This document shows, in pieces, positions 1-64,000 of a stretch of DNA of 64,000 nt. How positions within the stretch are numbered: the stretch's first letter is position 1; the number at the start of each line of letters is the position of its first letter. The notes under the pieces are model-generated. The model saw only the letters and a list, made by a program, of their open reading frames with translations, was not told the origin of the DNA and did no database searches. The translations under genes were made by a program, and so were the position numbers. The stretch is from Octopus sinensis. Lineage: Eukaryota. The stretch is from contig NC_042999.1 in assembly GCF_006345805.1 (NCBI RefSeq), positions 87,296,001 through 87,360,000 on the forward strand. The letters are read 5' to 3'.

Positions 1-1389
1 GAAGATATAAAATAAGTAGAAGTGTTTTGTCCAGAGAAATCAGTTGATTTATTTTTCATTCTGTATTCTCTGAACACTAACAAAGAAATTTAATATAGTT
101 TGATGGAATGGTTGAGAAAGCAGTTTATATATCAGGAATATTGGTTCTTGTACAAAAAACGTCTTTTAGCATGGTCATATAAAATGTATGTCAGATGAAA
201 TTTTGCTTGGAATTTGTAGGACAAAAGCAAGGTGAAGGAAAGTTAGGATAAAGTAGCTTGATGAAATCACAGAATATCAGGTTTTGGTAACTATTAGTTT
301 TGTAGTTTCATTCATTGGAGTGCAGCTATGCTGGGGTTCCATCTTCAAGGGGGATTGCCAGTTGCATTGATCCCATTATTTGTTTCAGTCTGGTCCTTAT
401 TTTATTGATTTCGCTTTATTGACCAATGGTAGACAATGTATAGATAAACTTTCACATACAGATGATTGTCTTTTGCACAGTTTCGGCCTTTCAAATTCCA
501 CCCACAAAGATATTGGTCAACCCAAAGCTATAGAACAGCCCAAAGTGTTTTGCAGTGAAATTGAAGTTACAGACATCTTGCAAAGCATACAGTCATGTTC
601 ACACCTAATTTATGTGAGCATGGAAAATTTCATAAAATGCTTCTTATGGTGATAATTTCTGTGGCCTTGATCTTGTGATATAATCTCTTGTACAGGGAAT
701 TAAATCATAGTAGAAGTTGGATTATAATTTTAAATGAGGCCACAAGAGAAATTTGTAGCTAGAAGTTACCACACTTCATTATATAATTTCCTGCTTTCAG
801 TCATCATTCCTGTGTAATGTGAAACTTGTTTCATTAGAGGCAATTGCAAATAAAACAATTTTTCACTTCTTAACATCTGCAATAAATTGTTTATGAATTC
901 ATTTGTAATTTTTAGTTTGGAGATAAAATTAACTGTGTTGCATTAATATAATATTTTTGTTGTCTCTGCTTTTCATCAAGTCTTTAATGGTATTGATGTG
1001 CTTGTTATACATAGTAGTATTTCGTTGCATACATTTTAAAATAGCACTACTGATAACTTCATCTTCAGCAATTCAAGGGAGGATACACTCGAAAGATTTT
1101 TTTATTGTCTTCTCCTGGTTTAGGAGATGATTTGAGTTTAGTATTGCTGATTAATAAAATACCAGTTATCCAGTGCTCCAATGCATATAGCAGTCAATTA
1201 TACCTCAGCCATAGACAGCCAGGTGGACTTTACCTTTGAGATATATATTATTGCCAAAGATACTGTGATACTCTGTTTATCTGATACAAATAACTAGACT
1301 ATTCTTCAGTTTGTGGCCAATACCTTATCAGTTCAGTCAAATATAACTCAGAAAGAGGTTTAATTAAATAATTCTTATTTTTATTGCAG

Positions 1390-1505
1390 CCCTTCGTGGT
1401 GGTAGACAAAGTCGATTGCAGCAACTAATAAATTGGTGTGGAGGAAAAGATTTTGATGGTTGCCTCATCTTTGATGAATGCCATAAAGCGAAGAATTTTG
1501 TTCCT
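1390..1505 (+). CDS. SBNO-like exon, Walker B/DExH motif
   Basis: cag|...|gtaggt; [38 protein letters not shown]. Confidence 0.93.
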
Positions 1506-3839
1506 GTAGGTATTTCATATTAAACAAAAGAGGAATATTTTTAAAGAAAGAGTGATATTGTCATTCTGTTTTATTTTGTCCATTGAAGGTTTTGATTCTT
1601 TTGTCATTATGTTTATTGTTGTGTTTTTCTTGTGAATTCTTTATAAATATATAGATTTGCTAGAATTTTATTTCATATTGGATTTAAGAGACATATCTAC
1701 ATTTCCAAAACAAGATTTTCTAATTTAGTTTATTTAGAACTAGTAATCACTTAGTAAAATGTAAACTATTAGGAACATCTGATTTATTCTAAATAGTTCA
1801 ATTGTCATTGAGAATTGAGTTTAAAATTTATTAATAGGTGTAAGACCAGTGAGAACAATCAAAATCAAATCATATATCAGAAAGCAGGGGTTAAGTGACC
1901 CATCTGTTCGTGTCCGCTGTCAGCCTCGTCTGGCACCCGTGCCGGTGATACGTAAAAGCACCATTCGCTCATGGCCGTTTGCCAGCTCTGCCTGGCCCCG
2001 TGTCGGCGGCACGTAAAAGCACCATCCGTTCGTGTTCGTTGCCAGCCTCGCCTGGCCCCGTGCCGGTGACACGTAAAAGCACTGTCCGTTCGTGGCCGTT
2101 GGCCAGCTCTGTCTGGCCCCGTGTCGGTGGCACGTAAAAGCACCATCCGTTCGTGGCCGTTTGCCAGCTCTGTCTGGCAACCGTGTCGGTGGCACGTAAA
2201 AGCACCATCCGTTCGCGTCCGTTGCCAGCCTCGGCTGGCCCCCGTGCCGGTGACACGTAAAAGCACCGTCCGCTCGTGGCCGTTTGCCAGCTCTGTCTGG
2301 CAACCGTGTCGGTGGCACGTAAAAGCACCATCCGTTCGCGTTCGTTGCCAGCCTCGGCTGGCCCCCGTGTCGGTGACACGTAAAAGCACCGTCCGTTCGT
2401 GGCCGGTTGCCAGCTCTGTCTGGCTCCGTGTCGGTGGCACGTAAAAGCACCATCCGTTCGTGTCCGTTGCCAGCATCGCCTGGCCCCGTGCTGGTGACAC
2501 GTAAAAGCACCATCCGTTCATGGCCGTTCGCCAGCTCTGTCTGGCACCTGTGCAGGTGGCACGTAAAAAACACCCACTACACTCGCGGAGTGGTTGGCGT
2601 TAGGAAGGGCATCCAGCCGTAGAAACACTGCCAGATCTGACTGGGCCTGACGAAGCCTTCCAGCTTCACAGACCCCCAGTTGACCCGTCCAACCCATGCT
2701 AGCATGGAAAACGGACGCTAAACGATGATGATGATGTATCTATTAAATTCATTGAAAAATTATTTATTTTGAATCTAAGGCAAACGTAGCCATACAATTA
2801 TACAAGGACATATATCTATTAAATATTCAAGTTTTCTTTTGGTTATGAACTCAGTTCTTTTAAGATTTGCTTGAAAAGAGAGATACAAATCATTGATTTT
2901 CATTTGAGATTTGTTTAGGATTTTAATCTTGATTTAATATTGTAATATATATATTATGTTGAGAAATAACCATAATATCTTTGAGAATATTTCTTCTCAC
3001 TTTGGTTTCTTGGTGAGTGAATCATTCAAAGAAATAGGTATTTAAAAGAATATTATTGAAGTTACAGTCTGAAATTGTATGAAGTAATCTTATTCTTGAG
3101 TTATTAATTTACATTTAATATCCACTGATTAAGTCAGATATCTGTACATTCATGACTACTTGTTAAGTTCAGTCTAATATTACTAAATTCCTTTAAAGAT
3201 TGTATTTAGTTGTTTCTAACTGTACTCAGTAAAGTCATGACTACACAATGTGACTACAGTGAATATTAAACCTGAATTCATGTCATAAGGTTAATCTTAG
3301 TCTTACATTCTGATCTTAGGAATTTATTCATATATATGAATATCAATGCATTTAGATGCTGAAGTGAAATACAACAGATCAATCTAACATTTACTGTGGT
3401 TAAGAGAGGGATTCTACTATTAGGGGTCATTCTATCTGCTGCTCTTAGATGGTTGTTTCAAATTCTGGTGACTCTATGTGAGTATCAGAAGGTAGAGTAT
3501 ACTTTCAGAAGATGCAGCAGAAGTCAATTCTGAGAATTGAATTCAAATTCTATTTACACTTTTGTTTTTTCTAAATTTTTATATGAATTCTGTTTATCCT
3601 TAAGATGTAGATTGAAATTTTACTTAATTTCCGTTTGAAATTTGTTTCTATTCTAGGGCCGTGAGCATGCCAGTACTAAAGTTGCTAACGCTGTTATGAC
3701 TATTCAAAGGTAAATTAACATTTAATTGAAAATTAAAACCATTGTTGTATTTATTCATGTATAATGCTCTGACAAAATTTGGGGCAGTGAAATCTCAGGG
3801 TGGAGGGCACTTTTATCATGCATATTGATTTTTTGGTAC

Positions 3840-3870
<31 letters not shown>

Positions 3871-6800
3871 ATGTGCAGGAGAACCCTATTTTCACATATG
3901 GCTCGTTCTCAATTTGATTATGAAGCTTGGTGCTAACTTGCAACTCTTTAGCACCATTTTGGTTTCTGGGATAATATATTGGACCTTGTGTTTATTTCTT
4001 TCTTAAATCCCTTAACTTGATACTAAATGCTAATCATAGTATTTTCTATCCTGTAAATCTATAACCTGCAAAATTAAATCAATTTGTCAGACAAGTAATT
4101 GAACTTTTCAATTTGTATCTAAGACAGTTTGTAGACAGTTTCTCTCTAATAAATTTAGTTTCAGGAAAATCTTTGATGTTATGAAAAAAAAAAAAAAATT
4201 TCTCTTGCATATTATGAATGAATTAATATTTTGATTATTTCAGACTTCTTCCTAAAGCAAGAGTCATCTATTGTTCAGCTACTGGAGTGTCAGATGTGAA
4301 AAATATGGTAAGATATTTTACTTTTTATATATTTCATACATGAAATAGAATGAACAAATACTTCATTCTGGATTATGTTGATTTCCTCATTAAATTGATA
4401 ACTTTATGATACTAAAAATATTTGTAAAAAAACTGTCTATCCTAATTAAAACTAATAGAAACATGGTTTGTTAATCTGATGTTATAACTGTTGGCCAGTC
4501 ATCATTGCCATCATTTTGCATTTACTTTCCATGAGTTGGATAGATTATTATGGTCTGTATTAGTTATTATTTAGTGTTACTGCCCTCTTAATGGTTGTAT
4601 TATGCTGTTCTTATTGTTATAGAGTGTTGTGTCACATAGTTTTTATGAATTACATTGCATTTTGCATTGACGTTCTGTTCAAAACAACTTAATATTTTAC
4701 CTGATTGGGATAAATCAAGGGTTTTCCATTGAGGTCCATATAAGATTTGGGGGGGTCCAAGCAACAAAATAATAAATTTTAAGGGTCCCTGAAAAAATTT
4801 TACTTTAGTTGTATGTATTGGTATGTATTGCAAGAAACAGCTCACTTTCTTTCCCTAACATTTTACACAGTTCAACCCACACAAATTGATGTGTGATAAA
4901 CAAAATATCAGTTTTGAAAGATGTTTCTATAAAACTAGTTTTTAAACATTGAAAAGTGATGGGGATCCATCAGAATAAAATAGTTAAAAAAGGGGTCCAT
5001 AGATAATAAATAGTTGAGAACCCCTGGGGTAAATCAACTTGATCTGTACCCTGCTTATTTACTGATCAGACAATCTGCTGTAAAACTCAGCCTTCCTTTC
5101 AGTGAACTACATAATCTGAAAACATATCTGTTATTCAAACACCATCTTTGTTGCTTTTTTCCGTGTTTTAATTTCAATTTACATCCTTATATCAACTTGT
5201 GTACACACATATGTCATGGAATATACATTTTATCTTTTTTTCTCTTTTATTTTAGGCTTTCATGGAGAGACTTGGGCTTTGGGGAGATGGTGCACCTTTT
5301 CCATCTTTTGAAAACTTTTTGGATTGTATGTCTCGAAAAGGACTAGGTAAATTATATATTTATATTTGTTTCCAGTGATATAAAGCAGATTTGATTCTTA
5401 AGGAAAATATTTCACCAGTTTGTTATACTTTAGGTTGAATTTTTGTTTCAATACGCTGTTGGGCCTCAAAGGCACAATGACTGAGATCTTTGGTATTATG
5501 TCATACTTAAGAAGAAGACCCATCAAGCTGAACAAAAATGCAGTCGTGGAAGATGCCTGTTTACATGCAAATGGCATCCGTGCTGGTGGCATGTAAAAGC
5601 ACCCATTACATTCTCAGAGTGGTTAGTGTTAGGAAGAGCATCCAGCCATAGAAAACCATGCCAAATCAGACTGGAGTGTGGTTCAGCCTTCCAGCTTACC
5701 AACCCTGGCCAAACTATCCAACCCATGCCAGCATGGACAACAGACGTTAAATGATGATGATGCTGAAAGTTTACAATTATATGATTTTTTTTATAGAAGG
5801 GGGATAGTAAAAATCAAAAATCAAATATGTAAGATGTAAACTTTTAGTCAGTAGATAGATGATAATTAAAGAACAGGAATGCTAATTATTCCATTTGTAA
5901 CGGATGTTGAAGTTAAGTAGAGTTAGATTAAATTGAAAGATAAACTATCATTAAACAATGTTTTTAATACAAATATGTTTTGGAAACATGGTTGTAGATT
6001 ATCATTGTAAAAGGGAATATATAATGTAAAATATTGTGATTATTACTAAGTTGAATGTTCAGTAATTTTTTGAAAAAGAAGCTTAATATAATGTGGGAAA
6101 ACAAATTTTGAGTTGGTCAGTACAGATTTCATCAGTTTTGAAAATCTGTTTGATATAGCTGGAAATGTGATGGAAATAAGTTTTTTTCTGTTGAGCTTTC
6201 AAAGAATAACTATCAATTTTGTTTGCAAAGTAGTGCAATGTGAACATTAAAATTATTTGATCTTTTGTTTCAAGTTGCCATCCTTGAATGATCAACCCTT
6301 TTGATTTTAGAGAGATAATAACAGATTAAAATAGCGAAATAGTTACAATCAGGTCTCAATCGAGTTGCAGATTTGATATTGTGGGAGTTCTCCACCTCCA
6401 TGACATGGCATTTGCTACAACATAAAACAAATTGTGAAAATAGAAGACATCCAGGGAATAGAAGAAACTCTTGTGTGAAGTGATTCTATTATTACTATTA
6501 AACTCTAATTTAGCCATGATACAACAAATTTGTAATCAATGCCGTCAAGCCAAGTGAAATCGTAGTCCTGACCAATGCTGGTTTCATATAACTGGCACCT
6601 GTGCTGGTAGCATGTAAAAAGCACCCTTTGAGCATTGGGCCTCATGGAAGCAAGGTGGCTGATACTGGTGGTATGTGAAAAGCACTTTTTGAGTGTTGGG
6701 GTTCATGGAGGCAATGACAGATGACTGAGACTTTTGGCATTATGCTGTTCTTGAGAAGACCCATCAAGCCAAGTAAAATTGTAGTCATGGCAGATACTGA

Positions 6801-9800
6801 TGTCATGTAAATGGTGCCGGTGGTGGCATGTAAAAGCACCCATTACATTCTTGGAGTGGTTGGTGTTAGGAGGGGCATCCAACTGTAGAAACCATGCCAA
6901 ATCAGACTAGAGTCTGGTATAGCCTTCCTGCTTCTCAGCCCTGGTCAAACCGTCCAACTCATGCCAGCATGGACAATGGACGTTAAATGATGATGACAAT
7001 TTTCATTTATGACATAAAACTATATTATAAAATGTTTCCTTTTTCTTAAGACACTAGGGTATGATTTGAAGGAGATTTGGGTGCTATTTCTAACAAGAGG
7101 CTTATTTTATTGAAATATATTACAAGCAGGTGAAAATGCTGCTGCAACCTTGTTTGAAAATTAGGCATTGATGATCTTCCTTAACTCTTATTCTAATCAT
7201 AAGTAATAAGTCATACACTATTTGTACATTAAATGCTTTAAAAAAGAAAATAATCAAATCAGTTCAGATGTTCAATTTTTTTTTTTTTTTTGGTTACAGG
7301 TGCAGCTGAAATGCTTGCCATGGAAATGAAATCGTCAGGGATGTATGTTTCTAGAGGCCTCAGTTTTAAACAAGCAGAGGTAAATCACATTGTATTTAGA
7401 TATTTATTTACTCTTGTTTTCATTTATTATATTTTTAATGTCTATTTATATTTACTCTTTATCCAATCTTTGAGTGTATTGTCCCTTAGAAAGTTGGTGG
7501 TATTAAGTAAATTAGACAAGATTAGGATTATAGTGAACTAATTTCATGATATGTTTAAAAACCTCAAAGCCTTGAACCGTTTGATTTGTAACAGAAGGTT
7601 CATGAATTCATTTGGAAGTTCAGTATGTTCTGTGTATGTTGAAAATATGGTATTACATAGATGATCTGTAAACATACTGATCAAAATTACTATCACTTAT
7701 ACTCTTTACACTCCTCTCTCCATTACATTGTACTGTGCCACATTCAGATGGAAATGGTATTAGCTCTGTTGACCCTCTCATCTCTGTCACTCACCCCTAC
7801 CTTCAATTACTCTCTATTTGTTGCATCTTCTCACCCAAATAGCAAGGATGATTATTGGACTTGTGCAAACTTCTATACTCATTCTCTCTCTTTCACCAAG
7901 TTGCCTGTAGATGAGAGTTAGCAGTGGATCTGTTCAAATTTGATATACCCACCATTATCCTCTCTATGCTGCCAGCCTACCTTGTCATAGTTGTTTCATG
8001 CCATTGTCCTCTATTACCAACCATCATATGGTCTCCACTCTGTGAAGTTATTACTTTTTCTCTTCCATTATTCTCCCCTACTAGTATTTCATTACTCATC
8101 TCTCTACCATTTTCACACCTTGGTCATTGTTTTCTCTCATACTACCCACCCTCATCCTTAATCATTCTCTTTTCCTTTCACTCCATCTTGAATGAATGGA
8201 GTCTCTGTAGGGTCAAGAGAACCTTATAATCTTGGTGAGGGCATAAAATCTCTGGGGTTGGTGCAATGATGAAATGCACCCAGTACACAGTAAAGTTGTT
8301 GCTAACAGGATGGGCATCCATCCATAGAAAATATGTTGAAAATTGGAATTTTCAACAAGCAAGATATGACCCTTTCCTCTTCCTGACTTCCACATAAGAA
8401 CCAGCTTGAATTATGATAACTTGTGCAATCCATGCCAGCATAGAAAATGCATATAAAATGATGATGATATCAGTGTAAAGAAAATAGCAACATATCTGTT
8501 AGATATAGAACTGTATATCTGTTTCTGATAAGTTTTTTTTTCTGTTTAGGTGAAATAGTAAAATGAATGTTTTTGATAGCTTTTTAAATATTAACTACAT
8601 TGTAGTTTATTGGTTTCCAAAAGATGAAGTTTTCACTACTACTCTCTCACATTCTCAGTCATTTCTCTCTCTGTCTCTCAGACATACACACACACACTGG
8701 ATAGGACTATGCTTTGATTTTAACTACTTGCAAATATTTTGATATTTCTTTTGTTTTCTTTTACAGTTTATAACTGTAGAGGCTGAACTTACTACAGAAC
8801 AAATGAAAACCTATGACATTGCAGCATATATATGGTATATCATTCTTCATATTTCTGCTTCTTAACAAATATTGATAAATAAATTTTGAGCTGTTAACTT
8901 CATCGTTTATGAAAAAAAACAAATGATGAAATAGATTATAGTATATATTTCATGCTCCCTATATTCCTGCTGAGGTCAACTTAGTCTTTAACTTTTTAAC
9001 ATTCAAATTATTCTGTCAAATGTAATGCTTATTTATTCACATTGATTTCAATTAATCATTCATTAGCTTTGAGATTTCTATGACGTGCTTGTTTATTTTT
9101 GGTATGACATCACAGGGTAGGTGTGAGAGGCCAAATATGGCCAGTTTGAACATAAAACAAATAGAAAAGTTTGGGCCCAATATGGCCAGTTTGAGCCAAT
9201 AAAAGGAAGTACCAGTGTATATAGTTTTAAAATTAGGGATGGATGAAAATGCCCATCATTTAAATACTGAATAAAAAAAGATACTCATTAACTTTTAACT
9301 TGCATTTTAAGTCTATTGTCAAAGCTTGCATTCATACTTAATTTTGAATCAAGAAGTGTTCACTGTTCAGTCCTAGACTGAGCACTTTAAAAAAAAGTTG
9401 AATTTTGAAAGTAAGAAGTAGTGTAGTGTTGATTTATATTTTTGTTAACTAAAACAAATAAAAACTTGCATAATTACTGGTATATGATGTAATTTTTCCT
9501 CCAAATGTACTCAAAAAATTAATAATAGATGACATCCTACCTAATTCCTGTACACCAGCACCTACACATAATACGACATCCTGGTCTCTGTACATCGGCA
9601 TATTCACATATAGATAGATACCATCTAGTGATGAAATATGATTAATCTGGTCAAATTGTGATTTATAAAAAAGGAAAGCAGAAAATGAGGTTAACAGCTC
9701 TGATATATAACAAATATGAATAGGTGAAATAAAAATGGTTTTTGAATTAGCTAAAAATCAAGTTTCTAATTACATATGTGATTTTCCAGGAATGAATTAC

Positions 9801-12800
9801 GGAAAGCATTATCAACTGCCCTTCATCGGACAAATTGTGGCAATAATAGAATATGGACACAGTATTGGTCTTCACACCAGCGTTTCTTTAAACAACTTTG
9901 GTAAGTACATTATTACAAGCATTCTTTTAATTTATATATTATGGCTGTGAAGTTAATGTGGTGTGCTACAGAGCGTCTGGTCACAAAAGCTCAGATGTTA
10001 CTACTGCCAGTGTGTTTTAGTGTGCTTGACTAGAAAGATTAAATAAATAAATTTCTATTACTTATTGCTGAGTGGTGTTATTTTCAAAACAACTTCTTCA
10101 ACAAATTAATAAAATAGTAAAATATTATTTACCCATATCAACATGGAAAATGGATGTTAAATGATGATGATGATATGTATATGGCCTGATTTTTATAATT
10201 GATAGGCCTGTCAGATACAAGGCATGGTAAATGTGTGTGGCAACTTATGGTAACCCTAGAATGGTTACCAAAGGAATATTCTTTGTGTGGTTATATTGAT
10301 TTCAGACTGAATGTCAGTTTTTAATCTTTTCAGTATGGGAATGAAAGTTCCAACAATTATACAACATGCACAAGAGGCACTACAGCAAGGCCATTGTGTA
10401 GTAATAGGTCTTCAAACAACTGGTGAGGTAAGTTTCTAATTTTATTATTTATATTAAAAAAGAAAATACAACTTTAAAAAAAAAATTTCCAGTCTTCAAA
10501 TTTAATAAATTTTTATTGCCTTTACAAATAATTTCTGTTGTTGGATATAGTATTTCCTGGCATATAATGTACACTTCAGTAATATAAGACCCATCAAGCA
10601 GTGCAAAATCACAGTTGTGTCAGATACCAGTGTCATATGCAAATGGCACCCATGCTGGTGTTACTTAAAAGCACCCATTACACTCTTAGAGTGGTTGGTG
10701 TTAGGAAAAGCATCCAGCCATAAAACCATTGGAGTTTGGTGCATTCCTTCAGCTTACCAACCCTGATCAAACCATCCAACTCATGCTAGCATGGACAACG
10801 GCTGTTAAATGATAATGATGATGATTTAGGAAAAAATAAGTCTTAAAATCAAATTACAAAAGGTTTGGGTGATACTATAGGGCCTAGAAAAACATGGAGA
10901 CTAATTTTTAGTATACATTTTTGGGAAAAACTGTTATATGCTAGAAAATATGCATGTTAATTTCCATTTCTTTTAGTTAAAAAGAAAAAAAGACATTTAA
11001 CATATTTTTTTAAAACTAAAATAAATGGAAATTAACATTCATATTTTCTAGCATATAACACAGTTTTCCCAAATTTAACTTTTAACTTTTGACTTTTAAA
11101 ATTTAAATTCTTTCCTTTGAAGTATAATCTAGTATTGAACAAAACATGTTTGTTTATATTTTAAAAGCTAGTGTAAACTTTTAAATTCCTTTGTTTAAAT
11201 GATTTATATCTTCATTTGCTCTTAATTTCAAAAGCCATAAACGTAATTTAAAGATGAAAATCAGTAAATTTGCAAAAGAAAGAAAACAATGAGCAGTAAT
11301 TGCTGTTATTTCCTTTTATCTATTTCTTGTTTGCTTACACATCTTCCATTTATATATGTAAAACATATTCTTTGGGCAATATTTGTTCATCTTTAATAAA
11401 TTAGCTGGTATACAATTAATTAAATTTTACTGTTTTAATGAAATTTGAAAATTCTTCTTTGTTAATTTCTAGGCATCGTTGGAAAATGAACTTGGTCGAA
11501 ATAAAGGTGTTACTGGTTTTGTTTCTTTATGCCGAGAAATACTGACACGGTTCATCAGAATTTACTTTCCTACTATGATTGAATGTGGAGTAAGTTTACT
11601 TATAGTACACATTTATTTTGTTTTGTTTAAATTTTATTCTTTTAACAAACTCATTATTATTTTTTGTGTCAACTTACCTCTTAATAATTTCTTGATGTGA
11701 TGAGGTGTCCAGAACATACCCTCAGAAAGTGAACATATGTGAATGTAGGGGACAGAATCAGGAAAGGTATGGGAAGAGAGTAGATAATTAGAAATGGCAG
11801 TAGAGGTGAATGTAGTGAAGGGTGAATGAGGGTGGGGGGTTGGTTGATTGTAAACATGAGTTGGGGTGAAAGTGATAAGAATGAGAGAAGGATGTAAATA
11901 CAAGTGACTCATGAAAGAGGAGATGGTGCCTGGCAGTACATCCCATCTTTGTTGTTCAAATACTTGTTATTATTCACATTTAGCTCATTTTCAATCAATT
12001 TACACAAATTACCGAGGTCATTATTGTGTTCTAGTTTTTATCATATGTGTATCTTGTCTGCTAAAGATATCATAAGACAGTTGTAGTGCTGAAATCCTTA
12101 TTGAGGTAATCAGACAATCAGGCTGATTTTTTTCCTTAATGGTTTATCCATTTTGGAGAGATTCTGATTCTCGAGATTATCTTCCCTTCTCACTTGGAAT
12201 TGGTACCAAATGATTAGATAGTAGAGATAGTTAAATCAAATCAAGAATTTATCTTGTTATTTAATATGCCCTTATTTGTCTTTGCTGTTCAAAACTCATT
12301 GGTTACTCTGAGTTATTTCACTCAGCTCATTTGAGTTTCATGTATATGATATTATGAAGGGCATCCAGCTGCTGAAACCATGCCAAAGCTGACAGTGGAA
12401 CCTCTTGCAGCTCTCTAGCTTGCCAGCTCTTGTCAAACCATCCTACCCATGCCAACATGGAAACAAATGTTAAATGATGATGACAGTGCATATATTTATA
12501 TTTTTAAGTTTATAATTATCAATAATATTAATATGCTTAGTTTTCTTTGTTTTTGTACATACTTGTGGTGTGTGTTATACTTACTTGAAAGGAAGAGGTA
12601 AAAAGGTTGAAAGGAGAGGTACAAAGAAAAAGAGAAATAAAAGGTGTTAAGCAGAGGCGGTATACTTGGAGTGGCAATGTGGGAGAGAGGGGAGGGACAG
12701 AAACAGGAAGCATAGTTGAAGTGAGAGGCAAAGAAGAGGAAGTAAGAGGGAGAGAGAGAGAGGAGATTGATAGCACTGAGAGGTAAGAGAAATATAACGT

Positions 12801-15800
12801 GTTAAATGCAGGAGGACAGATAGAGGCAAGGAGACATAGAGGAGGGAGATGGGAGAGAGGGGGAATAGAGAGGTTTAGAGAGATTGAGTGAAGGAAGGGA
12901 GTGGATAGAGAATAATAATGAAAGACAATGGAACCATTCTTATACAAAAAATGCTGGAAACCTTTGTGTTTTTGACGATATATGATAAAGGCATTGAAAA
13001 TATGGAAATTGCAAAAAGAAATGTGTCTATTTGTCTGTCTGCTTCTCTCTCTAACATACACTCTCTCTAACACACACACTCTCTAACATACTCTCTCTCT
13101 AACGCACTCTCTCTCTAACACACTCTCTCTCTAACACACACACTCTCTCTCCCTCTGTCTGTCTCTCAGCAAATAGCTGTGGATGTTACTGTTACTTTTC
13201 TACAGCTGAAGGGAGAGGTAAAATGTTTATCAGTATTTTCAGAGTATACTGATGTATACATCAGAAGAAAAGTAGATACATAGATCAAAATAAAAGTAGA
13301 TACACAGATACATACACACATTGGCATAAAAAAATATTTTGTGCAAACAAATCAAAAGAGCATAATTTAAAAAAACCTCTAAGCTGTGTTTCTGGCAGAT
13401 GTTCGAGTACATTTGAAGCGGTGTCTGCAGTAAAATAAACATGCTGGCCATTTTCTAAGTGAACTTCTAAACCCAAAACAGCTGGTGAGCATTGATGTTG
13501 AGGGTGGGTTTGTATTCCAAACCTAACCTCAACTGTAAAGCACAATTATTTTAGCAAGTATAAGAGATAACTCCAGACATATTTTGATCTTGTTAGATGT
13601 CCTCTGCAAAATAAGGAATTTATCATAAGTGTTGAAATAGTAAAGAATCACTACTGCATGCTAGTGTACATGAGTAGATGTGAAAAATTAGCATAATTAA
13701 AAACAGCAATAAACCACTGAGGGCAATTAATGTGTGTTGTGTCTGTGTGCAAATCACTTAATTCTGTTTGCTGTAGATATTAATTCCCTCATTTTGTTAG
13801 TTTTATTATGTGTGTATCAACAATGGGCTTTTTCCACTATAGAGAAAATTAGCGAGTAGATTGAAACAAAGTTTATAGTTGAGATTTTAAAGCAACCTTT
13901 ATTATTTGGAGGCAAAAAGTGAGTGAGCTGACAGAATCATTAGCATGTCAGACAAAATGCTTAGCAGCGTTTCTTTCGGCTTTTTATGTTTAAATGCCAA
14001 CAAGGCTGACTTTGCCTTTCATCCTTTTGGGGCTGATAAAATAAATATCAGTCAAATACTGGGGTTTATGTAATCAGCTTATCTCACCCTCTAAAATTGC
14101 TGGCCTTATGCCTATAGTAAAACAAAACGAAACAAAACAAAAACATATTTGGCAGGAAAGAAATTTGAAGTGCCGTTATATAAGAAGGCTTATTTTATGT
14201 TTCATAAGGATATTATTTATATAGATATGATATTGTCTAATTCATTTTATTTTTTTTTATTTTCTACAGATGAATGAAGAAAGACGTGAAGATGAATGGT
14301 GTAAAGAGGCTAAATCTATGTTATTGAAATATGCTAGTGAAATAGAGTTACCAGACAGGTATAACAATTTAAAACAAGATGTTTTTTCATTTTATTGAAG
14401 ATAAAAATTTTTAAATGTCTACCCAATTGCTTTTCTTACCTTTTTTGACATGAAAAAAAATGTATTTCAGAGTTTAGTTATAAATTTATAATTCTTTTAA
14501 CTTTCTTTTTATGTCAAATATTGTCTCAAAATAAAATTTCAGTAGTTGTTAGTTTTGTATATAATTATACAGCTTATTTGCAATTAATGAAGTTGAAATA
14601 TATCCTCTTCATTATTGTGTGTTGGAAGAATATAAGAGTCTTAGTTAGTGAATAAAAAATTCATGTTCTTAGTTGTGTGTGTAAGGGAATGGGTTACTGA
14701 GTGAAATTCTATTTGTGTATGTTTGCCAGATAAAAAGAATATTTCCTCCCACTTTCATTTTGATTAAAGTATTAGTACTAAGAGACTATTTGGTTGTCAA
14801 ATAATGAATTTATGTGAGCAAACTATCCAGACAAAGTTAGGCAAAGACAGAACGTAACAGTAGTAGAGAAATACCAATCTGAAAGTTGTACTTTTAATTG
14901 ACCTGTCTCTGAAAATCATTTCATTATCTTGTAAATAATTCAGGAATGGAGGAAGCTCATATGCATCAGTACTGAAAATTATAAGAGAATTGTTCATTTA
15001 AAGCTTTTGAAAAAGTTCTATTGATGTGCTAAGCTCATAAGAAACACTGATATTCAGTGAATAAAAAATAGTAAATTATAAAAAAAATTTTATTGTGTCT
15101 GGGGAGAGTCATTTTCTTTTTGTGACACACTCACCGGTAAAATTTCCACGTTTTTCTTATTTTTATTTTCCTAAAATTTTTGTTGCGACTAAAACTATTA
15201 AAAAGGTTGCAAGACACAACGAAAAATTTAGGAAAATAAAAATAAGAAAAACGTGGAAATTTTACCGGTGAGTGTGTTACATAATAAGGCACAAAAAGAA
15301 AATGACTTTCCCCAGACACAATAGAATATGCTTCAACACATGAACTCATAAAGAATCTTGCAAACCAAACCCAAAAACGAAATATGAAAAAAATATTTTA
15401 TATTGGCTTTGTTGCATATTTGCACAAAACATGTTTAAAATAGTAAACTCTTTCGTACAGTTCAGTCAAAGGAAAAATTTATCTAAATCCAAGTTTTATA
15501 GTTTTATCATTAGTATATATATTTATATATATTATAATTATTTCTTACAGCCCTTTGGATAGCATTATTGACCTACTTGGTGGCCCAGAGGCCGTTGCTG
15601 AAATGACAGGAAGACGTGGTCGAGTAGTAAGGAGCAATGATACAGGATGTCCTCGTTATGAGCTTCGTGATAGTCTCTCATCAGGTTCCAGTTCAGAATT
15701 AGAAAGTTTGAATGTGAATGAGGTAAGTATTCTGTGATAACTTCTACATTGATGTATGTTGCTGAATTCATTTTGGTCCTGTAAATGGTTGGATGGAAAA

Positions 15801-16427
15801 TAAAAAAATAAAAAAAAAAATGAGAAGCATGAAATACCATATATATACCTTCTTTTTTAGACCACAATCTTATATATTTGGTTCTTGAAATGCAAAGATA
15901 GTGGTGAGAACTTTATAGTCTACTAGATCTGACAATATGGTTGACTTAAATTCAAAATGCTCTAAAACTTAGGAAATTATAATTTTAATTAATAAGTTCA
16001 ATCACTCCTACTAATACTGCAAATCCCATTGGCTGTAGACATTAAAAAAAATACACACCTCAAGCTAATCAAAATCCGTCAGTGTCCTGTAAACTCACCT
16101 ATACACACCATGAACACTTTCTTGCAAAGCTGTTTCTCAACTTAGCAAATTTGTTTATCCCTCTTTCTTACACCCAAAATAATTTCTAATTACTACTACT
16201 ACAGCACTAGATTAATAAATTATGTTAACTCAGCAAGGGAGCCTTTATGTAATAACTCGATCAGTTAGAAACAGCAGCCAAATCACCCTCAGATTACATA
16301 GTACTATCTTAGAAAAGACATGCTGGATCATGGTGTTTTGAGTCCCCTGCAATGAGAAAAAGACAGTATGGTTGCATTTGGAATGCTTTGATCAGATCAC
16401 TGCTTGATCTAGGTTGATTTGGGATTA

Positions 16428-16460
<33 letters not shown>

Positions 16461-19400
16461 TGTGTACAGTGCTCAGGTGCACTACAACTCATCTAAAGTG
16501 TATATATAATCAGGTGTAGTTTCGGCGGATTTCGGAAAGCATGAGGGCCTTAAAAGATGCAGTGTCATGGCAGTCAACAACTGACGCAGGCAGTTTATTC
16601 CATGCTTCAGCAACTCTGAGCGTGAAAAAAAGGACAACATTATTTGTTAACCATTTAGAAATTACTCATAGAGTAACAAAGCCTTTTGTCATAAACCATT
16701 TTACATATGATATTCATTAAAATCACATATTTTCATTAAAATTCATAAAAATTGCTTACAGACTCCTCTTATTTCTTAGACCTTAATACTCAATGTCTCA
16801 CTTTTTACAAATTCTAAGGGTTAGCTATCTCAGTCATTGTTATGCTATATCATTGTTCAATTCAACAATACAGCGTCTTAGAAACTTGGATAATGAAACT
16901 GATGTGATGTATCCTGACTGTCACATTGAGGTTATTTCTATACAAGAGCATGCTGAAACAGACATATCAGGAACCATAGATATATCCAGTGGAGATTTGT
17001 CATCTTGTGGTTAAGATGTTTACTTTACAAATCATAAAGTCATGGATCCTATTTCTGGACAATGTATTTTATTTCTAATTGGCTCTAGTCTACTCAGTTG
17101 AAATGAGTTTTAACTGAGTGCTTGTGCAGTCTTCTCTCCAGCTGTCATATTCTAAATGCTCTGCTGGTCAAGGGTGGGAGGGACAAGAGGATGTCTGTGT
17201 GACAGCCATAGACAAATACATGTGTTGCTCCTTAACATTTTTATTGGTAATATTTTATTGCACATTTGTTTTAGCAGAACTAACTAAAATATGTAACTGT
17301 TACAATAACTTGTTGTAGAAGCTTATTTACAATAAAAAGCAGTGGGGATTTATTATTATTTATTAAATCTCAATTTTGCATGAAGTTAAAAATTTTGAGG
17401 TGAAATGATTTGATTACTCAACTGTTCTTTCAGCGGAATAATTTCATGGATGGAAGAAAGTTAGTTGCAATTATTTCTGATGCTGCAAGCACAGGTGAGA
17501 AATTGTTTCTATTCTATGAGAGAAATATTGAAACTCTTTGAATATTTTGTAACTTGGGATGTTTGCTGTTCACTTTGATATTTAGCTGTTAGATATTTAG
17601 TTGTTATGTATTTAAGCCTTTAGCATTTAAACCAGCTATGTCCGGCTCAAGTATTCTACCTGACCAGATCTGGCTTCTTGCATCTATCCTACAATGTCAT
17701 TCTAATAATAAACAATCACATAATCAAAATCTTGACACTGTGAGATAATGCATGACTAATTCAAAACAGTGTGAATAAATAAGCATTACATTTGAGAGAG
17801 TGATCTGAATGCTGAAAGGTTAAGCCTTCTATATTATGTAATGTGTGGAATAATTCTAATCGAGCTTTATATATATATTGTTGGATAAAGTGTCTGAGCT
17901 ATTGTAAGCATGGATAAACAAATATTTAAACAATGATATTGGTGAATAATTTTGGTCTGTCTCTATCACTTTTCACCAAGCTCTGTGTTGTTTGATTTAG
18001 TATATTTTATTATTAACTTTTTATACTTTATTTGCTATTGTGGAGGAAATTTTATTTTTACAGGAATATCATTACATGCTGATGTGAGAGCACCCAATCA
18101 ACGGCGCCGGCATCATTTGACCATAGAATTACCCTGGAGTGCCGACAAAGCTGTACAACAACTGGGTCGTTCTCATCGTTCTAATCAGTCAAGGTAAGTA
18201 GCTAAGACTCTACATCTTGTTTGGTACTAAAAAAAAGAAAATGTAGCATTTGTTTGTTTTCTATTTCATGGCTCTTTACTATGTCAAAGCTATACTGTAG
18301 CAACAATTAAATGAGCTATGTAATAGCTCGATTAATTATTACTACAGTATATCTTTGGTACAGTTACCTTTGTCAACTAGTTATTGTACCTTAGTGAAGT
18401 AATTATATATTATCTGGTCTACGAGGGAATTCCAGTCCTGCTTGAATTAGCAGCCAAAAATCCCTCAGATCACACACTACTATCTCAAATATGGAAAGAC
18501 ACATCAGATAACTCTATAAAGCTTTTCATCATATGTTGGCTCAGTTTTCACTGGAGGTGAAATATAACATCTTTCCTATCATAGGTATATTAAATGGTTC
18601 AGCTAACTTTTACCTAATTAGCCATAGCATCTAATTCAAAGTTTTTTAAATGCTTTTCACTGGTTCCTTTGAGATTCCTGATTATATATAATGTAGTCGC
18701 TATTCTATTCAAGAGCGCACAAAGATTGTTATATTCACTTTTTGTTCAGTGTTTTTTAGGTGTTGAAAATACATCTCTGAGTTAGTCACTGATACCTTTC
18801 CCTGCAACCCAGTCTAATTTATTTCATTGATTTTCACTCGTTTATGGATAAGGTGTCTTCCTTATTAAAATCTTCACTGAAGGAACACTTATATTATGCT
18901 TTCCATTTATTGAAGTATACATCTTTAGAAATTTTATATCTGTAAAGATTTCAGCACTTTGTAAACCAATTTGTACATTTAACATTAATTTCAGTGGTCC
19001 CCTCTATAAACTGGTAACCACAAACCTGGGTGGTGAAAGGCGTTTTGCTGCTGCTGTTGCACGTCGATTACAGTCTTTGGGTAAATTTTATTCTTACTTA
19101 TCCATTTCTGTTGAGTTTCACATTTTGTTTGCTTTTAATTTAATGAGTTGTTTATTTGGGAAATAACATGTCATCATGTAAGTTATACGTGTATTTATTG
19201 ATACTTGCTAATTTATATTTAATAATTAAATGAATTGGCCTTCCTATTCAGAGTAAGAGGGAAAAGAATATTTAATGAAAATAGGGTGCCCATAAAATTC
19301 AAGTAATTATACGTATATTTATTAACAGTTTCTAATTTATATTTAATAGTTAAATGAATTGGAATTCCTATCCAGAGTCAGAGTGAAACAAATATTTAAT

Positions 19401-22400
19401 GAAAATAGGTTGCCTATAAAATTCAAATAATAAATTGTCTGATAATCAAACTAGAATTAAATCATCATTTTATTTTACACTTGCTTTCCATGCTGGCATG
19501 GGTTGAACCAATATAAATTGGTTCAGTTATGGTAGTAAAATTGTGATTTAGAAAAGTGTTCATAATAGAAGAGCAGGATATTTTTCGGTGCCACAAATAA
19601 ATAGATTTATTTTAAGACTGGGTATCTTTTCCCTAAACTGTATGCGTTGAATAGCATATGGCGTAGTGGTTATGCAACTGGACTCTCAATAGGTTTGATT
19701 CCCTTTGTTGGGAGGTGTGTTGTATCTTTGGACAAAATACTTTATTTAATGTTGCTCTAGTCCACTCAGCTAGCAAAAGAGTATTAAGGCTACAAGAGCA
19801 CCTGGTCAGCATCAAATTAGTATGGCAGTGTTAATGAGTTACTAGTATAACCAAAAACTTTAGGCATGAAAGAAGGGTCTGTCCAGCAGTGTACTGCTCT
19901 AATCTATGTCTACAGCTTAGTTGTATATTCAGGAAAATGTATTTTTAAAACAAAATATTTTTATTTGGTTTTAATAGGTGCTTTGACTAAAGGTGATCGA
20001 CGAGCTGCAACAGGTGCAGATCTCACTGAATTCAATTTTGATACTCCATATGGACGTAGTGCTCTGAGAGTTATGTATCAGTATACATGTATGGTGAGTA
20101 AGGAGTTAAAATATCTTAGTTCTCTTCTGTTTATTGTTTTGTAATTAATGATTATTAAATGTATGTTTTTTTTCTGTCTCATTTTTTAATACTGTTTAAT
20201 AAAATTATTTTTAAGATTATTTAAAACTTATTTTTGCAGTCTGAATTGGTTCCTGGTATAGCTTTTAATTCTGTCAAGCAAAACGTGGACACAATTGACA
20301 ACTTTCATAAAATTTTGCAGGTTTGATAATTTTTTTCATTTATAATTTAACATTAATAGTTCTTATAGTTCAGCTACTAAAGAAACTATGTATAATACAA
20401 AATAAACTTTAAGTTAGTTTTATAGTCATGTTGGAGAAATAATAAAAGTAGATCTGAAATACTCTGTGATTTTAATCTACTTTCTAAACAAACATTTCAG
20501 AATTTATATAGTCAAAGCATATTATATAATCTTATATAATCTCTGTGTAACATTTTTTAGAATGATGGATATGAATACCTAATTCTTGGATAGTACTTCT
20601 TTTTTTTTCTTTAACCTGTTGGGTTTGGAAGAATAGGTGGCACCCATGGCCTTTGAAACTAGTGAAATAAATGCCATTAATGTTCTCTTGAAATTTTTGC
20701 AAGCCAACATTTATGAGAAAAACATTGGCTAAGAGAAGATTCTAAAAAGCTGATATTCTGGGCTGGAAGGATGACAAGATTTAATGGTTAGTGTGGGGCC
20801 TGGGTGGATGGATATGAGGGTGATGAGAGGAGGAGAGATGGATGGGTCGGAAGTGCCAGAATGGAGGAGGCACATGATCAGCCAATTCTGAGGAATAGAG
20901 ACTATTATAGTAGCAGTAAAAAATACAGAGAGGCAAAAAGAGGAGACTGTACACCTGCGACCAGAAACTAGAGCATGTCTCAAAGTGATTTTATGTCAAA
21001 CAATTGTACAACCTTTCTCTGGATGTTCTCTAGGATGTCTGTGTAAGTATAGCAGCAGCAGCAGCACTGTTCAAGATGTGGGAGCAATACTTCATTTGTG
21101 GGCCTCGCTTGAGCTTTGTAGAGTGTCAGTAATTGTAGAGACTGAAATATTCCACACTCCAAAAGAGAAGGGCCAGTCCTTGGGATGCAATTCTAGTTAT
21201 TGTAATTTATTTACTGGAAAGTGTGTATTGGGCACAGTGATTTATCAAAATGTCGTAGTTTTGGAAGCATCGAAACGTTTTAAATAAAAAGGTTGGAAAT
21301 GAGAAACTGATTATAGTTACTATAATAGTTGGAATTGGGTTAAAGATTATTATTATAATGATGGAAATAATATATTATATTTGGTGTTCATTTCCTATTT
21401 AAATAAAGACAACTTTGTCTTAAGTCTTTCTAAATATCACCAGATATTTTGTTTATTTAACTGTGGCACAAATAAAATTTCAGTTTCAAATTGTGATATG
21501 ATCTGTTTTTTCTGCTTTGGAATTCTACAAACTAGTTAAAATTGATGAATGAAAGAATATTTATAATAAATTAGCAGTATCGCCCGGCGTTGCTCGGGTT
21601 TGTAAGGGAAATAACTATATAAGCATTTTTAGAGATGTAAAGTATAATAGCCATCTCAATATGGCTAACCACAAAGGGGGGTGTTACTGTAGCTTTTTAC
21701 GTTCTGAGATTTAATAATACATTTTTGAGAGTTACTTCCCTTATATAATAGCAAAAAAATGCATTAAAAATGGGAAAAAAATAATGGTAAATTTTTTTTT
21801 AAATCGTAGACTCATCGTAGACGTGCACTAATACCCAGAAGGGCTTGATATGAATCACGACTGTAAGATAACCGCTTTTGGTTACACTGCACCGCAAAAT
21901 GTGGGAGTAGTTAGGAATCTAAATCGTAGGAGACAGACACACAACTTCACTTTTATATATAAAGATTTGGCATTAATCCTTTTGATACCAACCCAGCTGA
22001 AACCACCTCTGACTGTAGTACAAATGTCTTGTTTTCACCAAACCATAGTCACAATTTATGTTTCTAACACTAGTTTAATAAAACCAAGTTATTTTGCTAA
22101 ATTCTTTGTTATATTTAAAATTAATTGAAAGAAATATGGAGCATCTCAACAGAAATATGATAACAAAAGGGTTAATTGTGCCTATTTGCTATTCTTGGCA
22201 ATGATTTCTGAATTTATAGTTGTTTATAGTTAATTTCTGAATAAATGTTTTCTTTTTAATTCTGATACTATGTTGAAACTAAATATCTTTTCTTCATTTC
22301 TATACTAGGATTGTTTAATTTTGATGGGGATTGTTGATATGGATCCAGTTAAATTTACTGTCCAGGTTAAGAAAGAAGATTTAGGCAATGTTGGTAAATT

Positions 22401-25400
22401 TCTCAACCGTATCCTTGGTCTTCCTGTGATGAAACAAAACCTGGTAATTGTTGCTTTATTTTTAAATGTAACATTTTTTGTTGTTTTTATAAAAATGTAT
22501 TTGAAGTAACTTCTCAAACTTGACAGTCTTCACTAATTTTATTTTCATAAATATTTGAAAGGAAGAAGAAATATCAGAGTAATTATATTGTTCTTTGATG
22601 ACATTGATGATCTCAAAAACAATATTTAGCAGTTTAAATGATAATGGCATTATGTTTTAACTAAAGAACAGCTGTAGTATCCATTAATAATAAACCTTGG
22701 AACATTGATAAACAGCTTACATACTTCTATAAGTTCTAAATGTAAATTATTTAGGAGTCCTTCATGACTTGTGCTGTAATTGGAAAAAGATTGAAATCTT
22801 TTCAGTTATAGTAGTGAAACATATTATTTTAGTTCTTCATTCTGTGGCATTTCTTTTGTATATTTTTGAAATTTTAACCCTCTGCCTGTCCAAAGCATTT
22901 TCATTAGTTTGTCCTAAATGTCCATACTTGTTTTCAGATTTTTAGTTAGCCTTTGTTTCATACATTCTAAGTAATATAAAGCTTTCCTTTCATAACTCCC
23001 AAGCTAATCTATTGGTTGAAAAAATTGGACATGTGTGTCATGTATGATGCATGGATGTCAGGGAAGTATGTCCTCTGTATTATATGTGATACACTGGACC
23101 GGCAAACAGTTAAACTAAAGCAATATACCTTGCTTATTGGAACAGTGCTATGTTTGAAGATGAGTTATTGCCCCAGTTTGAGAAAAGGAATTGAGTTGCA
23201 TCTTCTTTATAAGTTCTCTTGTTTTTTTTTGTTTATCACAGATTTTCAACTATTTTATTCAATGCCTGGATATAACAATACAGAATGCTAAGAGAGAAGG
23301 AAAGTAAGTTCATTTTTAATTTTGTGCAATGCTGTAAAATTAAATAATTAATTCAAAATTGACTATTTTATAAAATAATTTTGAGATGAGAGACTCTAAA
23401 AGTAGTTAAAAGAATAAAAGTTCATCTATTTTGTTTTCTCTTGAACTTTCTTAACTTTCTATTAATGTAGTTACAATGTGGCTTTCGCTAAAGCATTTTG
23501 GCATTATTTTTTTATTGTTTGATTATTAAAACCATTACCTGAACTCTATATTTTTATGGGCTTTGTCTTGTTTATTGTGTTCAGTAAGATTAAAAGGTTA
23601 TTACTAGCAATCTTTGTAAAGTTATAAATCAGATCTGAAGTTTTCTGGAATCAAATGAACATGTAGCTCTTTTCTCATGTAAGTAGGCCTGTTAAAGGTT
23701 TATAATCAAGAGTTAATGTTAGATTTACATTACGATGATGATGATAATAGGACTCAGACCATTTACTAGAGTCAAATTTATTATATGTATTGAGATGACT
23801 AGTGGCAGCTGATTGAAGCAGAACTTCCAATCTGCCCAATTATGTTATAATTATTAACTTTTTGTTCTGGTTATCTGAAGGAGTTGGAGCTTTGCTTATT
23901 GCAATTTCAGACCCTCTTCAATTGGATATTTAGACACACATATGGAAAATGTTTAGTAAACATTTTGAAGTTAGTTCATTGAAAGAAACAAAAAAATATA
24001 GGCACAAGTAAATATTTTTAGGGGAATGTAATTTTGAGTTCTGTATTGTTCACTTAGGAATGTTTGATTTGAAAAGATTATAGTAATGTTGATAGGCTGA
24101 AGTAACGGTGAGCAGGTCGTTAAATTACAGGAGAAATTGTTGAAGTAAGATGACATATGAGACAAATAACAGCTGGTGTGAAAGCCAAATATTTGTTAGC
24201 TAATGTTATGTCCCTTTTATTAGAACATTAAGGGATAACCTTACGTAGTATGGGGGAAAATATCAACATTATTTGAAAACAAATATAAAAAATAGAATGA
24301 ATAAAAAAACTATGGCTGATGATTTATATAGGACAGTACATTATGCCCATTTAAAGATGTTTGTTTTTATTGCATGGGTATGATGTTTTTAGGTGAAAAG
24401 TTGTGGAGGATGGAAACATGTTAGGTCTGTGTATGAGTATGTTTGATTTGGAGTAACTGAGCAGGTCATTGACTTACTGAAGTAAATTAGGGAAATGTTG
24501 TTGAATTCAGGAACACTCCTCAGTTAATAGAAAATGGGCTGAAGTAAGCCCAGTCAACATATAACTGCAAAAGGACAGTCTGTTAAGAAACTTTATGAGA
24601 TTCTCCTTCTGACATACTAAAGACTTTGCTGATGTTGGAGTTATATGCTAGAAGTTTCTATGGTCAGACAGTTTGTCCTTATATGGTCAGAGAGTTTCCA
24701 TTTGTTTTTATAAGATATGGGTAACCTTTGGAGCATATAACATGATGTTAGAACCAATTTCTTTAAGATGAAATGTTCAGTGGAGAGTCAAGAATGGAAG
24801 TTTGGAAAATGTTTTGTGTGTATACAAATTGGAATTGGAAACCAAGTGGCCAGCACATGTAGTTGCTTTATCTGCAGGACATCACTTACTACAATGTTGT
24901 TAATCATCCTTTTAGGAAGTAAAGAAGCTTGTTAACTTTGTGATACTTGGAAACACACTTTTACTTTCTAGGCATTTTGTAAGTGTTTAAATGGTAGGTG
25001 AATGCCTCCTAATGAGTGAGGTACATGATTTCCTGTAGGTGTTGCAGTCATTGCTCTTTCCTTGTATGTTGTTCTTTCCCTAACTGTTCATTGATCACTT
25101 GGAGGTTATCACTTATCTAGTTCACTTGTGTAAGAGATGTAGAGACACGTAATCTACTTTGCTGTCAGATATTGGTTTAGGATGAAGCCCATCAACCAAC
25201 TTGTGTAATGAACATAGAATTGACTAGTGACTTATTAGCTGACTAGAAGTGTCAGAGGATTTGAGAGTAGAGCCTGTTGATGTGAGTTGCATTGTTTTGT
25301 GTTGGTTGGTAAAAATCAAGTTAAGAGGTGAAAAAGTGATCAAGTGCTAGTTGATCAGATTTACTAAGGAAAATGTTGTTTTGATGATAACAAATGTTTA

Positions 25401-28400
25401 TTTTGACTTTTAGATACAATGAAGGTCTACTTGACATTACTGCCAGCTCAGTAGAAATGGTTGGTGAACCCAAAGAAGTATTTAAAGATTTGACCAAAGG
25501 AAACACTGTGACCAAGTAAGTTTCTTTTTATCATTTAAAATAATAATTTTTTATAATTTTTACAAGGCCACGTTTTAGTAGAAGAGGGATATAGTTGGCT
25601 TAATTTCTGTTAATTCATTTAAACATTTATGTTGTTAATCCTGGGATTTGAACTTATGACATATGCAATTAAACACTGACGGCATTTAGTTCTCTGCACT
25701 TTAAGATGATAATCATCTAAATCTATATAACATAGGTATTCCTACAACTGACCGCCTGTCCTATTTCCTGGTGAGAAAGTAATCTGTTAGATTTGTTGTG
25801 TTTGCCAGATTGGTTGGAGATGAGGTAGTCAGCTGGTTTTTTTAAATGCCTATCGCAAACTGTTAGATCAGAACTCCATGAACTTTACACCTTCCTCATT
25901 TCTTGAACCATAACCATAGCTTCCATATGTTGCAGAAGCCATCAACACACTGGTCGACATATCTGTTGATGTCACCAGCCATGATAATTAGGTCACTGTC
26001 AGTAGTTATTAAGGTAGTCTGTAGAAGGTTTCATAGAAGCAGCCTTTCTCTTCTTTTGGCAGTCCTGCCTGTGGAATATATTCTGAGATAAATGTTGCTA
26101 TTGCATTGTCAAAAATTAGTCTCAACCTAATTATTCTATCATACAGTAAAAAGCTCTTTGTGAAGTTATTGATGTTAGAAAGGACATCCAGCTGTAGAAA
26201 CCATGCCAAAGTAGGCACATATCCTGGTGCAGCCCTCTGGCTCATCTGTTCTTGTTGAGCTGTCCAACCCATGCCAGCATGGAAAAAGGGACCTCAATTG
26301 ATGATGATGGTAATGACAACCTGAGTACCTCAGTTACTTTATGTATCCATTTCTCAGCCAGCAGTATGCTTTACCTACCCTTTCTGTCACTATTACTCAG
26401 AAGAATTTGTATTGCAGTCTCTTGTCTATGAGAAGGATCCCTTCCACTTTTTCTCTTGCACACTGTGCACATCCACTTGTCTCTGCTCTAAAATCTCCAT
26501 AATCTCACCAGTCCTGCTTTTCATCATGCCCCTTTATTATAGTTACTGCCTTAAAGTTTTGGAACTTGCAAGAAAGGTAGGTTGGAGGGTCTTCAATGGT
26601 AAAGGTGCTTGGTTGTTGGTTCATTATAGTCTGATTGCATTAGTACCAGTGGGCAAGTTGAGCCATGCTTTGCCAGCAGTTTGTAGATTATACATGATTA
26701 CTTTTTCCCTTTTTGTTTAATTTGCCATCAGTCGTTCATTCTCCAACTCTTGCTGCATATGTGCAAATAGGTGCCATTTAAATTATCATAAATAAATAAA
26801 TATGTAGATAAAGGTTCTGATGTCATTTTTAATGTACCATTGTTACATGTTTGCTATGATTTTTATTACTGTTGTTGGCAGGAATCTGGTGCAGGGGTAA
26901 TAGATATATCAGGCATATGGGATGAATGGGGTAAGTGGGGATGGGAACACAAATAGTCACTAACGGTAGGAGGTAGGGACTTATTACTGATCAAGGGACA
27001 AAAATGAGAGAGACATTCTGTATAAGAAGTTGGAAAGGATAAGAGCAGGTACATCACTTCAAGTTTTGTGGGGACAAATGGAGAACAAAAAAAGAGGAAA
27101 GAAATATTTTAAGCATGGTTTAGAGAAGGAAAAGAAAATTGTTTGAAGCATTGCTCTCAGAGTTGAGAGCATTGCAACATCTTATAGCTTCCTAGGAGCC
27201 ATTAAAATGTACTGGTTTAAGCTAATGAAGATGATTGCTTAACTCCTGTTGTCATTCATTAATTTATATTATGCTTTGTATTCTGTGTATATATATGTGC
27301 ACAAACGTTGACTGACTTCAAATATGCAGTTTACTTGCTATTGTTGGTCTTTGAAGTTATGTCATCCTCTTTTCTTGTAAAAATAAATATGACCCCTTGA
27401 TGGAAGATATTGAGTGATTCTTCAGATGTTTTTATATATAGCTTTACATTAAAGCAAACAGCAACACAGAGACAGAACTGTCCATTAAAATTAGTGTAGT
27501 ACGAATTCTTTTTTCCTACCCTATCAGTATCTTTGGAACTTTTGTCTCTTTAGTGTTTCTTCGTAGGATTTACATGGTAATAGGTGAGTCATCTGTTTCT
27601 TAACTTGTATACAGGAATGCAGAAAAGGTGAAGAAGAGAAAAAGAGACAGAAGAGGGTGAAGAAACTCTGATCTTTTACAACTCTAAATAAAATTAAAGT
27701 TTTGTTACTTTACAAATGAATTTTGGTTGATCCTATTACCTCAAACAAATGTAAAGTTTCTTTATGCAGCAGTTAGTTTTGAAATTTTCCCATTACTATC
27801 CTCTTCCCTCTCACTGCTTGAATAATTTATTCTGTTCGTTCTATTTCATGAAAATATTTGCCTTCAATGCCATGCTAACAGTTGAATTTCTGTTATAACT
27901 CTCTTGATTATCTTTGGTTGAGCTGATTATTTCCCTTAGCTTATCACCTTGCATGCAACCACACCAACATGAGAAAGCAGATGTTAGCAGACTGATACAA
28001 TGTAATACTAGATACTTTGTATTTTCTACCTCAGATTAGCATTTTCTCTATTGGTATACTTTTTTTCTTTCAGCTAATAGTTGCCCAATATTTTAATAAA
28101 ATGCTTCTCTGTAATTCTATATTTTTGCAGTAAGGAGGATGAGAACTATCATATAGCTGTTTATAGAAGATAAAAAAAATTATTTATTGATAATTTTAAA
28201 TAGCAATTGAAAATAGAGATTTAGTAAAGTTATATTGGTTTATTAAGAGTGAAATATTTGCAACTTAACTCAGATTTAGAATACTCTTTTTGATAGTAAA
28301 TAGGTAATGTTTTGATTCATTATTGATTTACAACGTGTAATTTATATCTATATATAAAGTAATTAACATACTCAAATATAAGGTATACTGTGTTTTATGT

Positions 28401-31400
28401 CATTGCTGGTACTGCAAGTATGTCATTTGGAAATTTTAAGAGCTTGTCCTGCTTTTCTCTGAGTAGAACATAAGCTACAAAAATAAAGCAAAACTGAATT
28501 GGAATGATTAAGCATTTAGGGTGAAGCTGAAACCAAATAAAACCATCAATCTTTAATTGACCAGTAAGAAAAAAATAGTTGTGGCCACTAGTAAGAAAGG
28601 TTGCACAAGGAAATCTTCTGTAAGAATGGTCTCAGACTGCTTTCGAACAGTTTGAGAGAGTGTGTGTACACATGCGCAAGCACCTGCGTGCGTGCACAGA
28701 GAGAGAGAGACAGAGAGACAGAGACAGAATCCAACTTTTTTTTTTTTAAATCTTTCTCATCAGTGTATCTTTGTAGGATTTGCTTAATGTCATCAATGTT
28801 TGTCAATTTTGTAAGTTGAAATACAAGGAGATACACTGATATTTTATACATGAATTTGTAACTACACATATACCATTTTTGATCTAAGATAATAGTATGT
28901 AGTAATGTAGATTTCATTGAAAACTTTTTTGTGTAGAAATCTTGAGATTTTATTAAGTAGATGGGAAATTAAAAGTATCTAAATACATACCCTTTTTATG
29001 GACATTACTGGTGTAAGTAAACTAAAACAGTTTTAGTTGTGGTTTAAAGTAATATTATTTTTATTATTTCCCTTCATGGATCTCTATGATTCACTGGGCC
29101 TTTGTTAGTCGTTATATACTATCCATGTAATTTTTTTTTTAATTATATCCAAATGTTTCCTTCATTTAATGGCTACTAATTATTGGAGTTTTGTTTTCTT
29201 TTTAGGCTCGTTGTATTGAATGTTGATCGAGGAATGAAATATGAGCAAGCTTTAAGTATGTATGAGAATCACAAAGGCAAAGCTGGTTTTTACCTTTCAA
29301 AGGGTCAGCCATTTGGTCGCAAACTCTGTTTGTTGGCACTTTCCAAAGACAACTCTAAAAATATCTTCAAAGTAGTCAGGTTTGTGAATTTATTTCTGCA
29401 ATTATCTTAATAATATTTTCAGAATGGTGGCTGTGAAAACTGATATTAATGTGTGTGTGTAATTTAGCAGTAAGGTGTCATAGAGTAAAAGATAGTTAAT
29501 GTAACTTTACTCATTCAGCTTTAGGAAGTGAACTGCTGTTTAAATTTGTCATATAACAATTATTTCAGTTATTTCATTGTTGCCATATAACAAGTCTCAT
29601 GCTTTATGAGAGAAATGCATTAAAAAAAAATATAGAAACAGAATGAACATAACTAGCATGTAAGAGAATCATTCTGGTGATTCAGAGAATTTTAATGTAT
29701 TTTGTGAGTTGATCCTCTTGCTTCCTTAGTGAACCATTACATGATCTGTTTAATTGCTGATAGCCTGTTTCTAAACAACATAGCTTATATTGTGTGTGTA
29801 TTCCATTTTGCTTGAAATGTTAACCCATTTTTGAAATTGAAACATATAATTGCAATAGTCTTAGCAATAGTAGTAGCTGGATGTTTTTTGTGAAGTTTTC
29901 TTGAGCTATTTTGATGATCTACTTCATAGCGTCAAATTTTCTACTTGACATCGAAAACATCCTTTTTGGCATAATTTAAGGTAATAATAATTTGGGCCAT
30001 TTATATTTCTGGAAAACATTTTACTCTGAACATTAGTTAAAAATATTCCCTGTTGTAAATTGTTTACTAATTTATTAAATTACACCCAAAGCCTATAACC
30101 TACTGAATTGTTTTGGGTATCAGTGATTATATCTCTGTTGTCTTCTCTAAGGTTAAGCTACCACAAGTAAATAGAATGTAATAAACTAAAGTGCTCAAGG
30201 TACCTATGTACAGTTGAGTAGATTGAGTATAAATGTTGGTAATGATATAATTACCCTTGACTTTCCAATTAATGGATCTGCTTCTTGTTTTAGACTAGGC
30301 TCGCAACTCTCAAAAATATTTATTGCATTTTATTCTATTTCGTTTTACTGATGAACCTGTTAATGTTGATGTCTTTTCATTAATTAGGCCGAATACTGGT
30401 GTATCAGCATTTGAAATGGAGAAGTCAGACTTACATGCAAAATACTCAAAAATTAGCCTCATTGATGCAGGTAAATAATGTTTATTTTTCTATACATGTG
30501 CATGTGATTGATAGTATTAATTAGTGATTGATTTATATGTTTGGATAATTTTTGAACACTTATCTTAATGCTGATTCATATAGCATTAATTAATGAATGG
30601 TTTGCTACGTTTTATACAAATGTGAATCAATTTTGTTTTACTTCATGACTGTGGGAAAGTGAGGGAGAAATTAAAGTCTTGGTTAAAAGATAATGTGATG
30701 GAAAACTAAAGATCATAACCTACAGATACTGTGGTTTTAGTTAATGTTAATACCTCTATACTCCTAAAATAGGTACCACAGCTTTTTCACAATTTATTAA
30801 TATTCAGAAAGATAACCAATTTATGCAAACATTCATGTATACATGTTTCCAATAGTCTGTTGTGTTGTTTTTGAAGTTCTCAAGGACAAAATGTGATTGG
30901 TATATCATGTAAAAAAAAAATGTAAGGTGGATATCGCCTGTGGAGAGAAGAAAGTTTTGTGTGATGTTTTTTATTATTTGTCATAGGTGTTCACTTACTC
31001 TAAGTGATAATTTGCTTCAAAAACTTTACCTAAAGTCAGTAATGTGACTTTTTCATTGTTGATTTTTTTCTTGGAAGGCACTAATTTATCCAAGCATTCT
31101 GTGAACTAGATCATCAGTACATTAGAGTTCTCACAGATAGCTGGTTTTAAATACTTCTGTTATGACTTGCTGAATTATGATAAAGTAGAAGAATGAAGTC
31201 TTGGTCAACCACTGCTTGTACACTAAATTTGTTGCTGTGCTCATTTCTGACTGTCAACTTGCTGATTGCACTTCTGAGAAATGACTTATACAGCCTTTAC
31301 AAGTCATTCCACAGTAACCAACAGATCACAGAGGGATCTGAGGAAGGCAATACTGGTCACTGGTTACTAAGAGATCCAGCTTGATGAATACTAGGTATAG

Positions 31401-34400
31401 TGGACTTAGTCCTCTTAGCTAAGTACTTCTGAAGTTTTCTCATTAGTAATATAGCATCAGTAATACTTCTTACTGGTACAAAGCTGATTTGTACCACCAC
31501 CTCTTCCTCCTCCTCCCCATCGTTCAACGTCCATTTCCCATGCCAGCATTTATTGGATGGTTTGACTAGAGCTGTCCAGCAAGAGAGCTGTCCAGCAAGA
31601 GAGCTGTCCAGGCTTCATTTGTCTGTTTTGGCATGATTTCTATAACTGGATGCCCTTCCTAATGTCAACTGCATCTTAATTCTTCTTTTAATCAATTGTG
31701 CTGTGGTTTTTTCATTAACTGACATAACTTGATCTAAAACTTCAATACCTCTGTAATTTCTTCTTTCTAGTGCACCTCTTTTGCCCTTATAAGAGTTGAT
31801 ATTGAAGTTCTCATGCCAGTGTTTGTGTATGACATCTTGTACTACCTGATTGACTATGTGGGTAACTAGCTTGTTCCTTTCTCTGCCAGATATTTTAAGT
31901 ATCCAGTTGTAATTCCTGATGGATTAGATGCCTTCCCTGCTCTCTTACCATTAATTAATTTGTCTATTGTCTACCATAATGTCAATTTGAAAGGCTGGCC
32001 TCTGTTAAGTTGGGGGTACTGGATATGGGCAGATTTCATGCTATACTCTGTTTCACAAAGTTCTTCACTGAAGAAAATGGAGTGAGGGTGGAAGAGAAGT
32101 AGGATGATAAACGTTGTTGATGGAAAAACTGAATACAGCTAGATCAAATTCTATTTCTCTTTACATAGGCAGCATAGCACAGTTGATAGGTGAGTGACAG
32201 ATAGGAGAGTAAAGAAGAGAACAGTAGTTGGAAATTAACAGGAATATAATAGCTGAGAGGCCTCTAAAGATATATTATACATCACAGCCTCCCCCACCAT
32301 TGCCACCACCTTGTTCATTTGAGCAACTGCTTTTCCACGCATGCCTCAATGTGTGGATTTTCTTCAGTGTCTCACCACTCTGTATAATTGTTTGTCATCT
32401 CTTTTATGATGTTCCTCTTTCCTGAGCTCAGTTTTTACTGTTTTATCCCATGTCTTCATATGTCTCTCGTTTCCACGATCTTAGATGCTTGGTACTCTAT
32501 ATAGCTAACATTTTACATATGCACCACATGTATTTATCAGTGTAGTCTTCTCTCTTGCATCCTATGTCTGATTCTTTTATCCAGCTCATTAGTGCTCTGT
32601 CATTCATGAACTCTAATGTTTCACATCCAATGTGACATACTTGCTTAATTTCTTCTCAGTCATTACAAATATTCAGCATTCAGAGCCCACGACTTACTAT
32701 TATGCAGTATTGCACTTCATACATAAGCATCATACAATCTCTTTGTTACTAGCTGAAGTAATAGCTCCCTGGTCTTTCTTACTCTAAGTTAACTATACTT
32801 TTAGAAAACCTACCTCCAAAAGCTATCAAGTGCTGATTGTGAGGATTTATTTTATGCATATTGTTATTGTTAACTGCTCCTGTGATTTTACTATGTATAA
32901 CATCTACCTTAACTGCCAGCCTGCTTGTGATCCCAGTACACGTACGAATCGCTGGTATACAGTGGTAACTCTGTAGGAAACTCTGTAGCCACTATGACCT
33001 AGAGGACTGTAGTAAACAGGAGAGGTCTAACAGTTTTGTTGTACCCTACCTGCACACTAAATTTATTTAGCTACTCATTTCCTTAGTAACCATCAGATGG
33101 CAAAGACCTCTAAGTTAATGAATGCTAGATATAGGAATTTACTTTCAGTTAAGTGCCTTTCTTGCAGTTGTCCAACTGCAAAGATGGCATTGATAATAGT
33201 ATATTTTCTTGGTACAAAGATGATGTGTATCTCATTTAGGTGAATTTGGTTTCTAATTAATTGTGTTATAACACTTCTTGTACATATGTTAGAAAGTTTC
33301 TTGGCTTCATGTCCTTTGCTTATACTTTTCACTAGAAATGCACACGCAGCTCATGATCATTGGTAGATAATTTATTGATTCAATTTAGAAATAGGCTGAA
33401 TGCTATATACTCATGTTGAATTATTTGGTGTTTTGTTACATTATGTTAAAACAGCTTTTTTACTTTTATGGTTGATAAATTCAACAAATATACATGTATC
33501 AGATATTGCATGAACCTCAACAAATCTGTGAACATCCTAAAATAGCTTTGCGAGGTTTTCTATTTTGGCAAACACAGGTTTTGGAGTGAATTGCATGTTT
33601 TAATGATACTTTAGTGTTAGTTAAAGGTAGCTAATCATTAGCAAAATGCCAGAAAATATAAACAGTTATTTGAAATTAATCTGTGATGACTGTTACTGAA
33701 TAAATATTCGACTGTCTCACATGATTGAAATCTGTTAAGGAGTCAAGTGATTCTTATGGAAAGCTTCAACATACATAATGTTACCACAAAGTTTATCCTC
33801 TAGTTCTTGACATTTGAATAAAAGCTGTGTATACTACATTGTGAGAAGGCCAGCACCAAATGTATACTTCTAATCATTTCTCAAAACCAGTTCAGTGTTA
33901 TTTATTTATTTAATTTTTAAAAGTATATTTCTTTTCTCTCATAACTGATTATATCTCTTTAATGATTGTTTATTAATATATTCATTTTCTCCTTCTCTGA
34001 TACAAATTAGAGTTTGAAGCTAATTGTTATTTAACTGCAAAATCAATTTTAATAGGCAATGTAATAAATATTTTTTAACCCTTTTACTACCAACTTGCCT
34101 GATATTGCCCAAGGTTCTGTGATAGGAATTTCCTGTTCTAAAGTGATCTAATGTAAAACATTCCATCAAAATTCTATTTTAATTTATGTTCCAAACACCA
34201 GCTTAGATAATGACTTAGTTTTGGTAAATTCTTCATCATTTTCAAAATTAATTGAAAGAAAGGCTGTGAATTTCAACAGAAATATGGCAACAGAAGGGCT
34301 ATTTTGTATATTGCTAATTTCCTCATATCTAGCACTTGATTATGATCCTACCTACATTTCAAATTATGAACCAGTTGATTATTACTGAAAGTTAGTTGTA

Positions 34401-37400
34401 TTTGATATTCACATCAGGTTTATACCCTTCATCATTACTATTCTCAAAACAACTCTTATGAGCATTATCAACTTATTGTTTTTCTATCTGTCAAGATAGT
34501 GGAATAAGGTTTAGAAATAAACTTTTCCTCATTCTTTATTTACTATCATCTTCCTCTCGCTTGTTTAACTCTTTTGTACCAATTTCACCCTGAATTAAAT
34601 ATCACTTCTGGCAATTGTCTACTACTAACAAGCTGTCTACAATTAACCTCTTCCCACCTTTCTTCTTAGTCTTGAGTGCTTGCTTTTCAGGATTCTATTG
34701 GACATCCAATGATTGTACTTCAGTCATTGCAGGACTTCATTAGTTTTATCTTCTATTATTAACCATGTCTCATGGTGTAGATATTTTCAACATTACTTCT
34801 AATGTCAACTTTACATAAACAGTATCCAAACTGGCCCTCCCTCACTCAGTATATTAGTCATCATAGCATGTTGGAGTATGTAGTATGGTTCTAAAGCAGA
34901 GCCATTATGTAACTGCAACAAGTCTGTGGGGTGTGCATAGTAATTTTTTTGGCTACTTGCTTGCCATAAGATTGCTCAATCAGCATTGACTTGTAGTTAC
35001 ATAACAACTTCACACAAACCTTTCATATGAGATTTTATTTCTCATATATCATAAGCACATGACTAGCATACGATTAGTAAGTTGTAACTTGCAAAGATTA
35101 TTGAATATTTGAAATGAACTATTATCACATGCAGAAGATGTAGTCACTATGAAGTAAAAGTTGGTATTGGTCAAGAGTTTAAGCCATTGTGCTATGCCCC
35201 TGGGCAAAATATATGAGCATAATTGCCACTGCCTGGCAATTCATGTCTGAGTGATTTATTGTAGGAAGGGCTTCCACTTGTAAAAACTCCCTCTCTTCTC
35301 ATTTAGTAAGGGCATCCAACTGTAGAACTGTTTCTGCTCTGTACCCTGTGCTAGTATAAAATTGTTCAGGAAATATAAAATGTACCTGTGTATTGTATTT
35401 TCAAATTTGAGGCATAATTCATTAACCCTTTAGTGTTTAAACCGGCCAAATCCGGCCCAATATATTCTACATGTTTTATATTCAAACTGGCGATATCTAG
35501 CCTCTCACTCCTAACCTACAATGCCATTCTAAAAATAAGCAATCACATCATTGAAACCTCAAAGCTATAAGATAATGCTTGATTAATTCAAAACAATTTG
35601 AGTGAAAAAGTATTACATTTAACAGAGTATTCTGAACACTAAAGGGTTAAGTCTAGAAGCAGTCCATGTATCTCCTTGGACAAGCAGGCTACATAAATTA
35701 TTCATTGTACAAGTATCTGTCAAGCATTGTTGTCATTGGCATTACCTCTATCACTGTCTTCATTCCACATTTGGTTTTTCATGATGGTGTTGGTTGGGCA
35801 GTTCATCATTGTTTGAATTAGTTATTTGGAGTTAGTGCCTTTCACCTGGGTCACAAATCACTTTCCCTTAAACTGTAGCTTTGAAGATTTCAAAGCGCAG
35901 TCAAACCAATTCTACTATATGGCTCAGAAACCTGGACGTTATCAAAGAAGCTTGAGAGGCGGTTGGATGGAACCTACACTTGCCTCCTTATGAGGGCTCA
36001 AAATCTCTCGTGGAAGCGTCATCCAACCAAAATGTAAATATATGGGAAGCTACCACCTGTGTCATCTCTGAAATGTAGGAGAGTCCAGTTTGCTGGACAT
36101 TGTTGTAGAGCTGAAAACGAGGCAATTTCTCTTCTCTGGAAGCCATCTACTCGCGATACCAGAGGTCGCACACTCTCCTACCCTGATGTAATCTCCAGGG
36201 ATACAGGCATCCAGCAACAGGACCTCCGTTTGATGGACCGCGAAGTTTGGCGTAGCATGGTAAATTCCATTGTCTCAACCACGGTTGAACAATGATGATG
36301 ATGATTCCCTCAAACACTCAACTTTTGATATGGCTTCTACAGCTGGCTGCCTTTCCCATCATCAACCACTTCAAAAAGTACATTGGATGTATTTTATCAT
36401 TGATAACAGCACTAAAGAAATTACTCTATCTTATATTGTCTTCAAATATCTATTCACTCATACCAGAGAGGTTCTCTTTTTCCCTCTTCCTTGCATTGTC
36501 TCTATTCATTTGTTCTTGTCTGCCTAACTGGATGTGTAAAAAGGGATGTTTTCTGTTTTCTATCACATCACCAGTGCAGTTGTGTAATTATCTCCTATCA
36601 CTCTCTCTTCCTTTACATCAACACTCCTCTTCTCTCTCTTCCCCCTCCTATCACCTGTTTTCTTCTAACCTCCTCTTTAGCCTTTTTGTCCATCCATCTC
36701 CTTCCTCTTTTCACCTTGACCCTCTTTGGTTACACTATTGTTTGGTTTCTCTTCCATTACTCTTACATTCTGTAACCCACTTGCTCCTTATAATTCTGGT
36801 TTTCTTCTATCACTCTCTCCTTCTCTCAAACACTGCTCCTAGAGAGAGGTAGAGAGAATAATAGGATGGAAGGAGAGATGAAGGAGGAATTGAGAGAAGA
36901 AAGAGATAAGAAGGATGGCAGAATGATAAAAGAGAGACAGGATGATGAGAGTGAAGTAATAAAAGAGGGAAAATAATGGGGTGAGGGAGAGAATTAGTAA
37001 GTGATAGTTGAGAATATTGAAGAGAGAAAGCTGTAGATAGGAAGAACATGGTTAGTGGCATCATTTATAAATAATGTTCTAACTGTAGTCACCCCATCTT
37101 TATTGTGATCATGTTGTGTTAAGATTCTGATATTTTTCGGTCATGTATTTCTTATTTTATAGTCAGAAAGGAATTTTGTAAAAGATTCATGTCCAACCCA
37201 TGCTAGCATGGAACAGGGGCATTAAATGATGATGATTTAACTTGTACATTGAACAAATCTGGAGTCAACTTAGACTCTCTTTTATCTTTGCCAGCTAGCT
37301 TCAGTTTTATCTTGTGACCATTCCCTCTGCTATGTTCAATGTCTGCAGATACTCCCCTCTAGTACATCAGTCAACCCTTCTGAGTAATATTATAACGTAT

Positions 37401-39445
37401 TAGTCATTAAGGCTTACATTTTGATTGTTAATCTACCTCAAATTGATTATATATCTTTGTATGATCTCAATGAATTGATTATGTGACTTGATTTTTATTT
37501 TTGTTTGGAACCATTTCACTTCACTAACATTTTCTTAAGGTAGAGTATGGTCACAACACCAGCATCCTTCTCTGTCAATTTCTGAAATATGTGTGTATCT
37601 AAATGAATATGCTGTTGCCTTTTCAAATAGACATAAAGTGTAAGGCTTTTAGGTGTGCAAGATTTGGAAGTTATGATGTGCATGGCTTTTCCACATATAT
37701 TATCAGCATAAAGGAAATGTACTACCTATGATTGAAAATTGAGACTAGGTTTATATCTACTTTTGTTGCCTTCACACTCTGAAGATAAAAAAGCCGTTGC
37801 TTATTGAAAGATACTATTGTATATGAAAAATCAATAAATGAGGGAAAGGTATATTAAGTTTTTTTCAAATTTGTAATCTATAGAGTAAATAAATCACTCT
37901 CTCTCTCTCTAGTCTTATACTACTCATATTTTTGTTATGATGTCTGCAAGTCTGTTTGCCTAATCAATGTTTAACCTGTTACCTATTCAGTCTGTTTGAC
38001 TGTATATTGTTGTAAGTCTATTCCTAATAGCCTTCCTTATTCTAAAATTTCCACTGCAATGACCATTGAGTATATATGTGTGTGTGTGTGTGTGTGTGTA
38101 TGTATATAAAATTTTGTATTGCAGACATAGTTATGTAGTTGGAAAGCTTATTTCCTGACCACGTGAGCTTGGGTTTTGTCCTACTGCACAGCACCTTAGA
38201 CAAATGTCTTTTTGTAGTCCTGGGTCGACCAAGACCCTGTGAATGGATTTGGAAGATAGAAGCTATGTATATATGCATATGTGTACCCTTGTCTTGGTGG
38301 TTGTAAATGAGCATCATAAGTGACCATATTCATTTCCTGCCTTCCATGGTGAAGTATTGCCTTACTTGGAAACAGGTGTGGGTTAGCAAAGTGAAGGGCA
38401 TCCAGCTGTAGAAAATCTGCCTTAAATTCTCTATGACTCATACAAGCTTGTAAAAGTGGATGTGAAATAATGATGATGATGATATTGTTTTGACCCTGCT
38501 TTTAGAATAGGTACACTTTCCCATAAAATGAAAAGCTGGGATGGGGTGACCACGACTAGAACACCTTATATCATAAGTCTGCACTATCAGGACTGATCTT
38601 GTTTGAAACAACAACTACCATTATTTCTGTCATTTCAATTTTTGTATGCTGTTATATGTTTCCATAGCCACCTAGCTCCAGTCATTACTCTTTTGCTTTA
38701 TGTCATCATTGAGGTGTTGCATTTAAACATTTAATCTGTTTCATTCCAAATCTGTCTACTTCAACTTCTCACTCCCAACTCGTAACTTTTGTCTGAATTG
38801 TAGTTGTATGTCTAGCGTATATTAACTGATACTTATAATGCAAACATTCTCACCTTGTACTCCATCTCTTACAAAATCTACAGACACAAAACATATTATC
38901 TGTTTCTATCCAATCATTTCAAGATCTCTGGCCTTTACTGTCAGCTCTTCGCTATATATACAGCATCTCACTTTTGTTGCATGCATTACTCAATGTAACT
39001 TTTTGTACAGAAATTATTTTGCTGCCAAGAAAGGTATCAGTTGTCTAATCTCCACCCACTACTGTAGATGCTGCTGTTGCTGGTTTCAGTATCCAAAACT
39101 AATAAGTGCATGATACAAAAAAATACATCTTATTTGCCCCTTGTTTATCAGAGATATGAAACTTAGTCAAAAGCCTTCTCTGAGTCAACAAAGCCAATGG
39201 GTATATTCTTTGCAAAGTATATCTCTGGCATTTGTTTCACCAATTTTTCCTATCCTTTGTGACAATGCCAGCTCATTTCTTATGGGAACAAGCCCTCTCA
39301 GTCAACCATTTCAATGAAGTGTGCTTGAAGGTATCCATTTGTATGTACCTCTGTTTAACAATATACTGGATAACTAGATATAGCGTATCTATACATAAAT
39401 ACATATATACATGCAGAAAATAAAGATCACACATATTGATGATTT

Positions 39446-39487
<42 letters not shown>

Positions 39488-41289
39488 GTTTAACATATAT
39501 ATTTAATGTTCATTTTCCATTCTGGCATCGGTTGGACAGCTTGACAGGAGCTGGCCATCCGGAGAGCTGTGCTGGCTTCAGTTGTCTGTTTTGGCTTGGC
39601 TTCTATGGCTGGGTGCTATTCCTTATGTCAATCACTTTACAAAGTGTAGTGGGTCGTTTTCTACGTGGCACCGGTGCTTCTTAAATGGTACTGGTATGGG
39701 TGCTTCTTGGGTGTTACCAGCATGCCTGTGGCACCAGTATGATGTGTATATAAGATCATTGATTGCACTTTACTTTGTAGTTTTTGATGAAAGTATATTC
39801 ATTCACAATTTTTTTTATGTTAGAATGCTAGTAAATTTAGCATTGACCACAGTTCTTATTTGAAGTTTTGATGAAACCAGAAAAGTTATTTGAAATATAA
39901 AAAAGATAAAAAGATAAAAAAATGAAAATTTTCTTCAAAACATGAAGTCTGGTAATATAAAACAATGAAGACGAGAGTATTGTGTGAATGAAACATTGTC
40001 AGACAATGAAATTTTTATTGAAATTGAATCAGTAGTAGAGTTAGCAGTAGTAGTAGTTATTGTAGCATTTAGTAGCATGTTAGTAGTATTAGAAATAATA
40101 TGTGCAATAAAATGACATACAAAAGTCATAACTTATTGGCAATAAAATATTGAACAACCCTAGCGATTCATTCTTAAAAATGTGGGTTACCAGCTGACCA
40201 CCACTGCTTCACTCACAGCACACAAAGGCCATTCACAGCCATTGGTGATGGAGGGAAGATTGGTTAAAGTGAATGAGAGGAAAATGGAACAAAATCATCC
40301 TATAACATATTTGAAAAACTTTTATTTCTTTCAGAGTTGTTGTTGATTTTAATTTTCATCTATTTTTGTTGCATTTCTGATCATTAGTTTATTCTAAGTA
40401 TTTTTTTCACACAATCACTTAGAAATCTTCCTGTTAATCTCAGTGTAAAATATCTTCAGCTTTTCTGAGTCTAAACTCACTTTTCTTCTTCAAGATATTT
40501 GAATTATTTTTATCCATAATTCTGAAACTGTAAAACACAACTGGGTCTTAATTTTACTGCTAAGTGCTCTACAAATTAGTGTAGCATGGTTCAAGAATCT
40601 ATTTGATCCTGTTGCTGCATTGGAGCAGAATGGAAGAGTAACTGAAATAATTTTACTAATTTATAATATTTGCTATTTCCGTGATAATTGACAAAGTCCT
40701 ATTATTTTCTTGAATGATATTAAACTTAAGCTACTGAGTTTGTAAAAGTTCTTCCTATTGAATGGTTTGAATGTGTATTTTAATTGCTAGAATAATGTAA
40801 TTTCTGATATTCCAACTAAAAACGTATTAAAAATCTTTTATAACTTGTTTATAAATTTTGTGCTGTTAGCTTTATTCCTAATTTTAAAGAACTGTTATAA
40901 GGTTTACTATCTTTGCAAGTATTTTCTCAAAGATACAGACTTCCAGCTGTGATCTTATGAGCATATAGGCTACTCTGCAAAATTATTGAACCTGTTTTAT
41001 CTAAAGGTAAAATAAAAAATGTACCTGATTTCTAGAAATCCTGAAACATTATCTTTCTAATTGGGCTTTATTGATACAATTTGTATATTTTTTTGTACAA
41101 ATATGTAAGTATCAAGAGTAAAAGGGTTAGAAGAGAGTTAATGACCCGCATAGTTGGACCCTTGAGTTTTTCTCCTTATTCAGATTTAATTTATTAATCC
41201 ACAAAATTTTAGAGCAAAGCGTAATTCTTTTAAAACAATTTATAAAGCTAATATTTCCATTAAGGCTGATTTTCTTTTTTAGCCTAAAA

Positions 41290-41362
<73 letters not shown>

Positions 41363-44300
41363 CCATTATATATAATGAAGTTAGGTTCTCTATGTGGTGT
41401 CATTTATGAAAAATTAGTGCTTTAATCACTTGAGGCTTATTTCCTTTCAAACTTTACTCTTTTCCACCTCTTTATTTTTGTTGATACCAACATTTGGAAT
41501 GAAATATAAAAACAAAAACAAAAAAAAATATATAAGTTCCATTTTATGCTCTCTGCAATGTTTTAGTTCAGGTAGGTGAGTGCATTATTTTACTGCATTG
41601 AAATCATATCTAATTCTCTCTGTAAACAGAAAACTTATCGAACTCTTTCACAGGTGAAAAATCAAAATTTTCATTTTAGAAATATTAAAATCCATTTTGA
41701 AAATAATAAGCTACAGTAAAAATAGTTGGCTTAAAAGAAGATTGAAATCTTAGCAGTGATTTTGAATGTGGTGAAATTATTTGTATTTTTCAAGAGCATT
41801 CCATTAGTGTTTTTAAAATCATTTTTTTTTCTCTTATATTGGCTTGGCCATATAATATTTCCACTTTGAGTATGGTCTTGTATGAAATGTTGTGATCAGC
41901 AGCTATCTGTATCATTTACAGCAGAATCAATAATAAATATAATTTAAATCCAAACAGACCTATGGCAGACCATATTACACTGTCATTCATGCATCCATTC
42001 ATTCATTTTTCTCTTAATTCTTTCTCTCTTCAAAACAGAAATAATCACCTTAAGTCTGTGTGTGTGTGCATGCATGAGCCTGTGTATACATATGTTTGTG
42101 TGTGTTATTCTGTATTAAAAACATTTGATTCATTTTCAGAAAAAAGCAATGGCATTTGAATATTGCACCTATTGCAACAGAAGCATTGCCAAGACACAAA
42201 ACTTTTTTTTTCAAATAATTGCTCACTCTCTAAAACCTTTATTGTCTTGTGACTTCTTCTATCAAGCCTTGCAAATATAGTTTGCTTTTTTTATCAAACA
42301 ACATACTGAGATGCACTTAAAAGACATTGCTATAATATGAAAATGATATCAATGTAGATCAGTATGAAAATGTATGTCTTGACAGTGAATATTATTGTGC
42401 CAGCTGCAATGAAATACAGAACTGTTTTGAAATAATTTTTTTTTATTTCAATGTTCATCAGTTAGAAGTTAACTTTTATTAGGACAGTTCTTGACAAAGA
42501 ATACATTCAAATAGACATTTATGAGAAAAAGTTTATGATAAGTTTAGAGAGACATTTTATAAGGAAAACTGGTAGTAATATAACCTGCATATTGTTTAGC
42601 CTTTAAAACAAAGCAATATTGCAGTGGTAGGTATGTGCATTTAAATTATTACTCCATACAGAGTGGTAGATGTGTTCAACATATTGACAAAATTGAATTC
42701 ACTACAACTAACATGTTTGAAAAGTTAACACCAAATTTCAGCAGATAGAAATTGGGTTCTTGTCAGTATTCAGTGGACATGCCTTCTAGATAGACAACAT
42801 GGTTCTCCTCAGAGGTATTGTTGATTATTACTTATTCTCATCTTTTCAACACATTTTGCAAAGGACTAAATTATTGTCGCTTATTTTATATTTATGCAAA
42901 GTTTAGTTTGTGCGTTTTTTCCTTTGTATTCACAGGAAAAGTAAAGAAAAGCCAGTTAATGTTTACACCCTTAACTTTTAGTGTGCAATTTCATAACAAA
43001 AAAGAGACATTTTACTTAGATTTATGTCCTACGATATTTAACAGTTTTCAATAATAGCGTCATCAACAATTTGATGAAGTATTTTGTTATCATTTCTGCT
43101 TAAGAATCAAATCATTTTCTATAAGAGGGCAAGAGCCCCCACTTCCCTTATTAAAAAAAAAAAAAAAAAAAACTTAGCCATTGATACCTAACAATTGCAA
43201 CAGAAATGAAAGATGCTTCTTATGAATGCTTTAGACGTATGATATTACCTCTTGGAGGAAAGGTTTTTTTTATTGTTAAGTTTTCTTATTGGCATATCTG
43301 AGATTCTTATGTTGTGAGCACACCGACTGATACTGTTAAGAATAAGCCAAGTTTCTCTTTGAATTGAACATTAGTTATGTTAAATTTTCCTTCCTCTCAT
43401 CCATAAGACTATTGCACATGGTGATTTACTGTTTCAATTAAACTACTATTTGTTAAGTTTACTCATTACATCTGCCTCTCTGTCAGACTGAAATTGCGCA
43501 TAATGTTGTGTGAATTATTTTCTTTATTTTAGTTCTTTTAAAAAAACAACAAAAAAACAAAAAAAGAAACATGAAATGGTAACAACGGATCCTTGTTTGA
43601 ATCAATTGTTATTACATAATTTATGGTTCACTATATACAGTTAACTACCACATAATACAAAAGAGAAACACTGAAGGAAAAAAAAAAAGAAATGTATTTT
43701 TTGAATTTGTTTTTTTTTATTTTTGACTCGATTGTCAAATTCTAGATCTCCTGCTTTCACTTGAGGATGTTGAAAAGGCAGACGTAAACTTAGTTGTTGT
43801 TCATTTAACTTACATTCTCTAACATTTAGGTTTCCAGTGTTTGCGTTTATGATTTAAAAATAGCACAACCATACAGTAATGGTGGTGGTAGTAATAGTAG
43901 TAATAATTAGTAGTAGAAGTGCTATATACACTTTTGAAATTTTGTTTTTTAATATTTGATCTTTGATATTTAAATATTGTTTTTGTGAACTTTGTCAGAA
44001 GTTGAAATGACCATCTATCTTTGCTGTTTTACTGGAAAAGAATAATAGAAAGGAAATTTCCTTTGTGAAGATAACTCTCGTGGAAGTTAATGATTTTCTA
44101 AATTTTTAGTTTATGACACAGCCATATTGAGCCCTTCATTTATCTACTGTGCATTGTTGGTATTCCTTATGTGAATGTCTAGTAAATTGTCTTATTGAGA
44201 GAATATTTTATTCTAGTTAGTAAAATGATGTGAGAATATAAAGTCTGGATTGAATTTTGTTTTTCTGCAATCACTAGCAAATTAGAACTTATTTATACTT

Positions 44301-47300
44301 CAGTAAATGGTTTTTTTTAGTGTTTTTGATAAATTTGCTTTTTATACATAAGCTCCTCCTTATTGTTGGTAAGTTTCAATGACTAAGGTTAGCTAAATAT
44401 AACACAACTGCCTGATTATGGGTAATCCTCAAAGTGAAATTGGATTGTGTGGCAGGTCAGTAAGATACAAGTGAGCCAATTCTTTGACATATTATCACAC
44501 TATGCAATTGATTTTGCACTTTAGAATAAAAATAAAATCAAAACAACAATGACAAGAAAAATTACAGTCTGAGCATTGAAATGGTAAAAAGTATAAATGA
44601 ATTGTCTATTAAGTGTTTATTGCTTTCACTGGAAAAGTTCCAAGTTATGTACAAATAATCAAATTAATAAAAAGGCATGTAAAAACATTTAACTACTGAT
44701 GTCAAAATTGTTCAAGATTTCGTGTAAAACATTTTTATTTTGAAATTATAAATATTTTTCATGTTTTAATATATATAGAATTAGTTTTATTTTTGATGTT
44801 GGGATAAAGATAAAAAGTTTAATGCTTTGGGTAGATTTAAAAACATTGGGATTAAAAATTGGGGTGGGGAATAGTTTAAAATACTTTCTCATTTTTTTTT
44901 TTAAATAAAATTTGGATACCATGTGGAAATTTAATTACTGATGTTATCTCATTTAAAAAGGTTCTTCTATTTTTCTCAATGAAATTAATATATTTTAATT
45001 AGATCTTAAATAAGTAAAATTAAATTGTACAATCTAGTAAAAACACATGCTATCTCTGCAGGTGCTTTGGAATTTACATACATTTATGTATAATTGTATA
45101 TTTATACATAGACATATGAATTGAGAGGATGGATGTTCTATCTACAAGTGCATACAGTTATATACATTAATACAATGTCTCTAATAACCTGAAACCAACT
45201 GAACAGATTTAAGAGAAGGTGTTTATTGTCGATATCATATTTTGATTGACTCTGACTCCTCTTTTATCAGGCATTTGTATTTTAGGTTTATAAAGCAAGC
45301 ATATTTGACTAGTGACATCAGCAGACAACATCATTGAAACTAAATATTCTGTGTAAATTTTGATTTGTAGTTCTTCAGCTACTGAGCTATGAAAATTATT
45401 GCTTCTCGAATGAGTACTGTTATTGCTTGTCGAATGGGAACTATAATAAAAAGATATCCCTGAAGAGCAGAATTTATATTTTTGAATATTTTTTTTTCTT
45501 TTAAGTTAAGAGCGAACTTTTCACTTTGGAACAAACCGACATTCTTTGTTCATTTACAGCACAGCCATGTTAACTTAACATAGGTGCTTTGAGAAAGTTG
45601 AACACATTTGTTTTTTTCAGTCAACATATATCGATGTTCATAAATTGTTTAATCGATGTTAATTACAATTTCTCATCATAAGTTTAAATTTTAACATTTT
45701 CTTCACCTTATTTTATCCTTTTTTTTGTAATATATTTTCCTCTGTAAAATATTTACAGAGTTCACCAGTGGAAGAAATTTTTAAACACTCTGTTATTGCT
45801 CAGTGAATATTTAGTGGCAGTCTCATATTTTATATCAGCATGAAAATATATTGCTATAACATTTGTATATTTTTGCTGTACACATATGTATCCAGAGAGG
45901 TCATAATCTGTAAAATAAGACATCAAAGCAAAGATATATAAGGCCAGCTAAGGCTTATTAAAGATTTTACAAAGACAATTTTCAGCAGAGAATATTCAAT
46001 AAATTGCAGATTTTTAAAAGACAATACATTTTTTTTTTTAGATACTTTTTATATAGAATTAATTTTTAAAAATGTACAGTGTTAATTTTCATAAAACGTT
46101 TATATTGCTTGGAATTTAAACTTTATTTTAATATTATTTATATCTTTGAATTTTTTTTTTTAATTGGTTTCTCTTCCTTTCACCTTAGATAATTTCATAT
46201 TCAGTATATTTGGGAAACTTAATTACTGCCCACTTTTTGTTTTAGAACAAGTCTTTTGCTTTTAACTATCATTTAGTATATTTCAGTATTTACCTGTTCC
46301 AAATCTTATACTATTCTTCTATATGTTTTTCTCATTTTCTCTGGAACTATTTTTATTTTCTCATAATTTTTATATATATTATTTCTTTGCAAGTTACAAT
46401 TGAATTTCTTCAATTTCATTCATCAGTTTCAGTTTCATGCCCTACAATATTTATCAAGACAATTCATGCTTTCAAATTTCCTAAGATTTCCATTCCTCAA
46501 CATTTCAACTTGTCATTTTAAACTGAGGATTTTATTTCATCTGTTTTACTGATTATCTCTTTGCAGTGATTTATCATATTTAAACGATAATTTAATGTCA
46601 ATTGATATATATTTTAAACTATTGTTTTTCTTCAGTTGATTAACAAGAGATCAATGAGTCAGTGATCATATTGATTTTGAACTCTGATCATTTAGTATTT
46701 AGTTTCAATGTTCAATCATTAGTGCTTATCATAGTTTCAATTATGGAAGACTCTTCTTTATTAAATCTCTTTTGAAGATTGCTACGTACAGTTAGTTTTT
46801 GCTTAATTTGCTTATTAATTAGAAGAATATTTTGAGATATATTATTGTGTCCAGAAGAGAAACCATTGTGGTCTTAAATATTTATTGCTGTAATTTCAAC
46901 TTATCTCACTGTTTAATATCTTATCGAATAATAGAATTGGACAGGAAAAAAGAAAACATCACCCTTTTTATGTAAATGAGCCATTATAAAATTCTTTTGT
47001 GACTTAATGAGTCAAATACAACATTTATCATTTCTCTCATGTCTAGGAGGTAGACAAAAAAAAAAGAAAAAAAAAAGAGAGACCCCCTCCCTCCCCTTAC
47101 AAAAACAATGAGGTAAGAAAAAAGGTGTTTTTTTTTCTAAGAATTTTGATTTCATCTATTTTTGACCACATTAGAGGGTTTACATATATAACAAGAGCTT
47201 TCATTGGAATCTCCCATTCATTATTATGAACTCAGTAGTCGAAATAGTTGAGTTTGATTGATTCTGTTTCTTTTTTTTTTGACATGTTAATGAAATCTTT

Positions 47301-48186
47301 TTTTTTTTTAATAGAAGTCAATTTGTAGCTAACAGTTTATTAAGGGTTAGCTTCTTCCTCCTTAGATTATTACCCCCACCTGCACCCCATTCAGATTATT
47401 GAAATGAAGCTTTTTTTTGTTTTATTATATATAATTGAGCAAGCTATGAAAAAAAAATGGGTGAAAAAGATAGTAGTGTATGGTCACCATGTTCAACGAT
47501 AAACAGAATGAGTTTAATGTCAACCATAACAAGAATAACGTTGAATTAGTGTAGAAATTCTAAGGTCATGCATGGAAGTCAGCAAAAAAGAGTATGAGGA
47601 ATGAAAATTGCAGTTACCTATGTCAAAAGAAGTTGTTTGTGTAGAAATTATTATTATTATTATTAATATTATTATTATTATTATTATTATTATTGTATGA
47701 CAAATAGTGTTGGCTGGTGCAAGGTATTTTAATGTGTTCTGGAAATTTTCAGAAAATCATCAAGTGGTGGTGGTGGGGGGTAATGAATTATTTCTTTGTT
47801 TTTAAAAATGTTACTTTCCCAATTGAGATGGTGGGATAATTGCTACTTTAGACAAGTAGTTCTTCAACTGTTCTTGCATATAATAGGTACTTCAGCCGTT
47901 AGTGTATGTAACAATGGAATGTCTCTCATCCAAGTTATGTTACCTAACAGCAAAACACTTAGGCACCTCAACTGTTAGTGTTACCTAACACATAACAGCT
48001 AGGTTATATCAGCTATCAGTGTATTTACTAATGAAGCACCGACTACATCAGTTGGTAGTAGCTTATAACAACTACATAAAGTCTTTAATTAAAAATAAAA
48101 TAAGTAACATCTGATGGTTTTAGTTACACACACACACGCACACAAAATGTATGTTCCCTTAAAAGATGACATATCTTTAAAAGGAG

Positions 48187-48220
<34 letters not shown>

Positions 48221-51200
48221 GGGAGAGAGTGACTTGATGTAGACTGGTCATAATGTGATTCTGAAATGTGAAAGAATAAATTCCTCTTTTGATCTACACT
48301 ACTGGTCAAATAAATGAGCAACAGGTGTTTACCCACCTTTCTCTGGTTGTAAACACCTGCTGATTGATATAATAAACTTGTGGACATGTCAGACTTTGAT
48401 TGGGGGGGAAGTGATCAGTTAAGTGCCATTTGAAATTTGATTAACAATATCTCATCTGTCTCCCCAGGAACAACAGCAGTGGCTTTATGAGCCAGTTGAT
48501 ACTGCTGTCTTGATGGAGACAAAAATGGAAAAATTGAATAGGAAAATGGGGAGGGGGGAAATAAAAAAAAAAAAACCATCAGTTATAGTTCATATTCTAT
48601 GTATGACCATTTTCTTCAGTTTTAGTATTCAGTCATTACTATTGCTAGGTTGAGTTTATTGCTTTTTGATGTATTCTCTTGCTCAAGGAGAATTCCATTT
48701 TTTTTCCTTCTTGTGCTTCCTCACTCTTCACATTGCATCCTCAATATTCTGACAGAATCATCATGTTAATTATTTACGTATTCTATTATCGTTGTGTTTT
48801 TTTCTTCAACTTTCACAATTATTGTATAGTTTTTTGCTTTTTTTTCCTGTACTGTTTTCTTTTCTTACCACTGTTTTTAATAATTACCAGAATTTTTTTT
48901 CAGATTCCATGCAGCAAGGTTAATTGGTATTGCCAATATAAAGTAAGAGGGAGTTAGAGGGTGAGTGTGGGGGGGGGGAAATGTTTTTTTTTTTTATAGA
49001 GTACCTGTTAATATTTTTTTAAACTTTTTTTTTTCTTTGCTTTGTATTAATGGACAGTTGAACCCAGGTGGGTTTAATATTACTATGCTGCATTACCACA
49101 AGTTGTCTTCAGTCTGCCTAAAAAAAAAAAAAAGGATACAAAAGTTGATTAAAACTATGTTGTAATACACATTGTTTTGATTGTACATATTGTGAAATTG
49201 GAACATAATAGGAAGCATCTAATTATAAACTCAGACGTTTTCATTAATGTTTAATAGAATAGAGACCGTTAGAATGTTTAAAATAGATTGAATCTCAGAA
49301 ATGGTGCTTTGCAGCTATCTGATTTGCTGAGGAATGTGTATTTGCTGACCTGTGTTCATCAGAATAGTTTTTTTTTAAATTTAGACATATTTATAACCAA
49401 AAATGCAACTCATTCTCTTTCAGGTTTTCTTAATCTTGAAAATGATATTTGAAAATTTATGAAAGCTAATAACAACTTTGAAAAAATAAAAAAAATATGG
49501 TAACCATTATCTTCTTGACTTCTCATCTTACCTTGTCTTTATCTCTCTTTTTAGAAAAGGCATGGCAGGAACAGCATGAGGCAACTGAGGATCACTGCAT
49601 GCATGGTAGGCTGTGTCGGAACCGTGGAGCTTGTACAGGTTTTGTTCATTTCTTCTTCAGCTAAAACATATAACAACATTTTATGGTTTAATTTGCTTAG
49701 AATATTTATTTCTGAATAAAACACGTGTGTGATGTTCAATGAGTGATTAGGAATAAGAAGGAATAGAGATAAAGTTTACGATCTGAAATAAGATAGCATT
49801 GTCTGAAGGAATTTTTTTTGTTATTTTTAAAGATTTTATCTAAAGAAATCTTGATACCTGTTTTAATGAAGTAAAGTCCATTAATTTAATTGTATAAGTG
49901 TATGTGTGCATGAAAAGAAAGTATGAGAGAAGAAACACTGCTTAATAATCTCTGAAAAGTTTCAGCCATTTTGACTATTTCAGCAATGATTAGCCTGGAC
50001 GTCTGGTTGTTGAGATTGTATTAGATGTAGTAGTTTTAATTAACAGCAAAAGTAGTAATGATAACAATTATGCTTAATAACAAATGACAAACAAATTCTT
50101 TCCTTTTCCTTAGTTGGGAGTCGGTGTTATTTCATGCATCTTCTGTGTGGGAGTATTATAACACTAATGTCAGTTTTGGAAGCAGTTATTGCTCGTCACT
50201 CATATCAAATGCATCTCAGGTAGGTTGTGAATTTGATTTGCTAAACTATAATCTATTATCTCTTCTTACTCATGTTGTTTATAGTTTTCTTTTTCCCCAT
50301 CTTTCTAATTATTATTATTAATTTTTTTTTGTTGCATTTAAATTTGTGAAAAAAAGTTATGTGAGATAATGAAAGTCATTTAAGACTGTAAACTTAGTGC
50401 AATTGAATTGTTGGTGATGTCTGGTATTAGAAGTTTAATGAGAATTTCATAGAAGAAATAAAAATAGCATTTAATACTTAAGCACAAACCTGAAATTGTG
50501 GTGGGTGTAGGGAGCAAAGTATCAGAAATCAGTCTTCTTCACTGAACACAAAATTATAGAAAAAAGGAATTTCTGTTCTAATTTTTCTCATCTTTTATCT
50601 TACCTAATCCCTATTCTCTATCTCTACCTTCTGCCCTAAGTATGCCATCTCACTGCAGAGCATATTTTAATTTTGGCAGACACTCTGAACAGTTCTTAGT
50701 CTTTTACTCATGACTATTTCTGCAGTTAAGTATGCCAGTGCATCTGGTGCACTTAAATTTGTTTCTGTAATCAGTGTCAGGAAATGCAAAATTCTTTGAA
50801 ATATTTTTTGATGCTGTAAGATATTCAGTTTAAATTACATTTACCTGTCACAAATTACATTTACCTTTATTGTATGTAGATTACGGTAATCCAATTACGT
50901 TACCTGATACAAATTGCATTTATTTTTATAGTTTGTTGATTGTTACTTGTTGCACTAAATGTAATTATTGTTACCATGCTTAAGGTTTAGTTCTGTTTTT
51001 GTTCTTTCTTTTTAAAGTAAAGCTGAGTCTTCCATTCGAGTTGTACGGATTCAACTTAACAATGGTGAGCGTGTTGTTGGTATCCGTTACCCAGAACGTC
51101 TCATTGGTGAGGTTGAGAAAGTTCTCAGAGAACATCAGCTTGTCAATCAGTTGCAGATGATGAATAACAATGTTAGTATCCTTGCTATAATTTACCATAT

Positions 51201-51936
51201 TCTCTATGGAATTTTATTTTTCTGATATGTTACTAGATATTTCTCTGTCATACTGTCTCTTTCTTTTCCTGTTTTTGTACTATATTTTTTATTGATTATA
51301 TATTTTTGCTTTTTGTTTCAGTCATCAACGCAGACCAATGACACTGTTATACCAAATTTTAATTCTTCATCGAACAAGTTCATCATTGAAGCTGCCTCTC
51401 CAGTGATTCCAAAATATGTTAACAAGGCATTTACTCCACAATTTAACATGCACTCGTTTTTCAAGTCTAATCCACGTAGTCATGTGATGCCGTCTTCAAT
51501 GAGCAGAAGTTCATGTAAAGTAAGACCGATGGAACAAAATCTGGTCAATGATTCCAACAATCAGCTCATGCCATACAATAGTGCACCAGCACAACATTCC
51601 TTATCCATTGCTAGCAGTGCTACAAGTAATAATTTCAATAAAGGAGTGTCTTGTAGTGCTATTTGCAGCAGCAGTGAGAGCAGTATTACCAGTGATCCTT
51701 ACAAAATGAACATGTCCCGAAAACGGCGTTTTAACAACTACAGCTTTGATAATTGCATTGATATGAATAGCAATTGCAAGCAACAAACTCTTGTGTCTCT
51801 TTTTGCTAAAAATACTGTCAATAGGCTGGAGAGTCCACTAGTAACTGGCCAGCAGTGTCCAGTATGCAGCATGAATTTTGAGCTGGGCACCACTAATGAT
51901 CAGATCAATGCTCATGTTGATAACTGTCTTTTGTAA
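1390..51936 (+). CDS. SBNO-like: Strawberry-notch family SF2 helicase-like protein (SBNO/FORGETTER1-like paralogue); 5'-partial, 25 exons in window
   Basis: Exons join with consistent phases and GT-AG ends: 1390-1505, 3657-3709, 4244-4307, 5256-5346, 7300-7379, 8767-8834, 9790-9900, 10334-10427, 11473-11589, 14270-14358, 15551-15722, 17434-17494, 18064-18193, 18995-19080, 19978-20093, 20240-20320, 22309-22443, 23242-23303, 25414-25515, 29206-29379, 30388-30470, 49555-49638, 50114-50219, 51018-51171, 51322-51936. Family motifs: [102 protein letters not shown]. Confidence 0.95.
1880..2737 (+). mobile_element. Young retroposon (SINE or RTE-type 3' end) with internal 11 x ~60-bp tandem array and (GAT)n tail
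   Basis: Tandem units 1901-2573, then the family 3' segment gagtggttggcgttaggaagggcatccagcc...catgctagcatggaaaacggacgctaaacgatgatgatg; CpGs intact. Confidence 0.85.
3657..3709 (+). CDS. SBNO-like exon
   Basis: tag|...|gtaaat; [18 protein letters not shown]. Confidence 0.9.
4244..4307 (+). CDS. SBNO-like exon, motif III (SAT)
   Basis: cag|...|gtaaga; [21 protein letters not shown]. Confidence 0.93.
4716..5026. mobile_element. hAT-type MITE
   Basis: Terminal inverted repeats caagggttttc / gagaacccctg; 8-bp target-site duplication ggataaat / gggtaaat. Confidence 0.75.
5256..5346 (+). CDS. SBNO-like exon
   Basis: tag|...|gtaaat; [30 protein letters not shown]. Confidence 0.93.
5455..5762 (+). 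mobile_element. (GAT)n-tailed SINE-like retroposon
   Basis: Same 3' segment as the 2575-2737 copy, ending gacgttaaatgatgatgatg. Confidence 0.85.
6540..6998 (+). mobile_element. (GAT)n-tailed SINE-like retroposon with internal duplicated units
   Basis: Repeated gtaaaagcac units plus the family 3' end. Confidence 0.85.
7300..7379 (+). CDS. SBNO-like exon
   Basis: cag|...|gtaaat; [27 protein letters not shown]. Confidence 0.93.
8767..8834 (+). CDS. SBNO-like exon
   Basis: cag|...|gtatat; [23 protein letters not shown]. Confidence 0.88.
8988..9194 (-). mobile_element. TTAA (piggyBac-type) MITE, family A, degenerate
   Basis: Reverse-complement similarity to the 35422-35650 and 17612-17823 copies. 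Confidence 0.7.
9790..9900 (+). CDS. SBNO-like exon
   Basis: cag|...|gtaagt; [37 protein letters not shown]. Confidence 0.93.
10334..10427 (+). CDS. SBNO-like exon
   Basis: cag|...|gtaagt; [31 protein letters not shown]. Confidence 0.93.
10525..10825 (+). mobile_element. (GAT)n-tailed SINE-like retroposon
   Basis: Family 3' segment and tail. Shorter fragments near 8290-8468, 12356-12484, 26178-26310, 37190-37236, and on the minus strand near 31518-31670 and 39505-39740. Confidence 0.85.
10920..11073. repeat. Long inverted repeat / fold-back MITE-like element
   Basis: ~50-bp arms tttgggaaaaactgttatatgctagaaaatatgcatgttaatttccattt and its near-perfect reverse complement. Confidence 0.8.
11473..11589 (+). 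CDS. SBNO-like exon
   Basis: tag|...|gtaagt; [39 protein letters not shown]. Confidence 0.9.
13908..14120 (+). mobile_element. CORE-type SINE, degenerate
   Basis: gactttgcctttcatccttttggggctgataaaataaatatcagtcaaatactgggg core-like segment. Confidence 0.6.
14270..14358 (+). CDS. SBNO-like exon
   Basis: cag|...|gtataa; [30 protein letters not shown]. Confidence 0.88.
15091..15323. mobile_element. Palindromic MITE with long terminal inverted repeats
   Basis: ~95-bp near-perfect arms starting tattgtgtctggggagagtcattttctttttgtg and ending cacaaaaagaaaatgactttccccagacacaata. Confidence 0.85.
15551..15722 (+). CDS. SBNO-like exon, start of C-terminal helicase domain
   Basis: cag|...|gtaagt; [27 protein letters not shown]...LESLNVNE. 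Confidence 0.94.
16428..16630 (-). mobile_element. 5'-truncated CR1/L2-like LINE 3' end with (ATT)n tail
   Basis: Minus strand reads [27 protein letters not shown], then a short UTR and a microsatellite tail. Confidence 0.8.
17434..17494 (+). CDS. SBNO-like exon
   Basis: cag|...|gtgaga; [20 protein letters not shown]. Confidence 0.93.
17612..17823 (+). mobile_element. TTAA MITE, family A
   Basis: ttaagcctttagcattt ... gaatgctgaaaggttaa; similar to 35422-35650. Confidence 0.8.
18064..18193 (+). CDS. SBNO-like exon, motifs V-VI
   Basis: cag|...|gtaagt; [43 protein letters not shown]. Confidence 0.95.
18995..19080 (+). CDS. SBNO-like exon
   Basis: cag|...|gtaaat; [28 protein letters not shown]. 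Confidence 0.93.
19184..19431. repeat. Two-copy tandem duplication, ~125-bp unit
   Basis: taatttatatttaata...aatatttaatgaaaatagg...taaaattcaa occurs twice with substitutions. Confidence 0.8.
19978..20093 (+). CDS. SBNO-like exon
   Basis: tag|...|gtgagt; [39 protein letters not shown]. Confidence 0.94.
20240..20320 (+). CDS. SBNO-like exon
   Basis: cag|...|gtttga; [27 protein letters not shown]; phase 0/0. Confidence 0.85.
21571..21965 (-). mobile_element. Non-autonomous Helitron
   Basis: Minus strand starts A|TC(tttatatataaaag), ends with hairpin cccgagcaacgccggg then CTAA|T; no TSD. Confidence 0.8.
21973..22175. mobile_element. TTAA MITE, family B
   Basis: ttaatccttttgatacca ... tgataacaaaagggttaa; second copy at 34075-34301. 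Confidence 0.8.
22309..22443 (+). CDS. SBNO-like exon
   Basis: tag|...|gtaatt; [12 protein letters not shown]...[20 protein letters not shown]. Confidence 0.92.
23242..23303 (+). CDS. SBNO-like exon
   Basis: cag|...|gtaagt; [21 protein letters not shown]. Confidence 0.92.
25414..25515 (+). CDS. SBNO-like exon
   Basis: tag|...|gtaagt; [34 protein letters not shown]. Confidence 0.9.
25800..26760 (-). mobile_element. Degenerate RTE-type LINE fragment (endonuclease region), interrupted by a SINE 3' end
   Basis: Minus strand reads [17 protein letters not shown], resembling the APE YAPQ...K..FY motif; boundaries approximate. Confidence 0.55.
29206..29379 (+). CDS. SBNO-like exon
   Basis: tag|...|gtttgt; [16 protein letters not shown]...GFYLSK...NIFKVVR. 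Confidence 0.92.
30388..30470 (+). CDS. SBNO-like exon, before the 19-kb intron
   Basis: tag|...|gtaaat; [27 protein letters not shown] (RPNTG motif spans the junction). Confidence 0.92.
32450..33340 (-). mobile_element. Degenerate RTE-type LINE reverse-transcriptase fragments
   Basis: Minus strand reads [27 protein letters not shown], resembling RT AIF..RQLQEK...AFVDLEKAF; boundaries approximate. Confidence 0.6.
34075..34301. mobile_element. TTAA MITE, family B
   Basis: ttaacccttttactacca ... tggcaacagaaggg; similar to 21973-22175. Confidence 0.75.
35422..35650. mobile_element. TTAA MITE, family A
   Basis: Terminal inverted repeats ttaaccctttagtgtt / aacactaaagggttaa. Confidence 0.88.
35874..36304 (+). 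mobile_element. 5'-truncated RTE-clade LINE with (TGA)n tail
   Basis: [11 protein letters not shown]...RRVQFAGHC...DREVWR (one in-frame stop); 11-bp TSD ttcccttaaac / ttccctcaaac. Confidence 0.88.
38118..38483 (+). mobile_element. tRNA-derived SINE, near full length, degenerate
   Basis: tRNA-like head similar to 61562-61680; gggcatccagctgtagaaa segment; (GAT)n tail. Confidence 0.75.
49555..49638 (+). CDS. SBNO-like exon, Cys/His cluster
   Basis: tag|...|gttttg; [28 protein letters not shown]; phase matches the exon ending at 30470. Confidence 0.88.
50114..50219 (+). CDS. SBNO-like exon
   Basis: tag|...|gtaggt; [35 protein letters not shown]. Confidence 0.9.
51018..51171 (+). CDS. SBNO-like exon
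   Basis: aag|...|gttagt; [41 protein letters not shown]... Confidence 0.88.
51322..51936 (+). CDS. SBNO-like terminal exon: Ser/Asn-rich tail with PIP boxes, NLS and UBZ-type zinc finger
   Basis: cag| acceptor after a pyrimidine tract; open for 204 codons to TAA; contains [20 protein letters not shown] and CPVC-x15-H-x3-C. Confidence 0.88.
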   Translation, partial: SSTQTNDTVIPNFNSSSNKFIIEAASPVIPKYVNKAFTPQFNMHSFFKSNPRSHVMPSSMSRSSCKVRPMEQNLVNDSNNQLMPYNSAPAQHSLSIASSATSNNFNKGVSCSAICSSSESSITSDPYKMNMSRKRRFNNYSFDNCIDMNSNCKQQTLVSLFAKNTVNRLESPLVTGQQCPVCSMNFELGTTNDQINAHVDNCLL

Positions 51937-52048
51937 CAGGCAACTAACTCATTTTTTTTAAGTTATTCAAAATTGAAAGAAGAAAACATGGAAAAAGGAA
52001 CGGCACATTTTTTTTTGTTGAATTTTAGTATTGAAGGAGACATACGTA

Positions 52049-52054
52049 AATAAA
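52049..52054 (+). promoter_or_regulatory. Candidate polyadenylation signal
   Basis: AATAAA about 115 nt after the stop, followed by a GT/T-rich element near 52097-52115. Confidence 0.4.
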
Positions 52055-55000
52055 CCTAACACTTATATAACATTAAATACTAATTTAAATTAAAAGTTTG
52101 TGTTGTTGTTTTTTATTTAGATATTGTGTTCTGAGAGAGAGAGAGAGAGAGAGAGCAATTGCTTGCAGGGACAAATTAACCTGCTTTTTTTATAAACAAA
52201 AATGAATAAGGGAACACTTCTCCTGAATCTATTTCTTTTGACGTAGTGGTGTATTGTATTAGGTTACATCTCACAGTGTTTAGTGTTGACTCCAGTTTCA
52301 TATGTACAAATTTGGATATCTTTACTAGAAACTTGCAGGTCAGGTCTCTTCCCCACCACCAAATTAGAGAAAAAAAAATTTGGTTGAGTGCTATTTGCTG
52401 CAATCCTATAATTTGTTTGTCAAAACAATTCCGTCAGTGTACAGCTGCAGGACAGACATTTGTCAGAATGGTGTGTATGTGTGTGAGATGTTCATGTATA
52501 TATGAGAATGTGTGTATCTATATATAATACTGGTAAACATTGGGAAGTTGATGTCATGGAATTACTAATTCTGTAGCCCTCTTAATACTGCAGTATTAGT
52601 TCCAATGTGCAGATATTAAACTTTTGCTGAGCTGATTAGCTCTGTCTACTGAGCATATGGTTGAAATGACTAATATCTTGTCACCATTGCTGCACTGGCT
52701 TATTCTTACTAAATTTTCTAGCTATAAATGGGTACCATTTGAATTATATCCTTTTACTGTAGGGAGTAGGACTTTAGTTAACATGTATGCTCTAAGTTTG
52801 CAGTGCTGAGTTCAAGTCTTGCTTTGAGTTAAGAGAAGGTAGTTTGAAGTATTATATCAGATTACATCAATAGCTATAAACAGACTATAAATCACTTCAG
52901 TGAAGATTGCTATTTAATATCATATTAAATTTACAAGCCTCCCCAACTAAAATTCCACAATGATAACATATTGTAAGTTGGTTATATATTATTTTAATAT
53001 TACAAGTTATTACTAGAGTACTGTAGATTTACATAAGTCAGTTGTTTTGTATACACATATTGTAGAGGAATGGAAATATTATTTAGCCACAGGTCAACCC
53101 TGATCAAGCAAACTTATGATTGAAGGTATCCCACCCATGATCACCCTTTCTGTTTTTTACAGTTATGTCTAGTAGTATACTAATCCAAGGGAACCATATA
53201 TAAAACTGAAGTGTAATTTGAATTGATAGAAATATCAGGCAGGTTAAGTGTTTACTTGTTATTAATAAATTCTATTCACTGCTAATGCTATACACCAATC
53301 ATACAATGGTTAGTCCACATTACTCCGTAAGGAGCATAGTGCTGGTTTCCCAGTTTATCTGGCATATATATTCCTTTCTGGACAGGAATTGAAACCACAA
53401 TCTTAGTCATGAGCCCAACACTGTAATGACAAAGTCACTGCCTCCACACAATTATACTATACTCTACACCAGAAAAGACTAACCATATTTCTAAAAATAT
53501 TTTTTCTTAGTTTTGTAAATCATAGATCCATATCAAATTGGTTCAAATTCCACTGGTTCCTATCTTGATTGATAAACTAAATACCAGTTATGTACACTGG
53601 CCTTGGTACAACAATTATTTTTTGAGACATTCCATGAAGAAGACTAATCTGAATCTATTTGGTTTCTAACATCTAAAAGGAGCTGATGGTTTTTGGTGTC
53701 AATATTTGTTTCCTATGATCTCTCATTGTTTTACAAATGTATCCTATTAATCCTAGTTTATTCTCTTCCTGTAAGTGTTTGTTCACACCTCATTTTATTG
53801 ATAACATAAAACTTTTGATACAGAATAAAATATCTTTGATGTGAATGGAGAGCCTCTTCCACATCAGCAATACTAGAAAGGAAGAAAGTATTTTGTATTG
53901 CTGTCTATTATTGAGCTATTTTGTTTAGTCTTGGTCTTTCTCACTACCTTTTCTGTCTCACATACACATACTTGTTTCAAATGGAATTAGTAGACATAGG
54001 TGAGAGGTTCATACGCAAAGTATTGATTCTTTCAGATATTGTTTTACAGCATTTTTTATATGAATAATACAATCAAATGAACCACCTAAAATCTGAAATT
54101 CCATTTAATATCGAACCAGTTTCTCTTCTGTAGACTATGCAGAACTTTATAGAATCTTTAATACAATGGTTTTTTTCCCCCCAATTTGACTAAACCATTA
54201 CATTTTTCTAATTTAATCTTACAAATCTGTTGATTGCAGATGAACAAAGATACATAGTTTGTAAGTTTCATGCTGTCAATGTTATTTGAAGTGAGATTTG
54301 CTTAAAGATCAGTCAAATGAGCATTCATTATTTTGCCTCACATAAAATATATTGAATTTTACATAACGAATTAGGATGATTCTTCTGTTTCTATAAATTG
54401 ACTTATTGCAGACATTAATCTTATACTTTGTTAACCTCTTCACATCCAAGTTTGGTTATTTCGATTTAGCTTTTTGTCTAACAATCTCATGTGCTGTAGC
54501 ATGTTCAGATCCAAACTGACAGCAAATAAATCAACTAAGCTTAGATGTTAGCTAGAACTGCACTCTTTGTTCCCCAGAGTTTAATGATCAATAATTTGTT
54601 GGGTAGTGAGTCGAGTTTCTGTCTTTCTGATTATCATTTCAACTGACATGGTTAGAAATAACTTCCTCGTTTCACTGAGGTTTACTCAATTTCTCGCGTC
54701 AGTGAAGTGCTTGTATGAATATTTGAAAATACGAGTATCTATTAAGATAGTTTTTGTTTATTAACTTTCAGTGAATGAATACATTGTGTGAGCATCTAAA
54801 AATATTACTTTTGAAGACCAAACTAGTCACATATTTCCATATATCACTAAATATGAAGACCTTTGTCTTTTTTAATTTTTTTTTACAAAATTCATGGTTT
54901 TAGACGATATCATTTGGCTACATTTTATGTAGGATATTTTACTGAGCATAGTCAAACCAAATACTTTCACACTGTTTAAGTTAATTTACAAACAGAAAAT

Positions 55001-55960
55001 AAGGATTATTGGTCCTGCCCTGATTTCAGCAGATATATATATATGTACACCTGAACAAAGTATTTGAAGAGAAACTCTCCATCAGAAATGGATTGTCTTT
55101 ATTTTATTCAAAAGCACCTTTATTGAACAAGTATATTGTCCAATTTTCAAAATACAAAGAGCATTTAGGTTGTTAGTAATAATAATAAAAAATTGAAAAA
55201 CATTCTTTTATGAATTCTGAAAATAAGATATTGAAAATATTTGCATTATAAATTTTATATATATCAATGGAAAAATTGAGAGGATTTGAAACCTTTGAAT
55301 TATGATACACAATGTTATAGTTTCTTATTAGTTGCACATAATCAGTTTTGTTTTCAAAATTCAAAAAGCGTAATCTTCATATTCAAAATGTATTGTATTC
55401 GAGACTGAAAATGGTCATTGGAGCTAATGCTTTTTCCATTTGTAATTTTTGACCGCTCTCATATCATTACCCGTACATATTTGAATGACATCCTGCTAGG
55501 ATTTGAACCTTGTACTTACTTTTGTACTTACTTGTACTTGCGTCGGCGTTCACCCAAGATGAATTGAGCCGGTTCCAGTCAGTGAATCCACAACATCACA
55601 AACAAAATGACCATATTCTGCGATCACGGACACTCTACGTGGAAATCGTCAACTAGTGGCGATTTAAACAACGGACACTTTATATGCGAGGACAAATACT
55701 GATTAAAGATCCGACTTGATTGTACTAGTCCCCGTTTCTAGCTTCCCACCACGCCATTACGACATCTTAACAACGTTAACAGTGCATTTGCATCCGTGGA
55801 AATGCGGTGAAAAATTAGGCGAAACTATCAAAGAAATCGTCCAAAATACATGAATCACATTGAAAGAAGAAAGAGCTCTCATCGATTGCAAGCTCTCGCT
55901 GGTGTCACTAGATCAAAACTGTCAAAGACTGCCATCGCATTATTTTACTCTGTTAACTAC

Positions 55961-56767
55961 CCCCTTAATGGATTATCCCGAGTTTACTCGTGCATCGCAA
56001 ATGTATATTTTTAGAACCAGACAAGTATACTCGGTCAAAATTAACTTTTAATTTTAGCACTCAAACAAGTTTATTTGTTTTGTGTCGTTTCATTTTTGAG
56101 CAATCACGAATTTACTCGTCGAAAAAATTTGTGTGGGAAAAAATATAAAAAAGAATTTTTCATTTGATGGATTTGGCTATCTGGAATGCTTATGTTTTGT
56201 ATAAAGCATCTGGAAACCCCAGCTTCTGCTATGAAATCGCTGAAAATTAGAATGCAAATAATCACCAAGAATTATTGAAAAATATAGGCCCTTATTGCCT
56301 CCCACGAAACCAGGAAGACCATCATCGATCCCACATCCAACAAGATTTGCCCCAGCTGGTCACTTTCCCATGGAGATACCTCCAAGTGATTAGAAAAAGA
56401 ACCCTACAAAACAGTGTGCGAAATGCGCAGAGAAGAGAGACGCTAAAGCAAAGAAGATTCGAAGAGAAAGCAGATACATGTGTGATGTCTGCAAGAAAAC
56501 TTCGTGTGTAACTCCTTGTTTTCCAGTGATTTAAAAGCAATACGTCTTATAAAAAATCGAAGTTAGTTAAGATATATGTATTTTTTCAATGTCCGAGTTA
56601 ACTCGTTTAAATCCAAATGAGTAAAAGTATAATTTAATTTCTATAATAAAAAATAAAGGAAACCCCTTTTTTTGTAATTAACACTGTATATAATTAAAAA
56701 AAGGAAATTAAAAAATATGCTCTGAAATGAAACGTCAAAATGTCAAAATAATTGACCCTTTAAGGGG
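55961..56767 (+). mobile_element. Internally deleted piggyBac element with transposase C-terminal relic
   Basis: Ends ccccttaa ... ttaagggg|ttaa. Frameshifted relics FHLMDLAIWNAYVLYK and KQCAKC...RRESRYMCDVCKKTSCVTPCF (piggyBac Cys-rich domain). Confidence 0.85.
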
Positions 56768-57976
56768 TTAATGCAGAACTGAATAATTACTTATAGATAA
56801 TAAGCAAGATGTACTTAGCGCCCTGTGCTGTATCGTCATCAATTCTTATGTGTGAAATGATTCAGAGGAGCACAATCAATGTTTGTCCGGATCCATTAAC
56901 GACAGAAAAGCCAACTTATGTAAAGTTTATCACGGACTACTCGTAGACCTAAGTATTAGGCTAGTACTGTATATATATCGACCACAAGCGAATGAATGAT
57001 ACCTTGCAGTAGACTGGAACGAACACCGCAAGGGGCATTGTGTCCAACGTTCTAACGATTCTGCGACTTAGCTACTTCGCTTGAATAAATAATTATGTAT
57101 ATAGATTGCTTACCAACCACATGGTTTATAATTACTTGCCTTCTGACATCAATTTCGCTTCATTTGTTAAAATTTCATGTTTACACAACAACAGGTTTTT
57201 CTGTGATAAGTGCAGAAAATTCAGTTATGCATTTCAATAATATTCTAAAGCAGAATGTTAGCTTAGTAGACAAATTAATTGGAAAAATCAGTAAAATTCA
57301 TTGTTTTACGCAAATTAGTTTTCTACGGCTTTAATTAAACTTGTATAAATTGTATTTCTTGTGGAAATGGGTTTCAAGGACTAGTAATATGCCAAGGTGA
57401 AAATGTTTTTGCGATGGTGTGTGTGTGGTAAACACTAAGTCTATACCTCATGAACTCAAACTAGGGGAATACCTTACATACCCTCTATTTCTACCACCAA
57501 TTTTAACTACACAAGCATCTGCAAAACCAAATCTTGCACACACATACATATACGCACGAGCGCGCATGCACACACACAAATACACGCCCACACCAACATA
57601 CACATACAACACTCTGGAGTATAGCCTGGGGTATAACCATTCTATATCCAAGCATTTGGTTGGAGATTTCAGCGAGACCGTCTCTCCGTCTCTCTCTCTC
57701 TTTCACCGGAAAGCAATTTGTACACTTAACAACTCTATATTTGCAAAGCTGCAAGAAGTCTCTGTTCATGAAAATTTGCCAAAATTAGAAGGCTTTTAAT
57801 GTCGATGTGACAATTTTAATCAACAGAATTAAGTTTGAAGAATATCCAAAGTCCAGTAATCTGAATTTTGCTTAGGGCGTTTTCTCTCGAAATATCAGTT
57901 ACACAAAGAATTTAGTACGGAAAGAGATGAAGCAATTTGCTTAACAAATATACGTTCTGTTTGCATTAGTTAAATA

Positions 57977-59125
57977 ACTAGCTGAGGTACCCGGTAATAA
58001 ATTACTGCGAATGAGATGTCTGTTTATAGCCATGAAACATTTTTCGCCAAATTTCAACATTTTTCGAAAATTTAAAATCTATATCAATGGATAGGACCAA
58101 TTTGACGAAAAAATGAGTAGAGTCTGGTAGCAAACCTGTGTCGTTGTCATTTTTGTGCATGTGTGAAATTTTACGCTTTGGGGCAGATTTCGTGAAATTG
58201 ATGTCACGACGGCTAGTGTGCAAAATGCCTAAATTTTGCTTGAGAAATAAAATGCTCTTACCCATTCAAAACCTGAAACGCTGGGGAATTAAAATAACGA
58301 ATTGAGATAGTAAGTTTTAGCAAATCAAAATGCTAAATCGTGGCGCTCCGTCGGTTACGAAGACGAGGGTTCCAGTTGATCCGATCAACGGAACAGCCTG
58401 CTCGTGAAATTAACGTATAAGTGGCTGAGCACTCCACAGACAAGTGTATTCTTAACGTAGTTCTCGGCGTGATTCAGCGTGACAAGACTGGCCCTTTGAA
58501 ATACAAGTACAACAGAAACAGGAAGAAAGGGTGAGAGAAAGTTGTGGTGAAAGAGTACAGCAGGGTTGACCACCACCCTCTGCTTGGAGATCGTGGAGCT
58601 TTAGGTGTTTTCGCTCAATAGACACTCACAACGCTCGGTCTGGGAATCGAAACCACAATCCTATGACCGCGAGCCAGCTGCCCTAACGACTGGGTCATTG
58701 CGTCTCCAAATGCTAAATAGATTACCGTTAATAAGATGTTTGTTGATAACCATGAAACATTTTTCGTTAAATATCGGCATTTTTCAAAAAATTAAAATCT
58801 GTATTAATGGGTAGGACCAACTTGACGGAAAAATGAGCAGAGTCTGGTAGCGAACCCGTGTCGTCGTCTTTTTTGTGCACGTGCGTAAAATGGCGAAATT
58901 TTACGCTTTGGGATAGATTTTGTCAAATTGATGTCACGGACAGATAGCGCGCAAAATGCCTAAATTTTAGTTGAGAAATAAAATGCTCTTACCCAATGAA
59001 ATCCTGAAACGCTGTGGAATTAAAACAACGAATTGAACTAATATGTTTAAGCAAGTCAAAATAATTCGCATTGAAATAAAGAATTAGCAAATGCTAAATA
59101 GATTACCGTTAGTAAGCTGTCTGTT
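57977..59125. repeat. Tandem ~380-bp repeat (two full units plus start of a third), possibly inside a Helitron-like element
   Basis: catgaaacatttttcg...gagtctggtagc...aaaatgctcttaccca occurs at about 58030 and 58750; left end actagctgaggtacccgg. Confidence 0.75.
58339..58708 (-). mobile_element. tRNA-derived SINE, full length
   Basis: Minus-strand head tggagacgcaatgacccagtcgttagg...ggtttcgattccc with B-box-like motif; TSD aatgctaaat on both sides. Confidence 0.88.
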
Positions 59126-59131
59126 TATATA

Positions 59132-59194
<63 letters not shown>

Positions 59195-59202
<8 letters not shown>

Positions 59203-59345
59203 ATATGTTTGTGCGTGTGTTTGTCGCCCCAACATCGCTTGACAACCGATGTTGGAGTGTTTACGTCCCCGTAACATAGCGGTTCGGAAAAAATGACCGA
59301 TAAAATAAGTACTAGGCTTACAAAGAATAAGTCCTGGGGTCTTGG
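59195..59345 (+). mobile_element. SINE fragment
   Basis: catcgcttgacaaccgatgttgg...gataaaataagtactagg segment after a TA/TG microsatellite. Confidence 0.6.
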
Positions 59346-59383
59346 GATCTATATGAGCAACGATGCCTTGTTTCACATGTATG

Positions 59384-60102
59384 TCACCAAGATGGTGGCA
59401 GTGTGCAGGAAAATGGCTGGATGGATTCTGTATAGCTAGCAAGGGTGGCTATCTGAGTAGCTGAGGGAATGTCTGAGAGGGCCACTATGAATAGTAGTGA
59501 CCCTAGGACAGTGCCCTGTGGAACACCACTTGCTATTTGTGTTTCCTTGGAGGTGGCTCCATTGGTCACCACTGCCTGACGACTAACTTTTAGAAAGTCG
59601 TGCAGCCGCTCTTCAAGTTTTCCGCCTATGCCGAGATCACGCAGTTTGTGACATATCATACCATAATCGACTTTATCAAAGGTTTTTGCAAAGTCGAGAT
59701 ATATCACATCCATACTTGATCATTTAGCTGCTGTTTTAACATCTAGTCGTAGTGTTACAAAAGCTGTGTTGGACAGCTTCTACCCATGCTGGGTGTCAGT
59801 CAGCATGTCATTTTCTTCAAGGAAGACGATTAGTTTTTTGCGGACTATTCGTTCCATGACTTTGCTGATGTGTGAAGTTAGAGAGATAGACCAATAATTT
59901 TTAGTATCTACTCTGCTTCCTCCCTTATGGATAGGGCATATTATCCGTTTCTTCAGTTTATCTGAAAGCTCTGAAAAAGAAGTTGCAGTGGTTTTGCAAG
60001 TGTTCGCTTGTACGATTGAAAAGGACCGCTGGAAATCCACCAGGGCCAGCAGCTGAGTTTGTGTCAATCTCATCTGTGTCCAGTGTTACATCTCTTCAAA
60101 GT

Positions 60103-60107
<5 letters not shown>
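59384..60107 (-). mobile_element. CR1/Jockey-like LINE reverse-transcriptase fragment
   Basis: Minus strand reads PIHKGGSR...ISLTSHISKVMERIV, DVIYLDFAKTFDKVD and SGVPQGTVLG. Confidence 0.9.
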
Positions 60108-60177
<70 letters not shown>

Positions 60178-60249
60178 ACACATATATACACATATATGTA
60201 TTTACACACGCATACACACACACACATATATACATACACACATATATAC

Positions 60250-60340
<91 letters not shown>
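60108..60340. repeat. (TA)n/(CA)n compound microsatellite
   Basis: Read directly; similar tracts at 59125-59190, 60665-60745, 60885-61096, 61318-61390 and 61509-61560. Confidence 0.95.
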
Positions 60341-60345
<5 letters not shown>

Positions 60346-60664
60346 ACTTTGAAGAGATGTAACACTGGACACAGATGAGATTGACACAAACTCAGCTGCT
60401 GGCCCTGGTGGATTTCCAGCGGTCCTTTTCAAATCGTACAAGCGAACACTTGCAAAACCACTGCAACTTCTTTTTCAGAGCTTTCAGATAAACTGAAGAA
60501 ACGGATAATATGCCCTATCCATAAGGGAGGAAGCAGAGTAGATACTAAAAATTATTGGCCTATCTCTCTAACTTCACACATCAGCAAAGTCATGGAACGA
60601 ATAGTCCGCAAAAAACTAATCGTCTTCCTTGAAGAAAATGACATGCTTACTGACACCCAGCATG
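60341..60664 (+). repeat. Inverted duplicate of 59785-60107
   Basis: Reverse complement of the left arm, with about 3 differences seen. Confidence 0.92.
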
Positions 60665-60680
60665 TATATATATATAAACA

Positions 60681-60729
<49 letters not shown>

Positions 60730-60886
60730 GCATATATATATATATTCTCTTCTGTTTATTTCCTTGTGTTCCTTTCTGTTGAAGAGCGTAGGATCGAAAC
60801 GTAAAAGACTTTCTCACCTTCCCTGCTTGTTGTTTATATACCTCTCTTCGTCTTTTGTTTTTCTGTATATTTCAACTGTCTATATA

Positions 60887-60943
<57 letters not shown>

Positions 60944-61033
60944 CACACACACACAAACATATATATATATATACTCACACTTATGTGTGCGTATATGTGC
61001 CCTTGTCCATATGCAATATATTAATAGATAGTA

Positions 61034-61096
<63 letters not shown>

Positions 61097-61099
<3 letters not shown>

Positions 61100-61308
61100 G
61101 GTGCAACAGAAAGGTTGTTCCGATTTCAAAGGTTAATAGAAGACAAGCGCATGAAGATACATGAAAAACTTTGTATTTCTATGAAGTTCATTAAATGCCA
61201 GGTAGTACCCGCCATGGTCTGGAGTGGAGAGCATCATTTTTTTTATATCTTCATGCGTTTGTTTTTTTATTAACCTTTGAAATCGGGCAACCTTTCTGCC
61301 GCACCCTG
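61097..61308. mobile_element. Tc1/mariner-type MITE
   Basis: TA|cagggtgcaacagaaaggttg ... caacctttctgccgcaccctg|TA; inverted similarity extends about 60 bp. Confidence 0.85.
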
Positions 61309-61504
61309 TATAAATATGTGTGTATGTGTATGTGTGTGTGTATGTGTGTTTGTGTGTGTGTGTATGTGTGTGTGTGTGTGTTAGTGTGTGTAAGTTCGTG
61401 TCTAAGTGTCAGATTTAAAAATATGTCTGTGGTCGATTTGTCTGATTTTCCCGACAAGGTGATGCTCGACCATGGCCGTAGTCCAATGAGTGGAACAAAT
61501 AAAA

Positions 61505-61561
<57 letters not shown>

Positions 61562-61680
61562 GGTGCAGACGTGGCTGTGTGGTAAGAAGCTTGTTTCCCA
61601 ACTACATGGTTCAGGGCTCAGTCTCACTGCGTGGCACCTTCTGCAAGTGTCTTCTACTATAGCCTCGGGTCGACCAAACA
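61562..61680 (+). mobile_element. tRNA-derived SINE 5' portion
   Basis: gtggctgtgtggtaagaagc (A-box-like) ... caagtgtcttctactatagcctcgggtcgacc. Confidence 0.7.
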
Positions 61681-62538
61681 TTATCACTTGGCAACTTGTT
61701 TGCTTTTAGTGAAGTATACTCTTATGCATGGTAGGTATTCAGCCCAAAATTTCGGGTTCGGGGAAACCTCCCTCCAACCAATCTCAGACGCCTTGTAACG
61801 TGAAATGGGCACTGTCTTCATTCCAGACAAAAAACAATTTTCAAAATCATTTTAGCCGACATACTGAGACTTATTAGTGTTAATAAATGTTGTTTTATCT
61901 CTTTCACAGGCACACTTATAATTATCTATAGACGGTGTTTAATGCAATAGCAATTAATTAATTGAATCTAGCTTAGCTACCAGCAAATCATTGAATTATA
62001 CCAATTAGTCCAAGTGTTTTAACAAATTGACTGCATTTAGTGGTTATAAATAGCCATAAGCAATGTATCTCTATGTGAACGGACGAGGTGGATAAGTAGC
62101 TTCAAGATGAACCCAATTTGATTCGAAGTCAAATAAATCACTCTCCCCACATCGCCACTTTGTTTCCGCCTGCAGAAAAGTTAAGAGCAGTTTATATTAC
62201 ATAATTATCCATTAATGCTATTTAATGCTCTTCTTTTCTCCCTTCTCTCTCGCACACACAGAAAGTGCACTGATGTTTGCGAACACTTTAGTGCAAGCAT
62301 AGGCAATAGTTTTCGAGAAGCAGGCTGCATAGACCTTGGTTCATCATCAGGAGTGCCGCACTACTAAAAGATTTCAAGGTAATTTTTCCTTACACGCGCC
62401 ATTCAGAAAGTCTCGCTGGTCGCATTTCCCTTTCACTGCTTTAGCGCGCCATAAAGACGACCTAACGTAATATTAGGCAGCATATGCCAAATTTTAACTT
62501 CTACATTGCCCTTTTAGAAGTATCAACAGCATCAACAG

Positions 62539-62747
62539 CCGTTCAAGAATTTGGATCTAGAGATCTCCATTTCCAGTGACTTCGAGGGCGACCTCCCAGT
62601 GGTGTCGGGCGTCAACAAAGAGCCCTCGACTACAACAAGACGACCAAAGTTTTTTTTCTAAGGTCTGTGGTCTCCCGCCCCTAAGATCTAGACCATCACC
62701 TAATTACCCTTACCCATCTTGTTGCTTAACAACAACAACAAAAACAA
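62539..62747 (+). mobile_element. Short retroposon insertion with (AAC)n tail
   Basis: 15-bp TSD caacagcatcaacag at 62524-62538 and 62748-62762. Confidence 0.7.
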
Positions 62748-63064
62748 CAACAGCATCAACAGAACATATTCCAATTTGACACAGAACATGACAAAGTGTG
62801 CCTTACTCGTACTTGTAGCTGTCAACAATAGCGAATCGGAGATCAGTAGCATCTTGAAAGTGGTTGAATCCTTAGTAATCAGAGTTGGGAAGGATTAGAG
62901 GTCTCTTAAAAAGATATGTGTCATCTGTGGACAAGAGAAAGAAACTATTCTTTACAGTTGAATGTCATCCGGATGGTCGGGTTCGTTCAACAGGTCCGAC
63001 GCTCAAATCAAGAGCCCCAGAGAATCCACGAGGACTACATACGTACGTCCGTATGCATGCGTGC

Positions 63065-63067
<3 letters not shown>

Positions 63068-63097
<30 letters not shown>

Positions 63098-64000
63098 TGT
63101 ATGTATGTATGCATGTATGTATGTATGTATGTATGTATGCATGTATGTATGTATGTATGTATGTATGTATGCATGCATGCATGCATGTATATATGTATGT
63201 ATGATGTCTTGCAAACAACTTGTACATGCAAGTGCTACCAGTTAAAAGCTCCGTATACCGGAAGCTAGCAAGTGTATGGAATCATCAGGAGAGAATGCGC
63301 GCCGTTTCGGGGCCTACCTCTCGACGGCATCAATGCGCACCGGCCCCCCTCACTGATATGAGGCCCCGCTTGCTAGATCAGCTGGTTATGAAGAACTCAA
63401 TATACTTTTAGCCATCGCTCATCGTCTCTTTTTAACCAAATCCAGTCGCTAGCCTTCTCCACGGTAGATTGGATATCAGTCATGGTGGTATTGAATTTAC
63501 GATGAGTTAGGCCTAGCGATAACAACAGTCGTCTCACGCTGTGTCCAACAAACCCTCTACATCCGACTTCGATAGGAAAATGTTCCGCTTTCCAGCCTGC
63601 GTCTTCACATTCCTCGAGGAGGTTTTCATAACGGTTCAATTTTCGAGCCCGAGCGGCGTCCATATTATCTTCATGAGGAACCTTAGCTCGACTATATTTA
63701 CAACTTTCTTTCTTTCACACCACATCAAAATATCTGGTTTTTTCGAAACTGGGATGGGAAAGAAAACCTGGCACCCAGGCAAATCTGCAGTTACCTCTCA
63801 ATTGCCGTTCCACTTTTCATTTTTCTCAGGAAGTTTCTTGATTTTCTTCTTGAAACGGATCCGCTGACCTAGTCGCACGAAGGTAATGAAATCTCTTGAT
63901 GGTACTTTTAACGGTTTTTCCTCAGTGTTGCTGAGATGAATTTGGTTCTTTATAACAGTGAAGATAACCTTAAGGACCAAGTTGTGCCTCCATGTGTACC
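63068..64000 (-). mobile_element. Non-LTR retrotransposon 3' end with restriction-like endonuclease (Hero/R2-like); runs off the window
   Basis: Minus strand reads YTWRHNLVL, KPDILMW...VEL, RKLNRY...PIEVGCRGF...SDWIWLKR, then a 3' UTR and a (CATA)n tract. Confidence 0.85.

Follow-up and report, generated by a model that had tools for sequence, protein, structure and literature searches.

What fills the second half of an unusually long intron in the strawberry-notch-like (SBNO) gene of Octopus sinensis? The window analysed here is a stretch of 64,000 nt (NC_042999.1, positions 87,296,001 to 87,360,000), and positions are counted from its first letter unless a locus prefix is given. A first-pass annotation had read 39900-49500 as a hairpin-dense domain and candidate structured RNA of the sense strand. 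Our answer differs, and we hold it with high confidence: 39,98x-49,117 is very probably an exon of about 9.1 kb that forms the 3′UTR of the mRNA for a predicted GPI-anchored (H) acetylcholinesterase (AChE), lying antisense in the SBNO intron.

30471-49554, + strand: host intron holding the probable AChE terminal exon (junction contigs, protein alignment, intron lengths).

This host intron is 19,084 nt long with GT..AG borders on the + strand, and a contig with its junction is present in all four runs examined; the next-longest host intron in the window has about 3,690 nt, so that the earlier estimate of a fivefold excess is borne out (about 5.2 times). The probable AChE terminal exon inside it would account for its length. 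The first-pass annotation had also recognised no transposon copies after about 39.75 kb and no credible ORF in the second half, and both observations stand: the last dispersed repeat of the intron ends at 39675, and inside 39900-49500 there is no credible ORF of at least 80 aa. A genome search (very common words skipped) gave 35 first-look candidates for 39900-49500 against 21,710 for 30471-39900, and besides itself the former found 40 matches, none longer than about 86 nt and the majority at simple repeats. In a local BLAST against the 184 kb neighbourhood, coverage was 12% for the first half and 0% for 39980-49117, at a sensitivity that is low, as 49638-55000 was likewise 0% covered. The scarcity of transposons would follow from the stretch being exonic, with insertions likely selected against.

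Folding was scanned in 120-nt windows on both strands with 12 dinucleotide shuffles each, and the region was compared with the repeat-rich first half of the intron; a check of this kind had been suggested together with the first reading, and the two halves fold alike. Windows with z < -2 make up 16/226 in the region vs 18/233 in the first half on the + strand, and 13/226 vs 16/233 on the - strand (Mann-Whitney p 0.42 and 0.80, respectively), while local structures on the + strand at -10/-15/-20 kcal/mol number 61/37/12, against 64.5/39.3/12.7 in 12 block shuffles. Hairpin density is thus not above chance. The 14 stems named earlier, which were picked by eye, can indeed be drawn, but just six of them reach z < -2 on the + strand and five on the - strand; the argument that their G-U pairs fit a sense RNA fails, since the + strand is favoured in shuffled windows too (-16.2 kcal/mol, against -14.3 on the - strand). 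On the - strand there is a small excess of structures at or below -25 kcal/mol (4 vs 0.9+-0.9 in shuffles), three of the four lying in 47.9-48.5 kb and one being a CA/GT microsatellite pair, and four stretches within 47880-48530, chosen after the scan, have - strand z-scores of -2.96, -5.09, -3.70, and -1.69. Save for this local cluster, 39,98x-49,117 shows no more structure than the half rich in repeats. The window gave no Rfam match at gathering level, with only five sub-threshold matches far below it, and no match to a curated small-RNA family for a miRNA or snoRNA host. Rfam may lack cephalopod-specific miRNAs.

47880-48530, - strand: local hairpin cluster, 0.6-1.2 kb into the putative UTR, with the CA/GT microsatellite pair at 48125-48213 (fold z-scores).

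Transcription was followed in contigs from four runs of four studies, out of 23 runs listed, which were picked for containing the stretch; the contigs carry no information on strand, ends or level. In the run search no holder of the stretch is recorded as RNA, X21-X23 contain next to none of its words, and the shares in two runs from other organisms are 0.70 and 0.59. The record gives RNA as a guess only; the same four runs hold spliced SBNO junctions, and they are therefore RNA. Contigs of all four tile 39,98x-49,117 in pieces, those crossing 43.2-47.6 kb being 3.2-4.0 kb long; no single contig spans the exon of about 9 kb, and none runs unbroken from it to the catalytic exons. Ordinary intronic read coverage was not what we saw: depth is at least 11 in 55 of the 56 bin-run cells of 39638-48975, whereas the 16 cells from four bins of the first half that are poor in repeats have 0-4.4.

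The strand is given by splicing. Among the 15 of 49 joints and 40 of 46 difference rows listed, a joint that “skips 414, CT..AC” appears in X1 and X5, and a version of it that differs by one letter is listed for X9 and again for X1 (three of the four runs together); the joint is not among the joints listed for X10. CT..AC is GT..AG on the - strand, and the joint connects 49,117 to the - strand exon 49,660-49,532, across an acceptor at 49118-49119 that is preceded on that strand by a long pyrimidine run. The RNA taken earlier for a sense transcript is therefore spliced on the - strand and joined to the last coding exon of AChE.

49532-49660, - strand: AChE H exon, with the last 36 residues, the stop at 49551-49553 and 19 nt of UTR (exact splice to P0123).
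49118-49531, - strand: AChE 3′UTR intron of 414 nt, GT..AG, starting 19 nt past the stop (joint in three of four runs).
39980-49117, - strand: likely terminal exon (3′UTR) of the H-type AChE mRNA, its low end approximate at 39975-39985 (contig tiling, acceptor, repeat-free).
40014-40019, - strand: candidate poly(A) signal AATAAA with a U-rich tract after it (near contig ends).

The other AChE exons lie 59-94 kb away. A three-exon splice (L016:7905-9439, L013:4773-4954, and 49660-49532), with GT/AG at each site, yields exactly P0123, the 608-aa O. vulgaris isoform CAI9719658.1; a splice to the T (tetramer) exon at L009:8486-8628, 23 kb upstream of the H exon and also with canonical sites, yields exactly P0001 (619 aa). 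The catalytic body matches COesterase (E 9.5e-149), its best solved-structure matches are acetylcholinesterases, its catalytic Ser, Glu, and His align with those of Anopheles AChE, and the database names for the protein are acetylcholinesterase; the T exon matches AChE_tetra at E 4.9e-5, just under the cut-off. The H exon is an alternative last coding exon in frame after the common exon, the common-to-H junction being drawn from P0123, P0134, and P0135. By rule of thumb the C-termini of these three proteins share a Cys, an omega-like site made of small residues, a spacer, and a hydrophobic tail, and mean hydropathy over the last 15 residues is 2.64 and 2.21 in H forms vs -1.82 in the T form. 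The H tail is thus a predicted GPI signal, and the H isoform is predicted to be anchored to the membrane. Sources of the H form are the O. vulgaris annotation, P0134, and P0135; for O. sinensis and O. bimaculoides the search gave T forms or partial proteins. P0134 and P0135, both of 610 aa, have a homologous H tail and core identities of 394/544 and 392/544. The squid (Loligo opalescens) enzyme was reportedly described by Talesa et al. in 1999 as a 610-aa phosphatidylinositol-anchored dimer with Ser313, in a cDNA study said to give no gene structure, T form or overlap; P0134 and P0135 match that description in their 610 aa and in Ser at 313. An attached GPI anchor and a PI-PLC-releasable amphiphilic dimer are reported for the squid enzyme.

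At the far end of the exon, contigs stop at 39983, 39982, 39975, and 40029, three of these within 9 nt and 31-39 nt past the AATAAA. The hexamer occurs 26 times on the - strand of the stretch vs 24.5 expected; the one at 40014 therefore counts only together with the contig ends, and the other 25 mean that shorter UTRs may exist. Among the difference rows listed for two organism-A runs there are 8 T>C and 0 A>G on the + strand. The three clustered contig ends, the depth slope and the T>C places are weak hints in favor of the UTR reading; the T>C differences (candidate editing only) are also a weak lead toward the ADAR substrate proposed earlier, and editing of the named stems is unsupported (4/7 T>C places lie in them vs 3/11 other differences, Fisher p 0.33). 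Depth declines away from the end near 40 kb. A counter-point to the UTR reading is that the - strand is A-rich, not U-rich. In 12 strand-motif tests the sole excess was that of a Pumilio-like element on the - strand (5 vs 1.3), insufficient after correction.

Of the alternatives, the one that survives best, though improbable, is that the AChE-H mRNA takes in no more than the beginning of the exon, ending at an internal AATAAA, and that the rest, chiefly the deep 40-44 kb, is a separate - strand ncRNA or a cleaved, stable 3′UTR fragment. Coverage is indeed piecewise and steps up toward 40 kb (in X5, 75 at 39982-41281 and about 22 beyond), and the 26 hexamers permit internal ends; however, coverage of oligo-dT libraries climbs toward the poly(A) end in any case, the contigs across 43.2-47.6 kb argue for continuity, and inside the stretch we found no separate start or promoter-like CpG patch and, among the 15 joints listed, no canonical joint. 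It is very unlikely that the exon is common to both isoforms, with the T exon spliced on to the H exon and sharing its UTR: no plain AATAAA was visible by eye in the unique sequence, some 500 nt, that follows the T stop, but no strong donor was seen there either, and two junctions would come far downstream of that stop, a usual trigger of nonsense-mediated decay. Equally unlikely is a highly structured RNA made from the intron on the sense strand, be it a lncRNA, a scaffold or a small-RNA host, since the repeat-free, transcribed stretch and its few real hairpins at 47.9-48.5 kb are set against folding equal to shuffles and to the repeat-rich half, the Rfam result, and a sole canonical joint at the stretch edge that is on the - strand and leads to AChE coding sequence, so that we found neither folding beyond shuffles nor an RNA on the host strand independent of a coding mRNA. 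What remains of the “constrained non-coding element” is that the stretch is transcribed, transposon-free, non-coding and unlike an ordinary intron; its roles as lncRNA, scaffold or small-RNA host fall with the splice to AChE.

Three further candidates were set aside. The sex-linked lncRNAs Zmast and Zfest are Z-linked, according to 10.1101/2024.12.09.627507; nothing ties them to the locus, and they were dropped once AChE was found. The CpG-rich patch at 55.5-55.8 kb might be the start of a lncRNA, but its CpG step is explained equally well if the methylated SBNO body ends there; a minor start is possible. The LRR-like antisense ORF 50983-51213 is superfluous to the spliced AChE protein.

The AChE-H reading has a further consequence at the exon upstream of the UTR intron, where the two genes share coding sequence.

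49555-49637, + strand: SBNO-like host coding exon, residues 1182-1209 of P0138 (tblastn 100%; flanking junction contigs in four of four runs).
49638-50112, + strand: next host intron, whose first 23 nt code AChE on the - strand (contigs at depth 7-27 in X1, X5, and X10).

The AChE H exon encloses the whole SBNO exon, and the two are antiparallel in exact codon register, so that both strands are protein-coding over 83 nt (28 codons), both in already annotated proteins. Since codon lies on codon and the middle bases are shared, the E/Q/H/D/K-rich SBNO helix reads L/M/V/I/F on the other strand, as a hydrophobic GPI-type tail; TTA at the SBNO acceptor, read on the opposite strand, supplies the AChE stop. 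Of the 28 overlap residues, 21 are identical in P0134 and 23 in P0135, vs 3/7 outside the overlap. All seven differences (five of five in the subset) are single first-base changes that are potentially silent in SBNO, against a null of 43/187 single-base replacements (23%) or 23/55 transitions (42%), p 3e-5 to 2e-3; the test concerns compatibility with the SBNO frame in one distant lineage, for which the relative's own SBNO sequence was not found. Such changes point to joint constraint over evolutionary time, and the overlap is therefore likely old, likely older than the octopus-squid split. Ten non-cephalopod SBNO orthologues retain just 10-15 of the 28 residues, and no squid or cuttlefish SBNO was among the 11 matches. 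The SBNO exon is the older frame, and so the H tail would likely have arisen by antisense overprinting; for an old, overprinted origin of the overlap as a whole our confidence is good, if lower than for the UTR.

AChE is transcribed toward SBNO, the two genes being convergent. Past the common exon at L013:4773-4954, splicing would either use the near T exon (L009:8486-8628), which codes for the tetramerisation peptide, or skip it; when it is skipped, the pre-mRNA would continue 23 kb through the last four SBNO exons to the H exon at 49660-49532, and then, over the 414-nt intron, to the long last exon with a probable end near the AATAAA at 40014. A bolder proposal, which we consider doubtful, is that coleoids invented the anchor from a reversed strawberry-notch exon, that the double code pre-dates the octopus/squid split, and that the overlap is used as a switch. 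The H mRNA would be able to pair with the SBNO exon and its two splice sites, as well as with 9 kb of SBNO intron; production of GPI-anchored AChE might then mask SBNO splicing, giving the short isoform X2 that lacks the C-terminal zinc finger, and might offer a long two-gene duplex to ADAR. Read-through into intron 49638-50112 leads to this annotated 1,217-aa SBNO isoform X2, whose tails are identical in three Octopus species. Retained-intron contigs and the X2 isoform are circumstantial as to cross-regulation.

In octopus AChE the T exon is near and the H exon 23 kb further, inside another gene, whereas in mammalian AChE the H exon is the nearer one. The H exon of octopus, unlike that of Torpedo and mammals, is then followed by a UTR intron and an exon of about 9 kb. 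The likenesses (PMC3045457) are that Torpedo and mammalian AChE also have H/T C-terminal splice variants, in which one catalytic body ends either in a T peptide or in an H peptide that is hydrophobic and carries a Cys and an omega-like site. The same paper states that H peptides of cholinesterases show very little homology among themselves and that GPI signals were “invented” several times; the octopus H peptide is likewise unrelated in sequence to the others, but it is as conserved as the catalytic core. The antisense overlap of THRA (TRalpha2) and NR1D1 (Rev-erbalpha) (PMC4569393; see also PMC3047299) is similar in its convergent genes, an alternative C-terminal exon overlapping a partner exon, coding overlap, and presumed exaptation of existing sequence. 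It differs in that the overlap there is between final exons and yields a non-binding variant known from mammals alone, whereas in octopus an internal exon and both its splice sites are overlapped, the product is a recognisable targeting signal, and the probable UTR fills the partner's intron. Octopus mRNA 3′UTRs (PMC9699675) have a reported median of 350-380 nt and resemble the stretch as repeat-poor, AU-rich terminal exons; at about 9.1 kb, the AChE-H UTR would be some 25 times that median, and nested antisense. Literature searches aimed at the overlap listed no paper on an AChE/SBNO overlap or the octopus AChE UTR, and the isoform supplement of PMC9699675 may contain the transcript.

A supposed structured lncRNA thus becomes a defined part of an mRNA, and for long transposon-free intron halves the other strand should be read first. 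Unstranded RNA-seq, probes, and CRISPR guides at the H exon hit both AChE and SBNO. In the AChE/SBNO register a charged helix read antisense yields a hydrophobic tail almost free, which would be a concrete origin for a GPI signal. Octopus AChE has been linked to synapses and arm regeneration (PMC5430041), and our results point to an H/T switch in this enzyme, with a probable UTR in the H message about 25 times the octopus median.

The + strand host gene of the window (G000:C3:87296001-87360000, in a genome of 2.7 Gb) is strawberry-notch-like (SBNO): its protein P0138 (1,500 aa; database name strawberry notch homolog 1) gives 24 tblastn pieces spanning 1386-51933, and three SBNO Pfam families score above cut-off. 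Intron 30471-49554 (19,084 nt, GT..AG), spliced in all four sequencing runs examined, is about 5.2 times as long as the next longest host intron. The SBNO-like C-terminus at 51850-51933 (+) is a UBZ-like zinc finger (UBZ_FAAP20, E 0.028, below cut-off), which is absent from the short isoform X2. At 1900-2568, a CpG-rich tandem array (61/123-nt unit) lies within a SINE-like repeat.

The first-pass annotation had described the second half of this intron (39,900-49,500) as free of repeats and dense in hairpins, and only the former stands. Our genome search, which ignores very common words, gave 35 first-look candidates for dispersed repeats there versus 21,710 in the first half (30471-39900), and local BLAST, a weak test, gave repeat cover of 0% versus 12%. 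Hairpin density is not raised: z falls below -2 in 16/226 (+) and 13/226 (-) windows, against 18/233 and 16/233 in the repeat-rich half (120-nt windows, 12 shuffles per window). On the + strand, at thresholds of -10, -15, and -20 kcal/mol, local structures are as numerous as in 12 block shuffles; on the - strand observed/shuffled counts are 59/57.8 (-10), 27/30.2 (-15), 11/7.2 (-20), and 4/0.9 (-25 kcal/mol), with most of the small excess falling within 47.9-48.5 kb. Four stretches there, chosen after the scan, include three with z of -3 to -5. Among the 14 stems originally named, z is below -2 in only six on + and five on -, and G-U pairs, once offered as evidence for a sense RNA, fail as such because the shuffled + strand also folds better. 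Rfam gave no family-level match. The region's strongest hairpin, on both strands (about -40 kcal/mol), is an inverted pair of a CA run and a GT run at 48125-48213.

Between 0.84 and 0.93 of the stretch's words were found in 14 small assemblies, whose RNA nature was guessed (none is recorded as RNA). We mapped contigs of four runs, one per study, out of 23 listed, to 30300-50299; all four contain spliced SBNO junctions and therefore represent spliced RNA. Depth is at least 11 in 55 of 56 bin-run cells across 39638-48975 and 0-4.4 in 16 cells of four repeat-poor first-half bins; since the runs were picked by this stretch, the coverage shows presence, not level. A joint skipping 49118-49531, with CT..AC ends (GT..AG on the minus strand), occurs in runs X1 and X5, and the same joint with one differing letter in X1 and X9, among 15 of 49 joints listed. 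Contig ends near the low edge (39983, 39982, 39975, and 40029) are flanked by a minus-strand AATAAA at 40014-40019 and a U-rich tract, and depth declines going away from the ~40-kb end; in oligo-dT libraries depth is highest near the poly(A) end and falls with distance. These signals and the slope hint weakly at a transcript end near 40 kb, because contigs carry no information on ends or level, and the minus strand holds 25 further AATAAA. Insertions of 13 nt (40896) and 17 nt (46426), common to both runs of organism B, mark a second species or population; its long contigs around them have only about five letter differences in 3.7-3.9 kb.

On the minus strand, the exon that precedes this 414-nt intron has a clean acceptor and donor, and a scan of 100 kb beyond the window found a long frame (COesterase E 9.5e-149) whose best solved-structure matches are acetylcholinesterases (AChE). 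The pieces of the gene are:

L016:7904-9703 (-), 600-codon AChE frame
L013:4773-4954, next AChE exon
L009:8486-8628, T exon (tetramerisation-peptide isoform)
49660-49532 (-), H exon (predicted GPI-anchored isoform), enclosing SBNO exon 49555-49637 together with its two splice sites

Joined at GT/AG sites, the first two exons and the H exon give P0123 exactly (608 aa, O. vulgaris CAI9719658.1), and swapping in the T exon gives P0001 exactly (619-aa RefSeq protein), whose tail resembles the tetramerisation domain (match just under cut-off). The gene thus offers a nearby T exon and a distant H exon, and operates in the manner of the H/T choice of vertebrate AChE. The H tail combines a Cys with small residues, a spacer, and a final 15 residues averaging 2.64 in hydropathy, a layout matching the GPI-signal pattern described in PMC3045457. 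From its sequence, the H isoform is predicted to be GPI-anchored. Its stop codon lies 19 nt upstream of the last exon junction, close enough that it should escape nonsense-mediated decay. Given the splice to the H exon, with the stop before the last junction, the 9.1-kb stretch (39980-49117) is most likely the H-isoform 3′UTR, whose continuity we infer; of the earlier interpretation, the presence of RNA is retained, and this minus-strand UTR replaces the structured intronic RNA as the likeliest identity. On the minus strand of 39980-49117, Pumilio-like elements number 5 versus 1.3 expected (0 on +; 12 motif tests made), and ATTTA is slightly depleted (27 versus 40). Putative transposon remains lie in the AChE intron that separates the T exon from the H exon, at 56394-56534 (+), 59384-60640, and 63397-63714 with L009:2-865 (-); they are presumably a Cys-rich frame resembling a piggyBac transposase end and reverse-transcriptase-like LINE fragments. 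At about 55000, CpG observed/expected passes from 0.04-0.45 to about 0.8-1.2 beyond the SBNO 3′ end, and is mostly high across the long AChE introns, likely a step between methylated and unmethylated gene bodies.

In the two organism-A runs, T>C differences on + occur at eight places (41461, 41462, 42331, 43336, 44445, 47900, 48615, and 49533, the last at the splice joint), with no A>G on + within the exon among 40 of 46 difference rows listed. Those at 42331 and 43336 recur in one organism-B run (43336 at ~30% in both). They fit A-to-I editing of a minus-strand RNA and, being read from RNA contigs alone, are a lead as candidate sites; the named stems do not hold a significantly larger share of them than of other differences (p 0.33).

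Within 49520-49554, the AChE H donor sits in the SBNO polypyrimidine tract. On + its GT reads AC and lies 24 nt upstream of the SBNO acceptor, where a branch point could be. SBNO isoform X2 (1,217-1,221 aa), annotated in three Octopus species, reads into intron 49638-50112, which has contig coverage, and ends eight residues into it (49638-49664, +); its TAA stop falls on the AChE acceptor, just as the AChE stop falls on that of SBNO. X2 may reflect genuine intron retention, promoted by the antisense exon, or may be an artefact that stems from unstranded data.

The H and SBNO frames lie in exact antiparallel register (base 1 against base 3, middle against middle), and the TTA of the SBNO acceptor, as its reverse complement, supplies the AChE stop (49551-49553). 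Among the first 17 SBNO residues of the overlap, 11 have A at the middle codon position, which places hydrophobic AChE codons opposite; hydropathies of the two readings correlate at -0.49. Two 610-aa AChE relatives, P0134 and P0135, with 72% core identity to octopus AChE and an H-type tail of the same kind, are more distant from octopus than Argonauta is (core 449/544). Their length and Ser313 are those reported for squid AChE, and on this ground we infer that they are squid or cuttlefish AChEs. Over the 28 overlap codons, P0134 and P0135 have 21 and 23 residues the same as octopus, versus 3/7 outside the overlap. All seven P0134 overlap differences (five common to P0135) are single first-base changes able to be silent in SBNO, where chance gives 43/187 for single-base changes and 23/55 for transitions (p 3e-5 to 2e-3), as a compatibility test on one lineage, the relative's own SBNO sequence not having been found. 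Only 10-15 of the 28 residues are kept in ten non-cephalopod SBNO orthologues, which nevertheless share the C/H motif and have 6-12 residues with A as middle base, so the SBNO frame is older and the hydrophobic antisense reading pre-existed. H-like tails in other molluscs (Solemya P0019, Ruditapes P0071) look by eye unrelated to the cephalopod tail, and such tails likely arose separately several times. Among molluscan and nemertean AChEs, P0010 and P0012 likewise have H-like tails unlike the cephalopod one, and most molluscan matches have T tails. The H tail likely arose by antisense overprinting of the SBNO exon, before the octopod-decapodiform split about 270-300 million years ago.

Public annotation already contains the AChE and SBNO proteins as well as the H isoform, and literature searches aimed at the overlap, at the level of titles and listings, found no paper on it. 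Nested antisense 3′UTRs as such are known. The overlap is built like that of THRA/NR1D1 (PMC4569393), and the UTR is about 25 times longer than the octopus median of 350-380 nt (PMC9699675). The GPI-signal exon is dual-coded and apparently ancient, which opens the origin of such a signal to testing.

Follow-up and report, generated by a model that had tools for sequence, protein, structure and literature searches.

An apparently undescribed strawberry-notch ATPase branch with PIP-like boxes and a predicted ubiquitin-binding finger in Octopus sinensis

To our knowledge, the only roles known for strawberry-notch proteins lie in transcription and chromatin. The described members most similar to the octopus protein are fly Sno, SBNO1/SBNO2 and FORGETTER1 (FGT1), with which it has in common three Pfam domains and the ATPase motifs. 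However, it falls on a separate branch, its genome carries its own canonical sno gene, and it lacks the zinc ribbons and the PHD finger of FGT1. Additionally, none of 33 long-tailed proteins from outside the branch contained the tail elements described below (island A, site B and a UBZ or UBA domain). The available text on Sno, FGT1 and SBNO1 describes them as acting in transcription (PMC5040591; PMC12289961). Among systems that may work alike, the fork-remodelling translocase ZRANB3 combines an SNF2-type motor with PIP and APIM motifs and an NZF finger (PMC6116012, available part), which can be compared with the two clamp-box-like motifs and the finger of the octopus protein. ZRANB3 belongs to a different ATPase family, however, and Pfam found no HARP or HNH nuclease domain in the octopus protein; neither did it find the SNF2-rel_dom core with a HARP-like or HNH domain that marks ZRANB3 and SMARCAL1, so that the SNF2 likeness exists at the fold level only. 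The solved fold nearest to the model of an orthologue was CSB/ERCC6, an SNF2 motor whose C-terminus carries a ubiquitin-binding domain according to the part of its description available (PMC2885502), which differs in family, shares only 12-13% identity and acts on stalled Pol II.

Gene structure and placement in the family

The window, which is the whole stretch of 64,000 nucleotides analysed, contains 25 exon segments of the gene on the plus strand, covering amino acids 487-1500 of a 1500-amino-acid RefSeq protein; seven further segments lie upstream of it. Six exons (1389..8835, amino acids 487-644) encode the C-terminal half of the AAA_34 ATPase lobe and include the Walker B sequence DECH (amino acids 515-518) and motif III, while Walker A (amino acids 395-404) is encoded upstream of the window. 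They are followed by four exons for a helical insert between the two ATPase lobes (9791..14356, amino acids 645-780), nine for the Helicase_C_4 lobe with motif VI at amino acids 890-900 (15549..25516, amino acids 781-1096) and five, interrupted by a 19-kb intron, for the SBNO alpha/beta domain and the end of the folded core (29207..51171, amino acids 1097-1296). Walker A, the DExH of Walker B, motif III and motif VI are all intact. The final segment, at 51322..51936, is the last coding exon and encodes a mostly disordered tail of 204 amino acids and the stop codon (51934-51936); the RefSeq protein was 100% identical to our translation of this tail. The 3' UTR (51937..52452, plus strand) has AATAAA/ATTAAA hexamers near 52049-52089, and spliced contigs terminated at 52085, 52093 and 52452.

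The earlier note had proposed that the tail exon is joined to the helicase exons across 51171/51322, and this junction was present in contigs from three studies. GT..AG joints at 49636/50112, 50217/51016 and 51171/51322 were found in three of four sequencing runs (X7, X13 and X17), and a single 4676-nt contig from X17 ran from the helicase-C exons into the tail exon; contigs from the fourth run, X1, were all unspliced. None of the runs is recorded as RNA, their nature being guessed or of unknown kind, but they must have sampled spliced molecules because the contigs skip GT..AG introns. A tail-less isoform of 1217 amino acids is also listed in RefSeq, as well as for O. vulgaris.

Pfam assigned the protein to the strawberry notch (SBNO) family, with AAA_34 at 404 bits, Helicase_C_4 at 343 bits and SBNO at 73 bits, all exceeding the cut-offs. 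The view that it is a paralogue was borne out by a canonical sno elsewhere in the genome (G000:C1, approximately 117.73 Mb), whose exons showed 71-95% identity to fly Sno versus 47-70% to the tail-bearing protein, and by trees of the core columns, which separated the octopus protein from Sno and FGT1 in a branch of its own (SH-aLRT 100). One of these trees was computed quickly under a mixture model, with neither bootstraps nor an AU test; the Sno and FGT1 labels of unnamed rows were taken from an earlier tree of the same analysis, and rows P0014, P0249 and P0284 were left out because of low fill. The branch comprises animals (among them Hydra, sea urchin, amphioxus and oyster), green algae including small ones, euglenids and ichthyosporeans, and within it a long-branch subgroup of 10 rows lacks island A. 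The protein is thus not the best Sno match of its genome and does not group with Sno in a tree that holds no named vertebrate SBNO, which speaks against orthology to Sno, SBNO1 or SBNO2, and it has neither the N-terminal zinc ribbons, the PHD finger nor the grouping with plant FGT1 expected of a FORGETTER1 orthologue. RefSeq calls several of the orthologues 'FORGETTER 1-like', and databases more generally misname genes of the branch in this way or as 'SBNO1', hiding the branch.

Close matches in a word-limited search included no vertebrate, arthropod, nematode, fungal or land-plant member; a separate search of representatives, which gives few names, was looked up for 20 of its rows. In the ESM Atlas, the whole protein matched FGT1/SBNO clusters and its C-terminal part gave no usable match, while viral contigs contained only distant relatives at 25-39% identity, and none for P0270. 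The literature searched, which covered few subscription papers and no supplements, held no description of the branch. The branch proteins may have a PANTHER subfamily, and the fish gene si:ch73-63e15.2 may be a copy of this paralogue. That gene is named 'SBNO2' in one gene list (PMC11955638, available part). As judged by these comparisons, the octopus gene is a member of an old and apparently undescribed branch of strawberry-notch ATPases.

Conserved islands in the tail

Translation of 51322-51936 confirmed, at the positions given in the earlier note, QFNMHSFF (51439-51462), RKRR (51718-51729), QQTLVSLF (51781-51804) and the finger CPVC..H..DNC (51856-51927). Shuffling the tail 20,000 times produced a strict PIP by chance at a frequency of 0.0065 and an RKRR-type cluster at 0.006, and never the UBZ pattern (0/20,000); the pattern Q-x-x-h-x-x-x-F, at 0.13, is weak evidence by itself. 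Three islands, with predicted disorder between them, were kept in animal tails: the FF motif in 48 of 50, the Q-led motif in 31 of 50 and the CCHC finger in 43 of 50. These tail counts and those for linker boxes rest on patterns that were drawn up once the sequences had been inspected, which applies most of all to the SIM pattern.

Island A (51388..51465, plus strand) is 26 residues long and ends in the PIP-like FF box, box A. Its family motif, E-x3-P-V-x2-K-x4-K-A-x2-P-P-x-T-[IL]-K-[NST]-F-F-K, was present in animals as far as Trichoplax, in algae, in euglenids and in ichthyosporeans. Besides the animal tails (shuffled expectation, 0.4), the FF motif occurred in 26 of 34 other tails of the branch (0.5), a non-animal set that includes two long-branch rows of the Macrostomum cluster (P0187 and P0195) and many of unknown origin, and in 3 of 33 rows outside the branch (3.0). 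The octopus box does fit the exact PIP consensus that had been claimed for it, but the glutamine is not a family trait: of the 45 animal proteins aligned, 39 had P at position 1 and only 2, each from octopus, had Q, so that the canonical form Q1-x-x-h4-x-x-a7-a8 fails as a conserved feature. Positions 4, 7 and 8 matched in 45 of 45, which makes box A a putative non-canonical PIP with h4 and a7/a8 but no Q1 in a disordered region; Q-less boxes and boxes with one aromatic residue are recognized PIP classes in the available text of PMC6116012. From the alignment, the 'exact' PIP is an accident of the octopus on a Q-less PIP-like family box. Of 28 distant members, 11 had a second FF-type box in the linker (0.7 expected), free-standing without an upstream helix; the second box was fully canonical in Bugula P0059 and in P0181. 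P0177 showed a TD plus basic +4 pattern.

The site with a conserved glutamine is, by the same alignment, the second one. Site B (51769..51804, plus strand) is a non-canonical PIP-like box (Q1-h4-a8, with one aromatic residue) fused to the second basic cluster, with the family motif K-[RK]-x-K-Q-x-x-[IL]-x-x-x-F, in which Q was kept in 38, h4 in 41 and F in 32 of 45 animal proteins. Many gastropods and sea stars lack the Q-led motif, and several members have neither site B nor the UBZ. The first basic cluster, RKRR (plus strand), had been read as a nuclear localization signal; it is present, with K and R kept in 41 and 37 of 45 animal proteins, and in orthologues it is better described as probably forming a bipartite signal together with the second cluster.

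The C-terminal CCHC finger (51856..51927, plus strand) was assigned to the UBZ of the RAD18/WRNIP1 group, in agreement with the ubiquitin-binding finger claimed before, and its UBZ fold is predicted. Among the 45 animal proteins, the ligands were kept as C44, C44, H43 and C43, the loop proline in 44, the following I/V in 43 and the helix Asp in 43. According to the available part of PMC4370504, which also gives the group criteria, the Pro-[IV] and Asp residues are ubiquitin contacts of WRNIP1. Like the type 4 UBZ of RAD18 and WRNIP1, the octopus finger has CCHC ligands, the Pro-[IV] loop and an N-x-H-[IV]-D-x-C helix, but it stands at the C-terminus, and its loop and helix are separated by four additional residues. 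FAAP20 has these extra residues too, and its finger was the closest match in fold, with an rmsd of 0.7 over 27 residues (E 0.7). The residues typical of the FAAP20/Pol eta UBZ, Asp two before and Ala two after the His, are replaced by Asn and Asp, and the match to Pfam UBZ_FAAP20 was below the cut-off. UBZ scores also remained under the Pfam cut-off (15 versus 25 bits), and PDB matches had E values of 0.016-0.17. The UBZ pattern occurred in 5 of the 34 other branch tails and 0 of 33 outside rows. At the same C-terminal place, 5 of 31 scanned proteins, some of them from green algae, carried a UBA, an unrelated fold that also binds ubiquitin, 3 of these above the Pfam cut-off, and one scanned member had a weak NZF-type match. 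Because the UBA-bearing rows cluster together in the tree, the swap may have been a single event; as a sequence pattern, the replacement of UBZ by UBA in algal members strengthens the idea of ubiquitin reading. At damage sites, UBZ domains of the RAD18/WRNIP1 group also bind ubiquitin chains that may be attached to proteins other than PCNA.

Candidate function and alternatives

On balance, we lean with modest confidence toward an SNF2-type double-stranded DNA translocase that would be recruited by PCNA and ubiquitin to stalled or damaged replication sites. The basic clusters would direct nuclear import, the FF box of island A would bind PCNA weakly, site B would act as an additional box that is not essential, and the finger (the UBA in green algae) would bind ubiquitin. 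This last contact would add avidity solely where ubiquitin marks the clamp or the chromatin near it, and ATP-driven movement could then remodel a fork, a nucleosome or a stalled protein complex. The core is predicted to have an SNF2-like fold: the modelled orthologue was nearest to the SWI2/SNF2 ATPases CSB, ISWI, Ino80 and CHD at 10-15% identity, and Iyer et al. likewise class Sno-like enzymes with SWI2/SNF2 (PMC5512222, available part); a search for a solved structure of any close relative of the core found none. Against the translocase reading, the enzymes nearest in fold act in transcription or on chromatin. Island A, moreover, has three times the length of a PIP box and mostly P in place of Q1, so it may serve another function.

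FF motifs cross-react among PCNA, REV1 and MutL. The protein could instead be a chromatin- or transcription-coupled motor like the sister branches, its finger reading ubiquitinated histones, RNA polymerase II or K63 chains and its FF boxes binding a partner other than PCNA (the REV1 C-terminus, MutL, 9-1-1 or an unknown protein). The known roles of Sno, FGT1 and SBNO1, top fold matches to CSB in Pol II repair complexes and to nucleosome remodellers, the absence of Q1 from box A and the K63-chain binding reported for the RAD18, WRNIP1 and FAAP20 fingers (PMC4370504, available part) all fit such a motor. We nevertheless consider it rather unlikely, as the presence of two boxes per tail suggests the PCNA pocket, the P0177 pattern points to the same pocket, and the full PIP consensus has been reached repeatedly in unrelated lineages (octopus box A; site B in Bugula and P0181). 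Folding of island A back onto the ATPase core, in a structural or auto-inhibitory role with an incidental PIP likeness and a terminal domain that offers a general-purpose ubiquitin handle in turnover or regulation, would explain the length of the island, its invariant E and A residues at a distance from the FF and its fixed place after the core, and in the full-length model the island was indeed ordered with a short strand bridge (pLDDT 92, 95 and 79). However, in a tail-alone model from a different species it scored 88, 89 and 80. Its order is therefore independent of the core, and the high confidence was rejected as proof of docking; together with the free-standing FF boxes of distant members, this makes folding back distinctly improbable. 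The tail-less isoform and the unspliced X1 contigs might suggest that the tail was annotated in error or extends the protein without function, its motifs having arisen by chance, but this is refuted by the spliced joints in three studies, the core-to-tail contig and islands conserved to Trichoplax, algae and euglenids, and we give it almost no credence.

If the translocase reading is true, the branch would provide a new motor for DNA damage tolerance, and the family would gain a concrete biochemical handle, namely a recruitment signal, a substrate and mutable residues. A broader proposal, which we hold only tentatively, is that this third ancient strawberry-notch lineage is an unrecognized damage-tolerance motor, a counterpart of ZRANB3 on a different SNF2-type core, that reads PCNA and ubiquitin (and SUMO in some protists), dates to early eukaryotes and was missed as standard model organisms appear to lack it. 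The branch is testable through its members in Hydra, sea urchin, amphioxus, oyster and small green algae.

Gene structure and splicing of the tail exon

The only match to the tail encoded by the last coding exon (51322-51936, plus strand; 204 residues) was a 1,500-residue O. sinensis RefSeq model, "strawberry notch homolog 1 isoform X1," with an identical tail. Twenty-five exon segments of this protein lie inside the window (residues 487 to 1500) and 7 more lie upstream of it; AAA_34, Helicase_C_4, and SBNO scored above the Pfam cutoff and UBZ_FAAP20 scored below it. The exon translates as the earlier note described, with all four of its motifs in place: an "exact PIP" (51439-51462), RKRR, read there as a nuclear localization signal (51718-51729), a second PIP-like motif (51781-51804), and a UBZ finger (51856-51927).

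Contigs from four sequencing runs (taken to be RNA or of unknown kind) were aligned to 49400-53400. The 51171/51322 junction and the joints of the two preceding exons appeared as GT..AG introns in three of the four (X7, X13, and X17, from three studies), and in one X17 contig of 4,676 nt the helicase-C exons occupy record positions 2314-1194, with the last four exons following at 1110-1. The tail exon is therefore spliced to the helicase exons, as had been proposed, and does not stand as a separate unspliced exon. In run X1, all contigs over this interval were unspliced and no spliced sense contig was found. A tail-less isoform of 1,217 residues also is annotated. Annotated isoform X2 enters the intron after residue 1209 (49638 onward) and terminates there, without the last part of the core or any of the tail; the depth of intron contigs from 49638 onward was far below that of the spliced joint.

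The first coding exon (L012:1560-2486, at a locus 18 kb upstream of the window) encodes a 309-residue Ser/Thr/Pro-rich N terminus absent from most orthologues. A spliced antisense transcript (minus strand, 49118-49660) overlaps SBNO exon 49553-49637; its contigs (X1, X7, and X13) span approximately 49532-49660 and are joined, with minus-strand GT..AG ends, to sequence ending near 49117. Its depth was 854 in X1, the run lacking a spliced sense contig, and its other neighboring exon was not found within the window. The window also contains a GC-rich tandem array within an intron (1900-2568; period 61/123, about 11 units) and LINE reverse-transcriptase-like fragments, judged by eye from their translations (35885-36292, 59384-60804, and 63397-63714).

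Conserved islands of the tail

Alignment of 45 animal proteins bore out the motifs as conserved islands, three in number, within an unconserved linker. When the tail was shuffled 20,000 times, the strict PIP pattern arose at a frequency of 0.0065, the second PIP-like motif at 0.13, and the zinc-finger pattern never. Island A (51388-51465; 26 residues) ends in T-[ILM]-K-[NST]-[FY]-F-K, and where octopus has Q, 39 of the 45 proteins have P and only 2, both from octopus, have Q. Thus, the "exact PIP" does match in the octopus sequence but, judged from the alignment, arose by accident in one lineage on a family box that lacks the Q. Site B (51769-51804) follows K-[RK]-x-K-Q-x-x-[IL]-x-x-x-F, with Q in 38 and F in 32 of 45; a conserved KR some 10 to 15 residues N-terminal of it, together with the basic cluster of site B, looks like a bipartite nuclear localization signal.

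Among tails of at least 60 residues, the FF box was present in 48/50 animal tails, 26/34 other branch members, and 3/33 outside the branch (0.4, 0.5, and 3.0 in shuffled tails), and the UBZ pattern was present in 43/50, 5/34, and 0/33, respectively. A second FF-type box occurred in the linker of 11 of 28 distant members (0.7 expected). SIM-like motifs, by a pattern written after seeing the sequences, occurred in 6/34 other-branch tails (0.5 expected) and 6/50 animal tails (0.9 expected). In family protein P0177, island A ends T-D-F-F with Arg at +4, a PIP-degron pattern described in the available text of PMC6116012.

The finger is kept nearly throughout the 45 animal proteins (C44, C44, H43, C43, P44, I/V43, and D43). 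Compared with PDB sequences, the family profile matched best the UBZ domains of FAAP20, RAD18, WRNIP1, and TAX1BP1 (E, 0.016 to 0.35); in the tail model, the finger has a pLDDT of 94 to 97 and superposes on the FAAP20 UBZ at 0.7 Å over 27 residues (E, 0.7). Automatic databases may already flag it. The equivalents of Pro21-Val22 and Asp37, the ubiquitin contacts of WRNIP1 in the accessible text of Toma et al. (PMC4370504), are retained, which with the profile matches upholds the UBZ-type assignment; the FAAP20 and Pol eta contacts, compared likewise, are not conserved. Five of 31 proteins scanned, excluding a 90-residue fragment of one, end instead in a UBA domain (E, 9e-9, 1e-7, and 2e-6 above the cutoff; 7e-4 and 3e-3 below), and one has a weak RanBP/NZF-type match (E, 0.0016); the named UBA-ending proteins are green algal. 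This swap for an unrelated ubiquitin-binding fold is the strongest independent sign that the position binds ubiquitin, its weight being limited by the fact that the UBA rows fall within one subgroup of the FastTree tree.

A tail-bearing branch of the family

Of the 79 proteins retrieved with residues 960 to 1500 as the query, about 55 were close relatives, drawn from molluscs, annelids, nemerteans, a bryozoan, echinoderms, amphioxus, cnidarians, and Trichoplax; all of these outscored plant FGT1 and fly Sno, save for one fragment and one partial row that fell among the plants. A further 147 proteins came from a profile search covering 1.84 billion representatives; tail-bearing members named from 20 looked up were Picocystis, Auxenochlorella, Picochlorum, Entosiphon, Peranema, Ichthyophonus, Creolimax, and Macrostomum. 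All trees were built from core columns only. With FastTree (222/225 rows), every row with island A or UBZ fell on one side of one branch (support, 96), and IQ-TREE gave SH-aLRT values of 100 for the tail group, 99 for Sno, and 99 for FGT1, both in a 46-row tree and in a 36-row mixture-model tree (a quick search without bootstrap, including two motif-less long-branch rows). Because the tail branch spans animals, green algae, and euglenids, it would be at least as old as their split, if vertically inherited. Within it, a long-branch subgroup of 10 rows (P0248, P0241, P0293, P0298, P0217, P0264, P0228, P0267, P0270, and P0304) lacks, by pattern, island A and a ubiquitin-binding domain; a viral match sought for P0270 was not found.

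A second O. sinensis locus, on contig C1, has four scored exons 71 to 95% identical to fly Sno and 47 to 70% identical to the window-gene protein, which, with the separate branch in the trees, agrees with the earlier view of this gene as a strawberry-notch paralogue. Another contig of the assembly, G000:C8703 (loci L002 and L005), is compact and carries genes with very short introns for PCNA, an AAA ATPase that we take to resemble VPS4, and a canonical-type sno; it is probably a parasite or contaminant.

Candidate role of the tail

The ATPase motifs of the core are intact. When the crinoid orthologue was modelled with AlphaFold (pLDDT, 80.6), the nearest folds were those of the ATPases CSB, ISWI/SNF2h, Ino80, and CHD (E, 4e-12 upward; 10 to 15% identity), and the available text of Iyer et al. 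(PMC5512222) places Sno-like enzymes among SWI2/SNF2 ATPases, moving on double-stranded DNA without opening it. The most likely reading, toward which we lean, is that an SNF2-type motor would be recruited via weak PCNA boxes and a ubiquitin reader, the same logic as in ZRANB3 and translesion polymerases (PMC6116012, in part). Counting against it are the absence of Q1 from family box A, the many members that have lost site B or UBZ, the 10 rows without island A, and the transcription function of sister strawberry-notch branches (PMC5040591 and PMC12289961, available text); in the latter paper, Sbno1 protects the genome indirectly, through Yeats4. The accessible part of Slade's review (PMC6116012), which defines the PIP consensus, lists boxes without Q1 (Pol eta, Pol kappa, PARG, and RNASEH2B) and with one aromatic (FANCM, TRAIP, and Srs2).

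The main rival, which we consider rather unlikely, keeps the ubiquitin reader and would place the enzyme on ubiquitinated chromatin or at stalled transcription, with another FF-binding partner. That island A acts intramolecularly is more doubtful still. Island A is ordered in the full-length crinoid model and likewise in a model of the tail alone, so neither decides its docking on the core.

In the open-access literature, taken as main texts, we found neither an account of the tail branch nor any strawberry-notch protein described as having a UBZ, UBA, or PIP. The tail architecture is real, spliced, and deeply conserved, and its putative role in DNA damage tolerance is well motivated.
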